Assembly (NCBI RefSeq): GCF_054482595.1 | Contig: NZ_CM137008.1 | Direction: 5' to 3' (one strand) | Length of the DNA stretch: 64,000 nucleotides | In this document: piece by piece, positions 1-64,000 of the stretch | How the letters are laid out: each line of letters opens with the position of its first letter | Position numbering within the stretch: position 1 is the first letter of the stretch | The notes under the pieces: model-generated | Told to the model about the DNA's origin: nothing | What the model saw: the letters and a program-made list of their open reading frames with translations, nothing else | The model's database searches: none | Translations under genes and position numbers: made by a program

Positions 1-350
1 AATTTGGCGAGAAATTGTTGCACGCCGGAGGTTTGTTTGGCTTTTAACTGACGTTTGTTCTGGGCGGCGATTTCTGCGGCATCCTGTACCGGTGCTTCTC
101 CCAGCAGCTCGCTCATCGCTTTTGCGGCACGATGCGCTTTACCAGGCCCAAAAACGACCTGCACCTGGTCACTGGTCAAAATGACGCCCTTCACGCCTTC
201 CAGCGTTTTGATATCGGGATCAACCAGTGAACTGTCATGTACACCCAGACGCAGGCGCGTCATACAGTTACCACAACTGGCGATATTTCCCGGTCCGCCG
301 ACACGGGTAAGAATGGTGTTCAGAAGTTCACTGCTGATCTCTTTGACCAT
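1..350 (-). CDS. murP: PTS N-acetylmuramic acid-specific EIIBC component, N-terminal part only (C-terminus lies beyond window start)
   Basis: Minus-strand translation from ATG at 350 gives [35 protein letters not shown] with the PTS EIIB cysteine motif; RBS AAGGA upstream; lies 3 nt downstream of murQ stop as in the murQP operon. Confidence 0.85.
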
Positions 351-353
351 GGG

Positions 354-1250
354 TTATTCCTTGTCTAAAACCTGACGAATAAAGCCGCCGTGTTGATCCA
401 GGCGTTTTTTAGCTTCTGCGGCATCGAGATTTTTCAGTACCATCACAATGGCCGTTTTACAGTTGCGCTCGCAGGCAATTAACGCCGCTTCCGCTTGTTC
501 GGCATTACATCCGGTGGCGTTTTTAACAATATTGACCTGGCGCACATGCAGTTTTTCGTTGGTGGCGACCACATCGACCATCAGGTTGCCGAACACTTTG
601 CCAGATTTAATCATCAGCCCGGTGGAGAGCATATTGAGCACCAGTTTCTGCGCTGTACCTGCTTTCATCCGCGAAGAACCGGTAACCACTTCGGCACCTA
701 CAATCGGTGTAATGGCAAACTCTGCGGTGGTTGAAACGGCGCTCCCCGGATTACAGGAAATTCCCACTGTGCGGCAGCCGAGCTGGCGTGCGTATTCCAG
801 TCCGGCAATTACATACGGCGTGCGACCACTGGCCGCAATGCCAACCACCACATCCTGCGCGGTTAAGCCGATGTTTTTCAGGTCGTTAACACCACCTTCC
901 CGGCTATCTTCAGCGCCTTCCACCGCGTGCTGAATGGCATATTCGCCTCCAGCAATCAAACCAACCACCAAACCCGGTTTCACGCCATAGGTGGGCGGAC
1001 ATTCGCTGGCATCCAGAATCCCCAGACGACCGGATGTTCCCGCACCGAGATAAATCAGACGACCGCCGCCGCTGACCTGGGCGTGGATAACATCGATCGC
1101 CGCGGCGATATCCGGCAGTACGCGCTCAACGGCGAGTGGTACAGTTTTATCTTCATCGTTGATAATCCGGCACATTTCCAGCGTTGATACGCGGTCAATT
1201 TCAGCCGAGGCGGCGTTCGAGCCTTCGGTAATCATCTTTTCAAGTTGCAT
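354..1250 (-). CDS. murQ: N-acetylmuramic acid 6-phosphate etherase (SIS domain)
   Basis: 298-aa ORF; sequence and length match MurQ as recalled; divergent from murR. Confidence 0.93.
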
Positions 1251-1413
1251 CGGTGGTGACCTTACTATTTACGATCAAATAATTGCAGATGTATGGAATC
1301 ATATATCCCGAATTGACAGACTTAAAGGAATCATTGAGTCTACACTCGCAGAGTGTGAAGAGCGTCATAAGAACTTAAGCGGAATTTTTGCTGCCAGCCC
1401 AGGAGAGTGGAAG

Positions 1414-2271
1414 ATGTTGTACCTGACGAAAATACGCAATGCGGAAAGTGAATTTACCGAGAACGAGCAAAAAATTGCTGACTTTCTGCGGGCCAACGTG
1501 AGTGAGCTGAAATCCGTCTCTTCGCGCAAGATGGCGAAACAGCTCGGCATCAGCCAGTCGAGTATTGTGAAGTTTGCCCAGAAGCTCGGCGCACAAGGAT
1601 TTACTGAATTGCGTATGGCGTTAATAGGCGAATACAGTGCCAGCCGGGAGAAAACGAATGCCACTGCGCTGCACCTGCACAGTTCGATTACCAGTGATGA
1701 TTCGCTGGAAGTGATTGCCCGCAAACTGAATCGCGAAAAAGAGCTGGCGCTGGAGCAAACCTGCACGTTGTTCGACTACGCGCGGCTGCAAAAAATCATT
1801 GAGGTCATCAGTAAAGCACCGTTTATCCAGATAACGGGCCTGGGCGGATCGGCGCTGGTGGGGCGCGATCTGTCGTTCAAACTGATGAAAATTGGCTATC
1901 GCGTGGCCTGCGAAGCCGACACGCACGTACAAGCCACCGTTTCCCAGGCGTTGAAAAAAGGCGATGTACAAATCGCTATCTCTTACAGCGGCAGTAAAAA
2001 AGAGATTGTCTTGTGCGCAGAAGCGGCACGAAAGCAGGGGGCAACGGTGATTGCCATTACTTCTCTGGCTGACTCTCCGCTGCGGCGGCTGGCGCATTTC
2101 ACGCTCGATACCGTTTCCGGTGAAACCGAATGGCGTAGCTCGTCGATGTCTACCCGCACGGCGCAAAATTCTGTTACCGATTTACTGTTTGTTGGTCTTG
2201 TGCAACTCAATGATGTGGAGTCATTGAAAATGATTCAGCGCAGCAGTGAGCTAACACAACGCCTGAAATGA
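1414..2271 (+). CDS. murR: RpiR/MurR-family HTH transcriptional repressor of murQP
   Basis: 285 aa from internal ATG at 1414 (MLYLTKIRN...), HTH plus SIS domain; ORF-track N-terminal extension rejected. Confidence 0.9.
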
Positions 2272-2399
2272 TGCATAAAGCAGCGACTGGATTGAGATTT
2301 TCCTGAATTAGTGAGCTGATCCGCAGCAATATTTTGTTTATCCTGTATTTTCAGAGGGAATGGAGTGTAACGCTCTGTATTAACAAGGAGAGCATTAAA

Positions 2400-3191
2400 A
2401 TGGGTAAACTCACGGGCAAGACAGCACTGATTACGGGCGCATTGCAGGGAATTGGCGAAGGAATTGCCAGAACTTTTGCGCGTCATGGCGCAAACCTAAT
2501 CTTGCTGGATATCTCCCCTGAGATCGAAAAGCTGGCGGACGAACTGTGTGGTCGTGGTCATCGCTGTACGGCGGTTGTCGCCGATGTGCGTGACCCGGCG
2601 TCGGTAGCCGCAGCTATCAAACGCGCGAAGGAAAAAGAAGGGCGCATTGATATCCTGGTGAATAACGCAGGCGTTTGTCGTCTGGGCAGTTTCCTCGATA
2701 TGAGCGATGACGATCGCGATTTCCATATTGACATCAATATTAAAGGCGTATGGAACGTCACGAAGGCGGTGCTGCCGGAGATGATTGCCCGCAAAGATGG
2801 TCGCATTGTGATGATGTCTTCGGTCACTGGCGATATGGTGGCCGATCCGGGTGAAACGGCGTACGCCTTAACGAAAGCGGCGATTGTTGGCCTGACAAAA
2901 TCGCTGGCGGTGGAGTATGCGCAGTCTGGTATTCGCGTTAACGCCATATGCCCTGGATACGTTCGCACACCAATGGCGGAAAGCATTGCCCGCCAGTCGA
3001 ACCCGGAAGATCCAGAGTCAGTGCTGACTGAAATGGCAAAAGCAATCCCGCTGCGTCGCCTCGCCGATCCGCTGGAAGTCGGCGAACTGGCGGCCTTCCT
3101 CGCATCGGATGAATCCAGCTATTTAACCGGTACACAGAATGTGATTGATGGCGGCAGCACACTGCCGGAGACGGTTAGCGTCGGTATCTGA
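2400..3191 (+). CDS. ucpA: Short-chain dehydrogenase/reductase (oxidoreductase UcpA)
   Basis: 263 aa from ATG at 2400; TGxxxGIG Rossmann motif (TGALQGIGEGIA) and YxxxK-type SDR fold; position between murR and cysP. Confidence 0.9.
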   Translation: MGKLTGKTALITGALQGIGEGIARTFARHGANLILLDISPEIEKLADELCGRGHRCTAVVADVRDPASVAAAIKRAKEKEGRIDILVNNAGVCRLGSFLDMSDDDRDFHIDINIKGVWNVTKAVLPEMIARKDGRIVMMSSVTGDMVADPGETAYALTKAAIVGLTKSLAVEYAQSGIRVNAICPGYVRTPMAESIARQSNPEDPESVLTEMAKAIPLRRLADPLEVGELAAFLASDESSYLTGTQNVIDGGSTLPETVSVGI

Positions 3192-3204
3192 TTCACCTCT
3201 GTTT

Positions 3205-3240
3205 CCTCCCTGCATGTGTGGGGAGGATTTCGTCTTATTC
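3205..3240 (+). terminator. Putative intrinsic terminator downstream of ucpA
   Basis: Inverted repeat cctccc-N9-ggggagg followed by a T-rich tract. Confidence 0.4.
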
Positions 3241-3348
3241 CCTTTTCAACTTCCAAATCACCAAACGGTATATAAAACCGTTACTCCTTTCACGTCCGTT
3301 ATAAATATGATGGCTATTAGAAAGTCATTAAATTTATAAGGGTGCGCA

Positions 3349-4365
3349 ATGGCCGTTAACTTACTGAAAAAGAACTCACTCGCGCTGGTCGCTTCTCTGC
3401 TGCTGGCGGGCCATGTACAGGCAACGGAACTGCTGAACAGTTCTTATGACGTCTCCCGCGAGCTGTTTGCCGCCCTGAACCCGCCGTTTGAACAGCAATG
3501 GGCCAAAGATAACGGCGGCGACAAACTGACGATAAAACAATCTCATGCCGGGTCATCAAAACAGGCGCTGGCAATTTTGCAGGGCTTAAAAGCCGACGTT
3601 GTCACTTATAACCAGGTGACCGACGTACAAATTCTGCACGATAAAGGCAAGCTTATCCCGGCGGACTGGCAGTCGCGCCTGCCGAATAATAGCTCGCCGT
3701 TCTACTCCACCATGGGCTTCCTGGTGCGTAAGGGCAACCCGAAGAATATCCACGACTGGAACGACCTGGTGCGCTCCGACGTGAAACTGATTTTCCCGAA
3801 CCCGAAAACGTCGGGTAACGCGCGTTATACCTATCTGGCGGCATGGGGCGCAGCGGATAAAGCTGACGGTGGCGACAAAGCCAAAACCGAACAGTTTATG
3901 ACCCAGTTCCTGAAAAACGTTGAAGTGTTCGATACTGGCGGTCGTGGCGCGACCACCACTTTTGCCGAGCGCGGCCTGGGCGATGTGCTGATCAGCTTCG
4001 AGTCGGAAGTGAACAACATCCGCAAACAGTATGAAGCGCAGGGCTTTGAAGTGGTGATTCCGAAAACCAACATTCTGGCGGAATTCCCGGTGGCGTGGGT
4101 CGATAAAAACGTGCAGGCCAACGGTACGGAAAAAGCAGCAAAAGCCTACCTGAACTGGCTCTACAGCCCGCAGGCGCAAACCATCATCACCGACTATTAC
4201 TACCGCGTGAATAACCCGGAAGTCATGGACAAACTGAAAGATAAATTCCCGCAGACCGAGCTGTTCCGCGTGGAAGACAAATTTGGCTCCTGGCCGGAAG
4301 TGATGAAAACCCACTTCACCAGCGGCGGCGAGTTAGACAAGCTGTTAGCGGCGGGGCGTAATTAA
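3349..4365 (+). CDS. cysP: Thiosulfate/sulfate-binding periplasmic protein
   Basis: 338 aa with signal peptide; first gene of cysPUWA(M) cluster. Confidence 0.95.
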
Positions 4366-5198
4366 TGTTTGCAGTTTCTTCAAGACGCGTGCTGCCGGGC
4401 TTTACCTTAAGCCTCGGCACCAGTCTGCTGTTTGTTTGCCTGATTTTGCTGCTGCCGCTTTCCGCGCTGGTGATGCAGCTTTCTGAGATGAGCTGGGCGC
4501 AGTACTGGGAAGTGATCACCAACCCGCAGGTGGTCGCGGCCTACAAAGTGACGCTGCTGTCGGCGTTTGTGGCATCAATTTTTAACGGCGTTTTCGGCCT
4601 GCTGATGGCGTGGATTTTAACCCGTTATCGCTTTCCGGGCCGCACGCTGCTTGATGCGCTGATGGATTTACCCTTTGCGCTGCCAACGGCAGTCGCCGGT
4701 TTAACGCTGGCCTCGCTCTTTTCTGTAAACGGTTTTTACGGTGAATGGCTGGCGAAGTTTGATATCAAAGTCACCTATACATGGCTGGGGATTGCGGTGG
4801 CGATGGCCTTTACTAGCATTCCGTTTGTGGTACGTACCGTGCAGCCGGTGCTGGAAGAGTTAGGCCCGGAATATGAAGAAGCGGCGGAAACGCTTGGTGC
4901 AACGCGCTGGCAGAGTTTCTGCAAAGTGGTGCTGCCGGAACTTTCTCCGGCGCTGGTGGCGGGCGTGGCGTTGTCGTTTACCCGTAGTCTTGGTGAGTTT
5001 GGCGCGGTGATATTTATCGCCGGGAACATCGCCTGGAAGACGGAAGTGACGTCGCTGATGATTTTTGTGCGCTTGCAGGAGTTTGATTACCCGGCGGCGA
5101 GCGCGATTGCTTCGGTGATCCTCGCGGCATCCCTGATACTGCTGTTCTCAATTAACACTCTGCAAAGTCGCTTTGGTCGGCGTGTGGTAGGTCATTAA
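4365..5198 (+). CDS. cysU: Sulfate/thiosulfate ABC transporter permease
   Basis: 277 aa multi-TM permease; start overlaps cysP stop (translational coupling). Confidence 0.95.
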   Translation: MFAVSSRRVLPGFTLSLGTSLLFVCLILLLPLSALVMQLSEMSWAQYWEVITNPQVVAAYKVTLLSAFVASIFNGVFGLLMAWILTRYRFPGRTLLDALMDLPFALPTAVAGLTLASLFSVNGFYGEWLAKFDIKVTYTWLGIAVAMAFTSIPFVVRTVQPVLEELGPEYEEAAETLGATRWQSFCKVVLPELSPALVAGVALSFTRSLGEFGAVIFIAGNIAWKTEVTSLMIFVRLQEFDYPAASAIASVILAASLILLFSINTLQSRFGRRVVGH

Positions 5199-6073
5199 TG
5201 GCGGAAGTTACCCAATTGAAGCGTTATGACGCGCGCCCGATTAACTGGGGCAAATGGTTTCTGATTGGCATCGGGATGCTGGTATCGGCGTTCATCCTGC
5301 TGGTGCCGATGATTTACATCTTCGTGCAGGCATTCAGCAAGGGGCTGATGCCGGTTTTACAGAATCTGGCCGATCCGGACATGCTGCACGCGATTTGGCT
5401 GACGGTGATGATCGCGCTGATTGCCGTACCGGTAAACCTGGTGTTCGGCATTCTGCTGGCCTGGCTGGTGACGCGCTTTAACTTCCCTGGACGCCAGTTA
5501 CTGCTGACGCTACTGGACATTCCGTTTGCCGTATCGCCGGTGGTTGCCGGTCTGGTGTATCTGCTGTTCTACGGCTCTAACGGCCCGCTGGGCGGCTGGC
5601 TGGATGAACATAATCTGCAAATTATGTTCTCCTGGCCGGGAATGGTGCTGGTCACCATCTTTGTGACGTGTCCGTTTGTGGTGCGCGAGCTGGTGCCGGT
5701 GATGTTAAGCCAGGGCAGCCAGGAAGACGAAGCGGCGATTTTGCTTGGCGCGTCTGGCTGGCAGATGTTTCGCCGCGTCACATTGCCGAACATTCGCTGG
5801 GCGCTGCTTTATGGCGTGGTGTTGACCAACGCCCGCGCAATTGGCGAGTTTGGCGCGGTGTCGGTGGTTTCCGGCTCGATTCGCGGCGAAACCCTGTCGC
5901 TGCCGTTACAGATTGAATTGCTGGAGCAGGACTACAACACCGTCGGCTCCTTTACCGCTGCGGCGCTGTTAACGCTGATGGCGATTATCACCCTGTTTTT
6001 AAAAAGTATGTTGCAGTGGCGCCTGGAGAATCAGGAAAAACGCGCACAGCAGGAGGAACATCATGAGCATTGA
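5198..6073 (+). CDS. cysW: Sulfate/thiosulfate ABC transporter permease
   Basis: 291 aa permease; start overlaps cysU stop. Confidence 0.95.
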
Positions 6074-7160
6074 GATTGCCAATATTAAGAAGTCGTTTGG
6101 TCGCACCCAGGTGCTGAACGATATCTCACTGGATATTCCTTCAGGTCAGATGGTCGCGTTGCTGGGGCCGTCCGGTTCCGGGAAAACCACGCTGCTGCGC
6201 ATTATCGCTGGGCTGGAGCATCAAACCAGCGGGCATATTCGCTTCCACGGCACCGACGTGAGCCGCCTGCACGCACGTGATCGTAAAGTCGGTTTCGTGT
6301 TCCAGCATTACGCGCTGTTCCGCCATATGACGGTGTTCGACAATATCGCTTTTGGCCTGACGGTGCTGCCGCGTCGCGAGCGCCCGAATGCCGCAGCCAT
6401 CAAAGCGAAAGTGACAAAATTGCTGGAAATGGTGCAGCTTGCCCATCTGGCGGATCGTTATCCGGCGCAGCTTTCCGGCGGCCAGAAACAGCGTGTGGCG
6501 CTGGCGCGCGCGCTGGCTGTGGAACCGCAAATTCTGCTGCTTGATGAACCGTTTGGCGCGTTGGATGCGCAGGTGCGTAAAGAGCTGCGTCGCTGGCTGC
6601 GTCAACTCCATGAAGAGCTGAAATTCACCAGCGTGTTCGTGACCCATGACCAGGAAGAAGCGACCGAAGTAGCTGATCGTGTAGTGGTGATGAGCCAGGG
6701 CAATATCGAGCAGGCTGATGCGCCGGACCAGGTATGGCGCGAACCAGCGACCCGTTTTGTACTCGAATTTATGGGCGAAGTGAACCGCCTGCAGGGAACC
6801 ATTCGCGGCGGGCAGTTCCATGTTGGCGCACATCGCTGGCCGCTGGGCTACACACCTGCGTATCAGGGGCCGGTGGATCTCTTCCTGCGCCCGTGGGAAG
6901 TGGATATCAGCCGCCGTACCAGTCTCGATTCGCCGCTGCCGGTACAGGTACTGGAAGCCAGCCCGAAAGGTCACTACACCCAATTAGTGGTGCAGCCGCT
7001 GGGGTGGTACAACGAACCGCTGACGGTCGTGATGCATGGCGACGATGCCCCGCAGCGTGGCGAGCGTTTATTCGTTGGTCTGCAACATGCGCGGCTGTAT
7101 AACGGCGACGAGCGTATCGAAACCCGAGATGAGGAACTTGCTCTCGCACAAAGCGCCTGA
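6063..7160 (+). CDS. cysA: Sulfate/thiosulfate ABC transporter ATP-binding protein
   Basis: 365 aa; Walker [13 protein letters not shown] signature LSGGQKQR; overlaps cysW by 11 nt. Confidence 0.95.
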
Positions 7161-7181
7161 TAGGTTGAGTGAATGTTAAAC

Positions 7182-7214
7182 GCCCGGAGGCGCTTCCCGC
7201 GATCCGGGCTTTTT
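7182..7214 (+). terminator. Terminator-like hairpin in cysA-cysM intergenic region
   Basis: gcccgga ... tccgggc stem followed by ttttt. Confidence 0.35.
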
Positions 7215-7237
7215 AATGGCAAGGTTTGTAACCTGTA

Positions 7238-7270
7238 GGCCTGATAAGACGCGCAAGCGTCGCATCAGGC
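7238..7270. repeat. REP (repetitive extragenic palindromic) element
   Basis: ggcctgataagacgcgcaagcgtcgcatcaggc, a typical E. coli REP palindrome; a near-identical copy at 29203..29234. Confidence 0.8.
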
Positions 7271-7293
7271 AACACCACGTATGGACAGAGATC

Positions 7294-8205
7294 GTGAGTA
7301 CATTAGAACAAACAATAGGCAATACGCCTCTGGTGAAGTTGCAGCGAATGGGGCCGAATAACGGCAGTGAAGTGTGGTTAAAACTGGAAGGCAATAACCC
7401 GGCCGGTTCGGTGAAAGATCGTGCGGCGCTTTCGATGATCGTCGAGGCGGAAAAGCGCGGGGAAATTAAACCGGGTGATGTGTTAATCGAAGCCACCAGT
7501 GGTAACACCGGCATTGCGCTGGCAATGATTGCCGCGCTTAAAGGCTATCGCATGAAATTGCTGATGCCCGACAACATGAGCCAGGAACGCCGTGCGGCGA
7601 TGCGTGCTTATGGTGCGGAACTGATTCTTGTCACCAAAGAGCAGGGCATGGAAGGTGCGCGCGATCTGGCGCTGGAGATGGCGAATCGTGGCGAAGGAAA
7701 GCTGCTCGATCAGTTCAATAATCCCGATAACCCTTATGCGCATTACACCACCACCGGGCCGGAAATCTGGCAGCAAACCGGCGGGCGCATCACTCATTTT
7801 GTCTCCAGCATGGGGACGACCGGCACTATCACCGGCGTTTCACGCTTTATGCGCGAACAATCCAAACCGGTAACGATTGTCGGCCTACAGCCGGAAGAGG
7901 GCAGCAGCATTCCCGGCATTCGCCGCTGGCCTGCGGAGTATATGCCGGGGATTTTCAACGCTTCGCTGGTGGATGAGGTGCTGGATATTCATCAGCGCGA
8001 TGCGGAAAACACCATGCGCGAACTGGCGGTGCGGGAAGGAATATTCTGTGGCGTCAGCTCCGGCGGCGCGGTTGCCGGAGCACTGCGGGTGGCAAAAGCT
8101 AACCCTGACGCGGTGGTGGTGGCGATCATCTGCGATCGTGGCGATCGCTACCTTTCTACCGGGGTGTTTGGGGAAGAGCATTTTAGCCAGGGGGCGGGGA
8201 TTTAA
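7294..8205 (+). CDS. cysM: Cysteine synthase B (O-acetylserine sulfhydrylase B)
   Basis: 303 aa from GTG at 7294 (VSTLEQTIGNTPLVKL...), PLP-dependent fold; ORF-track extension across the REP rejected. Confidence 0.92.
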   Translation: MSTLEQTIGNTPLVKLQRMGPNNGSEVWLKLEGNNPAGSVKDRAALSMIVEAEKRGEIKPGDVLIEATSGNTGIALAMIAALKGYRMKLLMPDNMSQERRAAMRAYGAELILVTKEQGMEGARDLALEMANRGEGKLLDQFNNPDNPYAHYTTTGPEIWQQTGGRITHFVSSMGTTGTITGVSRFMREQSKPVTIVGLQPEEGSSIPGIRRWPAEYMPGIFNASLVDEVLDIHQRDAENTMRELAVREGIFCGVSSGGAVAGALRVAKANPDAVVVAIICDRGDRYLSTGVFGEEHFSQGAGI

Positions 8206-8207
8206 GA

Positions 8208-8576
8208 TTATTGCGCAGGCACTGTTTTATCCGTCTGCGCAATTAACGCATGTAAAAAAGGCTGTGCATTCTCATCGCTCTTACCGGGCATCTTCACGAT
8301 ATACGGCTTCCCGGTAATCGATGATGACGAAGCAACCTTATCAATAAACTGCTCGGCAGTGTTAATGCGGTTACGGGTATTGCCGAGCTTCAGACGCAGA
8401 TGAGAAACCGCTTCATCGCAGGTATGTTCATCACCGTTGCGCACAAATATCAAATCCTTTTTCTGTGCTAATCCCTCCAGCATGGCGTTGATGCGGGCTT
8501 CTTCATGGGCAGTTAACTTCGCGTAAGCGGGGAGTGTCATTAGTAGTGTAATGACCAGACAAATGATTTTCTTCAT
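8208..8576 (-). CDS. yfeK: Secreted/lipoprotein-like protein YfeK (DUF5329-type)
   Basis: 122-aa ORF with signal peptide, matches YfeK as recalled; divergent from pdxK; its stop lies 2 nt from the cysM stop. Confidence 0.8.
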
Positions 8577-8601
8577 TGAATTACCTTATCCTTGTTTTGT
8601 G

Positions 8602-8667
<66 letters not shown>

Positions 8668-8680
8668 GAGAAAAAATTAA

Positions 8681-9532
8681 ATGAGTAGTTTGTTGTTGTT
8701 TAACGATAAGAGCAGGGCACTGCAGGCGGATATCGTCGCCGTGCAGTCGCAGGTAGTGTACGGCAGCGTAGGCAACAGCATTGCGGTGCCTGCTATCAAA
8801 CAGAACGGTCTGAATGTCTTTGCCGTGCCGACGGTATTGCTGAGCAATACGCCGCATTATGACACTTTCTACGGTGGTGCGATTCCGGACGAATGGTTTA
8901 GCGGCTATTTGCGTGCGCTTCAGGAGCGTGATGCGCTGCGCCAACTTCGAGCTGTAACCACGGGCTATATGGGAACGGCATCGCAAATCAAAATCCTTGC
9001 CGAGTGGCTGACTGCGCTACGCAAAGACCATCCTGACCTATTGATCATGGTCGATCCGGTGATTGGCGATATTGATAGCGGAATTTATGTCAAACCTGAC
9101 CTTCCCGAGGCGTATCGACAATATTTACTGCCACTAGCGCAGGGAATTACCCCCAATATCTTTGAGCTGGAAATCCTGACCGGTAAAAATTGCCGCGATC
9201 TCGACAGTGCCATTGCTGCCGCAAAAAGTCTGCTTTCAGACACATTAAAATGGGTGGTGATTACCAGCGCCTCCGGTAATGAAGAAAATCAGGAGATGCA
9301 GGTGGTGGTGGTCAGTGCCGACAGCGTGAATGTCATTTCCCATTCACGGGTAAAAACCGACCTTAAAGGGACTGGCGACCTGTTTTGTGCTCAGCTCATC
9401 AGTGGCTTGCTGAAAGGGAAGGCGTTAACCGATGCAGTGCACCGAGCGGGGTTGCGCGTACTGGAAGTGATGCGCTACACCCAGCAGCATGAGAGCGATG
9501 AATTGATTTTGCCGCCGCTGGCGGAAGCATAA
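8681..9532 (+). CDS. pdxK: Pyridoxal/pyridoxine/pyridoxamine kinase
   Basis: 283 aa, ribokinase-like fold; matches PdxK. Confidence 0.93.
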
Positions 9533-9560
9533 AAAAATGGCGCCGATGGGCGCCATTTTT
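9533..9560. terminator. Bidirectional intrinsic terminator between convergent pdxK and crr
   Basis: aaaaaaatggcgcc-gatg-ggcgccattttt perfect hairpin flanked by A and T runs. Confidence 0.8.
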
Positions 9561-9574
9561 CACTGCGGCAAGAA

Positions 9575-10084
9575 TTACTTCTTGATGCGGATAACCGGGG
9601 TTTCACCCACGGTTACGCTACCGGACAGTTTGATCAGTTCTTTGATTTCGTCCATGTTGGAGATAACAACCGGAGTCAGGGTAGACTTGGCTTTCTCTTC
9701 CAGCAGCGGCAGATCAAATTCAATGACAGTATCGCCAACTTTCACGCGCTGACCTTCTTCAGCAATACGCTTGAAGCCTTCGCCTTTCAGTTCAACGGTG
9801 TCGATACCGAAGTGGACGAACAGTTCAACGCCGCTATCAGATTCGATAGAGAATGCGTGGTTGGTTTCAAAGATTTTACCAATGGTGCCGTCTACAGGCG
9901 CGACCATTTTGTTACCCGTTGGTTTGATAGCAATACCATCACCAACGATTTTTTCCGCAAAAACGACATCCGGCACGTCTTCGATATTGACGATCTCGCC
10001 AGAGAGCGGAGCAATGATCTCAATAGTTCCGGTATCCTTCTTGTCGTCGGAAACCAGAGATTTCAGTTTATCGAACAAACCCAT
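9575..10084 (-). CDS. crr: PTS glucose-specific EIIA component (EIIA-Glc)
   Basis: 169 aa, sequence matches Crr. Confidence 0.97.
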
Positions 10085-10124
10085 GATCTTCTCCTAAGCA
10101 GTAAATTGGGCCGCATCTCGTGGA

Positions 10125-11852
10125 TTAGCAGATTGTTTTTTCTTCAATGAACTTGTTAACCAGCGTCATTAACTCGTCCGTTGTCGGTTGAGCAAGAGCC
10201 TGCTCTGCTAACACCTTCGCATCTTCGAAGTTCGTGTTACGGATAATCTTCTTAATGCGCGGGATAGAAATGGCGCTCATAGAGAATTCGTCCAGACCCA
10301 TCCCCAGCAACAGAAGTGTAGCACGTTCATCGCCAGCAAGCTCACCACACATGCCAGTCCATTTGCCTTCAGCATGAGAAGCATCAATAACTTGCTTGAT
10401 CAAGTTCAGCACGGACGGTGACATTGGCTGGTAAAGGTGTGAAATCATATCATTACCACGGTCAACTGCCAGAGTGTACTGCGTTAAATCATTGGTGCCG
10501 ATACTAAAGAAATCAACTTCTTTGGCTAAATGACGTGCAATTGTTGCGGCAGCCGGTGTTTCCACCATTACGCCGATTTCAATTGACTCGTCAAACGCTT
10601 TACCTTCGTCGCGCAGTTCCTGTTTGTAGATTTCGATCTCTTTGCGCAGTGCACGCACTTCTTCAACAGAGATGATCATCGGGAACATAATGCGCAATTT
10701 ACCGAAAGCCGAGGCACGCAGGATAGCGCGGAGCTGATCGCGCAGGATCTCTTTACGATCCATCGCGATACGGATAGCGCGCCAGCCGAGGAACGGGTTC
10801 TCTTCTTTCGGGAAGTTCATGTATGGCAGCTCTTTGTCGCCGCCGATGTCCATGGTACGAACGATAACCGCCTGCGAGCCACACGCTTCAGCCACTGCTT
10901 TGTAAGCAGCAAACTGTTCTTCTTCAGTGGGCAGCGCGTCGCGGTCCATGAACAGGAACTCAGTACGATACAGACCAACGCCTTCAGCGCCGTTACGCTC
11001 TGCACCTTCAACGTCACGAACCGTACCAATGTTAGCGCATACTTCTACCTGGTGACCGTCCAGCGTAATAGCTGGCAGATCTTTCAGTTTAGCAAGCTCT
11101 GCTTTTTCAGAAGCCACTTGCTCCTGAACAGCGCGCATTTTATCAATAACTTCGTTGGTTGGATTGACGTAAACCTGATTATTTACGGCATCCAGAATCA
11201 GATAGTCGTCATTTTTCACCTGAGAGGTGACGCTACCGGTACCCACGATAGCAGGCAGTTCCAGAGAACGCGCCATGATAGAGGTGTGGGAAGTACGGCC
11301 ACCCGCGTCGGTGATGAAACCCAGCACCTTCTTCAGGTTCAGCTGTGCGGTTTCGGACGGCGTCAGGTCAGCGGCAACCAGAATGACTTCATCCTGAATG
11401 GCGCTCAGGTCGATAATCTTCAGGCCCAGGATGTTGCGCAGCAGGCGCTTACCGATATCACGTACGTCAGCCGCACGTTCTTTCAGGTATTCATCATCCA
11501 GCTCTTCCAGGGCAGAAGCCTGACCTTCGATAACTTCATGAGCAGCTGCGTCAGCTGTCATGTGTTTATCTTTAATCAGGGCTATGATTTCCTGCTCCAG
11601 CTCCTCATCTTCGAGCAGCATAATATGCCCTTCAAAGATGGCTTCTTTTTCTTCACCGAACGTTTCACCAGCTTTCGTTTTGATCGTTTCCAGCTGGGCT
11701 GATGCCTTGGCACGACCGCTCAGAAAACGTTCAACTTCCTGATCAACCTGGTCGGCAGAAATTTTTTTCCGGTCAATGACAATTTCGTCTTCTTTCAGAA
11801 GCAGAGCTTTACCGAAAGCGATACCCGGGGATGCTAAAATGCCTGAAATCAT
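10125..11852 (-). CDS. ptsI: PTS phosphoenolpyruvate-protein phosphotransferase (Enzyme I)
   Basis: 575 aa; matches Enzyme I. Confidence 0.97.
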
Positions 11853-11896
11853 AACCCTACCTTACTTGTGACTGATTTTTAAAAGAACCCGGGAAA

Positions 11897-12154
11897 TTAC
11901 TCGAGTTCCGCCATCAGTTTAACCAGATGTTCAACCGCTTTCTGCTCGTCTTCGCCTTCTGCGGAGATAGTCACAACGGTACCTTGAGTCAGGCCCAGAG
12001 TCTGCAGTTTAAACAGGCTTTTCGCGCTGGCGCTTTTGCCGTTGGAAGTCACAGTAATTTCAGAAGTGAAGCCCTTAGCTTCTTTTACAAACTGGGCAGC
12101 AGGGCGGGTGTGCAGACCGTTCGGAGCGGTAATGGTAACTTCTTGCTGGAACAT
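11897..12154 (-). CDS. ptsH: PTS phosphocarrier protein HPr
   Basis: 85 aa [22 protein letters not shown]..., active-site His15 context. Confidence 0.97.
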
Positions 12155-12486
12155 TGTATTTCCCCAACTTATAGGTTTAGTGTTGTGGAACTAAAGTCTA
12201 GCCTGGCGGTTCGACTTTAGCCTGTATTGTTAGCGCCAGTTTTTAACAGACGCGACGCACGAAGAGCGCAATACAGTCCATTGCTGGCGGGTGTTGACCG
12301 CTGACGTTTCGTACGTCATTAAACATTATGCCGCTAAAGGAAGAATTGAACCAAATCATAAAATCGATTCAGCTTTGGCTTTTCCTGTAACGATTAATTT
12401 CGCGCATCAAAATAATTAGTCTGGTTAAATACCAGTTCCGACAGGCTGAATCAATGCCAGGAGGGGCGAAAGTTTGAAGCAGGCCA

Positions 12487-12515
12487 CAAAAAAGCACCTA
12501 AAAAGGTGCTTTTTT
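12487..12515. terminator. Intrinsic terminator downstream of cysK (bidirectional hairpin)
   Basis: aaaaaagcacc-taaaaa-ggtgctttttt. Confidence 0.75.
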
Positions 12516-12537
12516 ACGCATTTTTAACAAGCTGGCA

Positions 12538-13509
12538 TTACTGTTGCAATTCTTTCTCAGTGAAGAGATCGGCAAACAATGCGGTGCTTAAATAACGCTC
12601 ACCCGATGATGGTAGAATAACCACAATATTCTTGTTGGTAAAGCTTTCATCTTCTTGTAGTTTCAACGCCGCGGCAACAGCTGCTCCAGAAGAGATACCT
12701 GCAAGAATACCTTCTTCTTCCATTAGACGACGGGCGGTAGAAATGGCTTCTTCATTGGTGATGCCAATGACTTTATCGACCAGCTTGAGATCGAGGTTAG
12801 CCGGGATAAAACCAGCGCCAATACCCTGAATTTTATGCGGGCCAGGTTTAATCTCTTCACCTGCCAGCGCCTGGGCGATAACTGGAGAATCGGTTGGCTC
12901 AACGGCGACAGAGATAAGATCGGTCTTACCTTTGGTGCCTTTAATGTAGCGGCTGACGCCAGTCAGCGTACCGCCAGTCCCAACGCCAGCAATAAATACA
13001 TCAACCTGACCGTCGGTATCTTCCCAGATCTCCGGACCGGTGGTTTTTTCGTGAATTTCAGGGTTTGCCGGATTGCTGAATTGTTGCAGCAGCAGGTATT
13101 TCTCTGGATTGCTGGCGACAATTTCTTCTGCTTTTTGGATTGCGCCTTTCATGCCTTTAGCACCTTCGGTCAGCACCAGGTTTGCACCTAACGCTTTCAG
13201 CAGCTTGCGGCGTTCAATACTCATGGTTTCTGGCATGGTCAGGGTGAGTTTGTAACCGCGAGCGGCAGCTACATAGGCCAGTGCAATCCCGGTATTACCG
13301 CTGGTCGGTTCAACCAGTTCAACGCCTGGTTTCAGCACGCCGCGCTTTTCGGCATCCCAAATCATGTTGGCACCGATACGGCACTTAACGCTGAAGCTGG
13401 GGTTACGAGATTCCACCTTCGCCAGAATGCGTCCGTTACCGATGCGATTCAGGCGAACCAGCGGCGTGTGACCGATAGTCAGCGAGTTATCTTCAAAAAT
13501 CTTACTCAT
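12538..13509 (-). CDS. cysK: Cysteine synthase A (O-acetylserine sulfhydrylase A)
   Basis: 323 aa; matches CysK. Confidence 0.97.
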
Positions 13510-13693
13510 GGCCTGTCCTTAACTGTATGAAATTGGGATACAACAGGTAGCATACCCGCTCAGAGAATATGCGGAAGTAAGGATTTAGCATATCTATATA
13601 CAGAAGGGAAATAATGACATGCAAGATGGAATAAGGGGCGGCATAAGCTACCCCTGTTTCACACAAACGGTTTACAAAATAACCGGTAGATTG

Positions 13694-14455
13694 TTACCGC
13701 CACATCGCGTGTTTATCGCGATAGCAATCGACCCACATCGCCGTCGCGCCACAAACGGCAACGGGCATGATGAACAGATTAAGCAGCGGGATCATCGTAA
13801 ACAGGCTGGTTAAAGCACCAAACTGCATATTGGTGATTTTGCGTGTGCGCAGGGCGGTGCGCATCTCTTTAAACGGCACTTTGTGGTTATCGAAGGGGTA
13901 ATCGCAATACTGGATGGCTAACATCCAGGCGCTAAACAGGAACCACAGTACCGGCGCGACGGTTTGCCCAATACCAGGGATGAAGTAAAGAATTAGTAAT
14001 ACAATTGCGCGTGGCAGATACCAGGCAAATTTTTGCCATTCGCGTTTCATGATTCGCGGCACATCTTTCATGATACCGAAAATCCCGGTATCTGGCGGTG
14101 TAGCGCCAGTCAATCGTGCTTCCAGTTGTTCAGCCAATAAACCGTTGAACGGAGCGGCAATCCAGTTAGCAATCGTGGAGAAGAAATAGCCAAACACTAA
14201 CAGCACAGAGATGACAGCCAGAGGCCACAACAGATAGCTCAGCCATTGTAACCAGTCCGGAACATAACTCATGAGAGTCGGGATCCAGACATCGAGTTGC
14301 GTAAAGAGCCACCAGAATGCGCCCCCCATCAACAAAATATTGACCAGCAGCGGTAAAATAACGAAACGCCGAATCCCAGGTTGCGAGACGAGCTTCCAGC
14401 CTTGCGCAAAATAGTAAAAACCGCTGCGTGGGGCAGATGTGAATGATGAAACCAT
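13694..14455 (-). CDS. cysZ: Sulfate transporter CysZ
   Basis: 253 aa multi-TM protein; matches CysZ. Confidence 0.93.
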
Positions 14456-14684
14456 AATCAGGATGAGCTCCTTTTGACCAATCCCAGGAAAATTGTGCGT
14501 ATTTTACCGGGTAATTGCGCAATGGACAGTTAGGATATGTTCGAAAAAACAGCAAAAAGCACGATTTCATCTATCTTTGTGCTGTGAAAGTTAATAGTGC
14601 ACTTGCACTTGAGGTAATCGGCAAATACTCTTAGTGAGTAAATGTTTGCCGTGGTGGCAAGGTGTTAGAACAACAGAGAATATA

Positions 14685-15683
14685 ATGATGCAGGATTTGC
14701 GTCTGATATTAATCATTGTTGGCGCGATCGCCATAATCGCTTTACTGGTACATGGTTTCTGGACCAGCCGTAAAGAACGATCTTCTATGTTCCGCGATCG
14801 GCCATTAAAACGAATGAAGTCAAAACGTGACGACGATTCTTATGACGAGGATGTCGAAGATGATGAGGGCGTTGGTGAGGTTCGTGTTCACCGCGTGAAT
14901 CATGCCCCGGCTAACGCCCAGGAGCATGAGGCTGCTCGTCCGTCGCCGCAACACCAGTACCAACCGCCTTATGCGTCTGCGCAGCCGCGTCAACCGATCC
15001 AGCAGCCGCCTGAAGCGCAGGTACCGCCGCAACATGCTCCGCGTCCAGCGCAGCCGGTGCAGCAACCCGTGCAGCAGCCTGCCTATCAGCCGCAACCTGA
15101 ACAGCCGTTGCAGCAGCCAGTTTCGCCACAGGTCGCGCCAGCGCCGCAGCCAGTGCATTCAGCACCGCAACCGGCACAACAGGCTTTCCAGCCTGCAGAA
15201 CCCGTAGCGGCACCACAGCCTGAGCCTGTAGCGGAACCGGCTCCAGTTATGGATAAACCGAAGCGCAAAGAAGCGGTGATTATCATGAACGTCGCGGCGC
15301 ATCACGGTAGCGAGCTAAACGGTGAACTGCTTCTTAACAGCATTCAACAAGCGGGCTTCATTTTTGGCGATATGAATATTTACCATCGTCATCTTAGCCC
15401 GGATGGCAGCGGCCCGGCGTTATTCAGCCTGGCGAATATGGTGAAACCGGGAACCTTTGATCCTGAAATGAAGGATTTCACTACTCCGGGCGTCACTATC
15501 TTTATGCAGGTACCGTCTTACGGTGACGAGCTGCAGAACTTCAAGCTGATGCTGCAATCTGCGCAGCATATTGCCGATGAAGTGGGCGGTGTCGTGCTTG
15601 ACGATCAGCGCCGTATGATGACTCCGCAGAAATTGCGCGAGTACCAGGACATCATCCGCGAAGTTAAAGACGCCAACGCCTGA
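14685..15683 (+). CDS. zipA: Cell division protein ZipA (FtsZ membrane anchor)
   Basis: Starts [21 protein letters not shown] (N-terminal TM), long P/Q-rich linker, C-terminal FtsZ-binding domain; start taken at 14685, not the ORF-track 14634. Confidence 0.92.
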
Positions 15684-15714
15684 TACACTTAAGGCAAATT
15701 AACTCCTCTTCGAA

Positions 15715-15736
15715 CCCCCGCTTGTCGGGGGTTTTT
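15715..15736 (+). terminator. Intrinsic terminator after zipA
   Basis: cccccg-cttgt-cggggg followed by ttttt. Confidence 0.75.
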
Positions 15737-15744
15737 AGCATTGA

Positions 15745-17769
<2,025 letters not shown>

Positions 17770-17770
17770 G

Positions 17771-17989
17771 ATGGAAAAAGAGCAGCTGATTGAAATAGCC
17801 AATACGATAATGCCGTTTGGCAAATACAAAGGGCGTCGCTTAATCGACCTGCCGGAGGAGTATCTGCTGTGGTTTGCCCGCAAAGATGAGTTTCCGGCAG
17901 GGAAGCTCGGTGAGCTAATGCAAATCACGCTGCTGATTAAAACCGAGGGGCTGACGCAACTGGTCCAGCCCCTGAAGCGTCCGCTTTAA
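17771..17989 (+). CDS. ypeB: Small DUF3820-family protein YpeB
   Basis: 72 aa from ATG at 17771, 1 nt after ligA stop: MEKEQLIEIANTIMPFGKYKGRRLIDLPEEYLLWFARKDEFP... Confidence 0.8.
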   Translation: MEKEQLIEIANTIMPFGKYKGRRLIDLPEEYLLWFARKDEFPAGKLGELMQITLLIKTEGLTQLVQPLKRPL

Positions 17990-18984
17990 GCTTTATCGGT
18001 GCTGCTTTCCTGCTGCGCCTGTAACTGTTCGGTCTGGCGTTTGTATCGACGCGCCAGCACCGCACAGACCATCAATTGGATCTGATGGAAAATCATCAGG
18101 GGCAGCACCATCATACCGATCACCGATGTGGGGAACAGAATGTTTGCCATCGGGATGCCATTTGCCAGACTCTTTTTCGAACCACAAAAGACGATAGTAA
18201 TTTCATCTGCCTTATTGAAGCCCAGTCGGCGTGCCATAAAGACGTTAACTACAATCACGATAGCCAGAAGAACGCAGCTGACCACCACGATAAACAGCAA
18301 TGATCCCCAGCCAACTTTATGCCAGATACCATTAACGACGGCTTCGCTGAACGCTGTATAAACCACCAACAGAATGGACGTCTGGTCAGTTTTCGCAATC
18401 CATTTTTTATTGCGCGACACCCAGTCACCAATCCACGGCCGGGAAAGATGCCCCAACACAAACGGCAGCAGCAGTTGCAGCATAATTTTACCGACCTGCT
18501 CAAGGCTGCCCCCTGCACCGTGAACATTCATCACCAGACCAACCAGCAATGGTGAAAGGAAAATCCCCAGCAGGCTGGATGCTGACGCAGAACAAACCGC
18601 CGCCGCGACGTTACCGCCCGCCATTGACGTGAAGGCGATTGCAGACTGCACGGTAGCCGGGAGAATGCACAAGTAGAGAAAACCGGAGTAGAGCATCGGG
18701 TCGACATTTACCGGTTTCCACCAGGCAAACAGTACACCCAGAATCGGAAACAGCACGAAGGTGCTGCACATTACCCACAAATGCAGTCGCCAGTGACCAC
18801 CGCCAGCAATAATCGCCTCACGCGACAACTTCGCGCCGTGCATAAAGAACAGCAGGGCAATAGCTGCGGTGGTCAGATTTTCAAAGAAGGGGACGAAATC
18901 GCCTCTGGCCGGAAAGAAAGAGGCCAGCAACACCACCGTGATCAGGGTTAAGGTGAAAGGATCGAGGATACGAAAAAGTTTCAT
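17986..18984 (-). CDS. yfeH: Putative bile acid/sodium symporter-family inner membrane transporter
   Basis: 332 aa polytopic membrane protein; matches YfeH. Confidence 0.9.
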   Translation of the reverse strand: MKLFRILDPFTLTLITVVLLASFFPARGDFVPFFENLTTAAIALLFFMHGAKLSREAIIAGGGHWRLHLWVMCSTFVLFPILGVLFAWWKPVNVDPMLYSGFLYLCILPATVQSAIAFTSMAGGNVAAAVCSASASSLLGIFLSPLLVGLVMNVHGAGGSLEQVGKIMLQLLLPFVLGHLSRPWIGDWVSRNKKWIAKTDQTSILLVVYTAFSEAVVNGIWHKVGWGSLLFIVVVSCVLLAIVIVVNVFMARRLGFNKADEITIVFCGSKKSLANGIPMANILFPTSVIGMMVLPLMIFHQIQLMVCAVLARRYKRQTEQLQAQQESSTDKA

Positions 18985-19073
18985 AAAGACTCCAGATGAT
19001 CGATGGTTCTATTGTGCTTCTTCCAGTTTGAGAAATAAAATTGATTTATTGCATCCATTCATGAAGAAAACAG

Positions 19074-20000
19074 ATGAATTATTCTTTAAAACAATTAAAG
19101 GTTTTCGTCACAGTAGCGCAGGAGAAAAGTTTTAGTCGTGCAGGAGAGCGTATCGGCCTGAGCCAGTCGGCAGTAAGTCACAGTGTGAAGGAGCTGGAAA
19201 ATCATACTGGTGTTCGCCTGCTGGACAGAACCACGCGTGAAGTGGTGCTTACAGATGCAGGGCAGCAGTTGGCTTTGCGTCTTGAGCGACTGCTGGATGA
19301 ACTTAACAGCACGTTGCGCGATACCGGGCGTATGGGGCAACAACTGAGCGGAAAAGTTCGGGTCGCTGCCAGCCAGACCATTTCCGCGCATCTTATTCCG
19401 CAATGCATTGCTGAAAGCCATCGCCGCTATCCAGATATTCAGTTTGTCCTGCACGATCGTCCGCAGCAGTGGGTGATGGAAAGTATTCGCCAGGGAGATG
19501 TCGACTTTGGCATCGTCATCGATCCAGGCCCAGTGGGCGATCTGCAATGTGAAGCGATTCTTTCCGAGCCTTTCTTTCTGCTTTGCCATCGGGATAGCGC
19601 TTTGGCCGCGGAAGATTATGTACCCTGGCAGGCATTACAGGGAGCGAAATTGGTGTTGCAGGATTACGCGTCAGGCAGCCGACCGCTGATTGACGCAGCG
19701 CTGGCGCGCAATGGTATTCAGGCGAATATTGTGCAGGAGATTGGACATCCGGCGACGCTATTCCCGATGGTAGCCGCAGGCATCGGCATCAGTATTCTTC
19801 CCGCACTGGCGCTACCATTGCCTGAAGGTAGCCCGCTGGTGGTAAAGCGCATTACGCCGGTTGTTGAACGCCAGTTGATGCTGGTGCGCAGGAAGAACCG
19901 TTCACTTTCCACCGCCGCTGAAGCGTTATGGGACGTGGTACGAGACCAGGGCAATGCGCTAATGGCTGGGCGGGAAGGGGATCCGTTGTATCAGATATAG
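19074..20000 (+). CDS. yfeR: LysR-family transcriptional regulator
   Basis: 308 aa; N-terminal HTH ([32 protein letters not shown]); divergent from yfeH. Confidence 0.9.
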
Positions 20001-20332
20001 ATATCGATATGAGTCGTTTTTTCAACAGGATTTAGAAGGGATACATTCAGAGACAAACGCTGCTCTTTTTCCTGCGCCTTTTCTGCCTGCTGTCTCTGCA
20101 ACTGCGCCAGTTGTGTTTCCAGTAGGGTGATTTGCTGTTGAATCAATTCGGCCTGTTTTTGTTTGTCTTCAGCACTGCCGCTAGTGTCTACAATCTCTTT
20201 AATTTGTTGAGTGAGTTTGATGATTTGCTGACTTATCCGCGCGATTTGTGAAGCAACATCGCTACCTTGTGATGCCATGTTACTACTCTGTGTTTGTATG
20301 GAAGGAATTGAAGTTGAAGAGATAGTGGCCAT
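19991..20332 (-). CDS. FlxA-like coiled-coil protein (Q/L-rich heptad region), hypothetical
   Basis: 113-aa ORF with GAGGA RBS 7 nt upstream of ATG; S/T-rich N-terminus, coiled-coil core ([13 protein letters not shown]...[25 protein letters not shown]), hydrophobic C-terminus IDIYI; resemblance to prophage FlxA is from memory; 3' end overlaps yfeR by 10 nt. Confidence 0.6.
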
Positions 20333-20408
20333 TGTTCAGTCCTCGTCACTGTACGAGGTAATATCGGTAGAAGAACAAGGAACTTGAGAAGAAAAATCAA
20401 TCTTACAA

Positions 20409-20469
20409 ATCGCAGATAGCAAAAAAGCGCCTTTAGGGCGCTTTTTTACATTGGTGGGTCGTGCAGGAT
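20409..20469 (-). repeat. Distal copy of a 61-bp direct repeat: lysV 3'-terminal 18 nt plus downstream terminator (att-like scar)
   Basis: Identical to 20565..20625; contains tRNA-Lys 3' end (revcomp ATCCTGCACGACCCACCA) and the hairpin aaaagcgccctaaaggcgctttttt. Confidence 0.85.
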
Positions 20470-20564
20470 GACTCGCTTCGCTCGCCCTTCGGGCCGTCGC
20501 CGCGAGCGGCTCCGTTGTTTCGCTGCGCTCAACTCGAACCTGCTGCAGGTTCGAATCTTTGAGT

Positions 20565-20625
20565 ATCGCAGATAGCAAAAAAGCGCCTTTAGGGCGCTTT
20601 TTTACATTGGTGGGTCGTGCAGGAT
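20565..20625 (-). repeat. Proximal copy of the 61-bp direct repeat (overlaps the 3' end of intact lysV and its terminator)
   Basis: Exact 61/61 match to 20409..20469. Confidence 0.85.
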
Positions 20626-20683
20626 TCGAACCTGCGACCAATTGATTAAAAGTCAACTGCTCTACCAACTGAGCTAACGACCC
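20608..20683 (-). tRNA. lysV: tRNA-Lys (anticodon UUU)
   Basis: Reverse complement reads GGGTCGTTAGCTCAGTTGGTAGAGCAGTTGACTTTTAATCAATTGGTCGCAGGTTCGAATCCTGCACGACCCACCA. Confidence 0.97.
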
Positions 20684-20687
20684 GAAG

Positions 20688-20763
20688 TGGTGGGTGATGA
20701 CGGGATCGAACCGCCGACCCCCTCCTTGTAAGGGAGGTGCTCTCCCAGCTGAGCTAATCACCC
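20688..20763 (-). tRNA. valY: tRNA-Val (anticodon UAC)
   Basis: Reverse complement reads GGGTGATTAGCTCAGCTGGGAGAGCACCTCCCTTACAAGGAGGGGGTCGGCGGTTCGATCCCGTCATCACCCACCA; 4-nt spacer to lysV. Confidence 0.97.
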
Positions 20764-20809
20764 ACTTCGGTACTTCACATTGTTACAAGAAATTTAGCTG
20801 GCGAGAAAG

Positions 20810-20885
20810 TGGTGGGTGATGACGGGATCGAACCGCCGACCCCCTCCTTGTAAGGGAGGTGCTCTCCCAGCTGAGCTAATCACCC
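20810..20885 (-). tRNA. valX: tRNA-Val (anticodon UAC)
   Basis: Identical 76-nt tRNA-Val copy. Confidence 0.97.
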
Positions 20886-20929
20886 ACTTCTCAATTTCTT
20901 GCTACACGGCGGAGACTACATAAAGTAGT

Positions 20930-21005
20930 TGGTGGGTGATGACGGGATCGAACCGCCGACCCCCTCCTTGTAAGGGAGGTGCTCTCCCAGCTGAGCTAAT
21001 CACCC
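20930..21005 (-). tRNA. valU: tRNA-Val (anticodon UAC)
   Basis: Identical 76-nt tRNA-Val copy; first gene of the tRNA operon. Confidence 0.97.
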
Positions 21006-21022
21006 CCGCTGTGTGGAGTCGC

Positions 21023-21050
21023 ATTATAGGGAGAGTTCAAAATGAGTCAA
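21023..21050 (-). promoter_or_regulatory. Candidate sigma70 promoter of the valU-valX-valY-lysV tRNA operon
   Basis: On minus strand TTGACT (21050..21045), 16-nt spacer, TATAAT (21028..21023), then a GC-rich discriminator before the tRNA 5' end. Confidence 0.55.
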
Positions 21051-21263
21051 CGCATTTTCTAAAGAAATTGTTCGTTCGTCGTAAATTTAAGCAAGATGAT
21101 CGCAAAACAGACCGTGTTGCGCAATTTGTCAACGAAAACAATAATGCGTAAGGTAGAAACCCGAACTACATTGAGGAATCAGGCGGGAGTGATAGAATAT
21201 CGCCCACTCAATTTTTCCAGGATTTGCCGGTTGTCGGCATCTTTCTAAACGTAAGGCCATTTC

Positions 21264-22679
21264 ATGAAAATCAAAACTCGCTTCGCGCCAAGCCCAACAG
21301 GCTATCTGCACGTTGGCGGCGCGCGTACTGCTCTTTACTCCTGGCTTTTTGCACGTAACCACGGCGGTGAGTTCGTGCTGCGTATTGAAGACACCGATCT
21401 TGAGCGTTCCACGCCGGAAGCTATCGAAGCCATTATGGATGGCATGAACTGGCTGAGCCTGGAGTGGGATGAAGGTCCGTACTACCAGACCAAACGTTTT
21501 GATCGCTACAACGCAGTGATCGATCAGATGCTGGAGGAGGGCACTGCTTATAAATGCTATTGCTCTAAAGAGCGCCTGGAAGCGCTGCGCGAAGAACAAA
21601 TGGCGAAAGGTGAGAAGCCGCGTTATGACGGTCGCTGCCGCCACAGTCATGAGCATCACGCTGATGATGAGCCGTGTGTCGTACGTTTTGCTAACCCGCA
21701 GGAAGGTTCTGTTGTTTTTGACGATCAGATCCGTGGTCCGATCGAGTTCAGCAACCAGGAGCTGGATGATCTGATTATCCGCCGTACCGATGGTTCCCCA
21801 ACCTATAACTTCTGTGTGGTTGTCGATGACTGGGATATGGAAATCACCCACGTTATCCGTGGCGAAGACCATATCAACAACACGCCACGCCAGATCAACA
21901 TTCTTAAAGCCCTGAAAGCGCCGGTACCGGTTTACGCGCACGTTTCTATGATCAACGGCGATGACGGCAAAAAACTGTCCAAACGTCACGGGGCAGTCAG
22001 CGTAATGCAGTATCGTGATGACGGTTATTTGCCCGAAGCACTGCTGAACTATCTGGTGCGTCTGGGCTGGTCCCACGGCGATCAGGAAATCTTCACTCGT
22101 GAAGAGATGATCAAATACTTCACTCTGAATGCCGTCAGCAAATCTGCCAGTGCGTTCAACACCGACAAGTTGCTGTGGCTGAACCATCACTACATTAATG
22201 CGCTGCCGCCGGAGTATGTTGCTACTCACTTACAGTGGCACATTGAGCAGGAAAATATCGATACCCGTAACGGCCCGCAGCTGGCTGATCTGGTGAAACT
22301 GCTGGGCGAACGCTGCAAGACGCTGAAAGAGATGGCACAGAGCTGCCGTTATTTCTACGAAGATTTTGCTGAGTTCGATGCCGATGCCGCGAAAAAACAT
22401 CTGCGTCCGGTAGCGCGTCAGCCGCTGGAAGTAGTTCGTGACAAACTGGCCGCGATTACTGACTGGACAGCTGAAAACGTTCATCACGCTATTCAGGCGA
22501 CGGCGGATGAGCTGGAAGTGGGTATGGGTAAAGTTGGTATGCCGCTGCGTGTCGCCGTAACCGGTGCGGGGCAGTCTCCGGCACTGGATGTTACCGTTCA
22601 CGCAATCGGTAAGACACGTAGCATTGAGCGTATCAACAAAGCGCTGGCCTTTATTGCTGAACGCGAAAACCAGCAGTAA
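21264..22679 (+). CDS. gltX: Glutamyl-tRNA synthetase
   Basis: 471 aa; class I HIGH motif ([13 protein letters not shown]) and KMSKS variant KLSKR. Confidence 0.97.
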
Positions 22680-22697
22680 TTAGCGTGTAAAAAGATA

Positions 22698-22728
22698 AAC
22701 GGCAGGAGATAATATCCTGCCGTTTTTT
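22698..22728. terminator. Intrinsic terminator between convergent gltX and yfeD
   Basis: aacggcagga-gataatat-cctgccgtt followed by tttt. Confidence 0.75.
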
Positions 22729-22730
22729 AT

Positions 22731-23123
22731 TTATGCTGATTCGTCAATATCGAGACGGGCGAGGAAATTGCGAATTCCTTCACGTGACAAAAATTGCGCG
22801 ACTTTTTCCTGCTCAATGTCTGTCATATTATCTATCGCGTTGATGATTTGTCGATACGCCGGGGCGCGTGCTCCAGGAGCGTATTCAGCAATTCTCTCTT
22901 CAGCTTCCATCAACATTGGTGTGTTATGGAACGCAGGCGTGTTCTGAATAAACTCGCAAACTTGCGTATCGACCAGAATAAGTCTGGCACGACCGCCTTT
23001 CACGCCGGGAAATTTTTCCGTTTTCCAGCCTTTTTCTCTGATCCAACGGTTAACAGTTTGTTTAGCCACACCGAGGCATTCAGCCAGTTCTTCGGTGGTC
23101 ATTTTATTGCGTAATCTTTTCAT
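22731..23123 (-). CDS. yfeD: DUF1323-family putative DNA-binding protein
   Basis: 130 aa; matches YfeD; paralogous to adjacent yfeC (shared ...QTVNRWIREKGW... / ...QTINKWVRKEGW... motif). Confidence 0.85.
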   Translation of the reverse strand: MKRLRNKMTTEELAECLGVAKQTVNRWIREKGWKTEKFPGVKGGRARLILVDTQVCEFIQNTPAFHNTPMLMEAEERIAEYAPGARAPAYRQIINAIDNMTDIEQEKVAQFLSREGIRNFLARLDIDESA

Positions 23124-23124
23124 A

Positions 23125-23469
23125 TTATTTGCTATCGCGAATCCCTAAGCGTTGTAACAATCCGATAATCCCTTCCCGCAGAAGCAAGGATGTAAACTGT
23201 TTTTGTTCAACTGGCGTCATCTCTTTCGCCAGTGTCACCAGCAATACTTCAAGCGGCGCATCACCAGAAAGGGCAGGCGCTTCTCCCTGACCTTCTGGAC
23301 GTTCAGCATTACGAATATATTCACGAACCTGTTCATTGACGTGAACCAGTCGGGCTTTGCCACCCTGGACGCCTGGTTTTGGTGACGTCGTCCAGCCTTC
23401 CTTGCGTACCCATTTATTAATGGTCTGGCGGCTATAGCCGGTCAGTCTGGCAAGTTCATCTGGCGTCAT
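23125..23469 (-). CDS. yfeC: DUF1323-family putative DNA-binding protein
   Basis: ORF runs to 23484 (119 aa); 114-aa form from second ATG (MTPDELARL...) preferred from recalled length; start uncertain. Confidence 0.8.
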   Translation of the reverse strand: MTPDELARLTGYSRQTINKWVRKEGWTTSPKPGVQGGKARLVHVNEQVREYIRNAERPEGQGEAPALSGDAPLEVLLVTLAKEMTPVEQKQFTSLLLREGIIGLLQRLGIRDSK

Positions 23470-23643
23470 CCTCTCCTTGAACATAACAATTCCCTGAATG
23501 TATGTGGGTCTATTAGTAGTTCATTTTATAGCACCACTTTACAGGAAACCGTGACATGAATAACTACTGAATGCGAGCGGTTTTCCAAAATTGTTCATTT
23601 GCCTGATTTTTCAGCGATTGAAACTACACGTTGCAATTTGCCG

Positions 23644-23672
23644 TTGACACATTCGGGCGGAATTCATATGAT
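23644..23672 (+). promoter_or_regulatory. Candidate sigma70 promoter for the tRNA-Ala pair
   Basis: TTGACA (23644..23649), 17-nt spacer, TATGAT (23667..23672), then GC-rich discriminator gccgcccg. Confidence 0.55.
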
Positions 23673-23704
23673 GCCGCCCGTCAACTCGACAAGCTTTACG
23701 TGAC

Positions 23705-23780
<76 letters not shown>

Positions 23781-23819
23781 AATTTTGCACCCAGCAAATT
23801 TGGTACGTAAACGCATCGT

Positions 23820-23895
<76 letters not shown>

Positions 23896-23904
23896 AATTT
23901 CCAA

Positions 23905-23930
23905 CCCTCGCTGCAAAGCGGGGGTTTTTT
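23905..23930 (+). terminator. Intrinsic terminator after the tRNA-Ala pair
   Basis: ccctcgc-tgcaaa-gcggggg followed by tttttt. Confidence 0.7.
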
Positions 23931-24102
23931 GTCTCTGCTTTTTGCCGCTTTTGTAATACAGTCTACGTCCGGGTTAGCGCCGCCTGGTGAAAGCATCATT
24001 GGATGAAAAATCGGCAACAGGCTGGCCCTTGTTTGCTTCGCGATGCGAATAAACTTATTATTTGTGTGCCTGAAAACCCCGATCAGTGAGAGTAGTGTAC
24101 TC

Positions 24103-26292
24103 ATGTTTGTGGAGCATAACCTGATAAAAAATATCAAGATATTCACACTAGCGTTTACGCTCACCGTGGTACTTATTCAGCTTTCCCGTTTTATTTCGCC
24201 ACTTGCCATTATCCATTCCAGTTATATCTTTCTGGCGTGGATGCCACTGTGCGTAATGCTGTCAATCTTGTTTATCTTTGGCTGGCGCGGTGTCGTTCCC
24301 GTTTTATGCGGGATGTTTTGCACCAATCTGTGGAACTTTCATCTCTCTTTTTTACAGACTGCGGTCATGCTCAGCAGCCAGACGTTTGTCGTGTTATGTG
24401 CCTGCGCAATATTACGCTGGCAGCTGGGGACGCGTTGGCGTTATGGATTGACCAGCCGATATGTCTGGCAACGTCTGTTCTGGCTTGGTTTGGTGACGCC
24501 GATCGGCATCAAATGCAGCATGTATCTTGTGGGGAGCTTCTTTGATTTCCCGCTAAAGATATCCACCTTTTTCGGCGATGCGGATGCCATTTTCACGGTC
24601 GTTGATTTGCTAAGCCTTTTCACCGCGGTGCTGATTTACAACATGCTTTTCTACTATCTCACTCGCATGATTGTAAGTCCCCACTTTGCGCAGATATTGT
24701 GGCGCAGGGATATCGCTCCGTCGTTGGGCAAAGAGAAACGCGCATTTACCTTAAGCTGGCTGGCAGCGTTAAGCGTGCTGCTACTTCTGTTGTGCACACC
24801 TTATGAAAACGACTTTATTGCCGGTTACCTGGTACCCGTTTTCTTCATCATCTTTACCCTCGGGGTCGGTAAGCTTCGCTATCCGTTTTTAAATCTCACC
24901 TGGGCTGTTTCAACGCTTTGCCTGCTGAATTACAACCAGAACTTTTTGCAAGGGGTGGAAACCGAATATTCGCTGGCATTTATTCTTGCGGTGCTGATTT
25001 CCTTTAGCGTTTGCCTGCTCTATATGGTGCGCATTTATCATCGCAGTGAATGGCTTAATCGCCGCTGGCATTTGCAGGCGCTGACCGATCCGTTAACGCT
25101 CCTGCCCAACTTTCGTGCGTTGGAACAAGCGCCGGAGCAAGAGGCGGGCAAGAGTTTTTGCTGCCTGCGCATTGATAATCTTGAGTTTATGAGTCGTCAT
25201 TACGGGTTAATGATGCGCGTTCACTGTATCCGATCAATTTACCGTACGCTGCTGCCGTTGATGCAGGAAAACGAAAAGTTGTATCAATTGCCGGGTAGTG
25301 AACTGCTGTTAGTGCTGAGCGGGCCGGAAACGGAAGGGCGACTCCAGCATATGGTTAACATCCTGAATAGTCGGCAAATTCACTGGAACAATACCGGGCT
25401 GGATATGGGCTATGGTGCTGCCTGGGGGCGTTTTGATGGAAATCAGGAAACCCTGCAACCCTTGTTGGGGCAGTTAAGCTGGCTGGCGGAGCAATCCTGC
25501 GCACATCATCATGTGCTGGCGCTGGATAGCCGAGAGGAGATGGTTTCCGGGCAGACCACTAAACAGGTGCTATTGCTGAATACCATTCGCACGGCGTTAG
25601 ATCAGGGTGATTTGCTGCTCTACGCCCAGCCAATTCGCAACAAAGAGGGTGAAGGTTATGATGAGATCCTCGCGCGACTGAAATATGACGGCGGCATTAT
25701 GACCCCGGATAAGTTTCTGCCCCTTATTGCTCAGTTTAATCTTAGCGCGCGTTTTGATTTGCAAGTGCTGGAATCCTTGTTGAAGTGGCTGGCAACACAC
25801 CCTTGCGACAAAAAAGGCCCGCGCTTTTCAGTTAATTTAATGCCGCTCACGCTGCTGCAAAAGAATATTGCCGGGCGGATTATTCGTCTATTTAAGCGTT
25901 ATCACATCTCCCCGCAGGCGGTCATTCTTGAGATCACCGAGGAGCAGGCGTTTTCTAACGCAGAAAGCAGCATGTACAACATCGAGCAGCTGCATAAGTT
26001 TGGTTTCCGGATTGCGATTGATGACTTTGGCACCGGCTATGCCAACTACGAACGGTTAAAGCGTTTGCAGGCTGATATCATCAAAATTGATGGCGTCTTT
26101 GTGAAAGATATTGTCACGAATACGCTGGATGCGATGATTGTGAGATCAATTACCGATCTGGCGAAAGCGAAGTCATTGAGTGTGGTCGCGGAGTTTGTCG
26201 AGACGCAACAGCAGCAGGCGTTATTGCATAAGCTCGGGGTGCAATATCTGCAGGGGTATTTGATTGGTCGCCCGCAGCCATTAGCTGATTAA
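24103..26292 (+). CDS. pdeA: Membrane-anchored c-di-GMP phosphodiesterase (degenerate GGDEF plus EAL domains)
   Basis: 729 aa from ATG at 24103 (MFVEHNLIKN...); N-terminal multi-TM sensor domain, C-terminal EAL domain (QPIRNKEGE...EITEEQ); formerly yfeA. Confidence 0.9.
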   Translation: MFVEHNLIKNIKIFTLAFTLTVVLIQLSRFISPLAIIHSSYIFLAWMPLCVMLSILFIFGWRGVVPVLCGMFCTNLWNFHLSFLQTAVMLSSQTFVVLCACAILRWQLGTRWRYGLTSRYVWQRLFWLGLVTPIGIKCSMYLVGSFFDFPLKISTFFGDADAIFTVVDLLSLFTAVLIYNMLFYYLTRMIVSPHFAQILWRRDIAPSLGKEKRAFTLSWLAALSVLLLLLCTPYENDFIAGYLVPVFFIIFTLGVGKLRYPFLNLTWAVSTLCLLNYNQNFLQGVETEYSLAFILAVLISFSVCLLYMVRIYHRSEWLNRRWHLQALTDPLTLLPNFRALEQAPEQEAGKSFCCLRIDNLEFMSRHYGLMMRVHCIRSIYRTLLPLMQENEKLYQLPGSELLLVLSGPETEGRLQHMVNILNSRQIHWNNTGLDMGYGAAWGRFDGNQETLQPLLGQLSWLAEQSCAHHHVLALDSREEMVSGQTTKQVLLLNTIRTALDQGDLLLYAQPIRNKEGEGYDEILARLKYDGGIMTPDKFLPLIAQFNLSARFDLQVLESLLKWLATHPCDKKGPRFSVNLMPLTLLQKNIAGRIIRLFKRYHISPQAVILEITEEQAFSNAESSMYNIEQLHKFGFRIAIDDFGTGYANYERLKRLQADIIKIDGVFVKDIVTNTLDAMIVRSITDLAKAKSLSVVAEFVETQQQQALLHKLGVQYLQGYLIGRPQPLAD

Positions 26293-26300
26293 CAGGCGTA

Positions 26301-26331
26301 AAAAAACCGGGGAATTATCCCCGGCTTTTTT
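26301..26331. terminator. Bidirectional intrinsic terminator between convergent pdeA and nupC
   Basis: aaaaaaccgggg-aattat-ccccggctttttt. Confidence 0.8.
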
Positions 26332-26341
26332 ATGTATGGTC

Positions 26342-27544
26342 TTACAGCACCAGTGCTGCGATTGACGCAGACAGCACACTCACCAGGGTAGAGCCGTAAA
26401 CCAGTTTCAGACCGAAGCGAGAAACCACATTACCTTGCTCTTCATTCAGGCCTTTAACTGCACCTGCAATAATTCCGATTGAAGAGAAGTTAGCGAAGGA
26501 AACCAGGAACACAGAGATGATGCCTTCAGCACGCGGAGAGAGCGTGGAAGCAATTTTCTGCAGATCCATCATCGCAACGAACTCGTTAGAAACCAGTTTG
26601 GTCGCCATGATACTGCCCACTTGCAGTGCTTCGCTGGACGGAACACCCATCACCCATGCAATCGGATAGAAGATGTAGCCCAGGATGCCCTGGAAGGAGA
26701 TGCTGTAGCCAAACCAGCCAGTCACGGTGGCAAACAGTGCGTTCAGCGCGGCGATCAGGGCGATGAAGCCAATCAGCATTGCGGCAACGATAATGGCAAC
26801 TTTGAAACCTGCCAGAATGTATTCACCCAGCATTTCGAAGAAGCTCTGACCTTCGTGCAGGTTGGACATCTGAATGTTTTCTTCACTGGCATCAACACGG
26901 TAAGGGTTGATCAGCGACAGCACGATAAAGGTGCTGAACATGTTCAGTACCAGCGCCGCAACGACATATTTCGGCTCCAGCATGGTCATGTATGCACCAA
27001 CGATGGACATAGATACGGTGGACATCGCCGTTGCTGCCATGGTGTACATACGATTGCGGGAGATTTTGCCGAGGATATCTTTATAGGCAATAAAGTTTTC
27101 AGACTGACCCAGAATCAGAGAGCTGACGGCGTTAAAGGATTCCAGTTTGCCCATGCCGTTGACTTTGGAGAGCAGGAAACCAATTGCGCGGATAATCACC
27201 GGCAACACGCGAATGTGCTGGAGAATACCGATCAGTGCAGAGATAAAGACGATTGGGCACAGCACTTTCAGGAAGAAGAATGCCAGGCCTTGATCATTCA
27301 TGCTACCAAAGACGAAGTTAGTCCCTTCGTTGGCAAATCCGAGCAGTTTTTCGAACATTTCGGAGAAGCCTTTCACGAAGCCTAAACCAACGTCGGAGTT
27401 CAGGAAGAACCACGCCAGTAACACTTCGATAACAAGCAGTTGAATAACATAACGGATACGAATTTTTTTGCGGTCGCTGCTTACCAGCAGTGCGAGAATC
27501 GCAACAACGGCAAGTGCCAGTACAAAATGAAGGACGCGGTCCAT
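26342..27544 (-). CDS. nupC: Nucleoside:H+ symporter (CNT family)
   Basis: 400 aa from internal ATG ([20 protein letters not shown]...); ORF-track extension rejected. Confidence 0.93.
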
Positions 27545-27812
27545 ATTTGCTCCAAATATGAGGCAGGTTAAATTTCCGTGCACATTCTATGTAACATGGT
27601 TAAGGAAAACGAGATCTGACACACACTATAATGACGTCCTGTGACAAGCTTCAAAAATAGTGAGCTGTCATACATTTCTGCTATGTTGTGTATGGAAGCT
27701 GAAAGTTATGTAAATGTGCTAACATTAAACATAACCATAACATTCAAGTCATCAATCTTTTCGTAGTCATAATCCTGGTCTATCAGAGAAATCACCACAA
27801 CCCATTTAAATG

Positions 27813-27830
27813 AATTTGATAATCATTCTC
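27813..27830 (+). promoter_or_regulatory. Fur box in mntH promoter
   Basis: aatttgataatcattctc resembles the Fur consensus GATAATGATAATCATTATC. Confidence 0.6.
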
Positions 27831-27845
27831 GTTTGGCATAGCATG

Positions 27846-27867
27846 AAACATAGCAAAGGCTATGTTT
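27846..27867 (+). promoter_or_regulatory. MntR operator palindrome upstream of mntH
   Basis: aaacatagc-aaag-gctatgttt perfect inverted repeat 13 nt upstream of the mntH start. Confidence 0.65.
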
Positions 27868-27870
27868 TAG

Positions 27871-29118
<1,248 letters not shown>

Positions 29119-29145
29119 TTGAATGAGCGTCGCATCTGGCACTAT

Positions 29146-29234
<89 letters not shown>

Positions 29235-29258
29235 ATTGTGCTCCATTGGCGAATGTGT

Positions 29259-29585
29259 TTAATGGCGGTGTCCATGTCCGCGGCCTTTTCCGCGATGATC
29301 GTCACGATCGCGCCAGCCTTCACGATAGCCACGCTCATATGCTTTACGCTTATCCCAGCCACGATGGTAGCCATTATCATGACGCCACCAGCGGTTTTTA
29401 CGCCATTCATAATTGCGATGCCAGTAGTCACGGTCGCGCCAGTGACCACCGTCCCAGTAATTACCGTAATGATCGCGATCGCCAATTTGTAATTTGATTG
29501 ATGGCAGTAGGGTGATTTCGCCTGCGTTTGCTGCAAGCGGGGTAAATGCCATCAGGGCGGCCGCCAGAAACAGTGACCTGAACAT
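29259..29585 (-). CDS. ypeC: DUF2502-family periplasmic protein
   Basis: 108 aa with signal peptide and a W/R/D/H-rich low-complexity body; matches YpeC. Confidence 0.8.
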
Positions 29586-29699
29586 TGTTATTCTCCTTCA
29601 CGATCGAAGCCGTCAGCGGCCTGTTAACGCAATATTACGGGGAGGTAAAGCCCCGTATCATCGCCATAACTCTTAAATCATAAAGGAGAGCATTTTTTG

Positions 29700-30956
29700 C
29701 TAAACGTTATCGTGGGGGGGCTGTTGCTTCGGACGATTGACCATCATCATCGGCTTACCTGCTAATAACAGCCATGCCGGAAGCATGACGATACAGAGCA
29801 GCGGTAGCAATGTGGTATTGGGTACAACGACTGCCGCCATAAAAAGGCTTAACCAGCCATCGCGTGTTACCACCAGCACGATGCCGAGAATAGCGCAGGA
29901 AACGGTTATTGCCGCTGGAACGGCGGGGACGTGCTCATGCAGCATCAACCCTAATGCCACGCCGACGAACACTGCCGGGAAAATTCGTCCACCGCGAAAG
30001 CCACTGGCGGCAGCAACGACCAGGGCGGTCAGTTTAATCACCGCCAGCAAAAAGTAATCGCTGGTGCTGAAAGCCTGATTTGCCACCATCTGCTGCATCT
30101 CATCCAGCCCTTTAAACAGCGAAACTGGTCCACCAATAACCCCCAGAATACCGAGAATAAATCCGCCAATACCCAGCACGAGCACCGGATTTTTCATTTG
30201 ATGCATCATCGCGTGCAACCGTGGTAAGCACCATACGGCGACCATCCCTGCTGCGATGGCAATCGCCGCGACAATTGCACCGCTGAGAATATCGGTCATT
30301 TCCATCTGTCCGTAATGCGCAATGGGCAGTGAAAAATGGGGATGGAAAAATAATCCGGTAGTAAGTGCACCAGCTGCTGCCGCCATTAACGGCGCAAAAA
30401 GACGATCCCATAGCGGAACTTCACTACTGCCATTTAAGGTTTGCGAAAATATCAACGCCGCCGCAGCAGGTGTACCAAACAGCGCGCCGATGGTTCCGGC
30501 AGAGGCTAAAATAGTCCACTCCATTCGGTTGACGCGCGGTAACAGACGAGCGCCAATGGCAACCGCAAGGGCGATATTGACGGTCATGATCGGATGTTCC
30601 GGCCCCAGGCTGACGCCGCCAGCAAGACCGAGAATTAATGCTACGATAAGTCCTGGTAGCGCAGAGGGCGGAACCGGTGCGCCGATCAGCGGTTCACAGG
30701 CGGGGTCTGGTCCGGCATGACCCTGGCTGAAACGGATAACCAACCCCACCGCAATACCCGTTAGCGTTAATACACCGATGATCCAGAGGGGTGAATCCTG
30801 GGCTATCCCCAGAGTTCCCGGCAGTCGTTGCCAGAGCAAATTCTGTAATACCGAGGCGATTTTCATCACCACAATCAGAATAAGACTGGACGCAATCCCA
30901 ATTGCCACGGCGGGGAGCGATAATAACAACATGGTTCTGGCTCGCGGATGGAGCAT
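29700..30956 (-). CDS. yfeO: Putative ion channel / transporter (ClC-like) inner membrane protein
   Basis: 418 aa polytopic membrane protein; matches YfeO. Confidence 0.88.
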
Positions 30957-31159
30957 GTTCTATTCCTTATGCGGGGTCAGATACTTAGTTTGCCCAGCTT
31001 GCAAAAAGGCATCGCTGCAATTGGTGCTGAAACGATAAAGTAATTGTGTGACCCAGATCGATATTTACAGGGAGCCTGCCTTTCCGGCGTTGTTGTTATG
31101 CCCCCAGGTATTTACAGTGTGAGAAAGAATTATTTTGACTTTAGCGGAGCAGTTGAAGA

Positions 31160-32125
31160 ATGACAAAGTATGCATTAGTCGGTGATGTGGGCGGCACCAA
31201 CGCACGTCTTGCTCTGTGTGATATTGCCAGTGGTGAAATCTCGCAGGCTAAGACCTATTCAGGGCTTGATTACCCCAGCCTCGAAGCGGTCATTCGCGTT
31301 TATCTTGAAGAACATAAGGTCGAGGTGAAAGACGGCTGTATTGCCATCGCTTGCCCAATTACCGGTGACTGGGTGGCAATGACCAACCATACCTGGGCGT
31401 TCTCAATTGCCGAAATGAAAAAGAATCTCGGTTTTAGCCATCTGGAAATTATTAACGATTTTACCGCTGTATCGATGGCGATCCCGATGCTGAAAAAAGA
31501 GCATCTGATTCAGTTTGGTGGCGCAGAGCCGATAGAAGGTAAGCCTATTGCGGTTTACGGTGCCGGAACGGGGCTTGGGGTTGCGCATCTGGTCCATGTC
31601 GATAAGCGTTGGGTAAGCTTGCCGGGCGAAGGCGGTCACGTTGATTTTGCGCCGAATAGTGAAGAAGAGGCCATTATCCTCGAAATATTGCGTGCGGAAA
31701 TTGGTCATGTTTCGGCGGAACGCGTGCTTTCTGGCCCAGGGCTGGTGAATTTGTATCGCGCAATTGTGAAAGCTGACAACCGCCTGCCAGAAAATCTCAA
31801 GCCAAAAGATATTACCGAACGCGCGCTGGCTGACAGCTGCACCGATTGCCGCCGTGCGTTGTCGCTGTTTTGCGTCATTATGGGCCGTTTTGGCGGCAAT
31901 CTGGCGCTCAATCTCGGGACATTTGGGGGCGTGTTTATTGCGGGCGGTATCGTGCCGCGCTTCCTTGAGTTCTTCAAAGCCTCTGGTTTCCGTGCCGCAT
32001 TTGAAGATAAAGGGCGCTTTAAAGAATATGTCCATGATATTCCGGTGTATCTCATCGTCCATGACAATCCGGGGCTTCTCGGTTCCGGTGCACATTTACG
32101 CCAGACCTTAGGTCACATTCTGTAA
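31160..32125 (+). CDS. glk: Glucokinase
   Basis: 321 aa; [22 protein letters not shown]-binding N-terminus; matches Glk. Confidence 0.97.
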
Positions 32126-32137
32126 ATCCTTCCTGTT

Positions 32138-32170
32138 ATATCGGGAGGTAACTCTCCCGATAATCTTTTA
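32138..32170 (+). terminator. Intrinsic terminator after glk
   Basis: tatcgggag-gtaact-ctcccgata followed by a T-rich tract. Confidence 0.6.
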
Positions 32171-32344
32171 AATCATACAGTTAATTCAATTTTTCTTTGT
32201 GTCCCCCTCACAAGGCCGACCTGCGTCACACTTCCGTACAGCGGGATTAATTCTCCAGTAAATGCATTATTTGTCTGGTAACGGCGATTTGTTTTGCACG
32301 TTCATAATTTCACTCGTCAACTATCACTGAACGAGGAATTAACG

Positions 32345-32671
32345 ATGAGTAAGAAACTAATTGCCTTATGTGCCTGCCCAATGGGCCTGGCTCACACCTT
32401 TATGGCCGCTCAGGCGCTGGAAGAAGCAGCGGTAGAAGCCGGTTATGAAGTGAAAATTGAAACCCAGGGCGCGGACGGTATCCAGAATCGCCTGACGGCG
32501 CAGGATATCGCCGAAGCGACCATCATCATCCACTCCGTGGCAGTTACCCCGGAAGATAACGAACGTTTCGAATCACGCGACGTTTATGAAATCACTTTGC
32601 AGGACGCAATTAAAAACGCTGCGGGCATCATCAAAGAAATCGAAGAGATGATTGCCTCTGAACAACAGTAA
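32345..32671 (+). CDS. fryB: PTS fructose-like EIIB component
   Basis: 108 aa from ATG at 32345 (MSKKLIALCACPMGLAHTFMAA...), EIIB-Fru-type cysteine. Confidence 0.88.
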   Translation: MSKKLIALCACPMGLAHTFMAAQALEEAAVEAGYEVKIETQGADGIQNRLTAQDIAEATIIIHSVAVTPEDNERFESRDVYEITLQDAIKNAAGIIKEIEEMIASEQQ

Positions 32672-32692
32672 TATTCGACAGGGATAATTGTT

Positions 32693-33940
32693 ATGGCCAT
32701 TAAAAAACGCAGTGCAACCGTTGTGCCTGGCGCATCCGGTGCGGCAGCGGCAGTTAAGAATCCGCAGGCCTCTAAAAGCAGCTTCTGGGGTGAACTCCCG
32801 CAGCATGTGATGTCAGGGATTTCACGCATGGTGCCGACCTTAATTATGGGCGGTGTGATCCTCGCTTTCAGCCAGCTGATTGCTTATAGCTGGCTTAAAA
32901 TTCCTGCTGAGATCGGCATCATGGATGCTCTTAATAGCGGGAAATTCTCCGGTTTCGACCTCTCCTTACTGAAATTTGCCTGGTTGTCGCAGTCCTTCGG
33001 CGGCGTGTTGTTTGGTTTTGCCATTCCGATGTTTGCTGCTTTTGTGGCGAACTCTATCGGTGGCAAACTGGCGTTTCCGGCTGGTTTTATCGGCGGCTTG
33101 ATGTCTACCCAGCCGACGCAACTGCTGAACTTCGATCCCAGCACTATGCAATGGGCGACCTCTTCGCCGGTGCCGTCCACCTTTATTGGTGCGCTGATTA
33201 TTTCTATCGTTGCCGGTTACCTTGTGAAATGGATGAACCAGAAAATCCAGTTACCGGATTTCCTGTTAGCGTTCAAAACCACATTTTTGCTACCGATTCT
33301 TTCCGCTATTTTTGTCATGCTGGCGATGTACTACGTCATCACACCATTTGGTGGCTGGATCAACGGCGGTATCCGTACCGTGCTGACTGCCGCAGGTGAG
33401 AAGGGCGCGCTGATGTACGCAATGGGGATCGCCGCGGCGACAGCAATCGACCTTGGTGGCCCGATCAACAAAGCCGCAGGTTTTGTTGCCTTCAGCTTTA
33501 CCACTGACCACGTATTACCGGTCACCGCACGTTCTATCGCTATCGTTATTCCGCCGATTGGTCTGGGTCTGGCGACCATTATTGACCGTCGTTTAACCGG
33601 CAAACGCCTGTTCAACGCACAACTTTATCCGCAGGGTAAGACCGCGATGTTCCTTGCCTTTATGGGGATTAGTGAGGGTGCAATTCCGTTTGCACTGGAA
33701 AGCCCCATCACCGCCATTCCGTCGTATATGGTTGGCGCGATTGTCGGCTCAACCGCCGCTGTCTGGCTGGGCGCAGTGCAATGGTTCCCGGAATCCGCTA
33801 TCTGGGCATGGCCACTGGTCACTAACCTCGGCGTCTACATGGCGGGGATCGCGCTGGGGGCAGTCATAACTGCGCTGATGGTGGTGTTCCTGCGTCTGAT
33901 GATGTTCCGTAAAGGCAAATTGTTAATCGATAGCCTGTAA
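32693..33940 (+). CDS. fryC: PTS fructose-like EIIC permease
   Basis: 415 aa polytopic permease; matches FryC. Confidence 0.9.
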
Positions 33941-33954
33941 GAAGGAAAATCCAG

Positions 33955-35040
33955 ATGACATTACTCGCTTCGCTGCGCGACTGGCTTAAGGCGCAACAAC
34001 TGGATGCAGTGCTTCTCTCATCACGGCAGAACAAACAGCCGCATCTGGGGATCTCCACCGGATCTGGTTATGTGGTGATTAGCCGAGAAAGTGCGCACAT
34101 TCTGGTGGATTCGCGATATTACGCGGATGTGGAAGCCCGCACGCAAGGCTACCAGCTGCATTTGCTTGACGCGACGCACACGCTTGCAACCATCGCCAGG
34201 CAAATCATTGCCGATGAGCAGTTGCAAACGCTCGGTTTTGAAGGCCAGCAGGTGAGTTGGGAAACCGCGCACCGCTGGCAGTCTGAACTCAATGCGAAAC
34301 TGGTTAGCGCCACGCCGGATGTGCTGCGGCAAATCAAAACGCCAGAGGAGGTGGAGAAAATCCGCCTTGCCAGTGGGATTGCCGATCGCGGTGCAGAGCA
34401 TATTCGCCGCTTTATTCAGGCGGGGATGAGCGAGCGCGAGATTGCCGCTGAACTGGAGTGGTTTATGCGCCAGCAGGGCGCAGAAAAAACCTCTTTTGAC
34501 ACCATTGTCGCCAGTGGCTGGCGTGGGGCGCTGCCGCACGGCAAAGCCAGCGACAAGATTGTTGCAGCGGGCGAGTTTGTCACTCTCGATTTCGGTGCGC
34601 TGTATCAGGGCTACTGCTCTGATATGACGCGCACCTTGCTGGTGAATGGCGAAGGGGTGAGCGCCGAATCTCATCCGCTGTTTAACGTCTATCAGATTGT
34701 TTTGCAGGCACAGCTCGCAGCAATCTCTGCAATTCGCCCCGGCGTGCGCTGCCAGCAGGTTGACGACGCCGCGCGTCGGGTGATTACCGAGGCAGGATTT
34801 GGCGACTATTTTGGTCACAACACCGGTCATGCTATTGGCATTGAAGTACACGAAGATCCGCGCTTTTCACCGCGGGATACCACGACGCTACAGCCAGGCA
34901 TGTTACTGACCGTGGAGCCGGGGATTTATTTGCCAGGGCAAGGGGGCGTGCGCATCGAGGATGTTGTGCTGGTCACCCCGCAAGGCGCAGAAGTGCTCTA
35001 CGCCATGCCGAAAACAGTGTTGCTCACGGGAGAGGCATAA
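33955..35040 (+). CDS. ypdF: Xaa-Pro aminopeptidase (M24 family)
   Basis: 361 aa; M24 metal-binding His/Glu motifs ([13 protein letters not shown]); matches YpdF. Confidence 0.9.
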
Positions 35041-36077
35041 TGGATTTATCGCTATTAAAAGCGTTGAGCGAGGCAGATGCGATCGCCTCCTCGGAACAGG
35101 AAGTGCGGCAGATCCTGCTGGAAGAAGCGGATCGCCTGCAAAAAGAAGTGCGATTTGATGGTCTGGGATCGGTGCTGATCCGCCTCAATGAATCGACAGG
35201 TCCGAAAGTGATGATCTGTGCGCATATGGACGAAGTTGGATTTATGGTGCGCAGTATCTCCCGCGAAGGGGCGATTGATGTGCTGCCGGTTGGCAATGTA
35301 CGCATGGCTGCCCGCCAGCTGCAGCCGGTGCGCATCACCACCCGTGAAGAGTGCAAAATTCCAGGCCTGCTTGACGGCGACCGGCAGGGGAATGATGTCA
35401 GCGCCATGCGCGTGGATATTGGCGCGCGCTCGTATGACGAAGTGATGCAGGCGGGAATTCGTCCAGGCGATCGCGTCACGTTCGATACCACTTTTCAGGT
35501 TCTCCCTCACCAGCGGGTGATGGGGAAAGCCTTTGATGATCGCCTCGGTTGCTATCTGCTGGTGACGTTACTACGTGAGCTGCACGACGCCGAACTGCCT
35601 GCGGAAGTGTGGCTGGTGGCAAGTTCCAGCGAAGAGGTGGGATTACGCGGCGGGCAAACTGCCACCCGCGCGGTGTCGCCGGACGTCGCCATTGTGCTTG
35701 ATACCGCCTGCTGGGCGAAAAACTTTGATTATGGCGCGGCTAACCATCGCCAGATTGGTAACGGGCCGATGCTGGTGTTAAGCGACAAGTCGCTGATTGC
35801 GCCGCCAAAACTTACCGCCTGGGTCGAAACCGTGGCGGCAGAAATTGGCGTGCCGTTGCAGGCAGATATGTTCAGCAACGGCGGCACGGACGGCGGGGCG
35901 GTGCACTTAACCGGCACCGGCGTGCCCACAGTGGTGATGGGGCCAGCAACCCGCCATGGACATTGCGCCGCATCGATTGCCGATTGCCGCGACATTTTGC
36001 AGATGCAGCAACTTTTATCTGCCCTTATTCAACGTCTTACGCGTGAGACGGTTGTTCAACTGACGGATTTCAGATGA
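35040..36077 (+). CDS. ypdE: M42-family aminopeptidase
   Basis: 345 aa; start overlaps ypdF stop; matches YpdE. Confidence 0.9.
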
Positions 36078-36101
36078 TCTCCTGATTAACCCGGAGCGGT
36101 T

Positions 36102-38597
36102 ATGCTAACGATTCAATTTCTCTGTCCTTTGCCTAACGGTCTTCATGCCCGTCCGGCGTGGGAACTTAAAGAACAGTGCAGCCAGTGGCAAAGCGAAATC
36201 ACCTTCATCAACCATCGCCAGAACGCAAAGGCCGATGCCAAAAGCTCGCTGGCGCTGATTGGCACCGGCACCTTATTTAATGACAGTTGCAGCCTGAACA
36301 TTAGCGGCAGCGATGAAGAGCAGGCGCGGCGCGTGCTGGAAGAGTACATCCAGGTGTGCTTTATTGACAGCGACAGCGTTCAGCCAACGCAGGCAGAACT
36401 GACGGCGCATCCGCTGCCGCGTTCATTAAGCCGCCTTAACCCGGATTTACTGTACGGCAATGTGCTGGCAAGCGGCGTCGGCGTGGGTACGCTGACCCTG
36501 TTACAAAGCGACAGCCTCGACAGTTATCGGGCAATCCCCGCCAGTGCGCAAGACTCCACCCGGCTGGAGCACAGCCTGGCAACGCTTGCCGAGCAACTGA
36601 ACCAGCAATTGCGTGAGCGTGACGGCGAAAGCAAAACTATCCTCAGCGCCCATTTGTCGCTGATTCAGGATGATGAGTTCGCGGGCAATATCCGTCGCCT
36701 GATGACAGAACAGCATCAGGGGCTGGGGGCGGCGATCATCAGCAATATGGAGCAGGTTTGCGCCAAACTTTCTGCTTCTGCCAGCGATTATCTGCGCGAA
36801 CGTGTTAGCGACATTCGCGATATTAGCGAACAGTTGCTGCATATTACCTGGCCGGAACTGAAGCCGCGCAACAATCTGGTGCTGGAAAAACCGACTATTC
36901 TGGTGGCCGAGGATTTAGCCCCAAGCCAGTTTTTAAGCCTGGATTTAAAAAATCTTGCGGGCATGATTCTGGAGAAAACCGGGCGCACCTCGCATACCCT
37001 GATTCTGGCCCGCGCCTCGGCGATCCCGGTACTGAGCGGCCTGCCGCTGGATGCGATTGCCCGTTATGCCGGGCAACCTGCAGTGCTTGACGCCCAGTGC
37101 GGCGTGCTGGCGATTAACCCGAATGACGCGGTGAGCGGTTATTATCAGGTCGCGCAGACGCTGGCGGATAAACGCCAAAAACAACAGGCGCAGGCTGCCG
37201 CGCAGCTGGCTTATTCCCGTGATAACAAGCGTATTGATATCGCGGCGAATATTGGCACCGCTCTGGAAGCGCCTGGCGCGTTTGCCAACGGCGCGGAAGG
37301 CGTCGGGCTGTTCCGTACCGAAATGCTCTATATGGATCGCGACAGCGCGCCGGACGAGCAGGAGCAATTTGAAGCCTACCAGCAGGTGCTACTGGCAGCG
37401 GGCGACAAGCCGATTATCTTCCGCACAATGGACATCGGAGGCGATAAAAGCATTCCTTATCTGAATATTCCCCAGGAAGAGAACCCGTTCCTCGGCTATC
37501 GCGCGGTACGTATTTACCCGGAATTTGCTGGCCTGTTCCGCACTCAACTGCGGGCCATTTTGCGCGCAGCCAGTTTCGGCAACGCCCAGTTGATGATCCC
37601 AATGGTCCACAGTCTCGATCAGATCTTATGGGTGAAGGGCGAGATCCAGAAGGCGATCGTTGAGCTTAAGCGCGATGGTTTGCGTCACGCAGAAACGATC
37701 CCTCTGGGGATCATGGTGGAAGTACCGTCGGTGTGCTACATCATCGATCACTTCTGCGATGAGGTCGATTTCTTCAGTATCGGCTCCAACGATATGACCC
37801 AGTATCTGTATGCGGTCGATCGTAATAACCCGCGCGTATCGCCGCTATATAACCCGATTACGCCATCGTTCCTGCGCATGTTGCAGCAAATAGTTACCAC
37901 TGCGCATCAGCGGGGCAAATGGGTAGGCATTTGCGGTGAACTGGGCGGTGAAAGCCGTTATCTGTCGCTACTGCTTGGGCTGGGCCTGGATGAGCTGAGT
38001 ATGAGTAGCCCGCGCATTCCGGCGGTGAAAAGCCAGCTTCGTCAACTGGATAGCGAGGCGTGTCGGGAACTGGCACGTCAGGCGTGTGAATGTCGCAGCG
38101 CGCAGGAAATTGAAGCGTTACTCACCGCCTTTACGCCGGAAGAAGACGTTCGCCCACTGCTGGCGCTGGAGAATATCTTCGTTGATCAGGCCTTTAGCAA
38201 TAAAGAGCAGGCGATCCAGTTCCTGTGCGGTAACCTCGGCGTTAACGGGCGCACTGAACATCCGTTCGAGCTGGAAGAGGATGTCTGGCAGCGGGAAGAG
38301 ATTGTCACCACTGGCGTTGGTTTTGGCGTGGCGATCCCGCACACCAAATCTCAGTGGATCCGTCATTCCAGTATCAGCATTGCCCGGCTGGCGAAACCGG
38401 TTGACTGGCAGTCAGAAATGGGCGAAGTCGAACTGGTGATCATGCTGACGCTGGGTGCTAACGAAGGGATGAATCATGTGAAAGTCTTCTCGCAGCTGGC
38501 GCGTAAACTGGTGAATAAAAACTTCCGCCAGTCGTTGTTTGCCGCGCAAGATGCACAAAGTATCCTGACGCTGCTGGAAACAGAATTAACCTTCTGA
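36102..38597 (+). CDS. fryA: PTS multiphosphoryl transfer protein (HPr-like, Enzyme I-like and EIIA-Fru-like domains)
   Basis: 831 aa; N-terminal HPr-like (LPNGLHARPA), central EI-like (GGRTSHTLILARA; PEP-utilising), C-terminal EIIA; matches FryA. Confidence 0.9.
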   Translation: MLTIQFLCPLPNGLHARPAWELKEQCSQWQSEITFINHRQNAKADAKSSLALIGTGTLFNDSCSLNISGSDEEQARRVLEEYIQVCFIDSDSVQPTQAELTAHPLPRSLSRLNPDLLYGNVLASGVGVGTLTLLQSDSLDSYRAIPASAQDSTRLEHSLATLAEQLNQQLRERDGESKTILSAHLSLIQDDEFAGNIRRLMTEQHQGLGAAIISNMEQVCAKLSASASDYLRERVSDIRDISEQLLHITWPELKPRNNLVLEKPTILVAEDLAPSQFLSLDLKNLAGMILEKTGRTSHTLILARASAIPVLSGLPLDAIARYAGQPAVLDAQCGVLAINPNDAVSGYYQVAQTLADKRQKQQAQAAAQLAYSRDNKRIDIAANIGTALEAPGAFANGAEGVGLFRTEMLYMDRDSAPDEQEQFEAYQQVLLAAGDKPIIFRTMDIGGDKSIPYLNIPQEENPFLGYRAVRIYPEFAGLFRTQLRAILRAASFGNAQLMIPMVHSLDQILWVKGEIQKAIVELKRDGLRHAETIPLGIMVEVPSVCYIIDHFCDEVDFFSIGSNDMTQYLYAVDRNNPRVSPLYNPITPSFLRMLQQIVTTAHQRGKWVGICGELGGESRYLSLLLGLGLDELSMSSPRIPAVKSQLRQLDSEACRELARQACECRSAQEIEALLTAFTPEEDVRPLLALENIFVDQAFSNKEQAIQFLCGNLGVNGRTEHPFELEEDVWQREEIVTTGVGFGVAIPHTKSQWIRHSSISIARLAKPVDWQSEMGEVELVIMLTLGANEGMNHVKVFSQLARKLVNKNFRQSLFAAQDAQSILTLLETELTF

Positions 38598-38599
38598 CG

Positions 38600-39457
38600 T
38601 TAGCCCTGAAAACGGGCGCTGTACTCTCCCGGCGTCAGACCAAACTGACGCCGGAAAACGCGACAAAAATAGTCGCTATCCGGAAAACCGCAACGCTGTG
38701 CCACTTCATGAATTGACAGATGATATTTCTGCAAAATCATCCTCGCCTTCGCCATTCGCACCCAACGCACATATTCGATAAAACGCATTGTTCCATGCTG
38801 AGCAAACAGTTTTGACAGATGATTGGGCGTGATATTAAAAAACTGTGCCACGCTCTCGCGGGTGAGCTGCTGGGCATAATTATCCTGAACCCAGTTACAA
38901 ATGCTGTGATAGAGAAAATCGCCGCGCGGCTGCGAATTGCCCGGTGGCATATTCACCACGTTGCGGCAAAGATGCAGCAAACTTAACACCAGTGGCTGAA
39001 TGATATTCTGCTCCAGCGGCGAACGGCTAAGATGGGTGAGGGCGGTAAGTATCGCTTCACCTTCACCGCGTTGCAGGCTGGGAAGCTGGATCTGGCGAGC
39101 AGGATGCAACAACGACGTGGTGCGGCTATCGTAAAACGATAACCCAAGCCAGGTCGGTGCGAACACCAGACTTAACAGCATCACCGGTTTGTTGTTGATC
39201 GGTAAATTAGCCGCGCGCGCCGGAATAAACAGCATTTCTCCTTCCACCAAACGTTGCTGCTTTGCTTCCAGCAGATTGCCGTATTCGCCGCGCAGCACGA
39301 TATCCAGACGGGGAAAATCAATACATAAACTGCCCACCGGCAACGAGGCAGGCTGGCTGGCAAACCAGACGCGCCCCAGTAGTTGCGGGTTAAGCACCAG
39401 GCCGCTGAACAGATCGGCGAAAAATTGTTGATCGGCGGGCAAGCCTGGTGCTTTCAT
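38600..39457 (-). CDS. ypdC: AraC-family transcriptional regulator
   Basis: 285 aa; C-terminal AraC HTH; matches YpdC. Confidence 0.88.
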   Translation of the reverse strand: MKAPGLPADQQFFADLFSGLVLNPQLLGRVWFASQPASLPVGSLCIDFPRLDIVLRGEYGNLLEAKQQRLVEGEMLFIPARAANLPINNKPVMLLSLVFAPTWLGLSFYDSRTTSLLHPARQIQLPSLQRGEGEAILTALTHLSRSPLEQNIIQPLVLSLLHLCRNVVNMPPGNSQPRGDFLYHSICNWVQDNYAQQLTRESVAQFFNITPNHLSKLFAQHGTMRFIEYVRWVRMAKARMILQKYHLSIHEVAQRCGFPDSDYFCRVFRRQFGLTPGEYSARFQG

Positions 39458-39469
39458 GAAAGTTCCCGA

Positions 39470-40222
39470 TTAAAGATGCATTAACTGGCGAAATTCTTTT
39501 ACTTTGCTGCGGCTGACTGGCACTTCAAAATCCAGATCTTTCAGCCGCAGAATATAGGTGTTATTAAACCACGGTTCGATTTCGCGGATTTTGTTCAGAT
39601 TGACACAAAATGAGCGATGGCAGCGGAAAAAATGCGACGGCGGCAGTTTGCTGCAAAATTCGGTAATGTTCATCGGCATTACGTAGGATTCACGCCGCGT
39701 ATAGACAAAGGTCATTTTCTCGTGCGCTTCGGCGTAATAGATATCGTTAATTGGCGTGACGATTATTCGCTCATCTTTCACCAGATTAATGGTGTCATTC
39801 TCACGCGTTACCGTCGCGGCAGGCGTGCTGCTGGTCTGCTGTTGTTGCCAGGCCGCTTCCAGTTTTTGCAGCATCCCGGTAATGCGTGACTCCTGATACG
39901 GTTTGAGAATGTAGTCAAACGCCTCCAGTTCAAACGCTTCTACCGCATGTTCTTTCCACGCGGTGATGAACACAATAAACGGTTTATGGGCGAACTGGCT
40001 GATGTTTTGCGCCAGCAACACACCATCCAGCGACGGAATATTGATATCCAGAAAAATGGCGTCGACGCGGTTATGCTGCAAAAACTTCAACACGTCCAGA
40101 CCGTCGTCAAAGGTGCCGACAATCTCCATCTGGCTGTGCTCTTTAATTAGCCAGCTCAGTTCCTGTTGTGCCAGGAATTCGTCTTCAACAATGATGACTT
40201 TCACAATATCACTCCGGCTCAA
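39470..40222 (-). CDS. ypdB: LytTR-family two-component response regulator
   Basis: Receiver domain plus LytTR DNA-binding domain; ORF-track start 40222 (250 aa), alternative GTG at 40204 would give the 244-aa form I recall. Confidence 0.88.
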
Positions 40223-41916
40223 AGCAATAACGTAGCCTGTGAGGCGACTGGGGTGCGTTGGTTAGGAATGTAAAACGCAATTTCCGTTCCTGGTTCCAGG
40301 CGGCGGATATGCAGCCCCTCGCCATACAATAACTTCACGCGATGATGGACATTCAGCAGGCCAATTTTATTGCCCGGCATTTCATTCGCTTCGACCCGCT
40401 CAATCACCTTTGGATCGATGCCGTGCCCGGTATCCCGCACGGCAATGCGTACCCGATTGCCGCACTCTGCAACGCTGATGGTGACAACGCCTTTACCTTT
40501 GCAAGGCTGGATACCGTGGACAATGGCATTCTCCACCAACGGCTGGATCAGCAGGCTGGGAATGCAGCAATTCACCTCTTCATCAATATCATAGATAACC
40601 GTCAGCTTGTCGCCAAAGCGGGCCTGCTCAATGGCAATATAGTCTTTAATTTGATACAGCTCTTTTTTGATATCGATTTGCTCATCGTCTTTTAATTCAA
40701 TGTTATAGCGCAGATAACGCGACAGATTAAAGATCAGCTGGCGAGCAGTATCCGGATTCAGACGGATTGACGATGAAATAGCGTTCAAAGCGTTAAACAG
40801 GAAATGGGGATTAATTTTGCTTTGCAGGGCGCGAAGCTCTGCCTTATTTGCCATTTCACGTAGCTGCTCGGCGCGTGAAACCTCCAGTTGCGTGGAGATG
40901 ATTTGCGACAGACCAACCGCCATTTCCTGTAATGACGAGGTTATCTGATGCGCGTGGCAGTAGTAAATTTTCAGCGTTCCGGTCACAACGCCTTTCTCCC
41001 ACAATGGGATCACCAGCATGGAATGAATCTCTGGTGTGCGGTGGGCTTCATCATTGTTTTTAATGATGATTTTTCCGTAATTCATCGCCTGACGGGTAGT
41101 CGGGCTAATGAAGTCATCGCCATTCTGATAGTTATGTTCACCCACGCCAACATAGGCCAGCACATGATCGGTATTGGTAATCGCCACCGCATCGGCGTGA
41201 ATGTCATCGCGAATAATTTCACAAACTTTGCGTAATGACTCGCTATTGACATGGCGAAACAGAGGTAGCGTTTTGTTGGCGATATCCAGCGCCAACTTGG
41301 CCTGCCGCGCGGCGCTGGCCTCTTTTTCGCCCTCAACGCTTTGCACCAGAAGCACAATAAAGCCGATACAGACGCTGCCGAGGATCATTGGAATCCCGAT
41401 TTTAGAGACGATATCGATCCCCAACGCGGTAGTTGGTGCCCAGACAATCACCAGAATCATGGTCAACGTTTCACACAACATGCCGCCGAGAATACCGACG
41501 CGCCAGCGCTGTGCTTTGGGGATTTTCAGGTTGATCCAGCCCGATATACAACCAGCCAGAATGCTGGTGATAAAGCAGGGGATCGCCGTCACGCCACCGA
41601 TATCAATTAAATAACGATGAATACCCGCAATCACGCCGGTAATGATGCCCACCCACGGGCCAAACAGAATCCCGCCGGACATCACCGCGATAATACGTAC
41701 GTTCACCAGCGAGCCTTCTACGGGAACGCCGGACCAGGTGCTGAAGAGGGCGAACAGAGAGAAAATGGCGGTAACGGCGAGCAACTCTTTCGGTGAGTGT
41801 GCCGACTTGTGCAACAGTTCGCGAAACAGGCGGATACGGATGAGAAAGAACAGGCAGATAAGCATTAACGCTGCCCGATCGAAGACCGCCAGCAGCATGT
41901 TGAATATTTCGTGCAC
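40219..41916 (-). CDS. ypdA: LytS-type sensor histidine kinase (5TM-GAF-HK)
   Basis: 565 aa; N-terminal multi-TM, C-terminal His-kinase ([10 protein letters not shown]) and ATPase motifs; stop overlaps ypdB start. Confidence 0.9.
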
Positions 41917-42292
41917 GGGTGACTCTGAATAAGGATTAAACCTCTATGATAGGTAACCTGAAGGCTGATGACCAGCAGGCCGTTTTTGAGGAAAAACCAC
42001 AATTTTAAAAGGGGATTGATAGATAAATGGTGTATTAGCAATGCATCTCTTGATAATGCACTTCTGGTTGGTAAATTTATTGAAATTATTATGTTAATAA
42101 AATGAGTGGTAATTTTCTTGTTAGCGCAGATAATTTTCCTGTTTTTAAAGCAGAGTTCCTCATTTAACGTCATTAATAAAAATGTTCTAAAACGCTGGAC
42201 AGACAGAAATTAATCAGGCTATTTTCAAAACAGCCACCATCGTGGCAGCGTCGCTCGGACGGTCCGGGCGCTAACGTTAATCTGAGGAAATT

Positions 42293-43531
42293 ATGGCTGA
42301 CACTCGCCCTGAACGTCGCTTTACGCGCATTGATCGTCTCCCGCCCTATGTTTTTAACATTACCGCTGAACTGAAAATGGCTGCGCGTCGGCGCGGCGAA
42401 GATATTATCGATTTCAGTATGGGTAACCCGGACGGTGCGACTCCGCCGCATATCGTCGAAAAATTATGTACTGTGGCCCAGCGCCCGGACACGCATGGTT
42501 ACTCCACTTCACGCGGTATTCCGCGGCTACGTCGCGCCATTTCCCGCTGGTATCAGGATCGCTACGACGTTGAAATCGACCCGGAATCAGAAGCCATCGT
42601 CACTATTGGTTCGAAAGAGGGCCTGGCGCATCTGATGCTGGCGACACTGGATCACGGTGACACAGTGCTGGTGCCGAATCCAAGTTACCCCATTCATATT
42701 TACGGCGCGGTGATTGCCGGGGCTCAGGTACGCTCAGTGCCGCTGGTGGAAGGTGTCGATTTCTTCAACGAACTGGAGCGCGCCATTCGTGAAAGTTATC
42801 CGAAACCGAAGATGATGATCCTCGGCTTCCCGTCGAACCCAACCGCGCAATGCGTGGAACTGGAGTTCTTCGAAAAGGTTGTGGCGCTGGCGAAACGCTA
42901 CGATGTGCTGGTGGTCCATGACCTGGCCTATGCCGATATCGTCTACGATGGCTGGAAAGCGCCGTCAATCATGCAGGTGCCGGGTGCACGCGATGTGGCG
43001 GTCGAGTTCTTTACGCTGTCGAAAAGCTACAACATGGCGGGCTGGCGTATCGGCTTTATGGTTGGCAACAAAACGCTGGTCAGCGCCCTGGCACGTATTA
43101 AAAGCTATCACGATTACGGCACCTTTACGCCGTTGCAGGTGGCGGCGATTGCGGCACTCGAGGGCGATCAACAGTGCGTGCGCGACATTGCCGAACAGTA
43201 CAAACGCCGCCGTGATGTATTGGTTAAAGGGCTGCATGAAGCGGGCTGGATGGTCGAAATGCCGAAGGCTTCGATGTATGTCTGGGCGAAAATACCGGAA
43301 CCGTATGCTGCCATGGGCTCGCTGGAATTTGCCAAGAAATTGCTTAACGAAGCGAAGGTCTGTGTCTCTCCGGGGATTGGCTTTGGCGACTATGGTGATA
43401 CGCATGTGCGCTTTGCACTGATTGAAAACCGCGACCGTATTCGTCAGGCGATTCGTGGGATTAAAGCGATGTTCCGTGCCGACGGTTTACTACCCGCCAG
43501 CAGCAAACATATTCACGAAAACGCGGAATAA
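42293..43531 (+). CDS. alaC: Glutamate-pyruvate aminotransferase (class I PLP aminotransferase)
   Basis: 412 aa; PLP lysine context [10 protein letters not shown]; matches AlaC (YfdZ). Confidence 0.93.
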
Positions 43532-43550
43532 ACACCGACCTCAGAAATGC

Positions 43551-43580
43551 AAACAGGAGCCTGATGGCTCCTGTTTTTCA
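43551..43580. terminator. Bidirectional terminator between alaC and ypdK
   Basis: aaacaggagc-ctgatg-gctcctgttt followed by ttca. Confidence 0.7.
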
Positions 43581-43595
43581 TTGCACAGTTTGCTT

Positions 43596-43667
43596 TTAGA
43601 TCATCAGGGCAAAAGTACCGGCCCAAACGATGACCATAAAAGAAATGCCCATAAAGAAATATTTCAC
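43596..43667 (-). CDS. ypdK: Small hydrophobic membrane protein (23 aa)
   Basis: Manual translation: GTG-initiated MKYFFMGISFMVIVWAGTFALMI, stop TAA; not in the supplied ORF track (too short); matches the small protein YpdK as recalled. Confidence 0.5.
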   Translation of the reverse strand: MKYFFMGISFMVIVWAGTFALMI

Positions 43668-44022
43668 TTTACATCTCTCCGCGTAATTGCTGTTACGCCT
43701 GAATGACTTCATTACACCTGATACAGTGAGTTGACACCGGGCAAAACGACCTTAAAAGTCCTGTATTTTACCGTGGGCATCACCCCAGAATTCTGAGCTA
43801 AACTGCTCGAGACGGCGCTAATGTACGCCTAAAACTGAAACGAGACAAGAGGCATTTTCTTATTTACTTTTAGTAACTTACAGGTGTCTCATATCGGCGA
43901 CAGTTTAATTTCTGACGGTAATAATTAGATATTCAGCGAAGGAAAAAACCTTAAGAAAAAAGCCATAAAAACCATGAGGTTATTATGGCTTATGTGAGGA
44001 GGTAAAGAGTCAGAGCAGTTTG

Positions 44023-44943
44023 TTAAATGTATAACGACGATTCTCCCACCGGGCGCGTTTTAAAGCGACGGTGGATCCAGAGGTACTGCTCCGGTGCGCG
44101 CATGATTTCTTTCTCGATAATCTTGTTCATATAGGCAGCGGCTTGATTTTCATCTGTCGGGTAGCCTTCCATCTCTGGGGTGATGAACAAACGATATCCG
44201 CTGTAATCCGCTTTTCTTACCATCGTTACGGTCAACATGGCTGCGCCAGAGAGACGGGAGAGAACATAGGTGCCATTGGTTGTGGCGACATTTTCTACCG
44301 CAAAGAACGGCGCGAAGGAGCTGCCTTTACGACCATAATCCTGATCGGGAGCAAACCATACCGCTTCACCTTTCTTCAGTGCACTGACAATGCCGCGCAG
44401 ATTATTTCTGCCGATCATCGCTTTGTTAGAGCGCATGCGACCACGGGTCTGCACCCATTCCATCAGCTGATTATTATGTGGACGATAGGTAGCCATCATT
44501 GGCTGACAAAGTCCCATCACGCGGCCGCCCAGTTCCAGCGACATAAAATGGACGCCGACAACCATTACGCCGCGATTTTGCATTTGTGCGCGTTTAAGGT
44601 TATCCAGCCCTTCAACATCAAACCATTTACGTACGCGACTGTCGGGCCAGAACCACGCCATGCCGGTTTCTACCAGCGCCATGCCGAGTGAACGAAAGTT
44701 TTCGGCAATCATCTTCTCGCGTTCTTCCGCAGAATGCTGCGGGAAGCAAAGTTCCAGGTTTTTACGGGCGATAGATTCACGCCGTTTCAGGAATGGTCGC
44801 GCCATTGCGCCAATACGCGTGCCGAGAAAGCAGAGAACAGGATAAGGAAGCTGTACCCAAAGCCAGAGTACACCAAGCCCAAACCATGTGAGCCAGTAGC
44901 GAGGATGTAGAAACTCGCGGGAAAATTTGCATTGTGGAAACAT
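44023..44943 (-). CDS. lpxP: Lipid A palmitoleoyltransferase (cold-induced LpxL paralogue)
   Basis: 306 aa from internal ATG (MFPQCKFSREFLHPRYWLTW...); matches LpxP. Confidence 0.9.
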   Translation of the reverse strand: MFPQCKFSREFLHPRYWLTWFGLGVLWLWVQLPYPVLCFLGTRIGAMARPFLKRRESIARKNLELCFPQHSAEEREKMIAENFRSLGMALVETGMAWFWPDSRVRKWFDVEGLDNLKRAQMQNRGVMVVGVHFMSLELGGRVMGLCQPMMATYRPHNNQLMEWVQTRGRMRSNKAMIGRNNLRGIVSALKKGEAVWFAPDQDYGRKGSSFAPFFAVENVATTNGTYVLSRLSGAAMLTVTMVRKADYSGYRLFITPEMEGYPTDENQAAAYMNKIIEKEIMRAPEQYLWIHRRFKTRPVGESSLYI

Positions 44944-45295
44944 AGTTACCTTCTGTAGATACGAATTGTTGTATCGCAGAAGATTCCATGTCGACAGCGG
45001 TACACTCAATTGGTTGGGCCATCATGTACGACAATGGTTCCTGTAAAGAGTGTAAAGACTAGTCAGGACATAACCACGAGGAGCATGAATGCGGTGGCTC
45101 TACTTTATCACTGGCTGACTGCTTTCAGCTACTGATTATTAATCGTGCAAAGTAAATATTTTTCCGTACATAACAGTCTTGCATTTAACATACTGTTTTC
45201 ATTGATGCTTAGCAAAAATTGCCAGAGGTTAAGGATTGTCTTACTATTAAAGTGACTGAAGTTACAGGTTTTTTAGCGCGGCAGGAGGTTGAGCT

Positions 45296-45538
45296 ATGAT
45301 TTATTTATGGATGTTTCTCGCCCTGTGTATTGTCTGCGTAAGCGGCTACATCGGTCAGGTACTGAACGTGGTATCGGCGGTCTCTTCTTTCTTCGGCATG
45401 GTGATCCTCGCTGCACTCATTTATTACTTCACCATGTGGTTAACAGGCGGTAATGAACTGGTGACGGGGATATTTATGTTTCTTGCCCCGGCTTGTGGCT
45501 TGATGATTCGCTTTATGGTGGGGTATGGCAGGCGGTAG
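45296..45538 (+). CDS. yfdY: Small DUF2545 inner membrane protein
   Basis: 80 aa, two TM helices; matches YfdY. Confidence 0.8.
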   Translation: MIYLWMFLALCIVCVSGYIGQVLNVVSAVSSFFGMVILAALIYYFTMWLTGGNELVTGIFMFLAPACGLMIRFMVGYGRR

Positions 45539-45614
45539 TGGGTCAGGATGGCTCATTTGGGCAGGTGTTCACATCAGCATCAGACATGATTGCTCACCTG
45601 CCATGTGACAGACG

Positions 45615-45890
45615 CTATCGCACAGGATGAATAAGATAACTCGCCTTTGTCGGATAAGTGGGCGTGGTTTCTTCTGTGAGGTTTAATGGTGGCGCATCTT
45701 CTCTCATCTTAAACAAAATCGCCTGTGATGGCTGAAATTTTGTAGAGTGAGTTGTCGTCATCGCTGACGTTTTTTCCGTCTCTTTATAGCTCGCCTCACT
45801 ACCACCACCAGAAATAGAAAATGCAAAAACATTGCATGCCATAATAGAGACCAATAAAAATAAGCTAAAAAGCATTAAGTTTACTTTCAT
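45615..45890 (-). CDS. ypdI: Small lipoprotein YpdI
   Basis: 91 aa with lipoprotein signal (LLVSIMAC); matches YpdI. Confidence 0.8.
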   Translation of the reverse strand: MKVNLMLFSLFLLVSIMACNVFAFSISGGGSEASYKETEKTSAMTTTHSTKFQPSQAILFKMREDAPPLNLTEETTPTYPTKASYLIHPVR

Positions 45891-46032
45891 AGAAAGTTAT
45901 CCTGAAAATGGTTCACTGAAAACCTACGACGTTATGGCTGTATTTACATATAATTAATCAGTATTTACATCGATATAATAAATGACATCTCTTTGTGGTA
46001 TATAAGAATAGTTCTCTGTGACAGGAAGCAGA

Positions 46033-46050
46033 TTCCTACAACTGTAAGAT
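46033..46050 (+). promoter_or_regulatory. EvgA box upstream of yfdX
   Basis: TTCCTACA-AC-TGTAAGAT, 17/18 match to the EvgA 18-bp inverted-repeat consensus TTCYTACA-N2-TGTARGAA; a second half-site-like copy at 46073..46090. Confidence 0.6.
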
Positions 46051-46185
46051 TAAAATACTTCTTGCGATAATAACTACAAGTGTAAGATAACCCTTTCAAA
46101 ATGACCGTTGCTCTCTGATTTCTCATTTCATGCTCACCCAATATGATGGCGGCGTTTTCTAAAACTGTTAAAGAATGAGGTAAGT

Positions 46186-46818
46186 ATGAAACGTTTAATT
46201 ATGGCTACGATGGTCACAGCTATTCTGGCATCTTCAACTGTATGGGCTGCTGATAATGCACCGGTAGCGGCACAACAGCAAACTCAGCAAGTTCAGCAAA
46301 CCCAGAAAACGGCAGCAGCAGAGCGTATCTCTGAACAAGGTTTATATGCGATGCGTGACGTGCAGGTAGCGCGCCTGGCTCTGTTTCATGGCGATCCGGA
46401 AAAGGCAAAAGAACTGACCAATGAAGCTTCCGCTTTGTTGTCAGATGACAGTACCGAATGGGCAAAGTTCGCTAAGCCAGGTAAAAAGACCAATCTCAAT
46501 GATGACCAATATATTGTCATTAATGCATCTGTCGGAATTTCTGAGAGTTATGTAGCGACACCCGAAAAAGAAGCCGCGATAAAAATTGCCAATGAAAAAA
46601 TGGCGAAAGGGGATAAAAAGGGCGCAATGGAAGAGCTTCGCCTGGCCGGTGTTGGTGTAATGGAAAACCAATATCTGATGCCGCTTAAACAGACTCGTAA
46701 TGCACTTGCTGATGCGCAGAAACTGCTTGATAAAAAGCAATACTACGAGGCAAACCTGGCGCTTAAAGGTGCGGAAGATGGAATCATCGTCGATAGCGAA
46801 GCACTGTTTGTGAACTAA
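46186..46818 (+). CDS. yfdX: EvgA-regulated periplasmic protein YfdX
   Basis: 210 aa with signal peptide; matches YfdX. Confidence 0.9.
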
Positions 46819-46872
46819 TGCTGACTGGCAGTATATTGAGGTAAAGGATTTAACTCCCTCCAGACGACAATT

Positions 46873-46909
46873 TTTTATGACCACAATACGACAGGTTGTG
46901 GTCATAAAA
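46873..46909. terminator. 14-bp perfect inverted repeat (hairpin) downstream of yfdX
   Basis: ttttatgaccacaa-tacgacagg-ttgtggtcataaaa; could be a terminator or a protein-binding palindrome. Confidence 0.4.
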
Positions 46910-47061
46910 TTATTTGGCGCTCGCTGTTCTATAAACTCGCATTTTATATTCCTCAAAGTAAACCGCAATAATCCCGTGTCATCACAAATCATTTAATATG
47001 TTATATTTTATGGTACGCTTTAAAAAGCGTAATCATACCCTTACTTGTAAATCACCGGCGC

Positions 47062-47079
47062 TTCTTACAGTTGTAAGAA
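47062..47079 (+). promoter_or_regulatory. Perfect EvgA-box palindrome upstream of frc
   Basis: TTCTTACA-GT-TGTAAGAA, 18/18 symmetric match to the EvgA consensus, about 250 bp upstream of the frc start. Confidence 0.55.
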
Positions 47080-47329
47080 TAACATCACAAATGTCGCGAC
47101 TCTCTCTGATTACCACGAACCAATATTTATCATATTCTTCTTTTCGTCCTCACTACTTACCATGCAGAAAGGAATTGGAAGTAGCGATGAAATGATTTTC
47201 AGCACTTGATACAGGAATGTAAAAATATCGAGTGCAGCTACGACGATATTTTGCGGATTATTTATAGAGGCGTTATGCCTTAAATAAACGCTAAATTAAC
47301 ACATATTTAATTAACTAATAGGTATTGCT

Positions 47330-48580
47330 ATGTCAACTCCACTTCAAGGAATTAAAGTTCTCGATTTCACCGGTGTGCAATCTGGCCCATCTTGTACTCA
47401 AATGCTGGCCTGGTTTGGCGCTGACGTTATTAAAATTGAACGTCCCGGCGTTGGTGACGTAACGCGTCACCAGCTGCGAGATATTCCTGATATCGATGCG
47501 CTTTACTTCACCATGCTTAACAGTAACAAACGTTCTATTGAGTTAAATACCAAAACAGCGGAAGGCAAAGAGGTAATGGAAAAGCTGATCCGCGAAGCTG
47601 ATATCTTAGTCGAGAACTTTCATCCAGGGGCCATTGATCACATGGGTTTCACCTGGGAGCATATTCAAGAAATCAATCCACGTCTGATTTTTGGTTCGAT
47701 CAAAGGGTTTGATGAGTGTTCGCCTTATGTGAATGTAAAAGCCTATGAAAACGTTGCTCAGGCAGCGGGTGGCGCGGCATCCACTACGGGTTTTTGGGAC
47801 GGTCCGCCGCTGGTAAGCGCTGCAGCGTTGGGTGACAGCAACACCGGAATGCATTTACTGATCGGTTTACTTGCTGCTTTGCTGCATCGCGAAAAAACGG
47901 GGCGTGGGCAACGAGTCACCATGTCAATGCAGGATGCCGTATTGAACCTTTGCCGCGTGAAATTACGCGACCAGCAGCGTCTCGATAAATTGGGTTATCT
48001 GGAAGAATACCCGCAGTATCCGAATGGCACATTTGGTGATGCAGTTCCCCGCGGAGGTAATGCGGGTGGTGGCGGTCAGCCTGGCTGGATCCTGAAATGT
48101 AAAGGTTGGGAAACCGATCCTAACGCCTATATTTATTTCACTATTCAGGAGCAAAACTGGGAAAACACCTGCAAAGCCATCGGCAAACCAGATTGGATTA
48201 CCGATCCGGCATACAGTACAGCCCATGCCCGACAGCCACATATTTTCGATATTTTTGCTGAAATCGAAAAATACACTGTCACTATTGATAAACATGAAGC
48301 GGTGGCCTATTTGACTCAATTTGATATTCCTTGTGCACCGGTTTTAAGTATGAAAGAAATTTCACTTGATCCCTCTTTGCGCCAAAGTGGCAGTGTTGTC
48401 GAAGTGGAACAACCGTTGCGTGGAAAATATCTGACAGTTGGTTGTCCAATGAAATTCTCTGCCTTTACGCCAGATATTAAAGCTGCGCCGCTATTAGGTG
48501 AACATACCGCTGCTGTATTGCAGGAGCTGGGTTATAGCGACGATGAAATTGCTGCAATGAAGCAAAACCACGCCATCTGA
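47330..48580 (+). CDS. frc: Formyl-CoA:oxalate CoA-transferase (family III CoA transferase)
   Basis: 416 aa; matches Frc (YfdW). Confidence 0.95.
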
Positions 48581-48633
48581 TATTAACGGGGGCTTCTGGC
48601 TCCCAATTTATAAAAATTTCGAGGTTATTAATC

Positions 48634-50328
48634 ATGTCAGATCAACTTCAAATGACAGATGGTATGCATATCATCGTTGAAGCATTAAAACAGAATAATA
48701 TTGACACTATTTATGGTGTTGTAGGTATTCCTGTGACGGATATGGCGCGCCATGCCCAGGCGGAAGGCATTCGTTATATTGGTTTTCGTCATGAGCAGTC
48801 GGCAGGCTATGCCGCTGCGGCAAGCGGTTTTCTTACCCAAAAACCAGGGATCTGCCTGACAGTGTCTGCGCCAGGATTCCTCAATGGTTTGACCGCATTG
48901 GCCAACGCAACGGTAAATGGTTTTCCGATGATCATGATTAGCGGCTCCAGCGACCGCGCGATCGTCGACCTACAGCAAGGTGATTATGAAGAGCTGGACC
49001 AAATGAATGCGGCAAAACCGTATGCCAAAGCAGCATTTCGCGTTAATCAGCCGCAGGATCTTGGCATTGCATTGGCACGCGCTATCCGGGTCTCAGTATC
49101 GGGTCGCCCTGGCGGAGTTTATCTTGATTTGCCAGCAAATGTCCTGGCCGCGACGATGGAAAAAGACGAAGCGTTAACCACGATTGTAAAAGTTGAAAAT
49201 CCGTCGCCAGCATTATTGCCATGCCCGAAGTCAGTCACTAGCGCAATTTCGCTTTTAGCAAAAGCTGAACGGCCATTAATTATCCTTGGCAAAGGCGCGG
49301 CGTATTCACAAGCTGACGAACAGCTTCGTGAATTTATTGAAAGTGCCCAGATTCCATTCCTGCCAATGTCTATGGCGAAAGGGATCCTCGAAGATACGCA
49401 TCCACTTTCTGCGGCAGCTGCGCGTTCGTTTGCCCTGGCAAATGCTGACGTTGTCATGCTTGTTGGTGCACGACTGAATTGGTTACTGGCACACGGTAAA
49501 AAAGGATGGGCGGCAGATACACAGTTTATTCAACTGGATATTGAACCGCAGGAAATTGACAGCAACCGCCCCATTGCTGTGCCAGTCGTTGGCGATATTG
49601 CATCCAGTATGCAAGGTATGCTGGCAGAACTGAAACAAAACACATTTACGACTCCACTGGTATGGCGCGATATTTTAAATATCCACAAGCAGCAAAATGC
49701 ACAAAAAATGCATGAAAAATTGAGTACAGATACCCAACCATTAAATTACTTTAATGCATTGAGTGCTGTGCGCGATGTATTGCGTGAGAACCAGGATATT
49801 TATTTAGTTAATGAAGGGGCAAATACCCTGGATAATGCACGAAATATTATTGATATGTATAAACCACGTCGTCGTCTGGATTGTGGCACCTGGGGTGTCA
49901 TGGGCATCGGTATGGGCTATGCCATCGGTGCTAGCGTGACTTCTGGTTCTCCGGTTGTCGCCATTGAAGGTGATAGTGCTTTTGGTTTCAGTGGGATGGA
50001 AATTGAAACGATTTGTCGATATAACCTGCCGGTGACAATCGTTATTTTTAATAATGGCGGCATCTACAGAGGAGACGGTGTTGATCTCAGTGGCGCTGGT
50101 GCACCATCACCAACGGATCTGTTGCACCATGCAAGGTATGACAAATTAATGGATGCGTTTCGTGGCGTTGGCTATAACGTCACCACGACAGATGAACTTC
50201 GTCATGCTTTAACCACCGGTATTCAGTCGCGCAAACCGACCATTATTAACGTGGTCATCGACCCTGCAGCAGGAACTGAAAGTGGCCATATTACCAAACT
50301 GAACCCAAAACAAGTCGCTGGTAATTAA
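48634..50328 (+). CDS. oxc: Oxalyl-CoA decarboxylase (ThDP-dependent)
   Basis: 564 aa; ThDP-binding motif GDSAFGFSGMEIETICRYNLP; matches Oxc (YfdU). Confidence 0.95.
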   Translation: MSDQLQMTDGMHIIVEALKQNNIDTIYGVVGIPVTDMARHAQAEGIRYIGFRHEQSAGYAAAASGFLTQKPGICLTVSAPGFLNGLTALANATVNGFPMIMISGSSDRAIVDLQQGDYEELDQMNAAKPYAKAAFRVNQPQDLGIALARAIRVSVSGRPGGVYLDLPANVLAATMEKDEALTTIVKVENPSPALLPCPKSVTSAISLLAKAERPLIILGKGAAYSQADEQLREFIESAQIPFLPMSMAKGILEDTHPLSAAAARSFALANADVVMLVGARLNWLLAHGKKGWAADTQFIQLDIEPQEIDSNRPIAVPVVGDIASSMQGMLAELKQNTFTTPLVWRDILNIHKQQNAQKMHEKLSTDTQPLNYFNALSAVRDVLRENQDIYLVNEGANTLDNARNIIDMYKPRRRLDCGTWGVMGIGMGYAIGASVTSGSPVVAIEGDSAFGFSGMEIETICRYNLPVTIVIFNNGGIYRGDGVDLSGAGAPSPTDLLHHARYDKLMDAFRGVGYNVTTTDELRHALTTGIQSRKPTIINVVIDPAAGTESGHITKLNPKQVAGN

Positions 50329-50397
50329 ATACTGACATCGTCTCCTCTTGCCAACTCATTATGCGATGGTGAGGGGACCCTTATCGGAAATACTATT

Positions 50398-51342
50398 ATG
50401 CTAACATTTTTTATTGGCGATTTATTGCCTATTATCGTAATCATGCTGTTGGGTTATTTTAGCGGCAGACGAGAAACATTTTCAGAAGATCAAGCTCGGG
50501 CATTTAATAAACTGGTATTAAACTACGCGCTTCCTGCGGCTCTATTTGTATCTATTACCCGGGCAAACAGGGAAATGATTTTTGCGGACACTCGTCTGAC
50601 CCTTGTATCACTTGTGGTTATTGTCGGATGTTTCTTTTTCTCCTGGTTCGGTTGCTACAAATTTTTTAAACGTACTCATGCAGAAGCAGCTGTATGTGCA
50701 TTAATTGCAGGTTCACCTACTATTGGATTCCTGGGATTTGCAGTTCTCGATCCTATTTATGGTGATTCCGTATCAACAGGTTTAGTGGTAGCAATTATTT
50801 CTATTATTGTTAACGCAATTACTATTCCTATTGGTCTGTATTTGCTGAATCCTTCCTCAGGAGCGGATGGTAAGAAGAATAGTAATCTGAGCGCATTAAT
50901 TTCTGCGGCAAAGGAGCCTGTAGTATGGGCACCTGTTCTGGCAACGATCCTGGTGCTGGTTGGGGTAAAAATTCCGGCAGCATGGGACCCAACCTTTAAT
51001 CTGATTGCGAAGGCTAACTCAGGGGTAGCGGTATTCGCTGCGGGGTTGACTCTGGCTGCACATAAATTCGAGTTCAGTGCCGAAATTGCTTATAACACCT
51101 TCCTGAAGCTGATTCTGATGCCACTGGCGCTGCTTCTTGTTGGTATGGCATGTCATCTGAACAGCGAACATCTGCAGATGATGGTACTGGCAGGCGCATT
51201 ACCGCCGGCATTCTCCGGAATCATTATTGCCAGCCGGTTTAATGTCTACACCCGCACTGGTACAGCGTCATTGGCTGTGAGCGTACTGGGTTTTGTCGTC
51301 ACGGCTCCCTTGTGGATTTATGTCAGTCGACTGGTTTCATAA
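50398..51342 (+). CDS. yfdV: AEC-family putative transporter
   Basis: 314 aa polytopic membrane protein; matches YfdV. Confidence 0.9.
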
Positions 51343-51370
51343 TTAATCATGTTATTGATTTTACATAAAT

Positions 51371-51401
51371 GCCGAAGTGTCTTTTCACCTTCGGCTTTTT
51401 T
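51371..51401 (+). terminator. Terminator/attenuator-like hairpin between yfdV and yfdE
   Basis: gccgaag-N11-cttcggc followed by tttttt, ending 15 nt upstream of the yfdE start. Confidence 0.45.
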
Positions 51402-51415
51402 CAAGGCATAAGCAA

Positions 51416-52561
51416 ATGACAAATAATGAAAGCAAAGGGCCGTTTGAAGGCTTATTAGTTATCGATATGACACATGTCCTTAATGGACCTTTCGGAACTC
51501 AACTTCTTTGTAATATGGGCGCAAGGGTAATTAAAGTTGAGCCACCAGGTCATGGTGATGATACCCGCACATTTGGTCCCTATGTGGATGGACAGTCACT
51601 CTATTACAGTTTTATTAATCATGGTAAAGAGAGTGTGGTTCTTGATTTAAAGAATGATCACGATAAAAGTATATTTATAAATATGCTTAAACAAGCTGAT
51701 GTATTAGCTGAGAATTTTCGCCCAGGTACAATGGAAAAACTGGGGTTTTCATGGGAAAGGTTACAAGAAATCAACCCGCGCCTCATATATGCTTCATCGT
51801 CAGGTTTCGGACATACCGGTCCGCTAAAAGATGCTCCTGCCTACGATACCATCATTCAGGCAATGAGCGGGATAATGATGGAAACAGGGTACCCTGATGC
51901 TCCGCCAGTGCGTGTTGGTACCTCTCTTGCGGATCTATGCGGCGGTGTTTATTTATTCAGCGGAATAGTGAGTGCACTTTATGGCCGCGAAAAGAGCCAA
52001 AGAGGGGCGCATGTCGATATAGCGATGTTTGATGCCACGCTGAGTTTTCTGGAGCATGGTCTGATGGCATATATTGCGACAGGGAAGTCACCACAACGCC
52101 TGGGAAATCGCCATCCCTACATGGCACCTTTTGATGTTTTCGATACTCAGGATAAGCCGATTACGATTTGTTGTGGTAATGACAAGCTTTTTTCTGCGTT
52201 ATGCCAGGCACTGGAGCTTACGGAACTGGTTAATGATCCCAGATTTAGCAGCAATATTTTACGCGTACAAAACCAGGCTATTCTTAAACAATATATTGAG
52301 CGGACGTTAAAAACGCAGGCAGCTGAAGTTTGGTTAGCCAAAATACATGAAGTCGGTGTGCCCGTCGCGCCGTTATTAAGTGTGGCTGAGGCCATTAATT
52401 TGCCACAAACTCAGGCGAGAAATATGTTGATTGAAGCCGGGGGAATAATGATGCCGGGTAATCCGATAAAAATCAGTGGCTGCGCGGACCCGCATGTTAT
52501 GCCGGGAGCGGCAACGCTCGACCAGCATGGGGAGCAAATTCGCCAGGAGTTCTCATCATAA
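51416..52561 (+). CDS. yfdE: Acetyl-CoA:oxalate CoA-transferase (family III CoA transferase)
   Basis: 381 aa from internal ATG (MTNNESKGPFEGLLVIDMTH...); paralogous to frc. Confidence 0.9.
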   Translation: MTNNESKGPFEGLLVIDMTHVLNGPFGTQLLCNMGARVIKVEPPGHGDDTRTFGPYVDGQSLYYSFINHGKESVVLDLKNDHDKSIFINMLKQADVLAENFRPGTMEKLGFSWERLQEINPRLIYASSSGFGHTGPLKDAPAYDTIIQAMSGIMMETGYPDAPPVRVGTSLADLCGGVYLFSGIVSALYGREKSQRGAHVDIAMFDATLSFLEHGLMAYIATGKSPQRLGNRHPYMAPFDVFDTQDKPITICCGNDKLFSALCQALELTELVNDPRFSSNILRVQNQAILKQYIERTLKTQAAEVWLAKIHEVGVPVAPLLSVAEAINLPQTQARNMLIEAGGIMMPGNPIKISGCADPHVMPGAATLDQHGEQIRQEFSS

Positions 52562-52582
52562 ATGTAAGATGTGCTGGTAAAT

Positions 52583-52610
52583 AGCTCCCACATTTGAACA
52601 TTGTGGGAGC
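52583..52610. terminator. Hairpin between convergent yfdE and evgS
   Basis: agctcccaca-tttgaacat-tgtgggagc. Confidence 0.4.
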
Positions 52611-52616
52611 CGCTAT

Positions 52617-55600
52617 TTAGTCATTTTGCTGACAGAAAACAGCAATCTCCTGGTCCAGCTCTGCAATGTGTTCTTTTACAGAGTTCAGCAACTGAAGAAT
52701 TTCAGGCTTACTGTCATCTGAAACAGGTGTTATTTCTAACTGATGGCTAATATTAATCAACTTTTGCAAATTCAGGATGTTAGCCGCACCGTGGATGCGA
52801 TGAATACATTGATGGAAAGTTCTGTTATCGCCAGCTTCTAGTGCATGAAACGCAGCGGGTAGATCTTTATGCGTTTCATGCTGGAAAGTCATGAGAATCT
52901 CCTGCATCAGTTGTAGATCGTTCGCCGTATTATTTTTCAGGGCTTCGATATCAAGGTGGCGATACTGAGGTGCAATATGCGCAACCTGGTGTAACTGACT
53001 TAAATGTGTTTTCAGTACATCCAGGGTCAACGGTTTGAACAAACATAAGTTCATGCCGCAATTTAACCCTTTTTCACGTTCGTTAGCCTGTGCGTTGGCT
53101 GTAAGCCCCCAGATGGGTAAGGAAGAATTTTGCTCACGGAGTTTGCGAGTCAACTCAAAACCATCCATATTCGGCATATTAACGTCAGTAATAAGCAGAT
53201 CATAATGTTGCATACTGACTTTGTGTAGCGCTTGCACACCATCAGTGGCTTCATCAACATCATATCCTAATAGATTTAGCTGGCGTTTGAGTAATAGCCT
53301 GTTGGTCGGATGATCATCCGCGATTAATATGCTCAACTTTTCAGGTAGTGTGATGGGTTGTTCTGCTTTTGCCTCGACAGTCGCCACTTGTTGGATAATT
53401 TCTACCGGGATTGTGATCGTAAATGTTGTTCCTATGCCTGGATGACTTTCTAATGACAAATCACCCTGCATGTTTTTAATTAATTCTTTGCAGATCATTA
53501 AGCCTAAACCAGAACCTGTTTGCTGACGACCTGCACTTGTTTGGCTATAGCGTTTAAACAGTTGTTGTTGTTCTTCCTGCGATAATCCACTTCCAGAATC
53601 CATAATCGTCATTTTGATTACAGCGTGGTTGTCATCAATGTGAACCAGGGAGGTCGTAATTTTTACTGCCCCCTCGGTGGTAAATTTGAGAGCATTACTC
53701 AGTAAATTTGATAAGACCTGCTTAAACGCCTGAGGGTCGATCTTAACCAGGTAATGTTCAGGAAACGTACTGCTGCAACTTAATGCGATCGATTTGCTTG
53801 CAGCAATCGCACCGAAAGAGTGACAAGTGTTCTGGACTAAAGTAGGGATATCGACCCATTGTGGTTGAAGTTGATAGTTACCCGATTCAATTTTGTCGAC
53901 ATCAAGGATTTCACCAATTAAGCCGAGGAGTGATTGTCCGGTGGCGTAGGCAAGTGAAATCGCCTCCACCCGTTGCTCCTTGCTAAGACCAGAACCCGAC
54001 AGAAGTTCCAGGAAGCCCATAATGGAGCTTATTGGTGTTCTTATTTCGTGACTCATTGTTGCCAGAAACTGACTTTTTGCGACAGTTGCATTGATCGCTT
54101 TATTTCTCTCTACTTCGAGTGCATGAATTAAATCACGCGTCTCGGTAATATCTTGCCAACCACAAATATAAACAGCATGATCGCTGGCTGGCAGATTGCA
54201 TAATGTATGCCAGTGATTAATGCATCTTTTCTCGATGCCATTATCAATTTCAAATACCTGTGTGTATATTGTTCGATTTTCTTTCGTTTCTGCTGTGACT
54301 TCATGCGCATTAGAAAAAACATCTTTAAAGGGTGATTCACTGTTTTCTAATGGCAACATTGCATTTTTGTAGTAATCAGCAGTGAAATAATGTTCAAATG
54401 CACTATTGTGACTAATGACATTACCTTGCCAGTTTACAACATAAGTTGGATTCGGTAAGGAGTCCGAGAGCGCTTTCCGGAATGATATTTGGTTTTCTAA
54501 ATCACCCTGAATGACTTTACGACGACGAACTGAGCGTAACAGGTAGAATCCCCATAAAAGGCTACTGCCAACTAATAAAACGGATAATGTCGTAACAATA
54601 TAAAATTGCTCGCTATAGAGGTCCCATGTGTCAATGGTCACATTGGGCATTTTAATCCATTTTTCGGTCAGGCGCAGAACTTCGCTTGGGGGGATTGCAT
54701 TCAGTGCTTTATTAATAATATCCTTAAGTTCCGGTTCTCCGCGAGGAAAAGCGAACGAAAGCGATGCATTCGGAACGCCGGGAATAAGAAAATGATACAG
54801 TTCATTAGGATAGTAATGGTCGATCATGTAACGCGAATTTAACTGTGTCGCGACCAGAGCATCAAGTTCGCCTTCCTTGACCTTGTGAAATGCAGCGCTG
54901 GCGTTATCGACTTTTATCCACTCTACCTCCGGATACATCTCTTTTAATTGCGAATGAAGCTCATAATAATATGGAATGGCAACTTTCATTCCTTTTTTTA
55001 ATGTTTGTTCACTGTCAGGCGCTTTTTGCATGACAAAAACGTAAGGCGTTGTTATGAAGGCTTCAGCAAATAAAACATTATTTTCTCTATCTTCACTATA
55101 AATAGCACCGGGTAATATATCCCATCCGCCGGGATTCAGCTGTGTTCCAGCATGGATATTGTGTGAAACGGTGATCGGAGAAAAATTTAAACCTGTTTGC
55201 AAAGTAATAATATTAAGAATATCCCCCATAACGCCCCGAACCGAGCCATTTTCATCCGTCATAGAATAGGGAGGGGAGTAAGGATTTTCCAGCACCTTTA
55301 AATCGGGATGCTGCTTAATCCATTGTTTTTCATGTTCAGTGAGTTCTAATGGTTTGTTCAGAAAGGCCAGGTTTCCTGTATCAAGCCAATTTTGTGATAC
55401 TTCATAGCGAACTTCATTTGTCAAAGCATCAACAAATCGATTGAGTACTTCATTAAGAACGACAGATTCTTTTCTGGTCAAGAAAAAATTATATTGACGC
55501 GGTGAGTTATAATATTTCACTACATTTAAGGAGTGAGTGAAATAGCGGGAAATCATACTGCTGGTAATGATGTTACTACCAATAAAGTAATCATTCTGTC

Positions 55601-56210
55601 CGGCTGAGACGGATGCTAATGCCTGATATAAATTTGTAAAAGAGATAATTGTTGCTTTTGGAAATGATTGATGAATTACCTCGTCAGGGGGATAATTTGC
55701 TACTCGAGCAATATTTACTGGTTTTGATGAGGTAAGCGGTCGCATTGAATCGTGAAGGGTGGTGACCAGCGCCGGAAAGGTAATTATCAGTGGTTTGGTT
55801 GCAGCAATGTCATCATTAAGAGGCGGCGAAGCAACTAAATGTGATAACACTATATCGACTTCACCTTCTTCCAGCGCGTCCATTGCTTTTTGATGATCGG
55901 CGTATTCCCGGAGTGTTAATTTGATATTTAACGCTCTTTTTAAAAGATTTAAATAATCAGCATTAATACCACGCACCCGTTGCTGCGAATCGGTATGCAA
56001 CAACGTAGCCGTTTGGGACTTGTGTACTGCAATCACAAGATTTTTTTTGCTCGCTAACCAACGTAATTCCTTGTTGCTCAGACGTAGTGGATCAAGTGTG
56101 ACACGGTTGTTACTACTGATGCCACGATATTCGATGTAATCTTCGTCTGCGAAACTTATGGTCGACCAAAGACCACAACAGAGAAGAAAAATATAGGGTA
56201 AAAACTTCAT
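52617..56210 (-). CDS. evgS: Hybrid sensor histidine kinase EvgS (two periplasmic binding domains, PAS, HK, receiver, HPt)
   Basis: 1197 aa; H-box SHEIRTPISSIMG, receiver ILIADDHPTNRLLL; matches EvgS. Confidence 0.95.
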   Translation of the reverse strand: MKFLPYIFLLCCGLWSTISFADEDYIEYRGISSNNRVTLDPLRLSNKELRWLASKKNLVIAVHKSQTATLLHTDSQQRVRGINADYLNLLKRALNIKLTLREYADHQKAMDALEEGEVDIVLSHLVASPPLNDDIAATKPLIITFPALVTTLHDSMRPLTSSKPVNIARVANYPPDEVIHQSFPKATIISFTNLYQALASVSAGQNDYFIGSNIITSSMISRYFTHSLNVVKYYNSPRQYNFFLTRKESVVLNEVLNRFVDALTNEVRYEVSQNWLDTGNLAFLNKPLELTEHEKQWIKQHPDLKVLENPYSPPYSMTDENGSVRGVMGDILNIITLQTGLNFSPITVSHNIHAGTQLNPGGWDILPGAIYSEDRENNVLFAEAFITTPYVFVMQKAPDSEQTLKKGMKVAIPYYYELHSQLKEMYPEVEWIKVDNASAAFHKVKEGELDALVATQLNSRYMIDHYYPNELYHFLIPGVPNASLSFAFPRGEPELKDIINKALNAIPPSEVLRLTEKWIKMPNVTIDTWDLYSEQFYIVTTLSVLLVGSSLLWGFYLLRSVRRRKVIQGDLENQISFRKALSDSLPNPTYVVNWQGNVISHNSAFEHYFTADYYKNAMLPLENSESPFKDVFSNAHEVTAETKENRTIYTQVFEIDNGIEKRCINHWHTLCNLPASDHAVYICGWQDITETRDLIHALEVERNKAINATVAKSQFLATMSHEIRTPISSIMGFLELLSGSGLSKEQRVEAISLAYATGQSLLGLIGEILDVDKIESGNYQLQPQWVDIPTLVQNTCHSFGAIAASKSIALSCSSTFPEHYLVKIDPQAFKQVLSNLLSNALKFTTEGAVKITTSLVHIDDNHAVIKMTIMDSGSGLSQEEQQQLFKRYSQTSAGRQQTGSGLGLMICKELIKNMQGDLSLESHPGIGTTFTITIPVEIIQQVATVEAKAEQPITLPEKLSILIADDHPTNRLLLKRQLNLLGYDVDEATDGVQALHKVSMQHYDLLITDVNMPNMDGFELTRKLREQNSSLPIWGLTANAQANEREKGLNCGMNLCLFKPLTLDVLKTHLSQLHQVAHIAPQYRHLDIEALKNNTANDLQLMQEILMTFQHETHKDLPAAFHALEAGDNRTFHQCIHRIHGAANILNLQKLINISHQLEITPVSDDSKPEILQLLNSVKEHIAELDQEIAVFCQQND

Positions 56211-56214
56211 GTGG

Positions 56215-56829
56215 TTAGCCGATTTTGTTACGTTGTGCGAATGTGTAAAGATCCATCAGTGATTTACATTCTAATTTTTCCATCAGGCGACTTTTATAAG
56301 TGCTGACAGTTTTGTTGCTGATGAACATTTTTTCAGCAATGTCATTATTATCCTTGCCATCAAGAATATAGCGCATGACACTAATTTCTTGTTTCGATAA
56401 GGAGTCGAGTTTTTGCTGGTCGGACGTTAAACTTCCAACAAACCGGTTGAGAGAGAAGGGGAAATAGCAGTAGCCATTTTTTGCAGCTTCAATAGCCGCA
56501 ATGATATTGTTCATGCCTTCTTTTTTACTCACGAAACCATTAGCGCCAGCATCAGCACAATGTTTCCCGTAAAAATGGTCATTTTTAGCGGAGACGATAA
56601 TAATAATTCCGCTATATTGGCGCTTCCTCAGCGTTTCTAACACCTGGATACCGTTAACTCCGGGGATATCGACATCAATGATGACGATATCAGGCTTAAG
56701 TGTTTCCACCCGCTGAACGGCACTTCCGCCTTCAGTCAACTCTGCTAAGATTTCAATATCGTTTTTGATCAATAAATTACGAATTGCTGCGATAGCAAGA
56801 GGATGGTCATCAATAATTATTGCGTTCAT
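56215..56829 (-). CDS. evgA: Response regulator EvgA (NarL/FixJ family)
   Basis: 204 aa; MNAIIIDDHPLAIAAIRNLL receiver plus LuxR-type HTH. Confidence 0.95.
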   Translation of the reverse strand: MNAIIIDDHPLAIAAIRNLLIKNDIEILAELTEGGSAVQRVETLKPDIVIIDVDIPGVNGIQVLETLRKRQYSGIIIIVSAKNDHFYGKHCADAGANGFVSKKEGMNNIIAAIEAAKNGYCYFPFSLNRFVGSLTSDQQKLDSLSKQEISVMRYILDGKDNNDIAEKMFISNKTVSTYKSRLMEKLECKSLMDLYTFAQRNKIG

Positions 56830-57053
56830 AGATTATTCCCTTTGCAATGAAGCATCTCCCTTCTCCCTGTAGTAATACAGACATAAGGCATCATCTCATT
56901 TTCTCAATAAAAATAAGAAAATTTGAGCTTCCTTTAAGATAATTCGACAAGTATACCATATAAATAGTCGGCATATATGAAATGTCAACAATAAAATCAG
57001 GGATTGTACCGATGATTTATAGTTTCACATTAGCACTATAAGTCTTCTCACTA

Positions 57054-57071
57054 ATCCTACAGGCGTAAGAA
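57054..57071 (+). promoter_or_regulatory. EvgA box in the evgA-emrK divergent intergenic region
   Basis: ATCCTACA-GG-CGTAAGAA, 16/18 match to the EvgA consensus. Confidence 0.55.
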
Positions 57072-57244
57072 TTGTATTGCAAAAGCCACGGTTTAGTCCT
57101 CTGTTGTTTTTTTTGCACCTCATTTAAATTAGGCCTCCAACGTTCCTGGGATAATGTGCAACACATGCACTGTGTTTGATATGAAGAATGAATACTCTTT
57201 TCATTCAATTCATAAATTTCATCTATGCGAAATGAGAGATAAAA

Positions 57245-58408
57245 GTGGAACAGATTAATTCAAATAAAAAACATTCTAACAGAAGAAAATACTTTTCTTT
57301 ATTGGCGGTAGTTTTATTTATTGCGTTTTCAGGTGCCTATGCCTATTGGTCAATGGAATTAGAAGACATGATTAGTACAGATGACGCCTATGTCACGGGG
57401 AATGCAGATCCAATTTCTGCACAAGTCTCAGGTAGTGTCACTGTCGTTAATCATAAAGATACGAACTACGTTCGACAAGGTGACATTTTAGTTTCACTGG
57501 ATAAAACTGATGCCACTATCGCACTCAATAAAGCTAAAAATAATCTGGCAAATATTGTTCGGCAAACGAATAAACTGTACTTACAGGATAAACAATACAG
57601 TGCCGAAGTCGCTTCAGCACGTATTCAGTATCAACAATCTTTAGAAGATTATAACCGTCGTGTGCCTTTAGCGAAGCAGGGGGTTATTTCAAAAGAAACG
57701 CTGGAGCATACCAAAGATACGTTAATAAGTAGCAAAGCGGCATTGAATGCCGCTATCCAGGCTTATAAAGCGAATAAAGCTTTAGTAATGAACACACCAT
57801 TAAACCGTCAGCCACAAGTCGTGGAAGCGGCGGATGCAACCAAAGAAGCCTGGTTGGCGCTTAAACGTACGGATATTAAGAGTCCGGTTACCGGCTATAT
57901 TGCCCAGAGAAGTGTTCAGGTCGGCGAAACAGTGAGCCCCGGACAATCGTTAATGGCTGTCGTACCGGCACGTCAAATGTGGGTTAATGCCAACTTTAAA
58001 GAAACACAACTCACGGATGTACGGATTGGTCAATCGGTCAATATTATCAGCGATCTTTATGGTGAAAATGTTGTGTTTCATGGTCGGGTGACAGGGATCA
58101 ATATGGGAACCGGCAATGCGTTCTCCTTATTACCTGCACAAAATGCGACAGGGAACTGGATCAAAATCGTTCAGCGTGTACCGGTTGAAGTTTCTCTTGA
58201 TCCAAAAGAACTCATGGAACACCCCTTGCGCATTGGTTTATCGATGACTGCAACTATTGATACGAAGGACGAAGACATTGCTGAGATGCCTGATCTGGCT
58301 TCAACCGTGACCTCCATGCCTGCTTATACCAGTAAGGCTTTAGTTATCGATACCAGTCCGATAGAAAAAGAAATTAGCAACATTATTTCGCATAATGGAC
58401 AACTTTAA
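57245..58408 (+). CDS. emrK: Multidrug efflux membrane fusion protein (EmrA paralogue)
   Basis: 387 aa; N-terminal TM anchor then coiled-coil/HlyD fold; matches EmrK. Confidence 0.93.
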   Translation: MEQINSNKKHSNRRKYFSLLAVVLFIAFSGAYAYWSMELEDMISTDDAYVTGNADPISAQVSGSVTVVNHKDTNYVRQGDILVSLDKTDATIALNKAKNNLANIVRQTNKLYLQDKQYSAEVASARIQYQQSLEDYNRRVPLAKQGVISKETLEHTKDTLISSKAALNAAIQAYKANKALVMNTPLNRQPQVVEAADATKEAWLALKRTDIKSPVTGYIAQRSVQVGETVSPGQSLMAVVPARQMWVNANFKETQLTDVRIGQSVNIISDLYGENVVFHGRVTGINMGTGNAFSLLPAQNATGNWIKIVQRVPVEVSLDPKELMEHPLRIGLSMTATIDTKDEDIAEMPDLASTVTSMPAYTSKALVIDTSPIEKEISNIISHNGQL

Positions 58409-59946
58409 TGGCAATCACTAAATCAACTCCGGCACCATTAACCGGTGGGACGTTATGGTGCGTCACTATTGCATTGTCATTAGCGACGTTTATGCAAATG
58501 TTGGATTCCACTATTTCTAACGTCGCAATACCGACAATATCTGGCTTTCTGGGAGCGTCAACAGACGAAGGCACCTGGGTTATCACCTCGTTTGGCGTAG
58601 CAAATGCCATTGCGATCCCTGTTACCGGCAGGCTGGCACAAAGAATAGGCGAATTAAGGTTATTTTTACTTTCAGTCACTTTTTTTTCGCTGTCTTCCTT
58701 AATGTGTAGTTTATCGACCAATCTTGATGTTCTGATATTTTTTAGAGTCGTTCAGGGGTTAATGGCGGGGCCGTTAATTCCACTGTCACAGAGTTTATTA
58801 TTAAGGAATTATCCACCAGAAAAAAGGACATTTGCTCTGGCATTATGGTCAATGACCGTGATTATCGCTCCGATATGTGGGCCGATATTGGGCGGCTATA
58901 TTTGTGATAACTTTAGCTGGGGTTGGATATTTTTAATCAATGTCCCTATGGGGATTATCGTCCTGACATTATGCTTAACCTTACTTAAAGGAAGAGAAAC
59001 TGAGACTTCACCGGTCAAAATGAATCTACCAGGACTGACCCTGTTAGTGCTCGGTGTTGGTGGCTTGCAAATTATGCTTGATAAAGGGCGCGATCTGGAT
59101 TGGTTCAACTCGAGTACAATAATAATATTAACAGTAGTATCAGTTATTTCTCTGATCTCTTTAGTTATTTGGGAGTCGACCTCAGAGAACCCGATTCTTG
59201 ATCTCAGTTTGTTTAAGTCCCGTAATTTCACCATTGGTATAGTGAGTATCACATGCGCGTATTTATTTTACTCTGGAGCGATCGTCCTTATGCCGCAGTT
59301 ACTCCAGGAAACGATGGGGTATAATGCGATATGGGCCGGACTTGCTTATGCGCCCATCGGCATCATGCCACTATTAATTTCACCTTTGATAGGACGTTAT
59401 GGCAACAAAATAGACATGCGGTTGTTAGTGACATTTAGTTTTTTGATGTATGCGGTTTGCTATTACTGGCGTTCTGTGACATTTATGCCAACGATTGATT
59501 TTACAGGCATCATTTTGCCACAGTTTTTCCAGGGATTCGCCGTTGCCTGTTTCTTTTTACCCTTAACAACGATTTCGTTTTCAGGGTTGCCAGATAATAA
59601 ATTTGCCAATGCCTCGAGTATGAGTAATTTTTTTCGTACCTTGTCAGGATCAGTTGGTACGTCGTTGACAATGACGCTGTGGGGACGACGCGAATCGTTA
59701 CACCATAGTCAGTTGACAGCAACCATCGATCAATTTAACCCCGTGTTTAATTCATCGTCACAAATTATGGATAAATACTATGGTTCGCTTTCAGGAGTTC
59801 TTAATGAAATTAATAATGAAATAACCCAGCAGTCACTTTCTATTTCTGCAAATGAGATTTTCCGTATGGCGGCTATTGCTTTTATCTTACTTACGGTTTT
59901 GGTGTGGTTTGCGAAACCGCCGTTTACAGCGAAAGGCGTTGGGTGA
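58408..59946 (+). CDS. emrY: MFS multidrug efflux pump (EmrB paralogue, 14-TM)
   Basis: 512 aa; start overlaps emrK stop; matches EmrY. Confidence 0.93.
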   Translation: MAITKSTPAPLTGGTLWCVTIALSLATFMQMLDSTISNVAIPTISGFLGASTDEGTWVITSFGVANAIAIPVTGRLAQRIGELRLFLLSVTFFSLSSLMCSLSTNLDVLIFFRVVQGLMAGPLIPLSQSLLLRNYPPEKRTFALALWSMTVIIAPICGPILGGYICDNFSWGWIFLINVPMGIIVLTLCLTLLKGRETETSPVKMNLPGLTLLVLGVGGLQIMLDKGRDLDWFNSSTIIILTVVSVISLISLVIWESTSENPILDLSLFKSRNFTIGIVSITCAYLFYSGAIVLMPQLLQETMGYNAIWAGLAYAPIGIMPLLISPLIGRYGNKIDMRLLVTFSFLMYAVCYYWRSVTFMPTIDFTGIILPQFFQGFAVACFFLPLTTISFSGLPDNKFANASSMSNFFRTLSGSVGTSLTMTLWGRRESLHHSQLTATIDQFNPVFNSSSQIMDKYYGSLSGVLNEINNEITQQSLSISANEIFRMAAIAFILLTVLVWFAKPPFTAKGVG

Positions 59947-60053
59947 TGGTAAAAGCAGGGGGTTATAGCGGGTAAGACCGGGGATCTTAAGTCTGCGCCA
60001 TCGGCAGCATCGCTCACCCAGGGAAAGGATTGCGATGCTGCGTTGAAACGTTA

Positions 60054-61382
60054 TTAACGGCCTTTTGCCAGATATTGATTCATCTCTTCTTCCGGCACCA
60101 TTCCACCTCCCGTCGCCCACACCAGATGAGTGGTATTACGCAGTTGTTCTGCGCTGAAACCGTGCATCTGTTGGTAACTTACTGATGCACACACGCGCTG
60201 AGGTCCGGTCATACCCGCCAGTGCCGAAGGTTCAAGACGAATACCTTCTTCCTGCGCCAGCCAGCCAAGCATGTCATACATGGTTTGATCGCTAAGGGTA
60301 TAGAAGCCATCCAGCAGACGCTCCATTGCCCGCCCGACAAAGCCTGATGCGCGACCAACTGCAAGGCCATCCGCTGCGGTAAGGTTGTCGATACCAATAT
60401 CCTGAACAGAAATCTGATCGTGTAATCCTGTATGGATGCCTAACAGCATACAAGGGGAGTGCGTTGGTTCGGCAAAAAAGCAGTGAACATGATCGCCAAA
60501 CGCCAGTTTAAGTCCGAATGCGACGCCACCAGGACCACCGCCAACACCACACGGCAGATAGACAAACAGAGGGTTATCAGCATCGACGATACGGCCTTGC
60601 TGGGCAAATTGCGCTTTAAGACGCTGGCCAGCGACGGAATACCCAAGGAACAACGTGCGGGAATTTTCGTCATCAATAAAGAAACAGTTCGGGTCAGACT
60701 GCGCTGCTTTACGTCCTTCCTCGACGGCAACACCATAATCTTGCTCATATTCCACGACCGTAACGCCATGGCTGCGCAGTTTCGCTTTTTTCCATGCCCG
60801 GGCATCAGCAGACATATGCACTGTCACCTTAAAGCCAATGCGGGCGCTCATAATGCCGATTGATAACCCCAGATTTCCGGTTGAGCCCACAGCAATGCTG
60901 TATTGGCTAAAGAACTGTTTAAACTCCGGAGAAAGCAGTTTGCTGTAGTCATCATCAAGCGTCAGCAACCCCGCTTCCAGAGCCAGTTTTTCTGCGTGTG
61001 CCAGAACTTCATAAATCCCGCCGCGTGCTTTTATGGAGCCGGAAATGGGCAAATGGCTATCTTTTTTCAGTAACAGTTGCCCGCTGATCGGTTGTTGATA
61101 TTCCTTTTCCAGCCGTTTTTGCATAGCCGGAATGGCAACCAGTTCTGATTCAATAATCCCCCCAGTAGCAGCAGTTTCAGGAAATGCTTTTGCCAGATAG
61201 GGTGCAAAACGGGATAAGCGCGCATGGGCGTCCTGAACATCCTGTTCGGTCAGGCCAACATAAGGTAAACCTTCAGCCAATGAGGTCGTGCCAGGATTAA
61301 ACCAGGTGGTTTCTTTAAGAGCAACCAGATCCTTTACCAACGGATACTGGGCGATGAGCGAGTTCATTTTAGCGTTTTCCAT
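60054..61382 (-). CDS. dsdA: D-serine dehydratase (PLP-dependent)
   Basis: 442 aa; PLP lysine context SGSIKARGG; matches DsdA. Confidence 0.95.
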
Positions 61383-61399
61383 AGTACGTCTCTTTGCGC

Positions 61400-61630
61400 T
61401 TAGATGATAAATGACAGCAGGAATGTGCCCGCCAGAGCGACGACTGAAGCGATAAATGTCGCTGTCGTATAGTATTTAAATGTTTCATTGAGCGTAGCGC
61501 CGCAATATTGCTTCACCAGCCAGAAAAGCGAGTCCGTAACGATCGTGCAGCCAATTGCGCCTGAACCGATAGCAATCGCAATAATTTCCGGGCTGATGTC
61601 GGGATACAGCGGCAGCACAATGATCCATAT
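61400..61630 (-). pseudogene. dsdX: 5'-truncated remnant of D-serine permease dsdX (GntP family), C-terminal ~75 codons only
   Basis: Minus-strand frame reads ...[76 protein letters not shown] then stop 17 nt upstream of dsdA; frame closes with a stop at 61631..61633, and unrelated sequence follows; a full dsdX would be ~445 codons. Confidence 0.7.
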
Positions 61631-61848
61631 TTATATTTTCTTCTCCAGGTTGGCGATGCCAGTTGGCATGTTTTTCTTACTTGCCTATATGGTTACTCGT
61701 TGGCGAGAACAGAGGCGGAATTGGGGACAATTGGCCGGGAATTATTGTTATTTTTTATTGTATTGCCGTGTCAGGTGATAGGGCGTTGGATCTCGCCAGT
61801 GACGTCTGTTTCTGCTACAGTGCCCGTTTTACGACAAACGGCTTGGGT

Positions 61849-62844
61849 ATGGCTTCATTAAAGGATGTCGCACGCCTGGCGGGAGTGTCGATGATGACAG
61901 TCTCCCGGGTGATGCATAATGCAGAATCTGTGCGTCCTGCAACGCGTGACCGCGTATTGCAGGCAATCCAGACCCTGAATTATGTTCCTGATCTTTCCGC
62001 CCGTAAGATGCGCGCTCAAGGACGTAAGCCGTCGACTCTCGCCGTGCTGGCGCAGGACACTGCTACCACTCCTTTCTCTGTTGATATTCTGCTTGCCATT
62101 GAGCAAACCGCCAGCGAGTTCGGCTGGAATAGTTTTTTAATCAATATTTTTTCTGAAGATGACGCTGCCCGCGCGGCACGTCAGCTGCTTGCTCACCGTC
62201 CGGATGGCATTATCTATACTACAATGGGGCTGCGACATATCACGCTGCCTGAGTCTCTGTATGGTGAAAATATTGTATTGGCGAACTGTGTGGCGGATGA
62301 CCCAGCGTTACCCAGTTATATCCCTGATGATTACACTGCACAATATGAATCAACACAGCATTTGCTCGCGGCGGGCTATCGTCAACCGTTATGCTTCTGG
62401 CTACCGGAAAGTGCGTTGGCAACAGGGTATCGTCGGCAGGGATTTGAGCAGGCCTGGCGTGATGCTGGACGAGATCTGGCTGAGGTGAAACAATTTCACA
62501 TGGCAACAGGTGATGATCACTACACCGATCTCGCAAGTTTACTCAATGACCACTTCAAATCGGGCAAACCAGATTTTGATGTTCTGATATGTGGTAACGA
62601 TCGCGCAGCCTTTGTGGCTTATCAGGTTCTCCTGGCGAAGGGGGTACGTATCCCGCAGGATGTCGCCGTAATGGGCTTTGATAATCTGGTTGGCGTCGGG
62701 CATCTGTTTTTACCGCCGCTGACCACAATTCAGCTTCCACATGACATTATCGGGCGGGAAGCTGCATTGCATATTATTGAAGGTCGTGAAGGGGGAAGTG
62801 TGACGCGGATCCCTTGCCCGCTGTTGATCCGTTGTTCCACCTGA
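61849..62844 (+). CDS. cscR: LacI-family sucrose operon repressor
   Basis: 331 aa from internal ATG at 61849 (MASLKDVARLAGVSMMTVSRVMHN..., LacI HTH) plus periplasmic-binding-like sugar domain; matches CscR. Confidence 0.88.
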   Translation: MASLKDVARLAGVSMMTVSRVMHNAESVRPATRDRVLQAIQTLNYVPDLSARKMRAQGRKPSTLAVLAQDTATTPFSVDILLAIEQTASEFGWNSFLINIFSEDDAARAARQLLAHRPDGIIYTTMGLRHITLPESLYGENIVLANCVADDPALPSYIPDDYTAQYESTQHLLAAGYRQPLCFWLPESALATGYRRQGFEQAWRDAGRDLAEVKQFHMATGDDHYTDLASLLNDHFKSGKPDFDVLICGNDRAAFVAYQVLLAKGVRIPQDVAVMGFDNLVGVGHLFLPPLTTIQLPHDIIGREAALHIIEGREGGSVTRIPCPLLIRCST

Positions 62845-62851
62845 TATTATG

Positions 62852-64000
62852 CTAACCCAGTTGCCAGAGTGCTCCATGTTGCACCACAGCCACTCCGTGG
62901 GAGGCATAAAGCGACAGTTCCCGTTCTTCTGGCTGCGGATAGATTCGACTACTCATCACCGCTTCCCCGTCGTTAATAAATACTTCCACGGATGATGTAT
63001 CGATAAATATCCTTAGGGCGAGCGTCTCACCCTGCGGGAGGAGAATACTACGGTAGCCGTCTAAATTCTCGTGTGGGTAATACCGCCACAAAACAAGTCG
63101 CTCAGATTGGTTATCAATATACAGCCGCATTCCAGTGCCGAGCTGTAATCCGTAATGTTCGGCATCACTGTTCTTCAGCGCCCACTGCAACTGAATCTCA
63201 ACTGCTTGCGCGTTTTCCTGCAAAACATATTTATTGCTGATTGTGCGGGGAGAGATAGATTGATGCTGCTGGCGTAACGACTCAGCTTCGTGTACCGGGC
63301 GTTGTAGGAGTTTGCCATTGCTCTCTGATAGCTCACGCGCCAGCGTCATGCAGCCTGCCCAGCCTTCACGTTTTGAGGGCATTGGCGATTCCCACATATC
63401 CATCCAGCCGATAACAATACGCCGACCATCCTTCGCTAAAAAGCTTTGTGGTGCATAAAAGTCATGCCCGTTATCAAGTTCAGTAAAATGCCCGGATTGT
63501 GCAAAAAGTCGTCCTGGCGACCACATTCCGGGTATTACGCCACTTTGAAAGCGATTTCGATAACTGTATCCCTCGGCATTCATTCCCTGCGGGGAAAACA
63601 TCAGATAATGCTGATCGCCAAGGCTGAAAAAGTCCGGACATTCCCACATATAGCTTTCACCCGCATCAGCGTGGGCCAGTACGCGATCGAAAGTCCATTC
63701 ACGTAATGAACTGCCGCGATAAAGCAGGATCTGCCCCGTGTTGCCTGGGTCTTTCGCCCCGACTACCATCCACCATGAGTCGGCTTCACGCCACACTTTA
63801 GGATCGCGGAAGTGCATGATTCCTTCTGGTGGAGTGAGGATCACACCCTGTTTCTCGAAATGAATACCATCCCGACTGGTAGCCAGACATTGTACTTCGC
63901 GAATTGCATCGTCATTACCTGCACCATCGAGCCAGACGTGTCCGGTGTAGATAAGTGAGAGGACACCATTGTCATCGACAGCACTACCTGAAAAACACCC
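62852..64000 (-). CDS. cscA: Sucrose-6-phosphate hydrolase / invertase (GH32), C-terminal part; N-terminus beyond window end
   Basis: Frame open from window edge to stop at 62852; GH32 motifs FRDPKV and WECPD; edge translation ...DGCFSGSAVDDNGVLSLIYTGHVW... matches CscA. Confidence 0.88.
   Translation of the reverse strand, partial: GCFSGSAVDDNGVLSLIYTGHVWLDGAGNDDAIREVQCLATSRDGIHFEKQGVILTPPEGIMHFRDPKVWREADSWWMVVGAKDPGNTGQILLYRGSSLREWTFDRVLAHADAGESYMWECPDFFSLGDQHYLMFSPQGMNAEGYSYRNRFQSGVIPGMWSPGRLFAQSGHFTELDNGHDFYAPQSFLAKDGRRIVIGWMDMWESPMPSKREGWAGCMTLARELSESNGKLLQRPVHEAESLRQQHQSISPRTISNKYVLQENAQAVEIQLQWALKNSDAEHYGLQLGTGMRLYIDNQSERLVLWRYYPHENLDGYRSILLPQGETLALRIFIDTSSVEVFINDGEAVMSSRIYPQPEERELSLYASHGVAVVQHGALWQLG

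Follow-up and report, generated by a model that had tools for sequence, protein, structure and literature searches.

Why are two aminopeptidases encoded inside a PTS operon, and what would such a PTS import? The question is raised by positions 32345-38597 (+ strand) of a 64,000-nucleotide stretch of DNA (hereafter, the window), which are the known E. coli operon fryB-fryC-ypdF-ypdE-fryA and not in themselves a new feature. The new part is the genomic context, which provides a cross-phylum module and a concrete substrate hypothesis that can now be tested.

The fry operon encodes a self-sufficient PTS and two metallo-aminopeptidases

The ORF list gave five intact and tightly packed genes on the + strand: fryB (32345-32671; PTS EIIB of the fructose family, 108 aa), fryC (32693-33940; fructose-family PTS EIIC, the membrane permease, 415 aa), ypdF (33955-35040; M24B metallo-aminopeptidase of the Xaa-Pro type, 361 aa), ypdE (35040-36077; M42 (TET-type) aminopeptidase, 345 aa) and fryA (36102-38597; HPr-EI-EIIA(Fru) fusion, 831 aa). 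The mechanical ORF list starts fryB at a TTG at 32294 rather than at 32345. A 7-kb stretch was 100% identical to annotated E. coli chromosomes, where the gene names agree, and Pfam and NCBIfam assignments agreed with the names of all five genes. Together with the ORF coordinates, these data bear out the gene identities and the order fryBC-ypdFE-fryA given in the initial annotation, and fry is genuine, an annotated operon rather than a pattern arising by chance. The same annotation took the ypdF/ypdE overlap to imply co-translation. The overlap exists (1 nt shared by the ypdF TAA and the ypdE ATG, TAATG in gcaTAATGgat), but it implies coupling for this gene pair only and not for the whole operon, in which the remaining junctions have gaps of 21, 14 and 24 nt with a Shine-Dalgarno-like motif at each.

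The operon thus encodes two cytoplasmic metallo-aminopeptidases and a self-sufficient PTS, with HPr, EI and EIIA supplied by FryA, EIIB by FryB and the permease by FryC. FryB scored 71 bits on PF02302 (PTS_IIB) and 92 bits on TIGR00829 (cut-off 76.85), and carries the active-site motif CPMGLAHT with Cys11. FryC scored 52 bits on PF02378 (PTS_EIIC; cut-off 30.7) and 157.4 bits on TIGR01427, 0.15 bits under the cut-off of 157.55. The AF2 model of FryC (pLDDT 81) matched only two PtsG integrative models and the cryo-EM V. cholerae glucose-specific EIIC (TM 0.5-0.56), and its binding pocket gave no substrate reading because the fructose-family EIICs have no solved structure. FryA contains a PTS-HPr domain, three EI domains and EIIA_2 (TIGR01417, 499 bits, cut-off 341.7; TIGR00848, 142 bits, cut-off 103.5), with the phospho-site motifs GLHARPA (His15), GRTSHT (His298) and GVAIPH (His747), a composition from which we read it as the private phosphorelay serving the Fry PTS.

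YpdF combines Creatinase_N and Peptidase_M24, scored 810 bits on its equivalog model NF007310 (cut-off 393) and matched PDB 5CNX, 'Aminopeptidase YpdF', with E 9e-233; its metal ligands D212, D223, H292, E321 and E335 were invariant among 55 operon-linked homologues. YpdE is a Peptidase_M42 protein (NF007421, 681 bits, cut-off 412; PDB 1YLO, E 2e-225) in which H62, D64, D166, E198, E199, D221 and H308 are invariant. The structures 5CNX and 1YLO display ordinary M24 and M42 folds, respectively.

The fryB promoter region and the regulator YpdC

The 3' end of glk lies at 32125 and is followed by an intrinsic-terminator-like hairpin and T-run (32139-32162, +; 10-bp stem with 5 G-C pairs, tail ATCTTTTAAA), where the fry transcription unit has its upstream limit. 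The predicted fryB promoter/operator region (32226-32308, +) holds every stretch of the intergenic region that was invariant or nearly so in an alignment of 13 enterobacterial genera, namely the block TCACACTT (32226-32233), the direct repeats TCCAGTAAA (32254-32262) and TCTGGTAAC (32274-32282), whose starts are 20 bp apart, and a -10-like CATAAT (32303-32308), all on the + strand. The second repeat overlaps the expected -35 position, and the sole exact match to the two-repeat pattern within the window is the fryB upstream region. A sigma-70 scan of the + strand found no full sigma-70 promoter in the glk-fryB interval. From this arrangement we infer an activator-dependent promoter of class II, of the AraC type.

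The gene for an AraC-family regulator, ypdC (38600-39457, - strand), is convergent with fryA, the two stop codons being 2 bp apart. Of 31 enterobacterial loci, 29 have ypdC next to fryA, but only 11 have ypdA and 10 have ypdB; in the Enterobacterales MAG L046, ypdC immediately precedes fryB and is on the same strand. The neighbour conserved with the fry operon, and its likely activator, is YpdC rather than YpdAB. Transcription would probably need an activator, most likely YpdC, at the conserved direct repeats overlapping the -35 position, and such a requirement would explain the laboratory silence of the operon. Under the conditions tested, ChIP-exo detected no peaks for YpdC (PMC8464067).

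The operon is maintained in E. coli

The fry operon was carried by 5424 of 5426 complete E. coli genomes. In comparisons with E. whittamii, Citrobacter and Salmonella, dN/dS was 0.01-0.16 over all five genes (fryB, 0.01-0.03; ypdF, 0.12-0.16), indicating purifying selection; the fry genes are therefore maintained. In-frame deletion alleles of fryC were rare, the segments missing from them being kept in 5417 and 5406 of the 5426 genomes. In the mouse bladder a UPEC ypdE mutant is outcompeted (PMC8767336), and deleting fryA in frame leads to better survival after long LB culture (PMC5364489). This last paper, from 2017, states that the FryABC substrate is unknown, and our full-text literature searches found no paper assigning one to the Fry PTS; the earlier description of the locus as conserved but functionally open, rather than novel, stands.

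Fry-like loci form a cross-phylum module

A genome scan gave 80 loci, which were sorted by tblastn and gene maps. Enterobacterial fry loci accounted for 36. Another 15, in Clostridia and Erysipelotrichia, had the order PRD regulator-EIIA-EIIB-EIIC-M24-M42(-PatB), nine had M20-PRD regulator-EIIA-EIIB-EIIC-M24-PatB (M20 present in 8 of 9), three of the Rahnella type had M20-EIIB-EIIC-M24, and 17 had EIIA-EIIB-EIIC-GH38. All 44 non-fry loci carried either a peptidase/lyase block or GH38, never both and never neither, and the two swap in the same slot behind near-identical EIIB/EIIC pairs. The coupling of peptidases to a PTS, singled out in the initial annotation, is therefore real but not peculiar to E. 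coli: it belongs to an old module shared with Firmicutes, where it comes with a PatB-type lyase, the same core order recurring in Clostridia and Erysipelotrichia.

In the Firmicute loci, M24 scored best on the YpdF and M42 on the YpdE equivalog model (352 and 337 bits; 393 bits). The M20 that replaces M42 in the variant operons is a PepV-type dipeptidase. The 'aminotransferase' of these loci is a PatB-family C-S lyase (TIGR04350, 345, 340 and 307 bits, cut-off 340), and a PatB-type protein of the enterobacterial MAG L046 scored 357 bits on the same model; the PLP lysine was invariant. The metagenomic locus L004 additionally carries RidA and an alanine-dehydrogenase homologue, a set that fits handling of 2-aminoacrylate and pyruvate. 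A class I mannose-6-P isomerase (PMI; TIGR00218, 267 bits) adjoins five peptidase-type operons, that is, 5 of the 24 PatB-type loci. For the GH38 partners the MngB model was best-scoring, GH38 was adjacent in all eight more distant relatives sampled (35-44% identity), and a locus of a genetic code 4 organism read GH38-EIIABC-M42.

The FryC-like EIICs formed a clade with 100% bootstrap, within which peptidase-linked EIICs were monophyletic in 0 of 100 replicates, and the Hungatella GH38 type, the Clostridial M24/M42 type and the Enterobacteriaceae were grouped in 87%. We found no EIIC positions sharply separating GH38 from peptidase operon types. Read from gene order and homology, fry appears as the enterobacterial form of an old catabolic module that has spread horizontally. 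The genes of this module run EIIB-EIIC-M24, with M42 or a PepV-type M20 next, a PatB-type PLP beta-lyase after it and sometimes mannose-6-P isomerase last; outside the peptidase-type operons, EIICs of its clade are paired with GH38 alpha-mannosidases.

Relationship to known systems

The E. coli MngA/MngB system, a 2-O-alpha-mannosyl-D-glycerate PTS with a GH38 mannosylglycerate hydrolase, resembles the proposed Fry function in that a fructose-family PTS takes up a mannoside with a small-acid aglycone and a cytoplasmic enzyme, encoded beside the permease, splits the aglycone off the phosphorylated sugar; moreover, MngB-like GH38 adjoins FryC-clade EIICs in the 17 loci and the 8 of 8 distant relatives. 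However, the MngA model gave FryC only 102 bits against a cut-off of 763, FryC sits on a different tree branch from E. coli MngA, Fry consists of separate proteins and has a private EI/HPr, and its partner enzymes are peptidases rather than a glycosidase.

The cryptic E. coli operons frvABXR and sgcXBCQAER are, like fry, PTS operons with an embedded M42 paralogue, and their substrates are likewise unassigned. YpdE is 37% identical to FrvX and 33% to SgcX, and the M42 metal ligands are all retained in the three proteins. The PRD-type regulator FrvR has relatives among the regulators of the Firmicute Fry-like operons. Unlike fry, frv and sgc are without M24, and of the three only fry encodes its own EI/HPr; sgc uses a galactitol-family PTS and was recently reported to be induced under nitrogen-containing, slow-growth conditions (PMC13343008).

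The Firmicute operons have the EIIB-EIIC-M24(-M42) core of fry in unchanged order; identity to the E. coli proteins is 50-67% for EIIC and 41-48% for the peptidases. What sets them apart is a PatB-type lyase, a PRD-type activator, an EIIA that is a separate protein, PMI in some, and the absence of FryA and YpdC. In concept, Fry also resembles frl, fra, gfr and malX-malY, which couple a sugar transporter to enzymes acting on the amino-acid part, malXY pairing a PTS permease with a PatB/MalY-type lyase; these systems differ in using SIS-type deglycases and kinases, or a glucose-family PTS, and none to our knowledge has M24 or M42 peptidases. The homologous cluster in C. difficile 630 is probably CD2484-CD2491. 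Regulation through CcpA is shared there by the Xaa-Pro peptidase (CD2485) and the PTS (CD2486-88), the same paper names pmi (CD2491) in a figure legend on glucose/CcpA-regulated metabolism (PMC3510511), and proteins of the cluster have been detected (bioRxiv 10.1101/598045).

Proposed function of Fry and alternative explanations

We propose, with about even confidence and from sequence comparisons, that Fry imports an alpha-mannosyl (or other hexosyl) amino acid or short glycopeptide, whose sugar would be phosphorylated by FryC/FryB on entry and whose peptide would be trimmed in the cytoplasm. A good candidate would be the protease-resistant O-mannosyl-Ser/Thr(-Pro) remnant of glycoproteins. 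YpdF would next cleave the Xaa-Pro bond and YpdE would remove N-terminal residues. The last step in Firmicutes would fall to the PatB-type enzyme, which would free the sugar phosphate from Ser/Thr by beta-elimination, yielding mannose-6-P, pyruvate or 2-oxobutyrate, and ammonia. Such elimination of a glycosyl group would be chemically plausible, but PatB/MalY enzymes are characterised as C-S and not C-O lyases. Only gene neighbourhood, through PMI in PatB-type loci and GH38 in sister operons, points to mannose. ORF and domain searches of the E. coli fry operon found no lyase, glycosidase or isomerase, so that the proposed pathway is incomplete there; since the lyase is absent, the last step would occur in trans or be missing. 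YpdF and YpdE reportedly hydrolyse ordinary unmodified peptides in vitro (Zheng and co-workers, 2005), and therefore neither needs a glycosylated substrate. We know of no PTS that carries a peptide-bearing substrate, nor of any experiment linking a glyco-amino acid or glycopeptide to Fry or a related PTS.

That activity on unmodified peptides, together with the ordinary folds of 5CNX and 1YLO, would also suit an ordinary sugar or polyol PTS without a covalent sugar-peptide substrate, whose aminopeptidases serve housekeeping or scavenging and are merely co-regulated or hitch-hiked. The E. coli operon is without an enzyme breaking a sugar-amino acid bond, and the M42 paralogue sgcX in a PTS operon of another transporter family suggests that the link could be generic. 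We nevertheless consider this unlikely, given that the EIIB-EIIC-M24-M42 order is kept from Enterobacteriaceae to Clostridia and Erysipelotrichia with M24 and M42 proteins that best match YpdF and YpdE, that the peptidase/lyase block sits, mutually exclusively in 44 of 44 loci, in the slot of the substrate-cleaving GH38, and that dN/dS of 0.02-0.16 over such distances is incompatible with accidental linkage. By analogy with frl, fra and gfr, the substrate might instead be a glycation (Amadori/Heyns) product, i.e., a fructosyl- or glucosyl-amino acid or a glycated peptide. Glycated peptides are abundant in the gut, the PTS components are of the fructose family, and L004, the closest non-orthologous relative, has an RpiR/SIS regulator of a kind common in sugar-phosphate/Amadori loci. 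However, none of the 80 loci had a SIS-type deglycase, kinase or epimerase, the neighbours being GH38 alpha-mannosidases and mannose-6-P isomerase, and it is not obvious what a PLP beta-lyase would do with an N-alkylated amino group, which makes a glycation product distinctly improbable.

Three facts would fit a sugar-bearing cysteine compound (an S-glycosyl-cysteine peptide or a cysteinyl-aminosugar thiol of the bacillithiol type) from which the peptidases free Cys or a Cys-conjugate for PatB: the PatB family is characterised as C-S lyases, malXY of E. coli likewise pairs a PTS with such a lyase, and M20 has PepV/Sapep as relatives and, more remotely, the Cys-Gly-3M3SH dipeptidase. We hold this very improbable: C-S cleavage of an S-glycoside would give a 1-thio-sugar, no substrate for PMI, the glucosamine of a bacillithiol-type thiol would need deacetylase- or deaminase-type genes, of which none is present, M20 matches the Cys-Gly dipeptidase model weakly (217 bits, cut-off 1025), and GH38 and PMI point to O-linked mannose. 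There is, finally, a slim chance that in E. coli the operon is only the decaying remnant of a module acquired horizontally, without function and never usefully expressed. It would have lost its lyase and its cognate PRD regulator. PatB is absent from the operon, the glk-fryB interval holds no recognisable sigma-70 promoter, YpdC binding is absent under laboratory conditions (PMC8464067), and rare fryC deletion alleles and the benefit of fryA deletion for long LB survival (PMC5364489) point the same way. Against such decay, the five ORFs are intact with preserved catalytic and phospho-site residues and dN/dS of 0.01-0.16, the operon is kept in 5424 of 5426 genomes and its promoter region in 13 genera, and loss of ypdE carries a fitness defect in the mouse bladder (PMC8767336).

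An intact and conserved operon of PTS and aminopeptidase genes

The five co-directional genes that the initial annotation had placed at 32345-38597 were recovered on the plus strand in a list of open reading frames taken over 29-42 kb of the window, with identities assigned by Pfam and NCBIfam models: fryB (32345-32671, EIIB of the fructose family), fryC (32693-33940, EIIC), ypdF (33955-35040, Creatinase_N plus M24 aminopeptidase), ypdE (35040-36077, M42 aminopeptidase) and fryA (36102-38597, HPr-EI-EIIA(Fru) fusion). The overlap claimed between ypdF and ypdE is a single base, in TAATG, while the remaining intergenic gaps measure 21, 14 and 24 nt and all contain a Shine-Dalgarno-like motif. 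Upstream lies glk, followed by a terminator-like hairpin (32139-32162); on the other side ypdC, a gene of AraC type, converges on fryA and is followed by ypdB and ypdA. The stop codons of fryA and ypdC, on opposite strands, are 2 bp apart (38595-38602) and no terminator-like hairpin was seen between them; converging transcription from the fry and ypdABC promoters would collide there. Over 7 kb the sequence matches annotated E. coli chromosomes at 100% identity, with identical gene names, and 5424 of 5426 complete E. coli genomes contain it. Its existence is not news, since this known operon is annotated in every E. coli genome.

All five products carry the features of their families. FryB scored 92.2 bits against TIGR00829 (cut-off 76.85), which places it in EIIB(Fru), and has the CPxGxAHT-type motif as CPMGLAHT with a phosphorylatable Cys11. 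FryA exceeded the cut-offs of PF00381, PF05524, PF00391, PF02896 and PF00359, as well as those of TIGR01417 (499 bits, cut-off 341.7) and TIGR00848 (142 bits, cut-off 103.5), with intact phospho-histidine motifs at His15 (GLHARPA), His298 (GRTSHT) and His747 (GVAIPH). YpdF is an M24B protein (PF00557, 244.6 bits; PF01321, 70.4 bits; equivalog NF007310, 809.9 bits, cut-off 393) with a solved structure (PDB 5CNX), and YpdE an M42 protein (PF05343, 286.9 bits; equivalog NF007421, 681.4 bits, cut-off 412) whose structure is available through a near-identical Shigella homologue (PDB 1YLO). The metal sites of both (D212, D223, H292, E321 and E335 in YpdF; H62, D64, D166, E198, E199, D221 and H308 in YpdE) are invariant across operon-linked homologues. 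FryC passed PF02378 (52.2 bits, cut-off 30.7) and fell marginally under the cut-off of TIGR01427 (157.4 against 157.55 bits). Its AF2 model (pLDDT 81) has the EIIC fold of the Glc-Fru-Lac superfamily and matched the cryo-EM structure of the V. cholerae glucose-specific EIIC and two PtsG integrative models (TM 0.51-0.56, probability 1.0); no further structural match was obtained at E <= 0.001, and the FryC sequence had none in the PDB. A pocket comparison with solved EIICs, a check that the initial annotation had suggested, did not serve to read out the substrate, these matches being of the glucose family only and, at 12-16% identity, too distant.

"Cryptic" PTS paralogues of E. coli were first described in the 1990s. 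The fry operon is cryptic only in the sense of being unexpressed in the laboratory, and is under purifying selection, with dN/dS values against E. whittamii, Citrobacter and Salmonella of 0.01-0.08 for fryB, fryC, ypdE and fryA and of 0.12-0.16 for ypdF. The latter has evolved more rapidly than most other genes of the operon (protein identity to Citrobacter 72-77%, versus 94% for FryC). Natural in-frame deletion alleles of FryC (proteins P0072, P0030 and P0050) remove conserved membrane segments, at residues 119-154 or 220-254 in some E. coli and 122-132 in some Salmonella enterica; we rejected them as a sign of decay, since the segments lost in the E. coli alleles are kept in 5417 and 5406 of the 5426 complete genomes. 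At one locus of Escherichia sp. MOD1-EC7003 (L015, 12348-13328), the ypdE match was restricted to the gene's first ~500 bp and the start of fryA lay ~80 bp earlier than elsewhere among the loci, which suggests an internal ypdE deletion in that lineage.

Peptidases or an alpha-mannosidase accompany permeases of the FryC type

An exhaustive, profile-free search with FryC against 1.8 billion cluster representatives gave 54 matches in all at E <= 1e-30. The closest non-orthologue, P0123, is a fused EIIABC with 54% identity, encoded at a metagenomic locus (L004) in the order RidA, alanine-dehydrogenase homologue, RpiR, EIIABC, M24 peptidase, M20 (PepV-type) dipeptidase and "aminotransferase". Among the next eight representatives sampled (35-44% identity), a GH38 alpha-mannosidase adjoins the permease in all eight, often together with a GH13 enzyme and a glycerate kinase, a combination that is the signature of mannosylglycerate-type catabolism. 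In one of these eight loci, on a low-GC (31%) contig from an organism using genetic code 4 (L096, 5306-11749), a single PTS gene is flanked by both an alpha-mannosidase and an M42 protein 34% identical to FrvX, in the order GH38-EIIABC-M42.

The co-occurrence of fryBC with ypdEF, a check that the initial annotation had proposed, was analysed by searching the FryC-clade alignment against one genome per GTDB species and sorting the best 80 loci (FryC identity 50-100%) by tblastn with seed proteins and by clustering of all predicted proteins, which gave four architectures. The EIIB-EIIC-M24-M42 order recurs well beyond Enterobacteriaceae. Enterobacterial fryB-fryC-ypdF-ypdE-fryA operons made up 36 of these 80 loci (Escherichia, Citrobacter, Salmonella diarizonae and arizonae, Kluyvera, Enterobacter, Hafnia, Serratia and others). 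A further 15, from Clostridia and Erysipelotrichia (Hungatella, Enterocloster, Ruminococcaceae, Lachnospiraceae, Breznakia, Caproiciproducens), read PRD regulator-EIIA-EIIB-EIIC-M24-M42, with a gene for a PatB/MalY-type PLP beta-lyase (PatB) after M42 in 14 and a contig end in the fifteenth. Nine, from C. difficile, Geosporobacter, Caloramator, Pelosinus, Lucifera and others, read M20-PRD regulator-EIIA-EIIB-EIIC-M24-PatB (M20 in 8/9), and three of Rahnella type LacI-M20-EIIB-EIIC-M24. The remaining 17 were EIIA-EIIB-EIIC-GH38 operons (Hungatella, Leptotrichia, Sebaldella, S. suis, Tissierellia, BVAB1 and others). Directly behind EIIC, all 44 non-fry loci among the best 80 had either a peptidase block or GH38, and none had both. 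One record, CACSKA010000002.1 (L037), labelled Chryseobacterium sp. 18061, carries a complete Enterobacter-like fry locus with full synteny including ypdC and a FryC 74% identical, and is probably contaminated or mislabelled.

In a neighbour-joining EIIC tree (409 columns, 100 bootstrap replicates), the FryC-like clade was separated with 100% bootstrap support from the GH38/GH13/glycerate-kinase group and from E. coli FrvB, FrwC, MngA and FruA. Within it, the peptidase-linked EIICs were monophyletic in none of the 100 replicates: GH38-type proteins of Hungatella, the clostridial M24/M42 type and Enterobacteriaceae grouped together in 87%, and in the other sub-clade the M20/M24/PatB and GH38 types were interleaved, with 73% support for the mixed clade. 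Moreover, at strict thresholds no alignment position sharply separated peptidase-linked from GH38-linked EIICs, and relaxed thresholds yielded conservative A/S and I/V trends alone. Since the EIIC types mix in the tree and no position separates them, the aglycone-removing block has repeatedly been exchanged behind an EIIB/EIIC pair that stayed essentially unchanged. This in turn speaks for recognition of one and the same sugar across operon types, namely an alpha-mannoside; the gene context likewise argues for a mannoside rather than fructose as the transported sugar.

Orthologous peptidases and a PatB-type lyase form the partner block

The E. coli operon shares with the Firmicute operons both the EIIB-EIIC-M24-M42 order and cross-phylum best matches. 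Because the Firmicute M24 proteins score best on the YpdF equivalog model (352 and 337 bits) and the M42 protein on the YpdE model (393 bits), the peptidases of the two groups are, by these profile scores, co-orthologous and not independent recruits. The M20 partner is a PepV/Sapep-type dipeptidase, the top-scoring model for the GH38 partners is MngB, and the regulators of the Firmicute operons are HTH-Mga-PRD-EIIA proteins, distant relatives of FrvR. The "aminotransferase" is a PatB/MalY-family PLP C-S lyase (TIGR04350, 345, 340 and 307 bits, cut-off 340) with an invariant PLP lysine in the cluster proteins. Outside the enterobacterial fry set it was present in 24 loci, 23 of them in Firmicutes and the other being metagenomic L004. 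A class I mannose-6-phosphate isomerase (PMI; manA model, 267 bits) directly adjoins five peptidase-type operons among the best 80 loci, after PatB in L056, L061 and L072 and divergent from M20 in L081 and L085. The other Firmicute flanking genes (mutSL, histidine kinase, SNF2 helicase, MCP, large surface proteins) were discarded as functional partners, being unrelated and not conserved; since these are unrelated housekeeping genes, the operons are self-contained.

No PatB-family lyase gene is present in the E. coli operon or elsewhere in the window, ypdC converging 2 bp after fryA. An Enterobacterales metagenome-assembled genome (L046) has the order ypdC-fryB-fryC-ypdF-ypdE-fryA-patB, its PatB scoring 357 bits, and because this fry operon carries patB, the lyase was probably lost in the lineage leading to E. 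coli. We also considered alaC, which encodes an aminotransferase and lies immediately past ypdABC, as a displaced lyase and rejected it: its product is ~22% identical to the cluster PatB proteins and not orthologous.

Comparison with MngAB and the other cryptic PTS operons

The MngA/MngB system offers a functional parallel, but fry is not a member of it, because FryC scored 102.5 bits against the MngA equivalog NF007293, far below the cut-off of 763, and no GH38 gene lies in the window between 29 and 42 kb, GH38 being found only in sister operons of other taxa. E. coli MngA also falls outside the FryC-like clade. By analogy, fry most plausibly works like MngAB with a different aglycone-removing block. 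The frv and sgc operons resemble fry in being cryptic PTS operons with an embedded M42 gene, and the metal ligands of FrvX and SgcX are conserved. E. coli K-12 has three M42 paralogues (ypdE, frvX and sgcX), each inside a cryptic PTS operon; the loci compared in NC_000913.3 were 4084000-4094000 (L002) and 4522000-4533000 (L003). Since all three paralogues are so placed, PTS-M42 coupling is a recurring theme. The K-12 frw cluster encodes PtsA (L094, 721-3222, NC_000913.3), which is similar to FryA in annotation and in size; it is annotated as a putative PTS multiphosphoryl transfer protein and adjoins frwCBD, pflDC and fsaB.

A sugar-peptide conjugate as proposed substrate

By analogy with MngA/MngB, the PTS of a GH38 operon would deliver a 6-phospho-alpha-mannoside for hydrolysis by GH38, a slot that in the peptidase operons would be filled by two exopeptidases and a PLP beta-lyase. 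We give about even odds to the general reading that the substrate is a sugar-amino acid or sugar-peptide conjugate. The most economical candidate would be mannose O-linked to Ser/Thr in a short peptide, perhaps as an alpha-mannosyl-Ser/Thr(-Pro) remnant left by O-mannosylated proteins of fungi, bacteria or the host. Ser/Thr-Pro is frequent in O-glycosylated stretches, and the Xaa-Pro-specific M24 enzyme would take off the C-terminal proline partner; M42 or the M20 dipeptidase would then remove N-terminal residues, and the PatB-type enzyme would beta-eliminate mannose-6-phosphate to leave 2-aminoacrylate and hence pyruvate, a step that fits the RidA and alanine-dehydrogenase homologue of L004. 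PMI would pass mannose-6-phosphate into glycolysis. For E. coli, where the operon is missing the lyase, our guesses for the last step are MalY, MetC or MngB acting in trans. PatB enzymes are known as C-S and not C-O lyases, which counts against beta-elimination, and we hold this specific O-mannosyl version to be rather unlikely. To our knowledge, non-hydrolytic deglycosylation by a PatB/MalY-type enzyme has not been described before; that Fry-type systems might be the first example of a PTS devoted to glyco-amino acids or to short glycopeptides, with PatB/MalY-type beta-elimination of mannose-6-phosphate from Ser/Thr in Firmicutes, is accordingly a tentative proposal that we would put at one chance among several.

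The comparative evidence yields a specific testable hypothesis, in which the substrate is a mannosyl amino acid or a glycopeptide, YpdC activates the operon and, in other taxa, a lyase of PatB type supplies the missing step. If true, it would mean a new class of PTS substrate, a new enzymatic route for removing O-linked sugars and a nutrient niche common to gut Enterobacteriaceae, C. difficile and commensal Clostridia, and would explain the recurrence of M42 "peptidases" in fry, frv and sgc, and perhaps the malX-malY puzzle too.

Published evidence on fry and its homologues

The initial annotation had described the operon as functionally open, and a full-text literature search agreed, giving incidental mentions alone and no paper that assigns a substrate to FryABC or to the PTS-peptidase-lyase cluster. 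A 2017 study called the FryABC substrate unknown and reported better recovery after prolonged LB culture upon in-frame deletion of fryA (PMC5364489). One transcription unit is listed for the five genes, of which ypdF and fryA were mildly induced in an experiment on Cpx (PMC2731931). Judged by its gene order and annotation, we infer that the C. difficile homologue is CD2484-CD2491. In this species, the PTS and Xaa-Pro peptidase are co-regulated by glucose/CcpA, and the same paper includes pmi (CD2491) in the legend of a figure on carbon metabolism under glucose/CcpA control (PMC3510511). In mouse bladder, UPEC UTI89 lacking a functional ypdE was outcompeted (competitive index 0.30; PMC8767336), and the C. 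difficile cluster, whose proteins have been detected, is reported as induced during infection (bioRxiv 10.1101/598045); together, the bladder defect and the in vivo induction suggest that the niche matters in the host.

YpdC as candidate activator of fry

YpdC is an AraC-type regulator (HTH_18, 74.3 bits, cut-off 33.6) for which no ChIP-exo peaks were obtained under laboratory conditions (PMC8464067). Its gene adjoins fryA in 29 of 31 enterobacterial loci, with ypdA in only 11 and ypdB in only 10; among these 31, the two genes occur in Escherichia and Citrobacter, and Pseudocitrobacter has ypdA without ypdB. In L046, ypdC immediately precedes fryB and shares its strand. Alignment of the fryB upstream region over 13 genera revealed a footprint (32226-32308) kept from Escherichia to Serratia and Hafnia. 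It consists of a conserved element, TCACACTT (32226-32233), two direct repeats, TCCAGTAAA (32254-32262) and TCTGGTAAC (32274-32282), spaced 20 bp from start to start, and a -10-like CATAAT (32303-32308) 20 nt beyond the second repeat. No -35 hexamer was recognisable upstream of fryB and a promoter scan there found nothing. Such an arrangement is typical of an AraC-type class II activator site, and since ypdC neighbours fry, YpdC is a candidate activator of fry, predicted to bind at the conserved repeats over the -35 position, and would not belong to the pyruvate response of YpdAB.

An alpha/beta-hydrolase gene follows ypdC in place of ypdB and ypdA at L026 (16854-17771) and ten other enterobacterial loci, so that ypdC is linked to fry and not to the two-component system. 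The hydrolase, which gave generic matches only, occurs beside ypdC in Enterobacter, Lelliottia, Pluralibacter, Superficieibacter and others.

What the first reader, a model, noticed from the sequence alone, without database searches (positions are those of the whole stretch)
43596..43667. GTG-initiated 23-codon hydrophobic ORF between alaC and lpxP
Not in the supplied ORF track because it is too short. Manual translation of the minus strand gives MKYFFMGISFMVIVWAGTFALMI, a single TM helix, immediately downstream of the alaC terminator. It is consistent with the small membrane protein YpdK, and easy to miss in automated annotation.
Basis: partly seen in the sequence, partly recalled or inferred. 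Interest (0 to 1): 0.3.

Follow-up and report, generated by a model that had tools for sequence, protein, structure and literature searches.

The report
Known small membrane protein gene ypdK
This is the already catalogued E. coli gene ypdK, which encodes a 23-residue single-helix membrane protein of unknown function.

Summary
The ORF is real and sits exactly where stated (window 43596..43667, minus strand, GTG start, MKYFFMGISFMVIVWAGTFALMI). It is the known gene ypdK (b4680). RefSeq annotates it at these coordinates, in all 60 evenly sampled records from the 5,422 complete E. coli genomes that carry the region. NCBIfam's YpdK equivalog model scores 57.5 bits (cutoff 30).

The ORF lies tail-to-tail with alaC in 75 of 80 Enterobacterales species. 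In-frame pN/pS is 0.28, against 1.1 and 2.2 in the shifted frames, and seven residues plus the start codon never change. The 38-aa ATG-started alternative is confined to E. coli.

The protein's function is unknown; I infer that it acts as an accessory helix of a larger membrane protein.

Three things seen in passing, none found described in what I could search:
- The GTG start codon is invariant (76/76 loci).
- A promoter-like element is conserved.
- A ~146-nt structured leader (four helices with compensatory changes, no Rfam match) precedes the ORF. Its predicted 5' end agrees with a published tiling-array transcript.

Verdict: observation confirmed, interpretation supported, already known, low interest. 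The leader is the only part worth further work.

The parts
43596..43667 (-). ypdK coding sequence: GTG start, 23 codons, TAA stop. Peptide MKYFFMGISFMVIVWAGTFALMI.
   Evidence: Purifying selection acts in this frame only.
43677..43680 (-). Shine-Dalgarno GGAG (GGAGAG), 9 nt before the GTG.
   Evidence: A GGAG-type motif is present 6-9 nt upstream in 76/76 loci.
43669..43674 (-). Out-of-frame ATG-TAA ('start-stop') between the Shine-Dalgarno and the GTG. The ATG is kept in most Enterobacteriaceae whatever its frame.
   Evidence: Function unknown.
43681..43698 (-). Leader helix P4: hairpin GCGUAA-CAGCAA-UUACGC, ending directly at the Shine-Dalgarno.
   Evidence: 92-94% of cells paired, and 4-5 of 6 pairs show compensatory changes.
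43727..43787 (-). Leader helix P2 (5' arm 43787..43776, 3' arm 43738..43727), enclosing the variable hairpin P3 (43772..43740).
   Evidence: P2 is 90-98% paired with compensatory changes. P3 forms in every species but is deleted in some strains.
43792..43812 (-). Leader helix P1: hairpin at the 5' end of the transcript.
   Evidence: The stem sequence differs widely between genera while pairing is kept. It is the weakest helix in the alignments (74-75% paired).
43813..43815 (-). Transcription start (predicted ~43813; the tiling-array 5' end maps to ~43815).
   Evidence: Predicted from the promoter geometry. PMC3009722 file S3 gives a transcript 2494795-2494997 against a ypdK start at 2494943, i.e. 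-148. The K-12 and window leaders have the same length.
43814..43870 (-). Promoter-like region: A/T-rich tract 43870..43851, -35 TTGTCT 43848..43843, 17-nt spacer, -10 TACATT 43825..43820, GC-rich AGCGCC 43819..43814.
   Evidence: GTAnATTAGCGCC was found upstream of the GTG in 74 of 76 loci. It lies 120-196 nt upstream in all but five, which have shorter leaders of 49-93 nt. The -35 hexamer and its spacing are conserved across three families. Promoter activity is inferred, not shown.
43551..43576 (.). GC-rich hairpin flanked by an A-run and a U-run: a bidirectional intrinsic terminator shared by ypdK (-) and alaC (+).
   Evidence: -22.1 kcal/mol (+ strand) and -23.9 kcal/mol (- strand), z about -3.5. 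A hairpin of <= -12.7 kcal/mol follows the ypdK stop in 75/75 loci.
42293..43531 (+). alaC (alanine transaminase), the conserved convergent neighbour.
   Evidence: The gap between the two stop codons is 36-88 nt in 69 of 75 species.
43952..43991 (-). lpxP terminator (hairpin 43991..43960 plus a U-run). It separates lpxP from the ypdK unit.
   Evidence: -20.3 kcal/mol, z -5.1.

Best explanation
The ORF is the gene ypdK, a stand-alone unit.

Shown here:
- A conserved 23-24-codon reading frame is under protein-level purifying selection.
- It always starts at GTG behind a GGAG Shine-Dalgarno.
- It always ends just before a GC-rich hairpin shared with the convergent alaC gene.
- A ~146-nt conserved leader precedes it and folds into four helices (P1-P4).

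Inferred:
- Transcription starts from its own sigma-70-type promoter (-35 TTGTCT, -10 TACATT).
- The GUG is read by a ribosome bound at GGAG.
- The product is essentially one hydrophobic helix. It inserts into the inner membrane with Lys2/Tyr3 at the cytoplasmic face.
- It acts by packing against a larger membrane protein, as other characterised <50-aa enterobacterial membrane proteins do. The invariant Gly7, Ser9, Gly17, Thr18 and Phe19 and the near-invariant Trp15 would form the contacts.
- The weak start codon and the structured leader keep or tune its synthesis at a low level.

The cellular function and the partner protein are unknown.
For: - Identity: the coordinates and peptide are identical to RefSeq ypdK. 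NCBIfam NF033437 scores 57.5 bits against a cutoff of 30. Public sources name the same sequence YpdK. PMC3009722 lists ypdK among the 18 small membrane ORFs of Hemm et al. 2008.
- Coding: it is present next to alaC in 75 of 80 species. Codon-position entropy is 0.58/0.19/1.13, and pN/pS is 0.28 in frame against 1.12 and 2.24 out of frame. Y3, M6, G7, S9, G17, T18 and F19 are invariant although their third codon positions vary freely.
- Start: GTG in 76/76 loci with GGAG 6-9 nt upstream. The upstream ATG exists only in E. coli.
- Membrane helix: GRAVY is 2.15 over residues 4-23.
- Own unit: lpxP has its own terminator. The upstream neighbour differs between genera, while the promoter-like motif travels with ypdK.
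- Transcript: the tiling-array 5' end at -148 matches the predicted start at -146.
- Leader structure.
- Terminator.
Against: - Hemm et al. 2008 and 2010 are not held, so the report of a tagged protein rests on my memory of those papers.
- No partner protein is known, and YpdK is in no solved structure.
- By a 100-degree-per-residue wheel I worked out by hand, the conserved residues do not fall on a single helix face. A simple one-sided helix-helix contact is therefore not evident.
- The leader is conserved about as strongly as the ORF, so the RNA may have a role of its own.
Confidence: 0.92

Rival explanations
1. Dual-function or riboregulatory RNA. The ~270-nt transcript is primarily a structured RNA, either a cis-acting translational switch or a trans-acting small RNA. 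On this reading the ORF is one of two functions, or the minor one.
For: - The leader of ~146 nt is conserved across Enterobacteriaceae whatever the upstream gene.
- Four helices show compensatory changes: 94% of cells paired against 86% shuffled and 29-53% slid, and 52 double-change cells against 22, with 0/500 shuffles reaching the observed value. On 62 sequences, 18 of 22 pairs show double changes.
- The whole transcript folds with z = -4.3.
- The covariance model hits once per locus.
- The promoter-like element is strongly conserved.
- The arm GAGGUGAUGC resembles the Shine-Dalgarno region GGAGnGAUG, and a CUCUCU tract follows P2. Alternative pairing with the ribosome-binding site is therefore conceivable.
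Against: - The ORF is itself under clear protein-level selection, so the coding function is not dispensable.
- The leader sequence is not kept in Erwiniaceae or Serratia, which keep the peptide.
- No target, ligand or Hfq-type features were identified, and no experiment was available.
- P3 is naturally deleted in some strains.
Confidence: 0.3
2. Type I toxin-like gene: a small hydrophobic peptide that damages the membrane when made. It would be kept silent by a long structured 5' untranslated region and a weak start codon, like tisB, zorO, dinQ or shoB.
For: - A hydrophobic ~23-aa product, a ~146-nt structured leader and a non-ATG start.
- The transcript was mildly UV-induced, log2 +1.06.
- The resemblance to those toxin mRNAs is from my own knowledge.
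Against: - It is single-copy (median 1 place per genome).
- It is inherited with alaC in conserved synteny across three families and under strong purifying selection. That is the pattern of a housekeeping gene, not of a sporadic toxin locus.
- No antisense promoter-like site overlaps the unit.
- It matches no PADLOC defence or toxin model.
Confidence: 0.04
3. The real product is the 38-aa protein started at the upstream in-frame ATG (43712): MKSFRRNSNYAERCKV + YpdK.
For: the ORF listing reports this longer ORF, 43596..43712. ATG is the commoner start codon.
Against: - The ATG at -45 occurs only in the two E. coli loci. In most species GTG is the only in-frame start before the next upstream stop.
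- The NCBIfam profile covers only residues 17-38 of the long form.
- The extension lies inside leader helix P4, and the sequence shows no GGAG-type motif in front of this ATG.
- RefSeq and K-12 annotate the 23-aa form.
Confidence: 0.02
4. Chance ORF in an intergenic region, conserved only because it overlaps the alaC terminator or another DNA or RNA signal.
For: Short ORFs are abundant: 57 of >=20 aa in 3.5 kb.
Against: - Substitutions show three-base periodicity, and pN/pS is low only in this frame.
- Residues are invariant while their codons vary synonymously.
- The Shine-Dalgarno, the start and the ORF length of 23-24 codons are kept in 76 loci.
- The ORF does not overlap the terminator hairpin.
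Confidence: 0.01

Closest known systems
YpdK (E. coli K-12 b4680; RefSeq WP_010723117.1; NCBIfam NF033437 'membrane protein YpdK')
   Same: Identical peptide, identical coordinates and start codon, and the same neighbours. This is that gene.
   Different: Nothing differs in the gene. The conserved leader, the promoter-like element and the invariant GTG are not part of any annotation I could find. MG1655 has no feature between lpxP and ypdK, and there is no Rfam match.
Characterised enterobacterial small single-helix membrane proteins that bind larger membrane proteins (AcrZ-AcrB, MgtS-MgtA, CydX-CydAB, KdpF-KdpABC, MgrB-PhoQ, PmrR-LpxT); from my own knowledge
   Same: Size class (<50 aa) and a single hydrophobic helix. 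Conserved small or polar residues sit inside the helix (G7, S9, G17, T18). The gene has its own expression signals.
   Different: There is no sequence similarity (no Pfam family). No partner is known. ypdK is not in an operon with a candidate partner: its only conserved neighbour, alaC, is convergent and is annotated as a transaminase, not a membrane protein. The analogy is a working hypothesis only.
Type I toxin mRNAs with long structured 5' untranslated regions (tisB, zorO, dinQ, shoB); from my own knowledge
   Same: A short hydrophobic ORF behind a >100-nt folded leader, with features expected to limit translation.
   Different: ypdK is single-copy, syntenic, vertically conserved and under purifying selection. 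No antisense partner was seen, and there is no hit in PADLOC.
Dual-function RNAs that also encode a small protein (SgrS/SgrT, AzuCR/AzuC, Spot 42/SpfP); from my own knowledge
   Same: A short transcript (~270 nt), a conserved structured non-coding part plus a small ORF, and its own promoter and terminator.
   Different: There is no evidence of base-pairing targets or chaperone binding. The non-coding part is 5' of the ORF and abuts the ribosome-binding site, which fits cis-regulation at least as well.

Membership tests
YpdK (NCBIfam NF033437, equivalog) | Profile score at or above the curated cutoff (30 bits) over the full 23-residue model | tested here: met
   57.5 bits, E = 9.4e-16, residues 1-23 on profile positions 1-23.
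YpdK (NCBIfam NF033437, equivalog) | Sequence identity with the reference protein of E. coli K-12 (b4680) and RefSeq WP_010723117.1 | tested here: met
   The annotated CDS maps to window 43596..43667. The MG1655 ypdK region, ORF included, aligns to the window without any ORF substitution. An exact look-up returns 'membrane protein YpdK'.
YpdK (NCBIfam NF033437, equivalog) | Genomic position: convergent with alaC, separated by a terminator hairpin | tested here: met
   There are 64 nt between the two stop codons in the window. The gap is 36-88 nt in 69 of 75 species, and a hairpin is present in 75/75.
YpdK (NCBIfam NF033437, equivalog) | Protein-coding: selection acts on the amino-acid sequence | tested here: met
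   pN/pS is 0.28 in frame against 1.12 and 2.24 in the shifted frames. Entropy by codon position is 0.58/0.19/1.13.
YpdK (NCBIfam NF033437, equivalog) | Translated in vivo and located in the membrane | not testable with these tools
   Hemm et al. 2008/2010 are not held. PMC3009722 only confirms that ypdK is one of their 18 ORFs and that a transcript covers it. Hydrophobicity is consistent with a membrane location.
Type I toxin-antitoxin locus | Antisense or divergent small-RNA antitoxin overlapping or complementary to the toxin mRNA | tested here: inconclusive
   No promoter-like site lies on the opposite strand within the unit. The only + strand site, 43897..43925, is outside it and points away. 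A consensus scan cannot exclude a weak promoter or alaC read-through.
Type I toxin-antitoxin locus | Patchy, often multi-copy distribution, not fixed in synteny | tested here: not met
   There is one place per genome at the median, in 5,422 of 5,426 E. coli genomes. The position next to alaC is the same in 75 of 80 species of three families.
Type I toxin-antitoxin locus | Toxicity on overexpression | not testable with these tools
   This needs an experiment.
Any described RNA family (Rfam 15) for the leader | Covariance-model match at or near the gathering score | tested here: not met
   The only matches in the window region are chance-level hits (Plastid-psbJ-2, 23.5 bits against 65.6; snoR44, 21.1 against 48). 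Nothing falls on the leader in six other species.
Structured cis-regulatory leader RNA (generic class) | Conserved secondary structure supported by compensatory base changes | tested here: met
   On the unbiased MAFFT alignment, 94.1% of cells are paired (shuffled 85.9%, slid 29-53%), there are 52 double-change cells against 21.8, and 0/500 shuffles reach the observed value.
Structured cis-regulatory leader RNA (generic class) | The structure changes expression of the downstream ORF in response to a signal | not testable with these tools
   The only hints are that P4 abuts the Shine-Dalgarno and that there are sequences complementary to the Shine-Dalgarno. No signal is known.

The most novel reading that the evidence does not exclude
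The ypdK transcript carries an undescribed, ~146-nt structured leader RNA (helices P1-P4) conserved throughout Enterobacteriaceae. It is driven by a conserved promoter whose A/T-rich upstream tract and GC-rich post -10 segment resemble growth-rate/stringent-controlled promoters. It is coupled to a GUG start codon that has not changed in any of 76 loci across three families. On this reading the leader is a translational switch, or the RNA half of a dual-function RNA, that sets the level of a membrane peptide. The known 'orphan' small protein would then be the output of an unrecognised regulatory RNA.
Probability: 0.3. Interest if true: 0.45.

Novelty: already known. Interest (0 to 1): 0.12.

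Why it matters
The finding itself matters little. It re-identifies a gene that has been in the K-12 annotation as b4680 since it was reported among the small-protein ORFs of Hemm et al. 2008, and that RefSeq now calls routinely. It does show that the first-stage reader can recover a true 23-codon gene from raw sequence.

YpdK remains one of the small membrane proteins with no assigned function. The comparative data give concrete handles for studying it:
- Seven invariant residues to mutate.
- An invariant weak start codon.
- A mapped promoter and transcript 5' end.
- A conserved folded leader whose helices can be broken and restored.
- Natural variants that lack one helix.

Tried and rejected
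- The search for homologous proteins refuses queries under 40 aa, and structure prediction and the search of protein representatives need at least 30 aa. I therefore fetched relatives through the neighbouring AlaC protein, which also avoids biasing the sample towards loci that keep the ORF.
- Hemm 2008, Hemm 2010 and the EcoSal small-proteome review are not held.
- Supplements of the start-site profiling and Mg-starvation papers are not held. The profiling paper's main text has nothing on ypdK.
- Searches for 'b4680' and for 'ypdK' inside words returned only noise. One title search was malformed.
- Two bacterial papers that mention ypdK use it only as a landmark or as a machine-learning feature.
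- Pfam, PADLOC and the PDB give nothing.
- The simple terminator scan missed the alaC/ypdK hairpin and reported an implausible site inside the ORF. Folding showed the real hairpin.
- The 38-aa isoform, the chance-ORF reading and the leader-peptide reading were rejected. The last fails because nothing lies downstream on that strand except the terminator.
- A palindrome CUCAGAAUUCUGAG looked like an alternative hairpin, but it is not maintained in Kosakonia or UBA3516, so I dropped it.
- Pairing of the Shine-Dalgarno with codons 3-6 in the single-sequence fold rests on G-U pairs and is not supported across species.

Full report
**Observation.** On the minus strand, window 43596..43667 reads GTG AAA TAT ... 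ATC TAA and translates to (M)KYFFMGISFMVIVWAGTFALMI. GGAGAG begins 13 nt upstream of the GTG, so the GGAG core is 9 nt from it. alaC occupies 42293..43531 on the plus strand and lpxP occupies 44023..44943 on the minus strand. An ORF of this length carries no weight alone, since 57 ORFs of at least 20 aa overlap the surrounding 3.5 kb. Its hydrophobicity is exceptional: GRAVY is 2.15 for residues 4-23, and only 1 of 1,249 stop-to-stop fragments of 20-45 aa in the window reaches 2.0.

**Identity.** A 701-nt query around the ORF matches 5,422 of 5,426 complete E. coli genomes. RefSeq annotates a CDS 'ypdK, membrane protein YpdK' (WP_010723117.1) whose coordinates map exactly onto 43596..43667. 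In K-12 MG1655 it is b4680 / YP_002791250.1 at 2496921..2496992. NCBIfam's equivalog model NF033437 scores 57.5 bits against a cutoff of 30, end to end. Pfam has no family. The exact peptide, and the Enterobacter, Pantoea and Serratia variants, are all held in public collections under the name YpdK on hundreds to over 1000 contigs. PMC3009722 states that ypdK is one of the 18 small membrane-protein ORFs reported by Hemm et al. 2008. That paper and its 2010 sequel are not held here, so the report of an epitope-tagged product rests on my memory of them. In an even sample across the identity ranking, 60 of 60 E. coli records annotate the gene, so current RefSeq annotation does not miss it.

**Conservation test.** To avoid circularity I collected loci through the neighbouring AlaC protein: 80 species of Enterobacterales, with 3 kb of flank.
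- A YpdK-like ORF lies on the opposite strand just past alaC in 75 of them.
- One of the other five loci ends 53 nt after alaC. The remaining four (Erwinia endophytica, Symbiopectobacterium, Lonsdalea, and a contig labelled Pseudomonas resinovorans) lack it even by a profile search.
- All 76 ORFs, counting the extra E. coli locus, are 23 or 24 codons, start at GTG and have a GGAG-type motif 6-9 nt upstream.
- Among 69 distinct coding sequences, entropy by codon position is 0.58/0.19/1.13.
- Mean pairwise pN/pS is 0.28 in the annotated frame, against 1.12 and 2.24 in the two shifted frames.
- Y3, M6, G7, S9, G17, T18 and F19 never change although the third positions of their codons vary freely. 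K2, W15 and M22 are nearly invariant.

This is selection on a protein. The synonymous variation at Tyr3 shows that translation covers the N-terminus, so the GTG rather than the internal Met6 is the start. The in-frame ATG at 43712 that would give a 38-aa form exists only in E. coli, and the NCBIfam profile ignores the extension.

**Gene organisation.**
- *Terminator.* ypdK and alaC converge. The 64 nt between their stop codons hold a hairpin (43576..43551) flanked by an A-run and a U-run. It folds at -22 to -24 kcal/mol on either strand, with z about -3.5. A comparable hairpin follows the ypdK stop in 75 of 75 loci. It is best read as a bidirectional terminator.
- *Link to alaC.* The gap to alaC is 36-88 nt in 69 of 75 species.
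- *Upstream neighbour.* The gene on the other side is lpxP in only 17 of 75. Elsewhere it is a beta-aspartyl peptidase, a CynX-type transporter, a CTX-M/KLUC-type beta-lactamase, histidine ammonia-lyase, an EmrA-like adaptor, PxpA or others, lying 100-600 nt away and on either strand.
- *Separation from lpxP.* lpxP has its own terminator in the window.

ypdK is therefore an independent unit that stays attached only to the 3' end of alaC. I cannot tell whether that reflects function or merely the shared terminator.

**Promoter and leader, seen in passing and followed up.** The DNA upstream of ypdK is conserved whatever gene precedes it. The motif GTAnATTAGCGCC occurs upstream of the GTG in 74 of 76 loci. 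It lies 120-196 nt upstream in all but five, which have shorter leaders of 49-93 nt. It is preceded at 17 nt by TTGTCA/TTGTCT/TTGTAA (TTTATT in Erwiniaceae) and, in Enterobacteriaceae, by an A/T-rich tract. In the window this reads -35 TTGTCT (43848..43843), -10 TACATT (43825..43820) and AGCGCC (43819..43814), and it predicts a start near 43813. Independently, a tiling-array study lists a transcript from 2494795 to 2494997 overlapping ypdK (start 2494943), which puts the 5' end at -148. The K-12 and window leaders have equal length, with three substitutions, so this end maps to about 43815. The A/T tract plus GC-rich segment after the -10 resembles stringently controlled promoters. That comparison is from memory and was not tested.

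**Leader structure.**
- In 32 Enterobacteriaceae the ~146-nt leader aligns at 70% mean column identity.
- RNAalifold finds a long-range helix (P2) and a hairpin ending at the Shine-Dalgarno (P4). Eight of the 15 predicted pairs show compensatory changes.
- On this unbiased alignment 94.1% of cells pair, against 85.9% after shuffling and 29-53% when partners are slid. There are 52 double-change cells against 21.8, and no shuffle in 500 reaches the observed value.
- Single-sequence folds show a 5' hairpin (P1) and an inner hairpin (P3) in every species, with very different stem sequences. Adding P1 keeps the statistics significant.
- A covariance model built from the alignment hits once in the 64-kb window (43656..43819, 131 bits) and once per Enterobacteriaceae locus. 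It does not hit Erwiniaceae or Serratia. Their leaders are also conserved but differ, with a 5' CGAUCC complementary to a downstream GGGAUCG.
- On the model-guided alignment of 62 sequences, 18 of 22 pairs show double changes against 12.3 expected. That alignment leans towards the structure by construction.
- The 275-nt predicted transcript folds at -92.9 kcal/mol against -71.1 +/- 5.1 for shuffles, z = -4.3. It reproduces P1-P4 and the terminator.
- Rfam 15 has no match in the window or in six other species, and MG1655 annotates nothing there.

**Mechanism.**
- *Shown.* The frame is conserved, selected and hydrophobic. The GTG and the Shine-Dalgarno are fixed. The terminator is shared with alaC. 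The leader is conserved and folded. A published transcript matches the predicted 5' end.
- *Inferred.* The peptide is a single inner-membrane helix with Lys2 on the cytoplasmic side. It works by binding a larger membrane protein through its invariant small and polar residues, by analogy with AcrZ, MgtS, CydX and similar proteins. The GUG and the leader limit or regulate its synthesis.
- *Limits.* No partner is known. YpdK is in no solved structure and in no defence-system family. By a helical wheel I worked out by hand, the conserved residues do not line up on one helix face.

**Rivals.**
- *Regulatory or dual-function RNA.* This is compatible with the data and is the only reading with some novelty. 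It cannot replace the coding function, given.
- *Type I toxin.* This fits the leader and the hydrophobic product. It does not fit the single-copy, syntenic, strongly conserved distribution or the lack of an antisense promoter.
- *38-aa isoform and chance ORF.* Both are rejected.

**Verdict.** The gene is already known and routinely annotated, and its function is still unknown. Interest in the finding itself is low. The invariant GTG and the unannotated structured leader are the points worth passing on.

Noticed in passing
window 43665..43667 (-); all ypdK loci L001-L081: The ypdK start codon is GTG in 76 of 76 loci from Enterobacteriaceae, Erwiniaceae and Serratia. Meanwhile synonymous sites in the same ORF differ at 61% of sites on average. 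A single G->A change would give ATG, yet it is never seen, which suggests selection for the weak start codon itself.
   Followed up: partly
window 43668..43813 (-), with promoter-like region 43814..43870 (-): A ~146-nt leader is conserved across Enterobacteriaceae and folds into four helices (P1-P4) with compensatory base changes. It has no Rfam family and no annotation in MG1655. Its predicted 5' end agrees with a published tiling-array transcript (-148).
   Followed up: yes
window 43669..43674 (-): An out-of-frame ATG sits only 2 nt after GGAG. In E. coli and Buttiauxella it is followed at once by TAA, in Cedecea and Pluralibacter by TGA ('start-stop'). In most other Enterobacteriaceae it opens an unselected out-of-frame ORF. 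In Phytobacter and Kosakonia it is in frame, 2 codons upstream of the GTG. The GATG is kept whatever the frame, so it is probably an RNA signal rather than a start.
   Followed up: partly
L002:4363-4493 (-), L010, L011, L037, L039: Natural leader variants exist. E. coli SCPM-O-B-8794 has a leader 33 nt shorter than the window and K-12, lacking hairpin P3. Pseudocitrobacter and two Enterobacter species also have shortened leaders. P3 therefore appears dispensable.
   Followed up: partly
L019 (Kluyvera genomosp. 1), about 273 nt upstream of ypdK on the opposite strand; the L020 neighbour was not examined: In Kluyvera the gene next to the ypdK promoter region is a chromosomal CTX-M/KLUC-type class A beta-lactamase (582 bits on the CTX-M model, cutoff 570). 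ypdK-alaC therefore flanks the native locus of a CTX-M progenitor.
   Followed up: partly
L079 (NZ_AUIE01000007.1): A contig labelled Pseudomonas resinovorans DSM 21078 encodes an AlaC 91% identical to that of E. coli, but no ypdK. That identity is surprisingly high for a Pseudomonas record, which suggests horizontal transfer, contamination or mislabelling.
   Followed up: no
L072 and L078 (Serratia), L042 (Buttiauxella brennerae): About 700 nt (Serratia) or about 1.6 kb (B. brennerae) are inserted between alaC and ypdK, so the tight linkage can be broken. Upstream of ypdK in Serratia lies a 145-188-aa ORF with no NCBIfam match.
   Followed up: no
E. coli genome collection: One of the 5,426 matching places for the alaC-ypdK-lpxP segment is on a plasmid record rather than a chromosome, and a few genomes carry up to three places.
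   Followed up: no
PMC3009722, supplementary file 3: The transcript covering the ypdK leader and ORF was reported as about 2-fold induced (log2 +1.06) after UV irradiation. I saw no LexA-box-like CTGT-N8-ACAG when reading the leader sequence by eye.
   Followed up: partly

What the first reader, a model, noticed from the sequence alone, without database searches (positions are those of the whole stretch)
44950..60000. AT-rich acid-response/efflux block with short and hydrophobic genes
From the lpxP upstream region through yfdY, ypdI, yfdX, frc-oxc-yfdVE, evgSA and emrKY, the sequence is visibly more AT-rich than the cys/pts/lig housekeeping block, and its intergenic regions are long and AT-rich (45891..46185, 46819..47329, 56830..57244). 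This composition is typical of horizontally acquired, H-NS-silenced DNA. The judgement is by eye, not a computed GC value.
Basis: partly seen in the sequence, partly recalled or inferred. Interest (0 to 1): 0.35.

Follow-up and report, generated by a model that had tools for sequence, protein, structure and literature searches.

The report
Ancient AT-rich evgAS acid-response island
The AT-rich stretch is real: it is the well-known E. coli evgAS/emrKY/oxalate acid-response locus, a 14.5-kb block of anciently imported DNA whose low GC content, H-NS binding and foreign origin are already published, so the finding is correct but ordinary.

Summary
Observation confirmed. Window 44944-60053 has 42.8% GC, against 51.7% (left flank) and 50.6% (right flank). 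A maximum-likelihood change-point scan puts the breaks at 44921 and 59900. Median GC3 is 0.41 for the block genes and 0.57 for flank genes (p=2e-5), and GC2 does not differ.

Interpretation supported, but already known. The genes are ypdI, yfdX-frc-oxc-yfdV-yfdE, evgSA and emrKY of E. coli. The block is present in 5425 of 5426 complete genomes. Published work already calls evgAS low-GC, absent from relatives and H-NS-bound.

What I add:
- **True insert:** it is 45539-60004. yfdY is core. E. albertii has dsdA-342 bp-yfdY-lpxP at this site, and Salmonella and Citrobacter have pgt genes there.
- **The block moves as a unit:** the nine genes yfdX to emrY recur as one syntenic cassette in Yersinia, a Rahnella-like genome and Klebsiella variicola (including an IS-bounded plasmid copy), each time in a different context.
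- **Evidence for transfer:** E. coli-Yersinia cassette proteins are 82-96% identical, while core LpxP is about 68% identical to Yersiniaceae.
- **Regulatory spacers:** the three long AT-rich spacers hold all four EvgA-box matches in the 64 kb, and this layout travels with the cassette.

Low interest.

The parts
44921..59900 (.). Low-GC compositional segment (GC 0.427), as delimited by the change-point scan
   Evidence: 1-kb and 300-bp profiles
45539..60004 (.). Synteny-defined E. coli-lineage insert (14.47 kb) between the convergent 3' ends of yfdY and dsdA. E. albertii has 342 bp of unrelated AT-rich DNA at this position.
   Evidence: BLASTN of L005 against the window, junction sequences, intact YfdY in all species
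45296..45538 (+). yfdY: 80-aa hydrophobic protein.
45615..45890 (-). ypdI: 91-aa lipoprotein gene at the island's left edge (GC 0.40). It is not part of the cassette in other genera and is only 73% identical in cryptic Escherichia L004.
45891..46185 (.). ypdI-yfdX spacer (295 bp, GC 0.336) with EvgA-box matches at 46033-46050 (1 mismatch) and 46071-46088 (3 mismatches)
   Evidence: EvgA inverted repeat upstream of yfdX per PMC3720670
46186..46818 (+). yfdX: periplasmic YfdX-family protein, first gene of the cassette
   Evidence: PF10938 in the syntenic copies
46819..47329 (.). yfdX-frc spacer (511 bp, GC 0.354). It contains a conserved terminator-like hairpin (46873-46909), the promoter TTTATA-18-AATAAT (46943-46972), and a perfect EvgA box (47062-47079) that opens a ~50-bp block conserved in Yersinia.
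   Evidence: (I12, I4); H-NS SELEX flag and the same promoter in PMC3946193
47330..52561 (+). frc-oxc-yfdV-yfdE: formyl-CoA transferase, oxalyl-CoA decarboxylase, AEC-type transporter and acetyl-CoA:oxalate CoA-transferase (GC 0.45-0.47, GC3 0.40-0.43)
   Evidence: functions per PMC3720670
52617..56829 (-). evgA-evgS operon: NarL-type response regulator and hybrid sensor kinase (GC 0.40-0.41)
56830..57244 (.). Divergent evgA-emrK spacer (415 bp, GC 0.337) with an EvgA box at 57054-57071. The spacer stays long and AT-rich (389-437 bp, GC 0.31-0.37) in every lineage that has the cassette.
   Evidence: H-NS SELEX flag in PMC3946193; H-NS gel shift on the evgA promoter in PMC2984483
57245..59946 (+). 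emrK-emrY: MFS tripartite efflux pump (adaptor and permease), GC 0.42
60005..60040 (-). dsdA terminator hairpin (CAGCATCGC...GCGATGCTG). Homology with E. albertii resumes here, which marks the right junction.
52557..57162 (.). Sub-segment (complete evgAS with its promoter region and EvgA box) that also occurs on conjugative E. coli plasmids at 97.4% identity. In the one plasmid inspected it is flanked by IS1 on one side and by a recombinase/ISKpn19-qnrS1 module on the other.

Best explanation
The block is an anciently acquired genomic island. A self-contained acid-response cassette of about 13.8 kb (yfdX, frc-oxc-yfdV-yfdE, evgAS, emrKY), together with the small gene ypdI, was inserted between the convergent 3' ends of yfdY and dsdA. 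This happened in the lineage leading to E. coli and its close cryptic clades, after the split from E. albertii, and the block has since become fixed.

It keeps a base composition about 9 GC points below the chromosome. The difference is concentrated at synonymous sites. That composition, and above all the three long spacers of 34-35% GC, makes it a substrate for the nucleoid protein H-NS, which binds and damps its promoters.

The cassette carries its own activator. At mildly acidic pH, EvgS phosphorylates EvgA. EvgA then binds 18-bp inverted repeats in those same spacers and switches on yfdX, frc-oxc-yfdVE and emrKY.

What is shown here: the composition, the boundaries, the empty site, cassette mobility and divergence, and the positions of the EvgA boxes. 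What is taken from the literature: H-NS binding and repression, EvgA activation and the enzyme functions. What is inferred: that EvgA acts by overcoming H-NS, and the direction and date of the transfer.
For: Composition: (GC 0.428 vs 0.517/0.506; GC3 0.41 vs 0.57, p=2e-5; GC2 equal; change points at 44921 and 59900).

Boundaries and empty site: (E. albertii has dsdCXA-342 bp-yfdY-lpxP, and YfdY is intact everywhere). Salmonella and Citrobacter have pgtP/pgtB/pgtA at the site.

Fixation in E. coli: (5425 of 5426 genomes). Island dS against cryptic Escherichia L004 is 0.27-0.56, the same as the flanks at 0.18-0.65.

Mobility: the identical gene order occurs in Yersinia next to arsRBC, in a Rahnella-like genome next to smpB and a D5-primase gene, and IS-bounded on K. 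variicola plasmid CP103421.1.

Divergence: E. coli-Yersinia identities are Frc 96%, EvgA 94%, YfdV 93%, Oxc 91.5%, EmrY 91% and EvgS 82%, with dS 0.78-1.74. Core LpxP against Serratia is 68% with saturated dS.

Regulation: all 4 EvgA-box matches in 64 kb lie in the three spacers (0.5 expected by chance). The boxes are conserved in the Yersinia and Rahnella-like copies. EvgA repeats before yfdX and yfdW are described in PMC3720670, and the emrK and yfdX promoters are directly EvgA-dependent (PMC5706723).

H-NS: PMC3946193, PMC2984483, PMC8678522, PMC10294691, PMC7641745.
Against: - No integrase, tRNA gene or flanking direct repeats mark the edges, so the insertion mechanism is unknown.
- The empty site rests on one E. 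albertii assembly. The rest of that genome, and E. fergusonii, were not searched, so a clean deletion in E. albertii cannot be excluded.
- The distance benchmark to Yersiniaceae rests on a single core gene (lpxP).
- The cassette is not AT-rich in every host (48-51.5% GC in the Rahnella-like and Klebsiella copies), so low GC is a property of the E. coli/Yersinia branch rather than of the cassette as such.
- The H-NS evidence comes from K-12 publications. I could not open the primary ChIP tables.
- evgS is measurably transcribed in K-12 (PMC10294691), so the block is not fully silent.
Confidence: 0.87

Rival explanations
1. The block is ancestral and vertically inherited. Its patchy distribution reflects repeated loss (E. 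albertii, Salmonella, Citrobacter and others), and its AT-richness is maintained by selection for H-NS-dependent regulation rather than by foreign origin.
For: The block is fixed in E. coli and co-diverges with its flanks in a cryptic Escherichia clade. It can be lost cleanly: L003 carries a deletion that joins window 45308 to 61751. No mobility genes lie at its edges. The AT-rich evgA-emrK spacer is conserved even where the coding GC is about 51%, which shows that some of the AT-richness is functional.
Against: The cassette sits at different chromosomal sites in Yersinia and the Rahnella-like genome, and on an IS-bounded plasmid segment in K. variicola. E. coli-Yersinia cassette dS (0.8-1.7) is comparable to E. 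coli-Salmonella core dS, whereas core divergence to Yersiniaceae is saturated. The site next to yfdY holds different cargo in each genus.
Confidence: 0.07
2. The low GC is a by-product of weak expression (little codon bias) or of membrane-protein amino-acid composition, with no bearing on origin.
For: CAI is lower in the block (0.241 vs 0.329). Several block genes encode hydrophobic proteins.
Against: GC2, the position most tied to amino-acid composition, does not differ (0.403 vs 0.406, p=0.76), and the deficit is in GC3 and GC1. The soluble proteins Frc, Oxc, YfdE and EvgA have equally low GC3 (0.40-0.43). Flank genes with equally low CAI (yfeO 0.21, pdeA 0.25, mntH 0.28, ypdE 0.28) keep GC3 at 0.56-0.63.
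Confidence: 0.03
3. The island is a mosaic of separate acquisitions rather than one event. ypdI, and possibly emrKY, joined the evgAS/yfdXWUVE core independently.
For: ypdI is absent from every cassette copy outside Escherichia, and it is far more diverged (73%) than its neighbours (96-99%) in L004. The K. variicola plasmid copy lacks emrKY. GC is stepped: 0.45-0.47 for frc-yfdE and 0.40-0.42 for evgSA-emrKY.
Against: The nine genes yfdX to emrY keep the same order and orientation in Yersinia, the Rahnella-like genome and a second K. variicola contig. The same GC step between sub-blocks is seen inside the Yersinia copy. On the plasmid, the missing emrKY coincides with an IS insertion.
Confidence: 0.3

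Closest known systems
E. coli K-12 evgAS-emrKY / yfdXWUVE (frc-oxc) locus at about 2.48 Mb
   Same: It is the same locus. The gene order and the annotated products are the same. The published properties are low GC, absence from close relatives and H-NS binding (PMC7641745), plus EvgA-activated yfdX, yfdWUVE and emrKY (PMC3720670, PMC5706723).
   Different: The window comes from a non-K-12 strain (100% identical to W619 and others). In it the adjacent dsdX/dsdC genes are replaced by csc sucrose genes. The exact insert limits (45539-60004) and the exclusion of yfdY were worked out here.
Klebsiella KvgAS / KvhAS clusters (EvgAS homologues next to yfdX and hde genes)
   Same: They have a BvgS-type hybrid kinase plus a NarL-type regulator, adjacent yfdX, strain-variable presence and suspected horizontal origin (PMC6394985; PMC5706723). 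The K. variicola copies found here carry the full evgAS-yfdE-yfdV-oxc-frc-yfdX synteny.
   Different: EvgS identity is only 55%. Cassette GC is about 51%, not 43%. The copies are plasmid-borne and IS-bounded, or flanked by slp.
E. coli acid fitness island (slp-gadA) and other H-NS-bound xenogeneic islands such as Salmonella SPI-2 with SsrAB
   Same: It is an AT-rich, lineage-restricted block that encodes stress or virulence functions together with its own regulator. H-NS represses it and a dedicated activator switches it on. This comparison rests on established knowledge and on PMC7641745.
   Different: The locus and the gene content differ. There is no tRNA or integrase association here. In the Rahnella-like and K. 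variicola genomes, slp and hdeA/hdeD-type genes flank the evg cassette, which links the two modules physically outside E. coli.
Bordetella BvgAS
   Same: It is the founding member of this sensor architecture: periplasmic SBP_bac_3 domains, HisKA, HATPase, receiver and Hpt (Pfam list). EvgAS was named after it (PMC9496106).
   Different: It is a distant homologue in a beta-proteobacterium that controls virulence, and it has no linked oxalate or efflux genes.

Membership tests
Horizontally acquired genomic island | Base composition and codon usage differ from the host chromosome | tested here: met
   GC 0.428 vs 0.517/0.506; GC3 0.41 vs 0.57 (p=2e-5); CAI lower (p=0.002); change points at 44921 and 59900
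Horizontally acquired genomic island | Absent from the orthologous site in close relatives (empty site) | tested here: met
   E. albertii has dsdA-342 bp-yfdY-lpxP. Salmonella and Citrobacter have pgt genes next to yfdY. Limits: one genome per species, and only 10 kb on either side of lpxP was examined.
Horizontally acquired genomic island | Closer to sequences in distant taxa than vertical descent allows, and/or found in different genomic contexts | tested here: met
   Yersinia cassette proteins are 82-96% identical (dS 0.8-1.7), whereas LpxP against Serratia is 68% with saturated dS. The contexts are arsRBC, smpB with a D5-primase gene, and an IS-bounded plasmid segment.
Horizontally acquired genomic island | Mobility hallmarks at the borders (tRNA gene, integrase, flanking direct repeats) | tested here: not met
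   No terminal direct repeats and no tRNA or other Rfam hit in 43500-62000. No integrase is annotated there. This feature is common in islands but not obligatory for old ones.
H-NS-bound (xenogeneically silenced) region | AT-rich DNA with very AT-rich tracts that can nucleate H-NS | tested here: met
   11.1% of 100-bp windows have GC below 0.35, against 1.4% and 0% in the flanks. The three spacers are at GC 0.336-0.354.
H-NS-bound (xenogeneically silenced) region | H-NS occupancy in vitro or in vivo | not testable with these tools
   Literature only: SELEX sites in the evgA-emrK and yfdX-frc spacers (PMC3946193); a gel shift on the evgA promoter (PMC2984483); an evgS-internal region bound in ChIP-seq (PMC10294691); ChIP-chip as cited by PMC7641745. 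The primary tables are not held.
H-NS-bound (xenogeneically silenced) region | Derepression when hns is deleted | not testable with these tools
   Reported for emrKY (Nishino and Yamaguchi 2004, as summarised in PMC8678522). For evgA, PMC2984483 lists it among regulators whose expression H-NS modulates. I found no data for frc-oxc-yfdVE.
EvgA regulon (directly EvgA-activated operons) | An 18-bp inverted repeat (TTCYTACA-N2-TGTARGAA; consensus recalled from Masuda and Church 2003) upstream of the operon | tested here: met
   4 matches in 64 kb (0.5 expected), all in the three spacers, with a perfect one at 47062. The repeat finder also detected the motif de novo (I4). It is conserved in the Yersinia and Rahnella-like copies. 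Repeats before yfdX and yfdW are noted in PMC3720670.

The most novel reading that the evidence does not exclude
The nine genes yfdX-frc-oxc-yfdV-yfdE-evgS-evgA-emrK-emrY form a portable acid-response module. The module carries its own sensor and regulator and its own EvgA-box spacers, and it has moved as a unit among Enterobacterales families: Escherichia, Yersinia frederiksenii/vastinensis, a Rahnella-like genome, K. variicola plasmids, and probably Enterobacter cancerogenus and Winslowiella. This contradicts the 2017 statement (PMC5706723) that evgAS has no close orthologues outside E. coli. A sub-fragment (evgAS alone) is being captured today by IS1 onto conjugative qnrS1 plasmids. That capture could change regulator dosage for efflux and acid resistance in clinical strains.
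Probability: 0.6. Interest if true: 0.35.

Novelty: already known. Interest (0 to 1): 0.18.

Why it matters
The locus controls inducible acid resistance, and part of efflux-mediated drug tolerance, in E. coli and Shigella. That it is low-GC, H-NS-bound, imported DNA is textbook-level for evgAS, so confirming it changes nothing.

Three modest additions came out of the check:
- A base-level definition of the insert, which excludes yfdY.
- Evidence that the whole nine-gene block, including its regulatory spacers, travels as one cassette between bacterial families.
- Plasmid-borne evgAS copies next to qnrS1.

The last two could interest people who study how regulatory modules spread. They would need proper phylogenetics and expression work.

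Tried and rejected
- **Rfam scan** of 43500-62000 at E<=0.1 gave no RNA family.
- **Edge repeats.** The search for direct or inverted repeats at the island edges found only short chance-level pairs and no att-like repeats.
- **Primary H-NS ChIP tables** (Kahramanoglou 2011, Grainger 2006) have no supplementary files held. Nishino and Yamaguchi 2004 is not held. The H-NS evidence is therefore second-hand.
- **Literal search for the EvgA consensus string** in papers returned nothing useful. The consensus I used is from memory. It is supported by the de novo palindrome pair I4 and by PMC3720670.
- **H-NS high-affinity motif** TCGATAAATT (from memory) is only 1.8-fold denser in the island (2.2 vs 1.2 per kb). 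That much is expected from AT content alone, so I did not use it as evidence.
- **'Block spacers are longer in general'** was tested and rejected.
- **Coverage of the genome-contig scan.** It returned neither E. fergusonii nor Yersinia lpxP, so those comparisons are missing.

Full report
**What the window is.** The window is E. coli chromosome. Positions 38950-64000 are identical, base for base, to strain W619 (NZ_CP122503.1), and the flagged 15 kb is 100% identical to several genomes. It runs opposite to K-12 orientation. The RefSeq annotation gives:
- lpxP 44023-44943 (-)
- yfdY 45296-45538 (+)
- ypdI 45615-45890 (-)
- yfdX 46186-46818 (+)
- frc 47330-48580, oxc 48634-50328, yfdV 50398-51342, yfdE 51416-52561 (all +)
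- evgS 52617-56210 (-), evgA 56215-56829 (-)
- emrK 57245-58408, emrY 58408-59946 (both +)
- dsdA 60054-61382 (-)

All 54 annotated CDSs are intact ORFs on the window.

**Checking the observation.** GC is 0.428 for 44944-60053, against 0.517 to the left and 0.506 to the right. Every 1-kb bin from 45001 to 60000 lies at 0.39-0.47. A three-segment maximum-likelihood scan of the whole window, run without reference to the finding, puts the breaks at 44921 and 59900. Its 2dLL is 372, against at most 144 in 30 shuffles of 1-kb blocks.

Per gene, comparing 11 block genes with 43 flank genes:
- Median GC3 is 0.407 vs 0.574 (p=2e-5).
- GC1 is 0.508 vs 0.607 (p=7e-4).
- GC2 is 0.403 vs 0.406 (p=0.76).
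- CAI is 0.241 vs 0.329 (p=0.002). They give sensible values for ptsH (0.63), crr (0.60) and gltX (0.56).
- The leave-one-out likelihood under the flank codon model is worse (p=2e-4).

Because the deficit sits at synonymous positions and not at GC2, amino-acid or membrane-protein composition cannot explain it. Flank genes with equally low CAI keep GC3 at 0.56-0.63, so low expression cannot explain it either.

Two details need correcting:
1. Only the three named spacers are long and very AT-rich (295, 511 and 415 bp; GC 0.336-0.354). Block spacers as a class are not longer than flank spacers.
2. yfdY has core-like GC3 (0.62).

**Where the foreign segment really starts and ends.** I fetched 80 loci around LpxP relatives and mapped all window proteins onto them.
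- In E. albertii the order is dsdC-dsdX-dsdA, then 342 bp (GC 0.34), then yfdY-lpxP.
- BLASTN aligns that locus to window 61617-60032 and 45528-43582, with nothing in between.
- Inspection of the junctions shows that homology runs through the dsdA terminator hairpin (window 60005-60040) on one side and up to the yfdY stop codon on the other.
- YfdY is an intact 80-aa protein in E. coli, E. albertii, Citrobacter and Salmonella.

The insert is therefore 45539-60004 (14.47 kb), lying between two convergent gene ends. Citrobacter and Salmonella keep yfdY-lpxP-alaC-ypdAB, but next to yfdY they carry pgtP, pgtB and pgtA (NCBIfam equivalogs). Enterobacter and Lelliottia lack yfdY as well. The position next to yfdY thus holds different cargo in each genus. 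No direct repeats, tRNA gene or integrase mark the edges.

**Age.** The block is in 5425 of 5426 complete E. coli genomes, and 5386 of them hold at least 80% of it. In a divergent Escherichia genome (L004, collinear at 91% nucleotide identity), island genes show dS 0.27-0.56 against the window. That matches the flanking core genes at 0.18-0.65. The island was therefore already present in the common ancestor of these two lineages. E. albertii core genes are at dS of about 1.0. The simplest reading is a gain after the E. albertii split and before the radiation of E. coli and its close clades. Loss also happens: Escherichia sp. MOD1-EC7003 (L003) carries a clean deletion that joins window 45308 to 61751.

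**The block moves as a unit.** EvgS has one huge 98% cluster (33,752 sequences). Identity then drops to 82%, 64% and 54-58%. Context look-ups for these relatives, followed by tblastn, show the same nine genes in the same order and orientation: emrY-emrK / evgA-evgS / yfdE-yfdV-oxc-frc-yfdX. The contexts are all different:
- between a yiaVW-like pair and arsRBC (L084);
- next to smpB, a D5-primase-like gene and slp on one side, with hdeD/hdeA-type genes on the other (L085, L086);
- IS-bounded and lacking emrKY on Klebsiella variicola plasmid CP103421.1 (L087);
- on another K. variicola contig with slp (L088).

Exact-sequence look-ups name L084's flanking proteins and its EvgA as Yersinia (frederiksenii/vastinensis). 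L085's SmpB falls in a Rahnella/Rouxiella/Hafnia cluster. EvgA proteins in the same 90% cluster occur in Enterobacter cancerogenus and Winslowiella. ypdI is not part of any of these copies.

E. coli-Yersinia identities are Frc 96%, EvgA 94%, YfdV 93%, Oxc 91.5%, EmrY 91%, YfdE 89%, YfdX 84%, EmrK 83.5% and EvgS 82%. dS is 0.78-1.74 and third-position identity is 54-65%. That is the level of E. coli-Salmonella/Citrobacter core genes (dS 1.1-2.15). In contrast, LpxP against Serratia (Yersiniaceae) is 68% identical, with saturated dS and 41% third-position identity. This is direct evidence of transfer between families, independent of composition. It also disagrees with the 2017 statement that no close evgAS orthologues exist outside E. 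coli (PMC5706723).

Cassette GC varies by lineage: 0.413 in Yersinia (flanks 0.456-0.474), 0.482 in the Rahnella-like genome and 0.51 in Klebsiella. The strong AT bias therefore belongs to the E. coli/Yersinia branch.

**How it works.** The pattern TTCYTACANNTGTARGAA (the EvgA consensus as I recall it from Masuda and Church 2003) matches four times in the 64 kb at up to 3 mismatches, where 0.5 matches are expected by chance. All four lie in the three long spacers: 46033 and 46071 (upstream of yfdX), 47062 (perfect, upstream of frc) and 57054 (between evgA and emrK). The repeat finder detected the same palindrome de novo (I4).

PMC3720670 describes EvgA-bound inverted repeats before yfdX and yfdW, and an EvgA-activated yfdXWUVE operon. 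PMC5706723 uses the emrK and yfdX promoters as direct EvgA reporters.

The layout is conserved. Yersinia has boxes in all three equivalent spacers, and the Rahnella-like copy has one in its evgA-emrK spacer. That divergent spacer stays 389-437 bp long at 31-37% GC in every lineage, even where the coding GC is about 51%.

The alignment of the 511-bp yfdX-frc spacer with Yersinia shows a conserved terminator-like hairpin (46873-46909) and a conserved block of about 50 bp that begins at the EvgA box. The promoter TTTATA-18-AATAAT at 46943-46972 is the one Shimada et al. list for frc.

**H-NS, from the literature only:**
- Genomic SELEX marks H-NS sites in the emrK-evgA and frc-yfdX spacers, but not in yfdY-lpxP (PMC3946193). 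This fits my boundary.
- H-NS shifts the evgA promoter (PMC2984483).
- hns deletion derepresses emrKY (PMC8678522).
- An intragenic site in evgS lies in an H-NS ChIP-seq region (PMC10294691).
- PMC7641745 states that evgA and evgS show low GC, absence from close relatives and H-NS binding.

As a sequence proxy, 11.1% of 100-bp windows in the island have GC below 0.35, against 1.4% and 0% in the flanks. That EvgA acts by displacing or overriding H-NS is my inference.

**Verdict.** Both were already in the literature for the core of the block. The left edge should move to 45539, and the acquisition is ancient rather than recent. The cassette-level mobility, and the plasmid-borne evgAS copies, are the only parts that may be under-reported. 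Interest is low.

Noticed in passing
window 52557-57162; locus L083 (NZ_CP018207.1 46193-50798): A complete evgS-evgA operon with its promoter region and EvgA box occurs at 97.4% identity (evgS dS 0.09) on at least ten conjugative E. coli plasmids of 57-122 kb. The end points are the same in most of them. In pMRSN346647_113.1 it lies between an IS1 copy and a recombinase/ISKpn19-qnrS1 module, and the acid-response gene ariR/ymgB sits between two IS1 copies nearby.
   Followed up: partly
window 61400-64000: dsdX is reduced to a 219-bp remnant, and dsdC is replaced by csc sucrose-utilisation genes (a LacI-type regulator, then cscA and further genes). This is the known variable argW-dsd/csc region, which abuts the island on its right.
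   Followed up: no
window 60054-61382 versus L005 7691-9019: dsdA of E. coli and E. albertii differ by a dS of only 0.22, while the adjacent core genes lpxP and yfdY are at about 1.0. This suggests a much more recent exchange of the dsd locus between the two species.
   Followed up: no
L003 (Escherichia sp. MOD1-EC7003), junction at 5081-5088: A clean 16.4-kb deletion joins window 45308 (codon 5 of yfdY) to 61751 (upstream of cscR) with an 8-bp overlap. It removes yfdY, the whole island and dsdA. A natural island-less Escherichia therefore exists.
   Followed up: partly
L085 4901-5485 and 19361-20308; L088 5422-5964: In the Rahnella-like and K. variicola genomes the evg cassette is flanked by slp and by hdeD/hdeA-type genes. 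In E. coli those genes belong to the separate acid fitness island. In the Rahnella-like genome the whole assembly lies next to smpB and a D5-primase-like gene, which is a typical island integration site.
   Followed up: no
window 45615-45890 (ypdI); L004 9021: ypdI is only 73% identical in cryptic Escherichia L004, while its neighbours are 96-99% identical. It is absent from every cassette copy outside Escherichia. Across E. coli genomes, 804 of 5422 records have their best match to the ypdI region at 90-95% identity.
   Followed up: partly
(all cassette copies): Divergence within the cassette is very uneven. Frc, YfdV and EvgA are conserved (79-96%), whereas the EvgS sensor, YfdX and EmrK evolve fast (55-84%). 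This agrees with the reported weak purifying selection on evgS within E. coli.
   Followed up: no
window 19991-20332 and 22731-23123: Two small genes in the left flank are also AT-rich: a FlxA-like gene (GC 0.424, GC3 0.40) next to the RtT/tRNA-Lys-Val cluster, and yfeD (GC3 0.43). They may be small foreign insertions of their own.
   Followed up: no

Follow-up and report, generated by a model that had tools for sequence, protein, structure and literature searches.

The closest characterized homologs of EvgA and EvgS are BvgA and BvgS of Bordetella. BvgA-activated promoters (e.g., fha) combine a NarL/FixJ-type regulator and a hybrid sensor kinase with a primary inverted repeat that lies well upstream of a promoter having a poor −35 element. 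In Escherichia coli K-12, the EvgA-box promoters (ydeP, safA-ydeO, yegR, emrKY/evgAS, yfdX, and yfdW, i.e., frc) carry intergenic boxes upstream of EvgA-induced genes, and Masuda and Church reportedly found in 2003 that this induction requires neither YdeO nor GadE, the regulators further down the cascade. The locus described here carries boxes with the same consensus and in the same setting, and its frc site is an already listed member of the set.

A passage in Mullins 2013 (PMC3720670), citing Masuda and Church 2003, describes two EvgA inverted repeats with separate induction of yfdX and yfdWUVE and states, on the same authority, that EvgA binds these repeats; going by that passage, separate EvgA sites for yfdX and frc (yfdW) have been published since 2003 and are already known. 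Johnson et al. 2014 (PMC4283999) reported EvgA sites in all known direct targets and no new ones, and Roggiani et al. 2017 relied on the yfdX promoter to report EvgA~P directly. Most papers treat yfdXWUVE as a single operon. The literature searched contained nothing usable from EMSA, footprinting, ChIP, SELEX, or DAP-seq with EvgA on the frc fragment and no mapped frc transcription start, so the case for direct binding and for the start position is built on motif, conservation, and expression.

Results

The window is the whole stretch of DNA that was analyzed (64 kb). A 1.5-kb segment around the yfdX and frc boxes matched 5417 of 5426 complete E. coli genomes, with 100% identity to strain XH990 and ∼97.5% identity to K-12, and the RefSeq annotation under the match is yfdX and frc. 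The window carries the E. coli emrKY-evgAS-yfdEVoxc-frc-yfdX island in reversed orientation compared to K-12. The strain, which is not K-12, shows no substantial difference at this locus; a small number of polymorphisms occur in the yfdX boxes and within 47098..47133. Genes were assigned from the ORF lists together with the RefSeq annotation of matching genomes (yfdX) or the K-12 annotation (all others, with equal gene order from frc to yfdE), as follows.

46186..46818, plus strand: yfdX coding sequence (210 amino acids)
46819..47329: yfdX-frc spacer (511 bp)
47330..48580, plus strand: frc coding sequence
48634..50328, plus strand: oxc coding sequence
50398..51342, plus strand: yfdV coding sequence
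51377..52561, plus strand: yfdE coding sequence (longest ORF)
52617..56210, minus strand: evgS, sensor kinase
56215..56829, minus strand: evgA, the regulator that reads the boxes

The ORF lists place emrK and then emrY beyond evgA, and Pfam PF10938 was found on YfdX homologs. The G+C content of the yfdX-to-emrK block (45600..57600) was 0.35 to 0.47 compared to a window mean of 0.50, which fits an acquired, H-NS-bound island. Within yfdX, three overlapping 9-bp repeats of the CAGCAA type (46276..46308) encode a Gln-rich stretch, and a 3-bp (one-codon) indel relative to K-12 lies just 3′ of them at ∼46324. An ORF of 65 amino acids that spans the frc box (46998..47195) was considered as a gene and rejected; it is uninterrupted in A/B1-type strains, but a stop codon in B2 strains (e.g., CFT073) and in strain 1438 indicates that it is no gene and should stay unannotated.

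We searched the window with the consensus TTCYTACA-N2-TGTARGAA (TTCYTACANNTGTARGAA), allowing at most three mismatches and deriving the expectation from shuffled sequences. Four matches were observed compared to 0.51 expected, which leaves chance as no explanation for the boxes; by an arithmetic estimate, ∼6e-5 exact matches are expected per window. All four boxes sit in intergenic regions regulated by EvgA.

46033..46050, no strand: distal yfdX box (box 1), TTCCTACAACTGTAAGAT, 1 mismatch to the consensus
46071..46088, no strand: proximal yfdX box (box 2), TAACTACAAGTGTAAGAT, 3 mismatches
47062..47079, no strand: frc box, TTCTTACAGTTGTAAGAA, 0 mismatches
57054..57071, no strand: box in the divergent evgA-emrK intergenic region, ATCCTACAGGCGTAAGAA, 2 mismatches

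Judged by their sequence, the palindromes are binding-site motifs of EvgA, the acid-response regulator. The original prediction had placed a near-consensus box upstream of yfdX, and this was confirmed by box 1, which ends 136 bases (135 intervening) before the ATG at 46186. The frc box was likewise found inside the 511-bp spacer as predicted, and the ATG of frc (47330) follows 250 nt downstream. It had been called perfectly symmetric over 18 bp; the 8-bp arms are indeed perfect, but the central GT is not self-complementary, so that description was slightly overstated. The proximal yfdX box and the evgA-emrK box are additional to those predicted.

The frc box is identical base for base in K-12, where box 1 reads TTCCTACAATTGTAAGAC and the evgA-emrK box occurs at the same site (L001, 3514..3531). 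When the EvgA-controlled regions of K-12 were scanned with the same tolerance of three mismatches, boxes were recovered upstream of safA, ydeP, yegR, emrK/evgA, frc, and yfdX, with the frc box being the sole perfect one. The six upstream regions described by Masuda and Church in 2003 are said to be this same set. Another perfect 8-2-8 inverted repeat, TACGCTTTAAAAAGCGTA, lies at 47014..47031, upstream of the frc box by 31 bp. Two of its positions are disrupted in B2 strains, and the two diverged lineages described below (Yersinia and L093) lack it; it is therefore probably not constrained.

Within E. coli, no part of the yfdX-frc spacer is better conserved than the frc box. With 36-nt megablast queries, for which near-exact matches were required, the frc box plus the 18 nt downstream of it was identical in 5157 of 5426 genomes; the adjoining 36 nt were identical in 2433 of these genomes on the upstream side and in 463 on the downstream side (47098..47133). 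Seven strains spanning E. coli diversity had no variable site in 47061..47098. The variable positions closest to the box in these strains were 47056, 47058, and 47060 upstream and 47099, 47115, 47120, and 47131 downstream, and the downstream polymorphisms avoid the CTCTGATTAC and TATTCT blocks of the promoter region (see below). The combination of alleles that the window has at 47098..47133 is rare; the matches listed for it were O157:H7- and O145-type strains.

A search for YfdX homologs led to two further lineages, namely a full yfdX-frc-oxc-yfdV-yfdE-evgS-evgA island in Yersinia alsatica (L090-L092; YfdX 84% identical) and a contig with the order hdeA-hdeD-yfdX-frc (L093; YfdX 68% identical). 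The Yersinia island looks horizontally transferred because genes for an IS1-type transposase, a resolvase, and a phage integrase border it, which suggests that the whole evgAS-yfd island has moved into Yersinia together with its boxes. Its EvgA and EvgS orthologs have Response_reg plus GerE and hybrid-kinase Pfam domains, respectively. The frc box is retained in both lineages, as TTCTTACACGCGTAAGAA in Yersinia (L090) and as TTCTGACAGAGGTAAGAA in L093, and identity to E. coli along the region was distributed as follows.

Just upstream of the frc box: Yersinia 36%, L093 37%
frc box: Yersinia 83%, L093 83%
Box end to −10: Yersinia 80%, L093 54%
Rest of the frc leader: Yersinia 49%, L093 39%
frc ribosome-binding site: Yersinia 88%, L093 72%

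Given the low identity upstream and the high identity within the box in both lineages, the box marks the precise onset of conservation, which extends in the direction of frc as far as the −10-like hexamer. The L093 boxes (1123..1140 and 2427..2444 of that contig) have the half-site TTCTGACA in place of TTCYTACA, with perfect arms in the yfdX site (TTCTGACATCTGTCAGAA); this half-site suggests an EvgA ortholog whose specificity has shifted slightly. In Moellerella and Providencia (Frc 86% identical), the frc-oxc clusters lacked a box, and they showed neither an ORF of EvgS size nor a yfdX-like ORF next to them. In an Frc search of genome contigs, the matches listed comprised one Escherichia species, followed by Moellerella, Providencia, and distant taxa; E. 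albertii and E. fergusonii were not among the matches listed, which carries no weight as absence.

Downstream of the frc box, a five-sequence alignment representing three lineages contains the invariant blocks CACA at +7, CTCTGATTAC at +25, and TATTMT at +54 from the box end. These blocks and a custom promoter scan delimit the following predicted elements.

47104..47138, plus strand: predicted frc core promoter
47104..47113, plus strand: CTCTGATTAC element, +25 from the box end
47104..47111, plus strand: CTCTGATT of the frc promoter, +25 from the box end
47110..47115, plus strand: −35-like TTACCA, a poor match, with a 17-bp spacer to the −10
47133..47138, plus strand: −10-like TATTCT, +54 from the box end
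47145..47329, plus strand: predicted frc 5′ leader of ∼185 nt, deduced from the −10 position

We infer the −35 and −10 hexamers from their sequence and position, and they would place the frc start near 47145/47146 with the box centered at −74.5. A start at 47145 would correspond to position ∼2,493,440 on the minus strand of K-12 (NC_000913.3). The promoter scan found no σ70 match of at least 9/12 downstream of the frc box, which fits an activator-dependent promoter. By hexamer match alone, TATCAT (47128..47133) would be the best −10 (5/6), but neither Yersinia nor L093 has kept it; TATTCT/TATTAT at +54 is conserved in both and was preferred for this reason. The predicted leader was also considered as a structured element and discarded, as the fold of 47140..47345 had a z score of −2.15 and 8 of 200 shuffles were as good. 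A scan of 45850..47400 against Rfam (E up to 1) assigned neither the spacer nor the leader to a known RNA family; the sole match was a meaningless microRNA on the minus strand of the hairpin that follows yfdX (27 bits compared to a gathering score of 92).

The same layout was found upstream of yfdX, where the promoter scan returned TTCTCA-16-TATGAT and blocks are conserved across the three lineages.

46113..46147, plus strand: predicted yfdX core promoter
46113..46122, plus strand: yfdX CTCTGATTTC element, +25 from the box 2 end
46119..46124, plus strand: −35-like TTTCTC, with a 17-bp spacer to the −10
46142..46147, plus strand: −10 TATGAT, +54 from the box 2 end

For yfdX, transcription is predicted to start at ∼46154, with box 2 centered at −74.5 and box 1 at about −112.5. 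The frc box and yfdX box 2 thus have offsets that are identical to the base (CTCTGATT at +25, −10-like hexamer at +54), and box 2 keeps its position in Yersinia and L093. Since the geometry of box 2 equals that of the frc box, the proximal box 2, and not the distal near-consensus box 1, is the positional counterpart of the frc box. Box 1 is missing from the Yersinia island, where an IS remnant lies beside its place.

Boxes 1 and 2 form a 38-bp direct repeat, box 2 being 38 bp downstream of box 1. In E. coli Z22-6 (L084), a 38-bp tandem duplication corresponding to window positions 46036..46073 has produced a third EvgA box upstream of yfdX. With the direct repeat of boxes 1 and 2 present in all strains, the yfdX promoter seemingly gains boxes by tandem duplication. 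A separate direct repeat, GTATTTACAT, with 21-bp spacing is located upstream of the EvgA boxes in the divergent ypdI-yfdX intergenic region (45940..45979); it may be part of the ypdI promoter or the site of another regulator.

The K-12 promoters share the distance from box to −10. A −10-like hexamer lies +53/+54 from the box end in five of the six K-12 EvgA promoters, including those of frc and yfdX, and in the box-anchored set of six this is the sole −10 offset that reaches four or more promoters. All six (L087, L088, and L001) also have CA.AA at +9 to +13 and TC.TATT from +25/+26 to +32, the latter appearing as CTCTGATT in frc and yfdX; the TC.TATT element resembles the EvgA half-site (TCYTA) and is located immediately 5′ of the −35. 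Downstream of the frc box, the 18-mer that comes closest to a second box (47082..47099) matched only 9 of 16 specified positions.

The original prediction also mentioned a strong hairpin ahead of the frc box.

46873..46909, plus strand: hairpin 54 nt past the yfdX stop codon, with 15 pairs and a 7-nt loop

This hairpin is real, with an RNA ΔG of −19.6 to −22.1 kcal/mol and z scores of −4.4 to −5.3 compared to shuffled sequences, and 4672 of 5426 genomes carry it unchanged. Single-sequence folds preserved the stem in Yersinia (L090) and L093, and the core stem in L093 has a compensatory change from A-U to G-C as well as a change from U.G to C-G. Strain 118UI has a G46895A substitution that converts a U.G of the hairpin into U-A. 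The U-tract is weak; it is interrupted in the E. coli tail (TTATTTGG / UUAUUUGG; 5 U of 8) and is not conserved, the Yersinia tail (CUCUCUGC) and L093 having none. Like intrinsic terminators, the element is a stable stem-loop soon after a stop codon, in plus-strand orientation and with a T-rich tail in E. coli; unlike strong ones, it has only 4 G-C pairs of 15, and the tail was lost in two diverged islands while the stem was kept by compensatory change. Retention of the stem and loss of the tail fit a strong terminator less well than a partial one or a 3′-end stabilizer, and from these features the hairpin is probably a leaky terminator or a 3′-end stabilizer.

Discussion

Conservation of the box, the two diverged islands, the geometry shared with yfdX and the other EvgA promoters of K-12, the conserved hairpin after yfdX, and published expression data all support the original prediction that frc-oxc-yfdVE has its own EvgA-dependent promoter. 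Binding of the σ70 holoenzyme to the spacer in genomic SELEX (PMC3946193) and the lack of a box in the Moellerella and Providencia clusters point the same way. In the array of an evgS-constitutive mutant, frc had the highest induction of all genes (log2 of 8.37), and values of 6.97, 6.59, 6.16, and 3.57 were given for yfdX, oxc, yfdV, and yfdE, respectively (PMC4283999 and its supplement). Induction of frc above yfdX is hard to obtain from read-through alone, yet it is only suggestive because fold-induction depends on the basal level. All four of these genes that appear in the published table for acid pH (yfdX, frc, yfdV, and oxc) were induced under that condition. On this evidence, it is very probable that frc is transcribed from a separate promoter dependent on EvgA, which probably serves frc, oxc, yfdV, and yfdE (47330..52561, plus strand).

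We propose the following explanation. A dimer of phosphorylated EvgA, a NarL/FixJ-type response regulator encoded 9 kb from the frc box, would occupy this 18-bp inverted repeat (47062..47079), which would lie ∼74.5 bp ahead of a σ70 promoter that has a poor −35 and depends on an activator. Transcription would begin near 47145 and proceed through a leader of ∼185 nt and frc-oxc-yfdV-yfdE. The yfdX promoter would follow the same design, with box 2 at −74.5, a TATGAT −10, and a second box 38 bp further upstream. The hairpin at 46873..46909, whose efficiency we infer from its stem and tail, would end or stabilize most yfdX transcripts, and some of these would probably run on into frc. We hold this explanation as a whole, with a working EvgA~P site and an activator-dependent promoter at frc, the same arrangement at yfdX, and a leaky hairpin, with considerable confidence. 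The weak U-tract makes some read-through from yfdX to frc likely beside the frc promoter; hence, the earlier statement that frc-oxc-yfdVE is not simply read through from yfdX is supported as regards a separate promoter and needs qualification as regards read-through. Operation of both routes would probably reconcile the usage "yfdXWUVE operon" with the two-promoter model.

A single transcription unit, in which the yfdX promoter alone drives frc-oxc-yfdVE by way of a leaky hairpin and the frc box has no function or is redundant, would agree with the yfdXWUVE operon of many papers, with the interrupted U-tract that is not conserved in L090 or L093, and with the lack of a strong σ70 match downstream of the frc box. 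However, without a function the site would not show the strongest conservation within the spacer across 5426 genomes, nor would the box and its downstream module be expected to persist in two diverged islands whose upstream sequences cannot be aligned. The higher induction of frc than of yfdX and the published model of two sites and two units, as given in the passage of PMC3720670, also argue against this arrangement, which we consider improbable.

We judge it slightly harder still to accept that the main frc promoter is an EvgA-independent, constitutive spacer promoter silenced by H-NS, with EvgA acting mainly to relieve silencing. Such a promoter would account for the genomic SELEX result that the σ70 RNA polymerase holoenzyme binds the yfdX-frc spacer, for which the table also carries an H-NS mark (PMC3946193), and the G+C content of the spacer (35% compared to 50% for the whole window) is compatible with H-NS binding. 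Shimada et al. assigned the spacer the promoter guess TTTATA-18-AATAAT at 46943..46972 (PMC3946193), and our own scan found the same hexamers; however, those in the SELEX table are a best guess within a broad peak. We did not take this site as the EvgA-dependent promoter because it lies upstream of the box (by 90 bp) in a stretch without conservation in L090 or L093, whereas all conserved blocks are downstream of the box with promoter-like spacing. A third alternative is that the frc box serves yfdX, either by looping to the two yfdX boxes 1 kb away or by driving an antisense transcript into yfdX. The palindromic site is orientation-neutral and three boxes occur within 1.05 kb, but the conserved sequence beside the box extends only towards frc, and the minus strand has neither a conserved ORF nor promoter-like geometry, its ORF at 46441..46992 merely overlapping yfdX. 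We know of no precedent for distal looping by EvgA, and this alternative seems scarcely credible.

The promoter proposed for frc resembles BvgA-activated promoters in the type of regulator and kinase, the upstream inverted repeat, and the poor −35; the half-site sequences of the BvgA and EvgA promoters differ. By analogy, further EvgA contacts, secondary and of lower affinity, could lie in the conserved stretch that separates the repeat from the −35. The frc box and yfdX box 2 share a layout base for base (box, CA.AA at +9, CTCTGATT at +25, −10 at +54) that other EvgA promoters have in outline. We tentatively offer, as a possibility we rate below even, that this is a conserved cassette of ∼77 bp with the box as its upstream edge, reflecting either duplication of the yfdX promoter or a need of EvgA for a second contact near the −35. 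Such a contact, of which the literature searched contained no description for EvgA promoters just upstream of the −35, may involve further EvgA dimers, as for BvgA, or the C-terminal domain of the α subunit.

With EvgA driving both the separate frc promoter and read-through from yfdX, frc would receive EvgA input twice. The finding itself adds little to what has been published since 2003 and repeated in later papers. Its modest additions are concrete predictions for frc transcription (a −10 at 47133..47138, initiation near 47145, and a box center of −74.5), a second yfdX box, a possible promoter cassette shared by the two genes, and a copy of the island in Yersinia that appears to be mobile.

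What the first reader, a model, noticed from the sequence alone, without database searches (positions are those of the whole stretch)
46873..46909. 14-bp perfect inverted repeat downstream of yfdX
ttttatgaccacaa / ttgtggtcataaaa with a 9-nt loop. The stem is AT-rich (4 GC of 14), unusual for an intrinsic terminator, so it could instead be an operator for a dimeric regulator. It lies between yfdX and the perfect EvgA box.
Basis: seen in the sequence. Interest (0 to 1): 0.3.

Follow-up and report, generated by a model that had tools for sequence, protein, structure and literature searches.

The report
Conserved RNA hairpin ending yfdX message
The palindrome is real and conserved, and most likely folds as an RNA hairpin that marks and protects the end of the yfdX message rather than acting as a regulator's docking site; that is an ordinary kind of element.

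Summary
The 14-bp perfect inverted repeat (46873-46886 / 46896-46909, 9-nt spacer) is real. It is the only one of that length in the window; about 0.02 are expected by chance. It lies 54 nt after the yfdX stop codon and 152 nt before the EvgA box of frc.

It is under strong selection. Against Yersinia (YfdX 84% identical), both arms are 28/28 identical, the loop is 5/9, and the rest of the spacer is 49% identical.

All variation seen fits an RNA helix on the yfdX sense strand:
- One stem pair is A-U in most E. coli, G-C in about 257 E. coli genomes and in a distant lineage, and G.U in a second Yersinia lineage.
- A common loop change turns the closing U.G pair into U-A.
- The spacing between the conserved cores differs (9 vs 11 nt), which argues against a dimeric-protein operator.

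It scores far below the canonical terminators of the same window, and the short U tract exists only in E. coli. The best reading is a 3'-end-defining and protective stem-loop, at most a leaky terminator, of the type described for Rho-dependent transcripts. No 3'-end or binding data were found, so function is inferred. It is ordinary but well supported.

The parts
46186..46818 (+). yfdX coding sequence (210 aa, periplasmic YfdX family protein). The hairpin lies in this gene's 3' untranslated region.
   Evidence: ORF list; RefSeq annotation of identical or near-identical E. coli loci; Pfam PF10938 on homologues.
46873..46886 (+). Left (5') arm of the stem, TTTTATGACCACAA.
   Evidence: It is identical in Yersinia vastinensis and Y. 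alsatica. A46880 is G in about 257 E. coli genomes, in L011 and in L012.
46887..46895 (+). Loop, TACGACAGG. U46887 and G46895 can form a closing U.G pair, which leaves a 7-nt loop.
   Evidence: Fold. The loop varies freely: TACGACAGA in about 397 E. coli genomes, TACGATAGA in L002, TATGATTGT in Yersinia, CATGATTGT in L012, and an 11-nt equivalent in L011. In strain 730V1 it is the 9-bp target duplication of an IS903B insertion.
46896..46909 (+). Right (3') arm of the stem, TTGTGGTCATAAAA.
   Evidence: T46902 is C exactly in the genomes examined where A46880 is G (L023, L024, L011), and stays T in L012, which gives G.U.
46910..46915 (+). Short interrupted U tract, TTATTT, directly after the stem. 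It is present only in the Escherichia versions.
   Evidence: Terminator-like hit of the consensus scan on the + strand only. The tail is replaced by CTCTCTG in Yersinia and GTCCTGT in L011. Tail scores are low.
46910..47061 (+). Untranslated spacer between the hairpin and the EvgA box, with more C than G (C/G 1.70). It is a candidate Rho loading and termination zone (inferred).
   Evidence: Composition: E. coli 1.70, Yersinia 1.58, L011 0.91. The class description is in PMC6061677.

Best explanation
The palindrome is transcribed as part of the yfdX mRNA and folds into a 14-15 bp stem-loop 54 nt after the stop codon. This RNA hairpin defines and protects the 3' end of the yfdX message.

In E. 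coli, the short UUAUUU tail may let it act as a weak, leaky intrinsic terminator. More generally, transcription probably ends in the C-over-G untranslated spacer downstream, either through Rho or through processing of read-through transcripts. 3'-to-5' exonucleases would then trim back to the hairpin.

The result is a stable monocistronic yfdX message that is partly uncoupled from frc-oxc-yfdVE, which has its own EvgA box and promoter 150 nt further on.

Shown here: the repeat, its non-randomness, its conservation, the sense-strand-compatible covariation, and the sub-canonical terminator features. Inferred: that a transcript 3' end forms there, the role of Rho and exonucleases, and the effect on expression.
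For: 1. Position and strand. The hairpin lies just after the yfdX stop codon, on the coding strand, and the consensus scan calls it terminator-like on the + strand only. It is more stable on the + strand than on the - strand (-18.0 vs -15.7 kcal/mol).

2. Selection. Against Yersinia, the arms are 28/28 identical and the loop 5/9, while the background spacer is 217/441 identical (49%). At that background rate, 28/28 has probability about 2e-9.

3. Pairing is what is kept.
- Pair 46880-46902 is A-U in about 4670 E. coli records, G-C in about 257 E. coli records and in L011, and G.U in L012/L013. No full-length G.T intermediate was found in E. coli.
- The commonest other E. coli variant (about 397 records) turns the closing U.G pair into U-A.
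- 94% of cells are paired in the true register, against 35-51% in slid registers.

4. The loop and the core spacing vary (9 vs 11 nt), and the AT-rich lower stem is dispensable in L011.

5. A fourth lineage (L017) has only a 124-nt yfdX-frc spacer, yet still carries a stable hairpin there.

6. It matches the published class. Stable stem-loops without a U tract or an upstream A tract, followed by mild C-over-G enrichment, mark and protect the 3' ends of Rho-dependent E. coli transcripts (PMC6061677). The spacer here has C/G 1.70 in E. coli and 1.58 in Yersinia.
Against: - No experimental 3' end at this site was found. The Term-seq tables I could search list none (Adams 2021, TERMITe and TRS). 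However, yfdX is barely expressed without EvgA activation, and other data sets were not held as text.
- The covariation rests on one stem pair and few independent events. The shuffle control for covariation is not significant on its own.
- Symmetric changes in both arms can also arise by template-switch 'correction' of quasi-palindromes (own knowledge), or by co-evolution with a dimeric binder.
- 28/28 sequence identity of the arms is more than pairing alone strictly requires.
- In L011 the downstream region is not C-over-G (0.91).
- The literature treats yfdXWUVE as one operon (PMC3720670), so any termination here must be incomplete.
Confidence: 0.62

Rival explanations
1. It is a simple, efficient Rho-independent terminator of yfdX in E. 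coli and nothing more. The hairpin plus UUAUUU releases RNA polymerase at about 46913-46917.
For: The consensus scan lists it as terminator-like on the + strand, with tail TTATTTGGCG. The stem is stable at -18 kcal/mol. frc has its own EvgA box and promoter, so a terminator between the two units makes sense.
Against: - The terminator score is -35 to -49, against +6 to +45 for canonical terminators in the same window.
- The stem has only 4 G-C pairs of 14, there is no upstream A tract, and the U tract is interrupted.
- The U tract is absent from the Yersinia and L011 versions, although the hairpin itself is conserved there.
- Published work describes yfdXWUVE as co-expressed.
Confidence: 0.15
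2. It is a double-stranded DNA operator bound by a dimeric transcription factor that regulates frc (from about 230 bp upstream of its start) or blocks read-through from yfdX.
For: It is a perfect palindrome with conserved arms and a variable centre, as in many operators. The arms are as conserved between E. coli and Yersinia as the EvgA box. The symmetric A-T to G-C change keeps the dyad symmetry.
Against: - The spacing between the conserved cores differs by 2 bp between lineages.
- L012 carries an asymmetric change that is a G.U pair in sense RNA but breaks the DNA symmetry.
- The outer half of each arm is lost in L011.
- The site is single-copy. No related site was found in the 64-kb window with a covariance model or a mismatch search, and there is no second place in E. 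coli genomes.
- It lies after a gene and far from the promoter elements.
- No candidate regulator travels with the locus. The flanking genes differ in E. coli, Yersinia and L011.
Confidence: 0.08
3. The hairpin is a sequence-specific RNA target, for example of an RNA-binding protein or a double-strand-specific RNase. That factor would actively regulate yfdX mRNA stability or the yfdX/frc expression ratio.
For: The upper-stem sequence G(A/G)CCACAA...UUGUGG(U/C)C is conserved in all three lineages, beyond what pairing alone requires. The stem is long, perfect and AU-rich, unlike typical terminators.
Against: There is no match to any Rfam family. No similar hairpin occurs elsewhere in the window or the fetched loci. 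No binding or cleavage data were found. Slow compensatory evolution under pairing selection can by itself explain the sequence conservation.
Confidence: 0.1
4. It is a functionless quasi-palindrome, kept perfect by replication template switching rather than by selection.
For: Template switching can copy a change from one arm to the other (own knowledge). That would mimic the compensatory change seen.
Against: Such correction does not slow sequence change. Yet the arms are 28/28 identical at a divergence where the surrounding non-coding DNA is 49% identical. The element is retained in 5404 of 5426 E. coli genomes and in two other lineages.
Confidence: 0.05

Closest known systems
[quoted passage not shown]
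   Same: It is a stable stem-loop just after a coding region, with no real U tract, no upstream A tract, and mild C-over-G enrichment downstream.
   Different: Rho dependence and the actual 3' end are untested here. The E. coli version has a partial U tract. The stem is longer and more AU-rich than usual. L011 lacks the C-over-G signal.
Canonical Rho-independent (intrinsic) terminators
   Same: A hairpin in the 3' UTR on the sense strand, followed in E. coli by UUAUUU. The simple consensus scan picks it up.
   Different: Only 4 of 14 stem pairs are G-C. The U tract is interrupted and not conserved. The score is far below the six canonical terminators of the same window.
Intercistronic mRNA-stabilising hairpins (for example the REP elements between malE and malF; own knowledge)
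   Same: It lies between an upstream gene and downstream genes reported as co-transcribed. It could therefore raise expression of the upstream gene relative to the downstream ones.
   Different: It is not a REP or BIME repeat. It is single-copy in the genome and has no similarity to the REP consensus (own knowledge).
Palindromic operators of dimeric regulators (for example the neighbouring EvgA box TTCTTACA-N2-TGTAAGAA)
   Same: A perfect dyad with conserved arms and a variable centre.
   Different: The core spacing varies, one asymmetric variant is compatible only with RNA pairing, the position relative to promoters is unusual, and there is no regulon-like second copy.

Membership tests
Rho-independent (intrinsic) terminator | Stable, usually G+C-rich stem-loop in the nascent RNA | tested here: inconclusive
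   The stem is stable (-18.0 kcal/mol, z -7.4), but only 4 of 14 pairs are G-C. Energy per nucleotide is well below that of the canonical terminators in the window.
Rho-independent (intrinsic) terminator | Run of U residues immediately 3' of the stem | tested here: not met
   E. coli has UUAUUUGG, with tail scores of 1.2-1.75 against 2.9-5.2 for canonical sites. The tail is absent in Yersinia (CUCUCUG) and L011 (GUCCUGU).
Rho-independent (intrinsic) terminator | Transcript 3' ends mapping in the U tract, independent of Rho | not testable with these tools
   No 3' end at MG1655 2493660-2493680 appears in the searchable supplements. The other data sets are not held.
Protective 3' stem-loop of Rho-dependent transcripts | Stable stem-loop at the transcript end, lacking a U tract and an upstream A tract | tested here: met
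   The upstream flank is a T run, not an A run.
Protective 3' stem-loop of Rho-dependent transcripts | C-over-G enrichment (rut-like) downstream | tested here: inconclusive
   C/G is 1.70 in E. coli and 1.58 in Yersinia, but 0.91 in L011.
Protective 3' stem-loop of Rho-dependent transcripts | Read-through on Rho inhibition; 3' end shifts in exonuclease mutants | not testable with these tools
   This needs Term-seq with and without bicyclomycin, and pnp/rnb mutants, under EvgA-inducing conditions.
Structured RNA element (any): evolutionary support | Base pairs maintained through compensatory or wobble changes | tested here: met
   One pair is AU:4, GC:3, GU:1, and the closing pair is UG/UA/CG. 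94% of cells are paired, against 35-51% in slid controls. About 257 E. coli genomes carry the double change and none carries the full-length single intermediate. Only one pair covaries, so support is modest.
Operator of a dimeric DNA-binding regulator | Half-sites at a fixed spacing | tested here: not met
   CCACAA-N9-TTGTGG in E. coli and Yersinia, but CCACAA-N11-TTGTGG in L011.
Operator of a dimeric DNA-binding regulator | Related sites at other genes, or a co-inherited regulator | tested here: not met
   There is no other hit in the window and one locus per E. coli genome. The flanking genes differ among lineages. Degenerate sites elsewhere in a whole genome were not scanned.
Operator of a dimeric DNA-binding regulator | Specific protein binding to the duplex | not testable with these tools
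   This needs EMSA or a DNA-affinity pull-down.
REP/BIME or other dispersed palindromic repeats; mobile-element ends | Many copies per genome, or association with mobile DNA | tested here: not met
   It is a single-copy locus. It is absent from phage records. The 'plasmid' hits are E. coli chromosome-sized records or chromosomal fragments.
Any curated Rfam family | Score at or above the family's gathering threshold | tested here: not met
   Only chance sub-threshold hits to eukaryotic miRNA models were found (27 bits against a gathering score of 92).

The most novel reading that the evidence does not exclude
The conserved upper stem, G(A/G)CCACAA...UUGUGG(U/C)C, is a sequence-specific recognition element for a protein acting on the RNA or on the DNA. 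That would make the yfdX-frc junction a regulated terminator or read-through switch, which sets how much of the EvgA-induced transcription continues into the oxalate-decarboxylation genes.
Probability: 0.1. Interest if true: 0.5.

Novelty: new member of a known kind. Interest (0 to 1): 0.2.

Why it matters
The finding clarifies the transcript architecture of an acid-stress locus. yfdX would be a largely separate, hairpin-capped message rather than simply the first gene of a yfdXWUVE operon. That bears on how yfdX and the frc/oxc oxalate pathway are dosed under EvgA control. It also gives a clean natural example of a non-canonical 3' stem-loop that is strongly conserved, with a compensatory polymorphism segregating within E. 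coli. Such an example could serve as a test case for hairpin-dependent 3'-end formation. It does not open a new class of mechanism.

Tried and rejected
- **Rfam and tRNA scans.** Rfam gave only chance miRNA-model hits. No tRNA or tmRNA was found.
- **Small ORF starting in the left arm** (46877-46996, 39 aa). Rejected: in Yersinia it stops after four codons, and L011 has no ATG there.
- **Other copies of the palindrome.** The half-site search in the window gave 12 hits with up to 3 mismatches against 6.6 expected, and none were paired. The covariance model found nothing else in the window or in 16 loci. Phage records had none, and the plasmid hits were only mis-filed chromosomal sequence.
- **Orthologue hunt by peptide patterns** in species-representative genomes gave only 9 loci. 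The Buttiauxella and Klebsiella yfdX genes sit in different contexts with unrelated downstream hairpins. L018 is a chimeric or unrelated contig.
- **Published 3'-end maps.** Nothing was found at the site, or the supplements were not held. Masuda and Church 2002 is not held.
- **First terminator score**. It did not trim A/U pairs from the stem and so under-scored canonical terminators. It was redone with trimming.
- **Rare E. coli variants.** About 78 rare variants could not be listed with the tools. One that I fetched alters only the outermost pair.

Full report
**Observation**

The window carries the E. coli locus lpxP(-), yfdY(+), ypdI(-), yfdX(+, 46186-46818), frc(+, 47330-48580), oxc(+, 48634-50328). 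It is in the reverse orientation relative to K-12.

The reported repeat is exactly as described: TTTTATGACCACAA (46873-46886), a 9-nt spacer TACGACAGG, then TTGTGGTCATAAAA (46896-46909). The arms are 100% complementary. It is the only perfect inverted repeat of 13-14 nt with a 3-20 nt loop in the 64 kb; Markov shuffles give 0.02 such repeats per window.

As RNA, the sense (+) strand folds into 15 pairs, including a U.G closing pair, at -18.0 kcal/mol (z = -7.4). The antisense strand gives -15.7 kcal/mol.

The hairpin begins 54 nt after the yfdX stop codon. It ends 152 nt before the EvgA-type palindrome TTCTTACAGTTGTAAGAA (47062-47079) and 420 nt before the frc start codon. The 37 nt are identical in MG1655 (NC_000913.3 2493676-2493712, minus strand).

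**Is it a canonical terminator?**

The simple consensus scan lists it as terminator-like on the + strand only, with tail TTATTTGGCG. A d'Aubenton-Carafa-type score (hairpin energy per nucleotide plus a weighted U-tract score, with A/U pairs trimmed) gives a different picture:

| Element | Score |
|---|---|
| yfdX hairpin, all lineages | -35 to -49 |
| Six canonical A-tract/GC-stem/T-tract terminators in the same window | +6 to +45 |

**Conservation**

Close YfdX homologues are few. They fall into E. coli, a Yersinia alsatica/vastinensis group (83-84% amino-acid identity), and two uncultured lineages at 66-68%.

Between E. coli and Y. vastinensis, the yfdX-frc spacer has decayed to 49% identity (217/441) outside three islands:
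- the hairpin arms (28/28 identical; loop 5/9);
- the EvgA box plus the adjacent promoter block;
- a block just upstream of the frc ribosome-binding site.

At background identity, 28/28 has a probability of about 2e-9. Seven Y. alsatica contigs carry the same hairpin. L002, a divergent Escherichia representative, keeps the arms but has loop TACGATAGA.

**Variation**

Blastn of the 37-mer against 5426 complete E. coli genomes found the locus in 5404 of them. It is single-copy: the 701-nt region has a median of 1 place per genome, and the double count for the 37-mer reflects its own symmetry.

| E. coli class | Records (approx.) |
|---|---|
| Identical to the window | 4670 |
| G46895A, which converts the closing U.G pair into U-A | 397 |
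| A46880G together with T46902C, a compensatory A-U to G-C switch | 257 |
| Full-length G.T intermediate | 0 |
| Other rare variants, not listed | 78 |

One rare variant that I fetched (strain OkiPb01695) changes only the outermost pair.

The same stem position is G.U in Yersinia lineage L012/L013, a pairing that works only on the sense-strand RNA. It is G-C in the 68% lineage L011.

On the nine-sequence alignment, 94% of cells pair in the true register against 35-51% in slid registers. One pair shows changes on both sides. The shuffle controls are weak because only one pair covaries.

L011 keeps a 10-bp GGCCACAACC/GGTTGTGGCC stem. It has lost the AT-rich lower stem and any U tract, and it has 11 rather than 9 nt between the CCACAA and TTGTGG cores. 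The 66% lineage L017 has a yfdX-frc spacer of only 124 nt, yet still carries a stable hairpin there, flanked by CACAA/TTGTAG.

**Interpretation**

What is conserved is a sense-strand helix, not a fixed-geometry DNA dyad. The evidence is:
- wobble pairs that work only on the yfdX strand;
- an A-U, G.U, G-C series at one stem position;
- free variation in loop sequence and length;
- position immediately after a coding region.

The U tract is neither strong nor conserved, so efficient intrinsic termination is unlikely to be the selected function.

The features match the class described by Dar and Sorek (PMC6061677). [quoted passage not shown] They protect those transcripts from PNPase and RNase II, and are followed by mild C-over-G enrichment. 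The spacer after the hairpin has C/G 1.70 in E. coli and 1.58 in Yersinia, but 0.91 in L011.

I therefore read the element as the 3'-end-defining and protective stem-loop of the yfdX message, and at most a leaky terminator in E. coli. It would partly separate yfdX from frc-oxc-yfdVE, which has its own EvgA box. This is compatible with reports that treat yfdXWUVE as co-expressed but mark separate EvgA sites for yfdX and yfdWUVE (PMC3720670).

All functional steps are inferred. No 3'-end map covering this site was retrievable, and yfdX is poorly expressed without EvgA activation.

**Rivals**

- *DNA operator.* Disfavoured by the 2-bp change in core spacing, the asymmetric L012 variant, the loss of the outer half-arms in L011, the location, the absence of any second site, and the absence of a co-inherited regulator. 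Protein binding remains untested.
- *Sequence-specific RNA-binding protein or RNase target.* This stays possible, because the upper-stem sequence is conserved beyond what pairing strictly needs.
- *Functionless quasi-palindrome kept perfect by template switching.* This would not explain 28/28 identity against a 49% background.
- *Other readings.* Rfam, tRNA, dispersed-repeat and small-ORF readings were all excluded.

**Verdict**

The element is a conserved, non-canonical 3'-UTR stem-loop of yfdX, which makes it a new member of a known kind. Interest is low to modest.

Noticed in passing
window 47062-47116: The EvgA-type palindrome TTCTTACAGTTGTAAGAA and the 37 nt after it form the most conserved block of the yfdX-frc spacer between E. 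coli and Yersinia. This includes a 20-nt identical run, GTAAGAATAACATCACAAAT, and the block TCTCTCTGATTAC. It is presumably the frc promoter core.
   Followed up: partly
window 46036-46053: A second, imperfect EvgA-like box, TTCCTACAACTGTAAGAT, lies about 130 nt upstream of the yfdX start codon. This is consistent with separate EvgA control of yfdX.
   Followed up: no
window 47279-47291: The block CTTAAATAAACGC, about 40 nt upstream of the frc start, is conserved in Yersinia and partly in L011 (caaataaacga) while its surroundings have diverged. It may be an unrecognised element of the frc leader or a second promoter.
   Followed up: no
window 47222-47252: A perfect 9-bp AT-rich inverted repeat, AAAATATCG-N13-CGATATTTT, lies in the frc upstream region. 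It is not conserved in Yersinia.
   Followed up: partly
L021 (E. coli O19:H7 strain 730V1, NZ_CP061764.1) 400-460 and 1480-1520: An IS903B element has inserted exactly into the hairpin loop. The 9-nt loop TACGACAGG is duplicated as the target-site duplication, and the two arms end up on either side of the element. An IS5 sits immediately upstream where yfdX should be.
   Followed up: partly
L017 714-837 (Logan SRR21095993): In a lineage with 66% YfdX identity, yfdX and frc are only 124 nt apart, with no room for a separate EvgA-box promoter. The spacer holds a different 9-bp hairpin, GCCATATGC/GCATATGGC, nested inside CACAAG...CGTTGTAG, which is reminiscent of the E. coli CCACAA/TTGTGG core.
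   Followed up: partly
L026-L032 (Yersinia alsatica contigs), upstream of yfdX: IS1 transposase genes lie directly upstream of yfdX in the Yersinia loci, and the upstream neighbours differ between lineages: HypF in L012, hdeA/hdeD in L011. This suggests that the yfdX-frc-oxc block moved horizontally.
   Followed up: no
L010 (NZ_GG693475.1, 241-nt scaffold of Limosilactobacillus vaginalis DSM 5837): A 241-nt scaffold in a Lactobacillus assembly encodes the last 54 residues of YfdX at 100% identity to E. coli. This is most likely contamination of that assembly.
   Followed up: no
window 20421-20447 and 20577-20603: Two identical perfect terminator-type palindromes, AAAAAAGCGCC-TTTAG-GGCGCTTTTTT, lie 156 nt apart, which suggests a tandemly duplicated small gene with its terminator.
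   Followed up: no
window 46240-46310 (yfdX codons for [13 protein letters not shown]): YfdX homologues at 91-99% identity range from 192 to 222 aa. I did not align them, so the position of the length differences is unknown; the Gln-rich stretch after the signal peptide is a plausible but unverified site.
   Followed up: no
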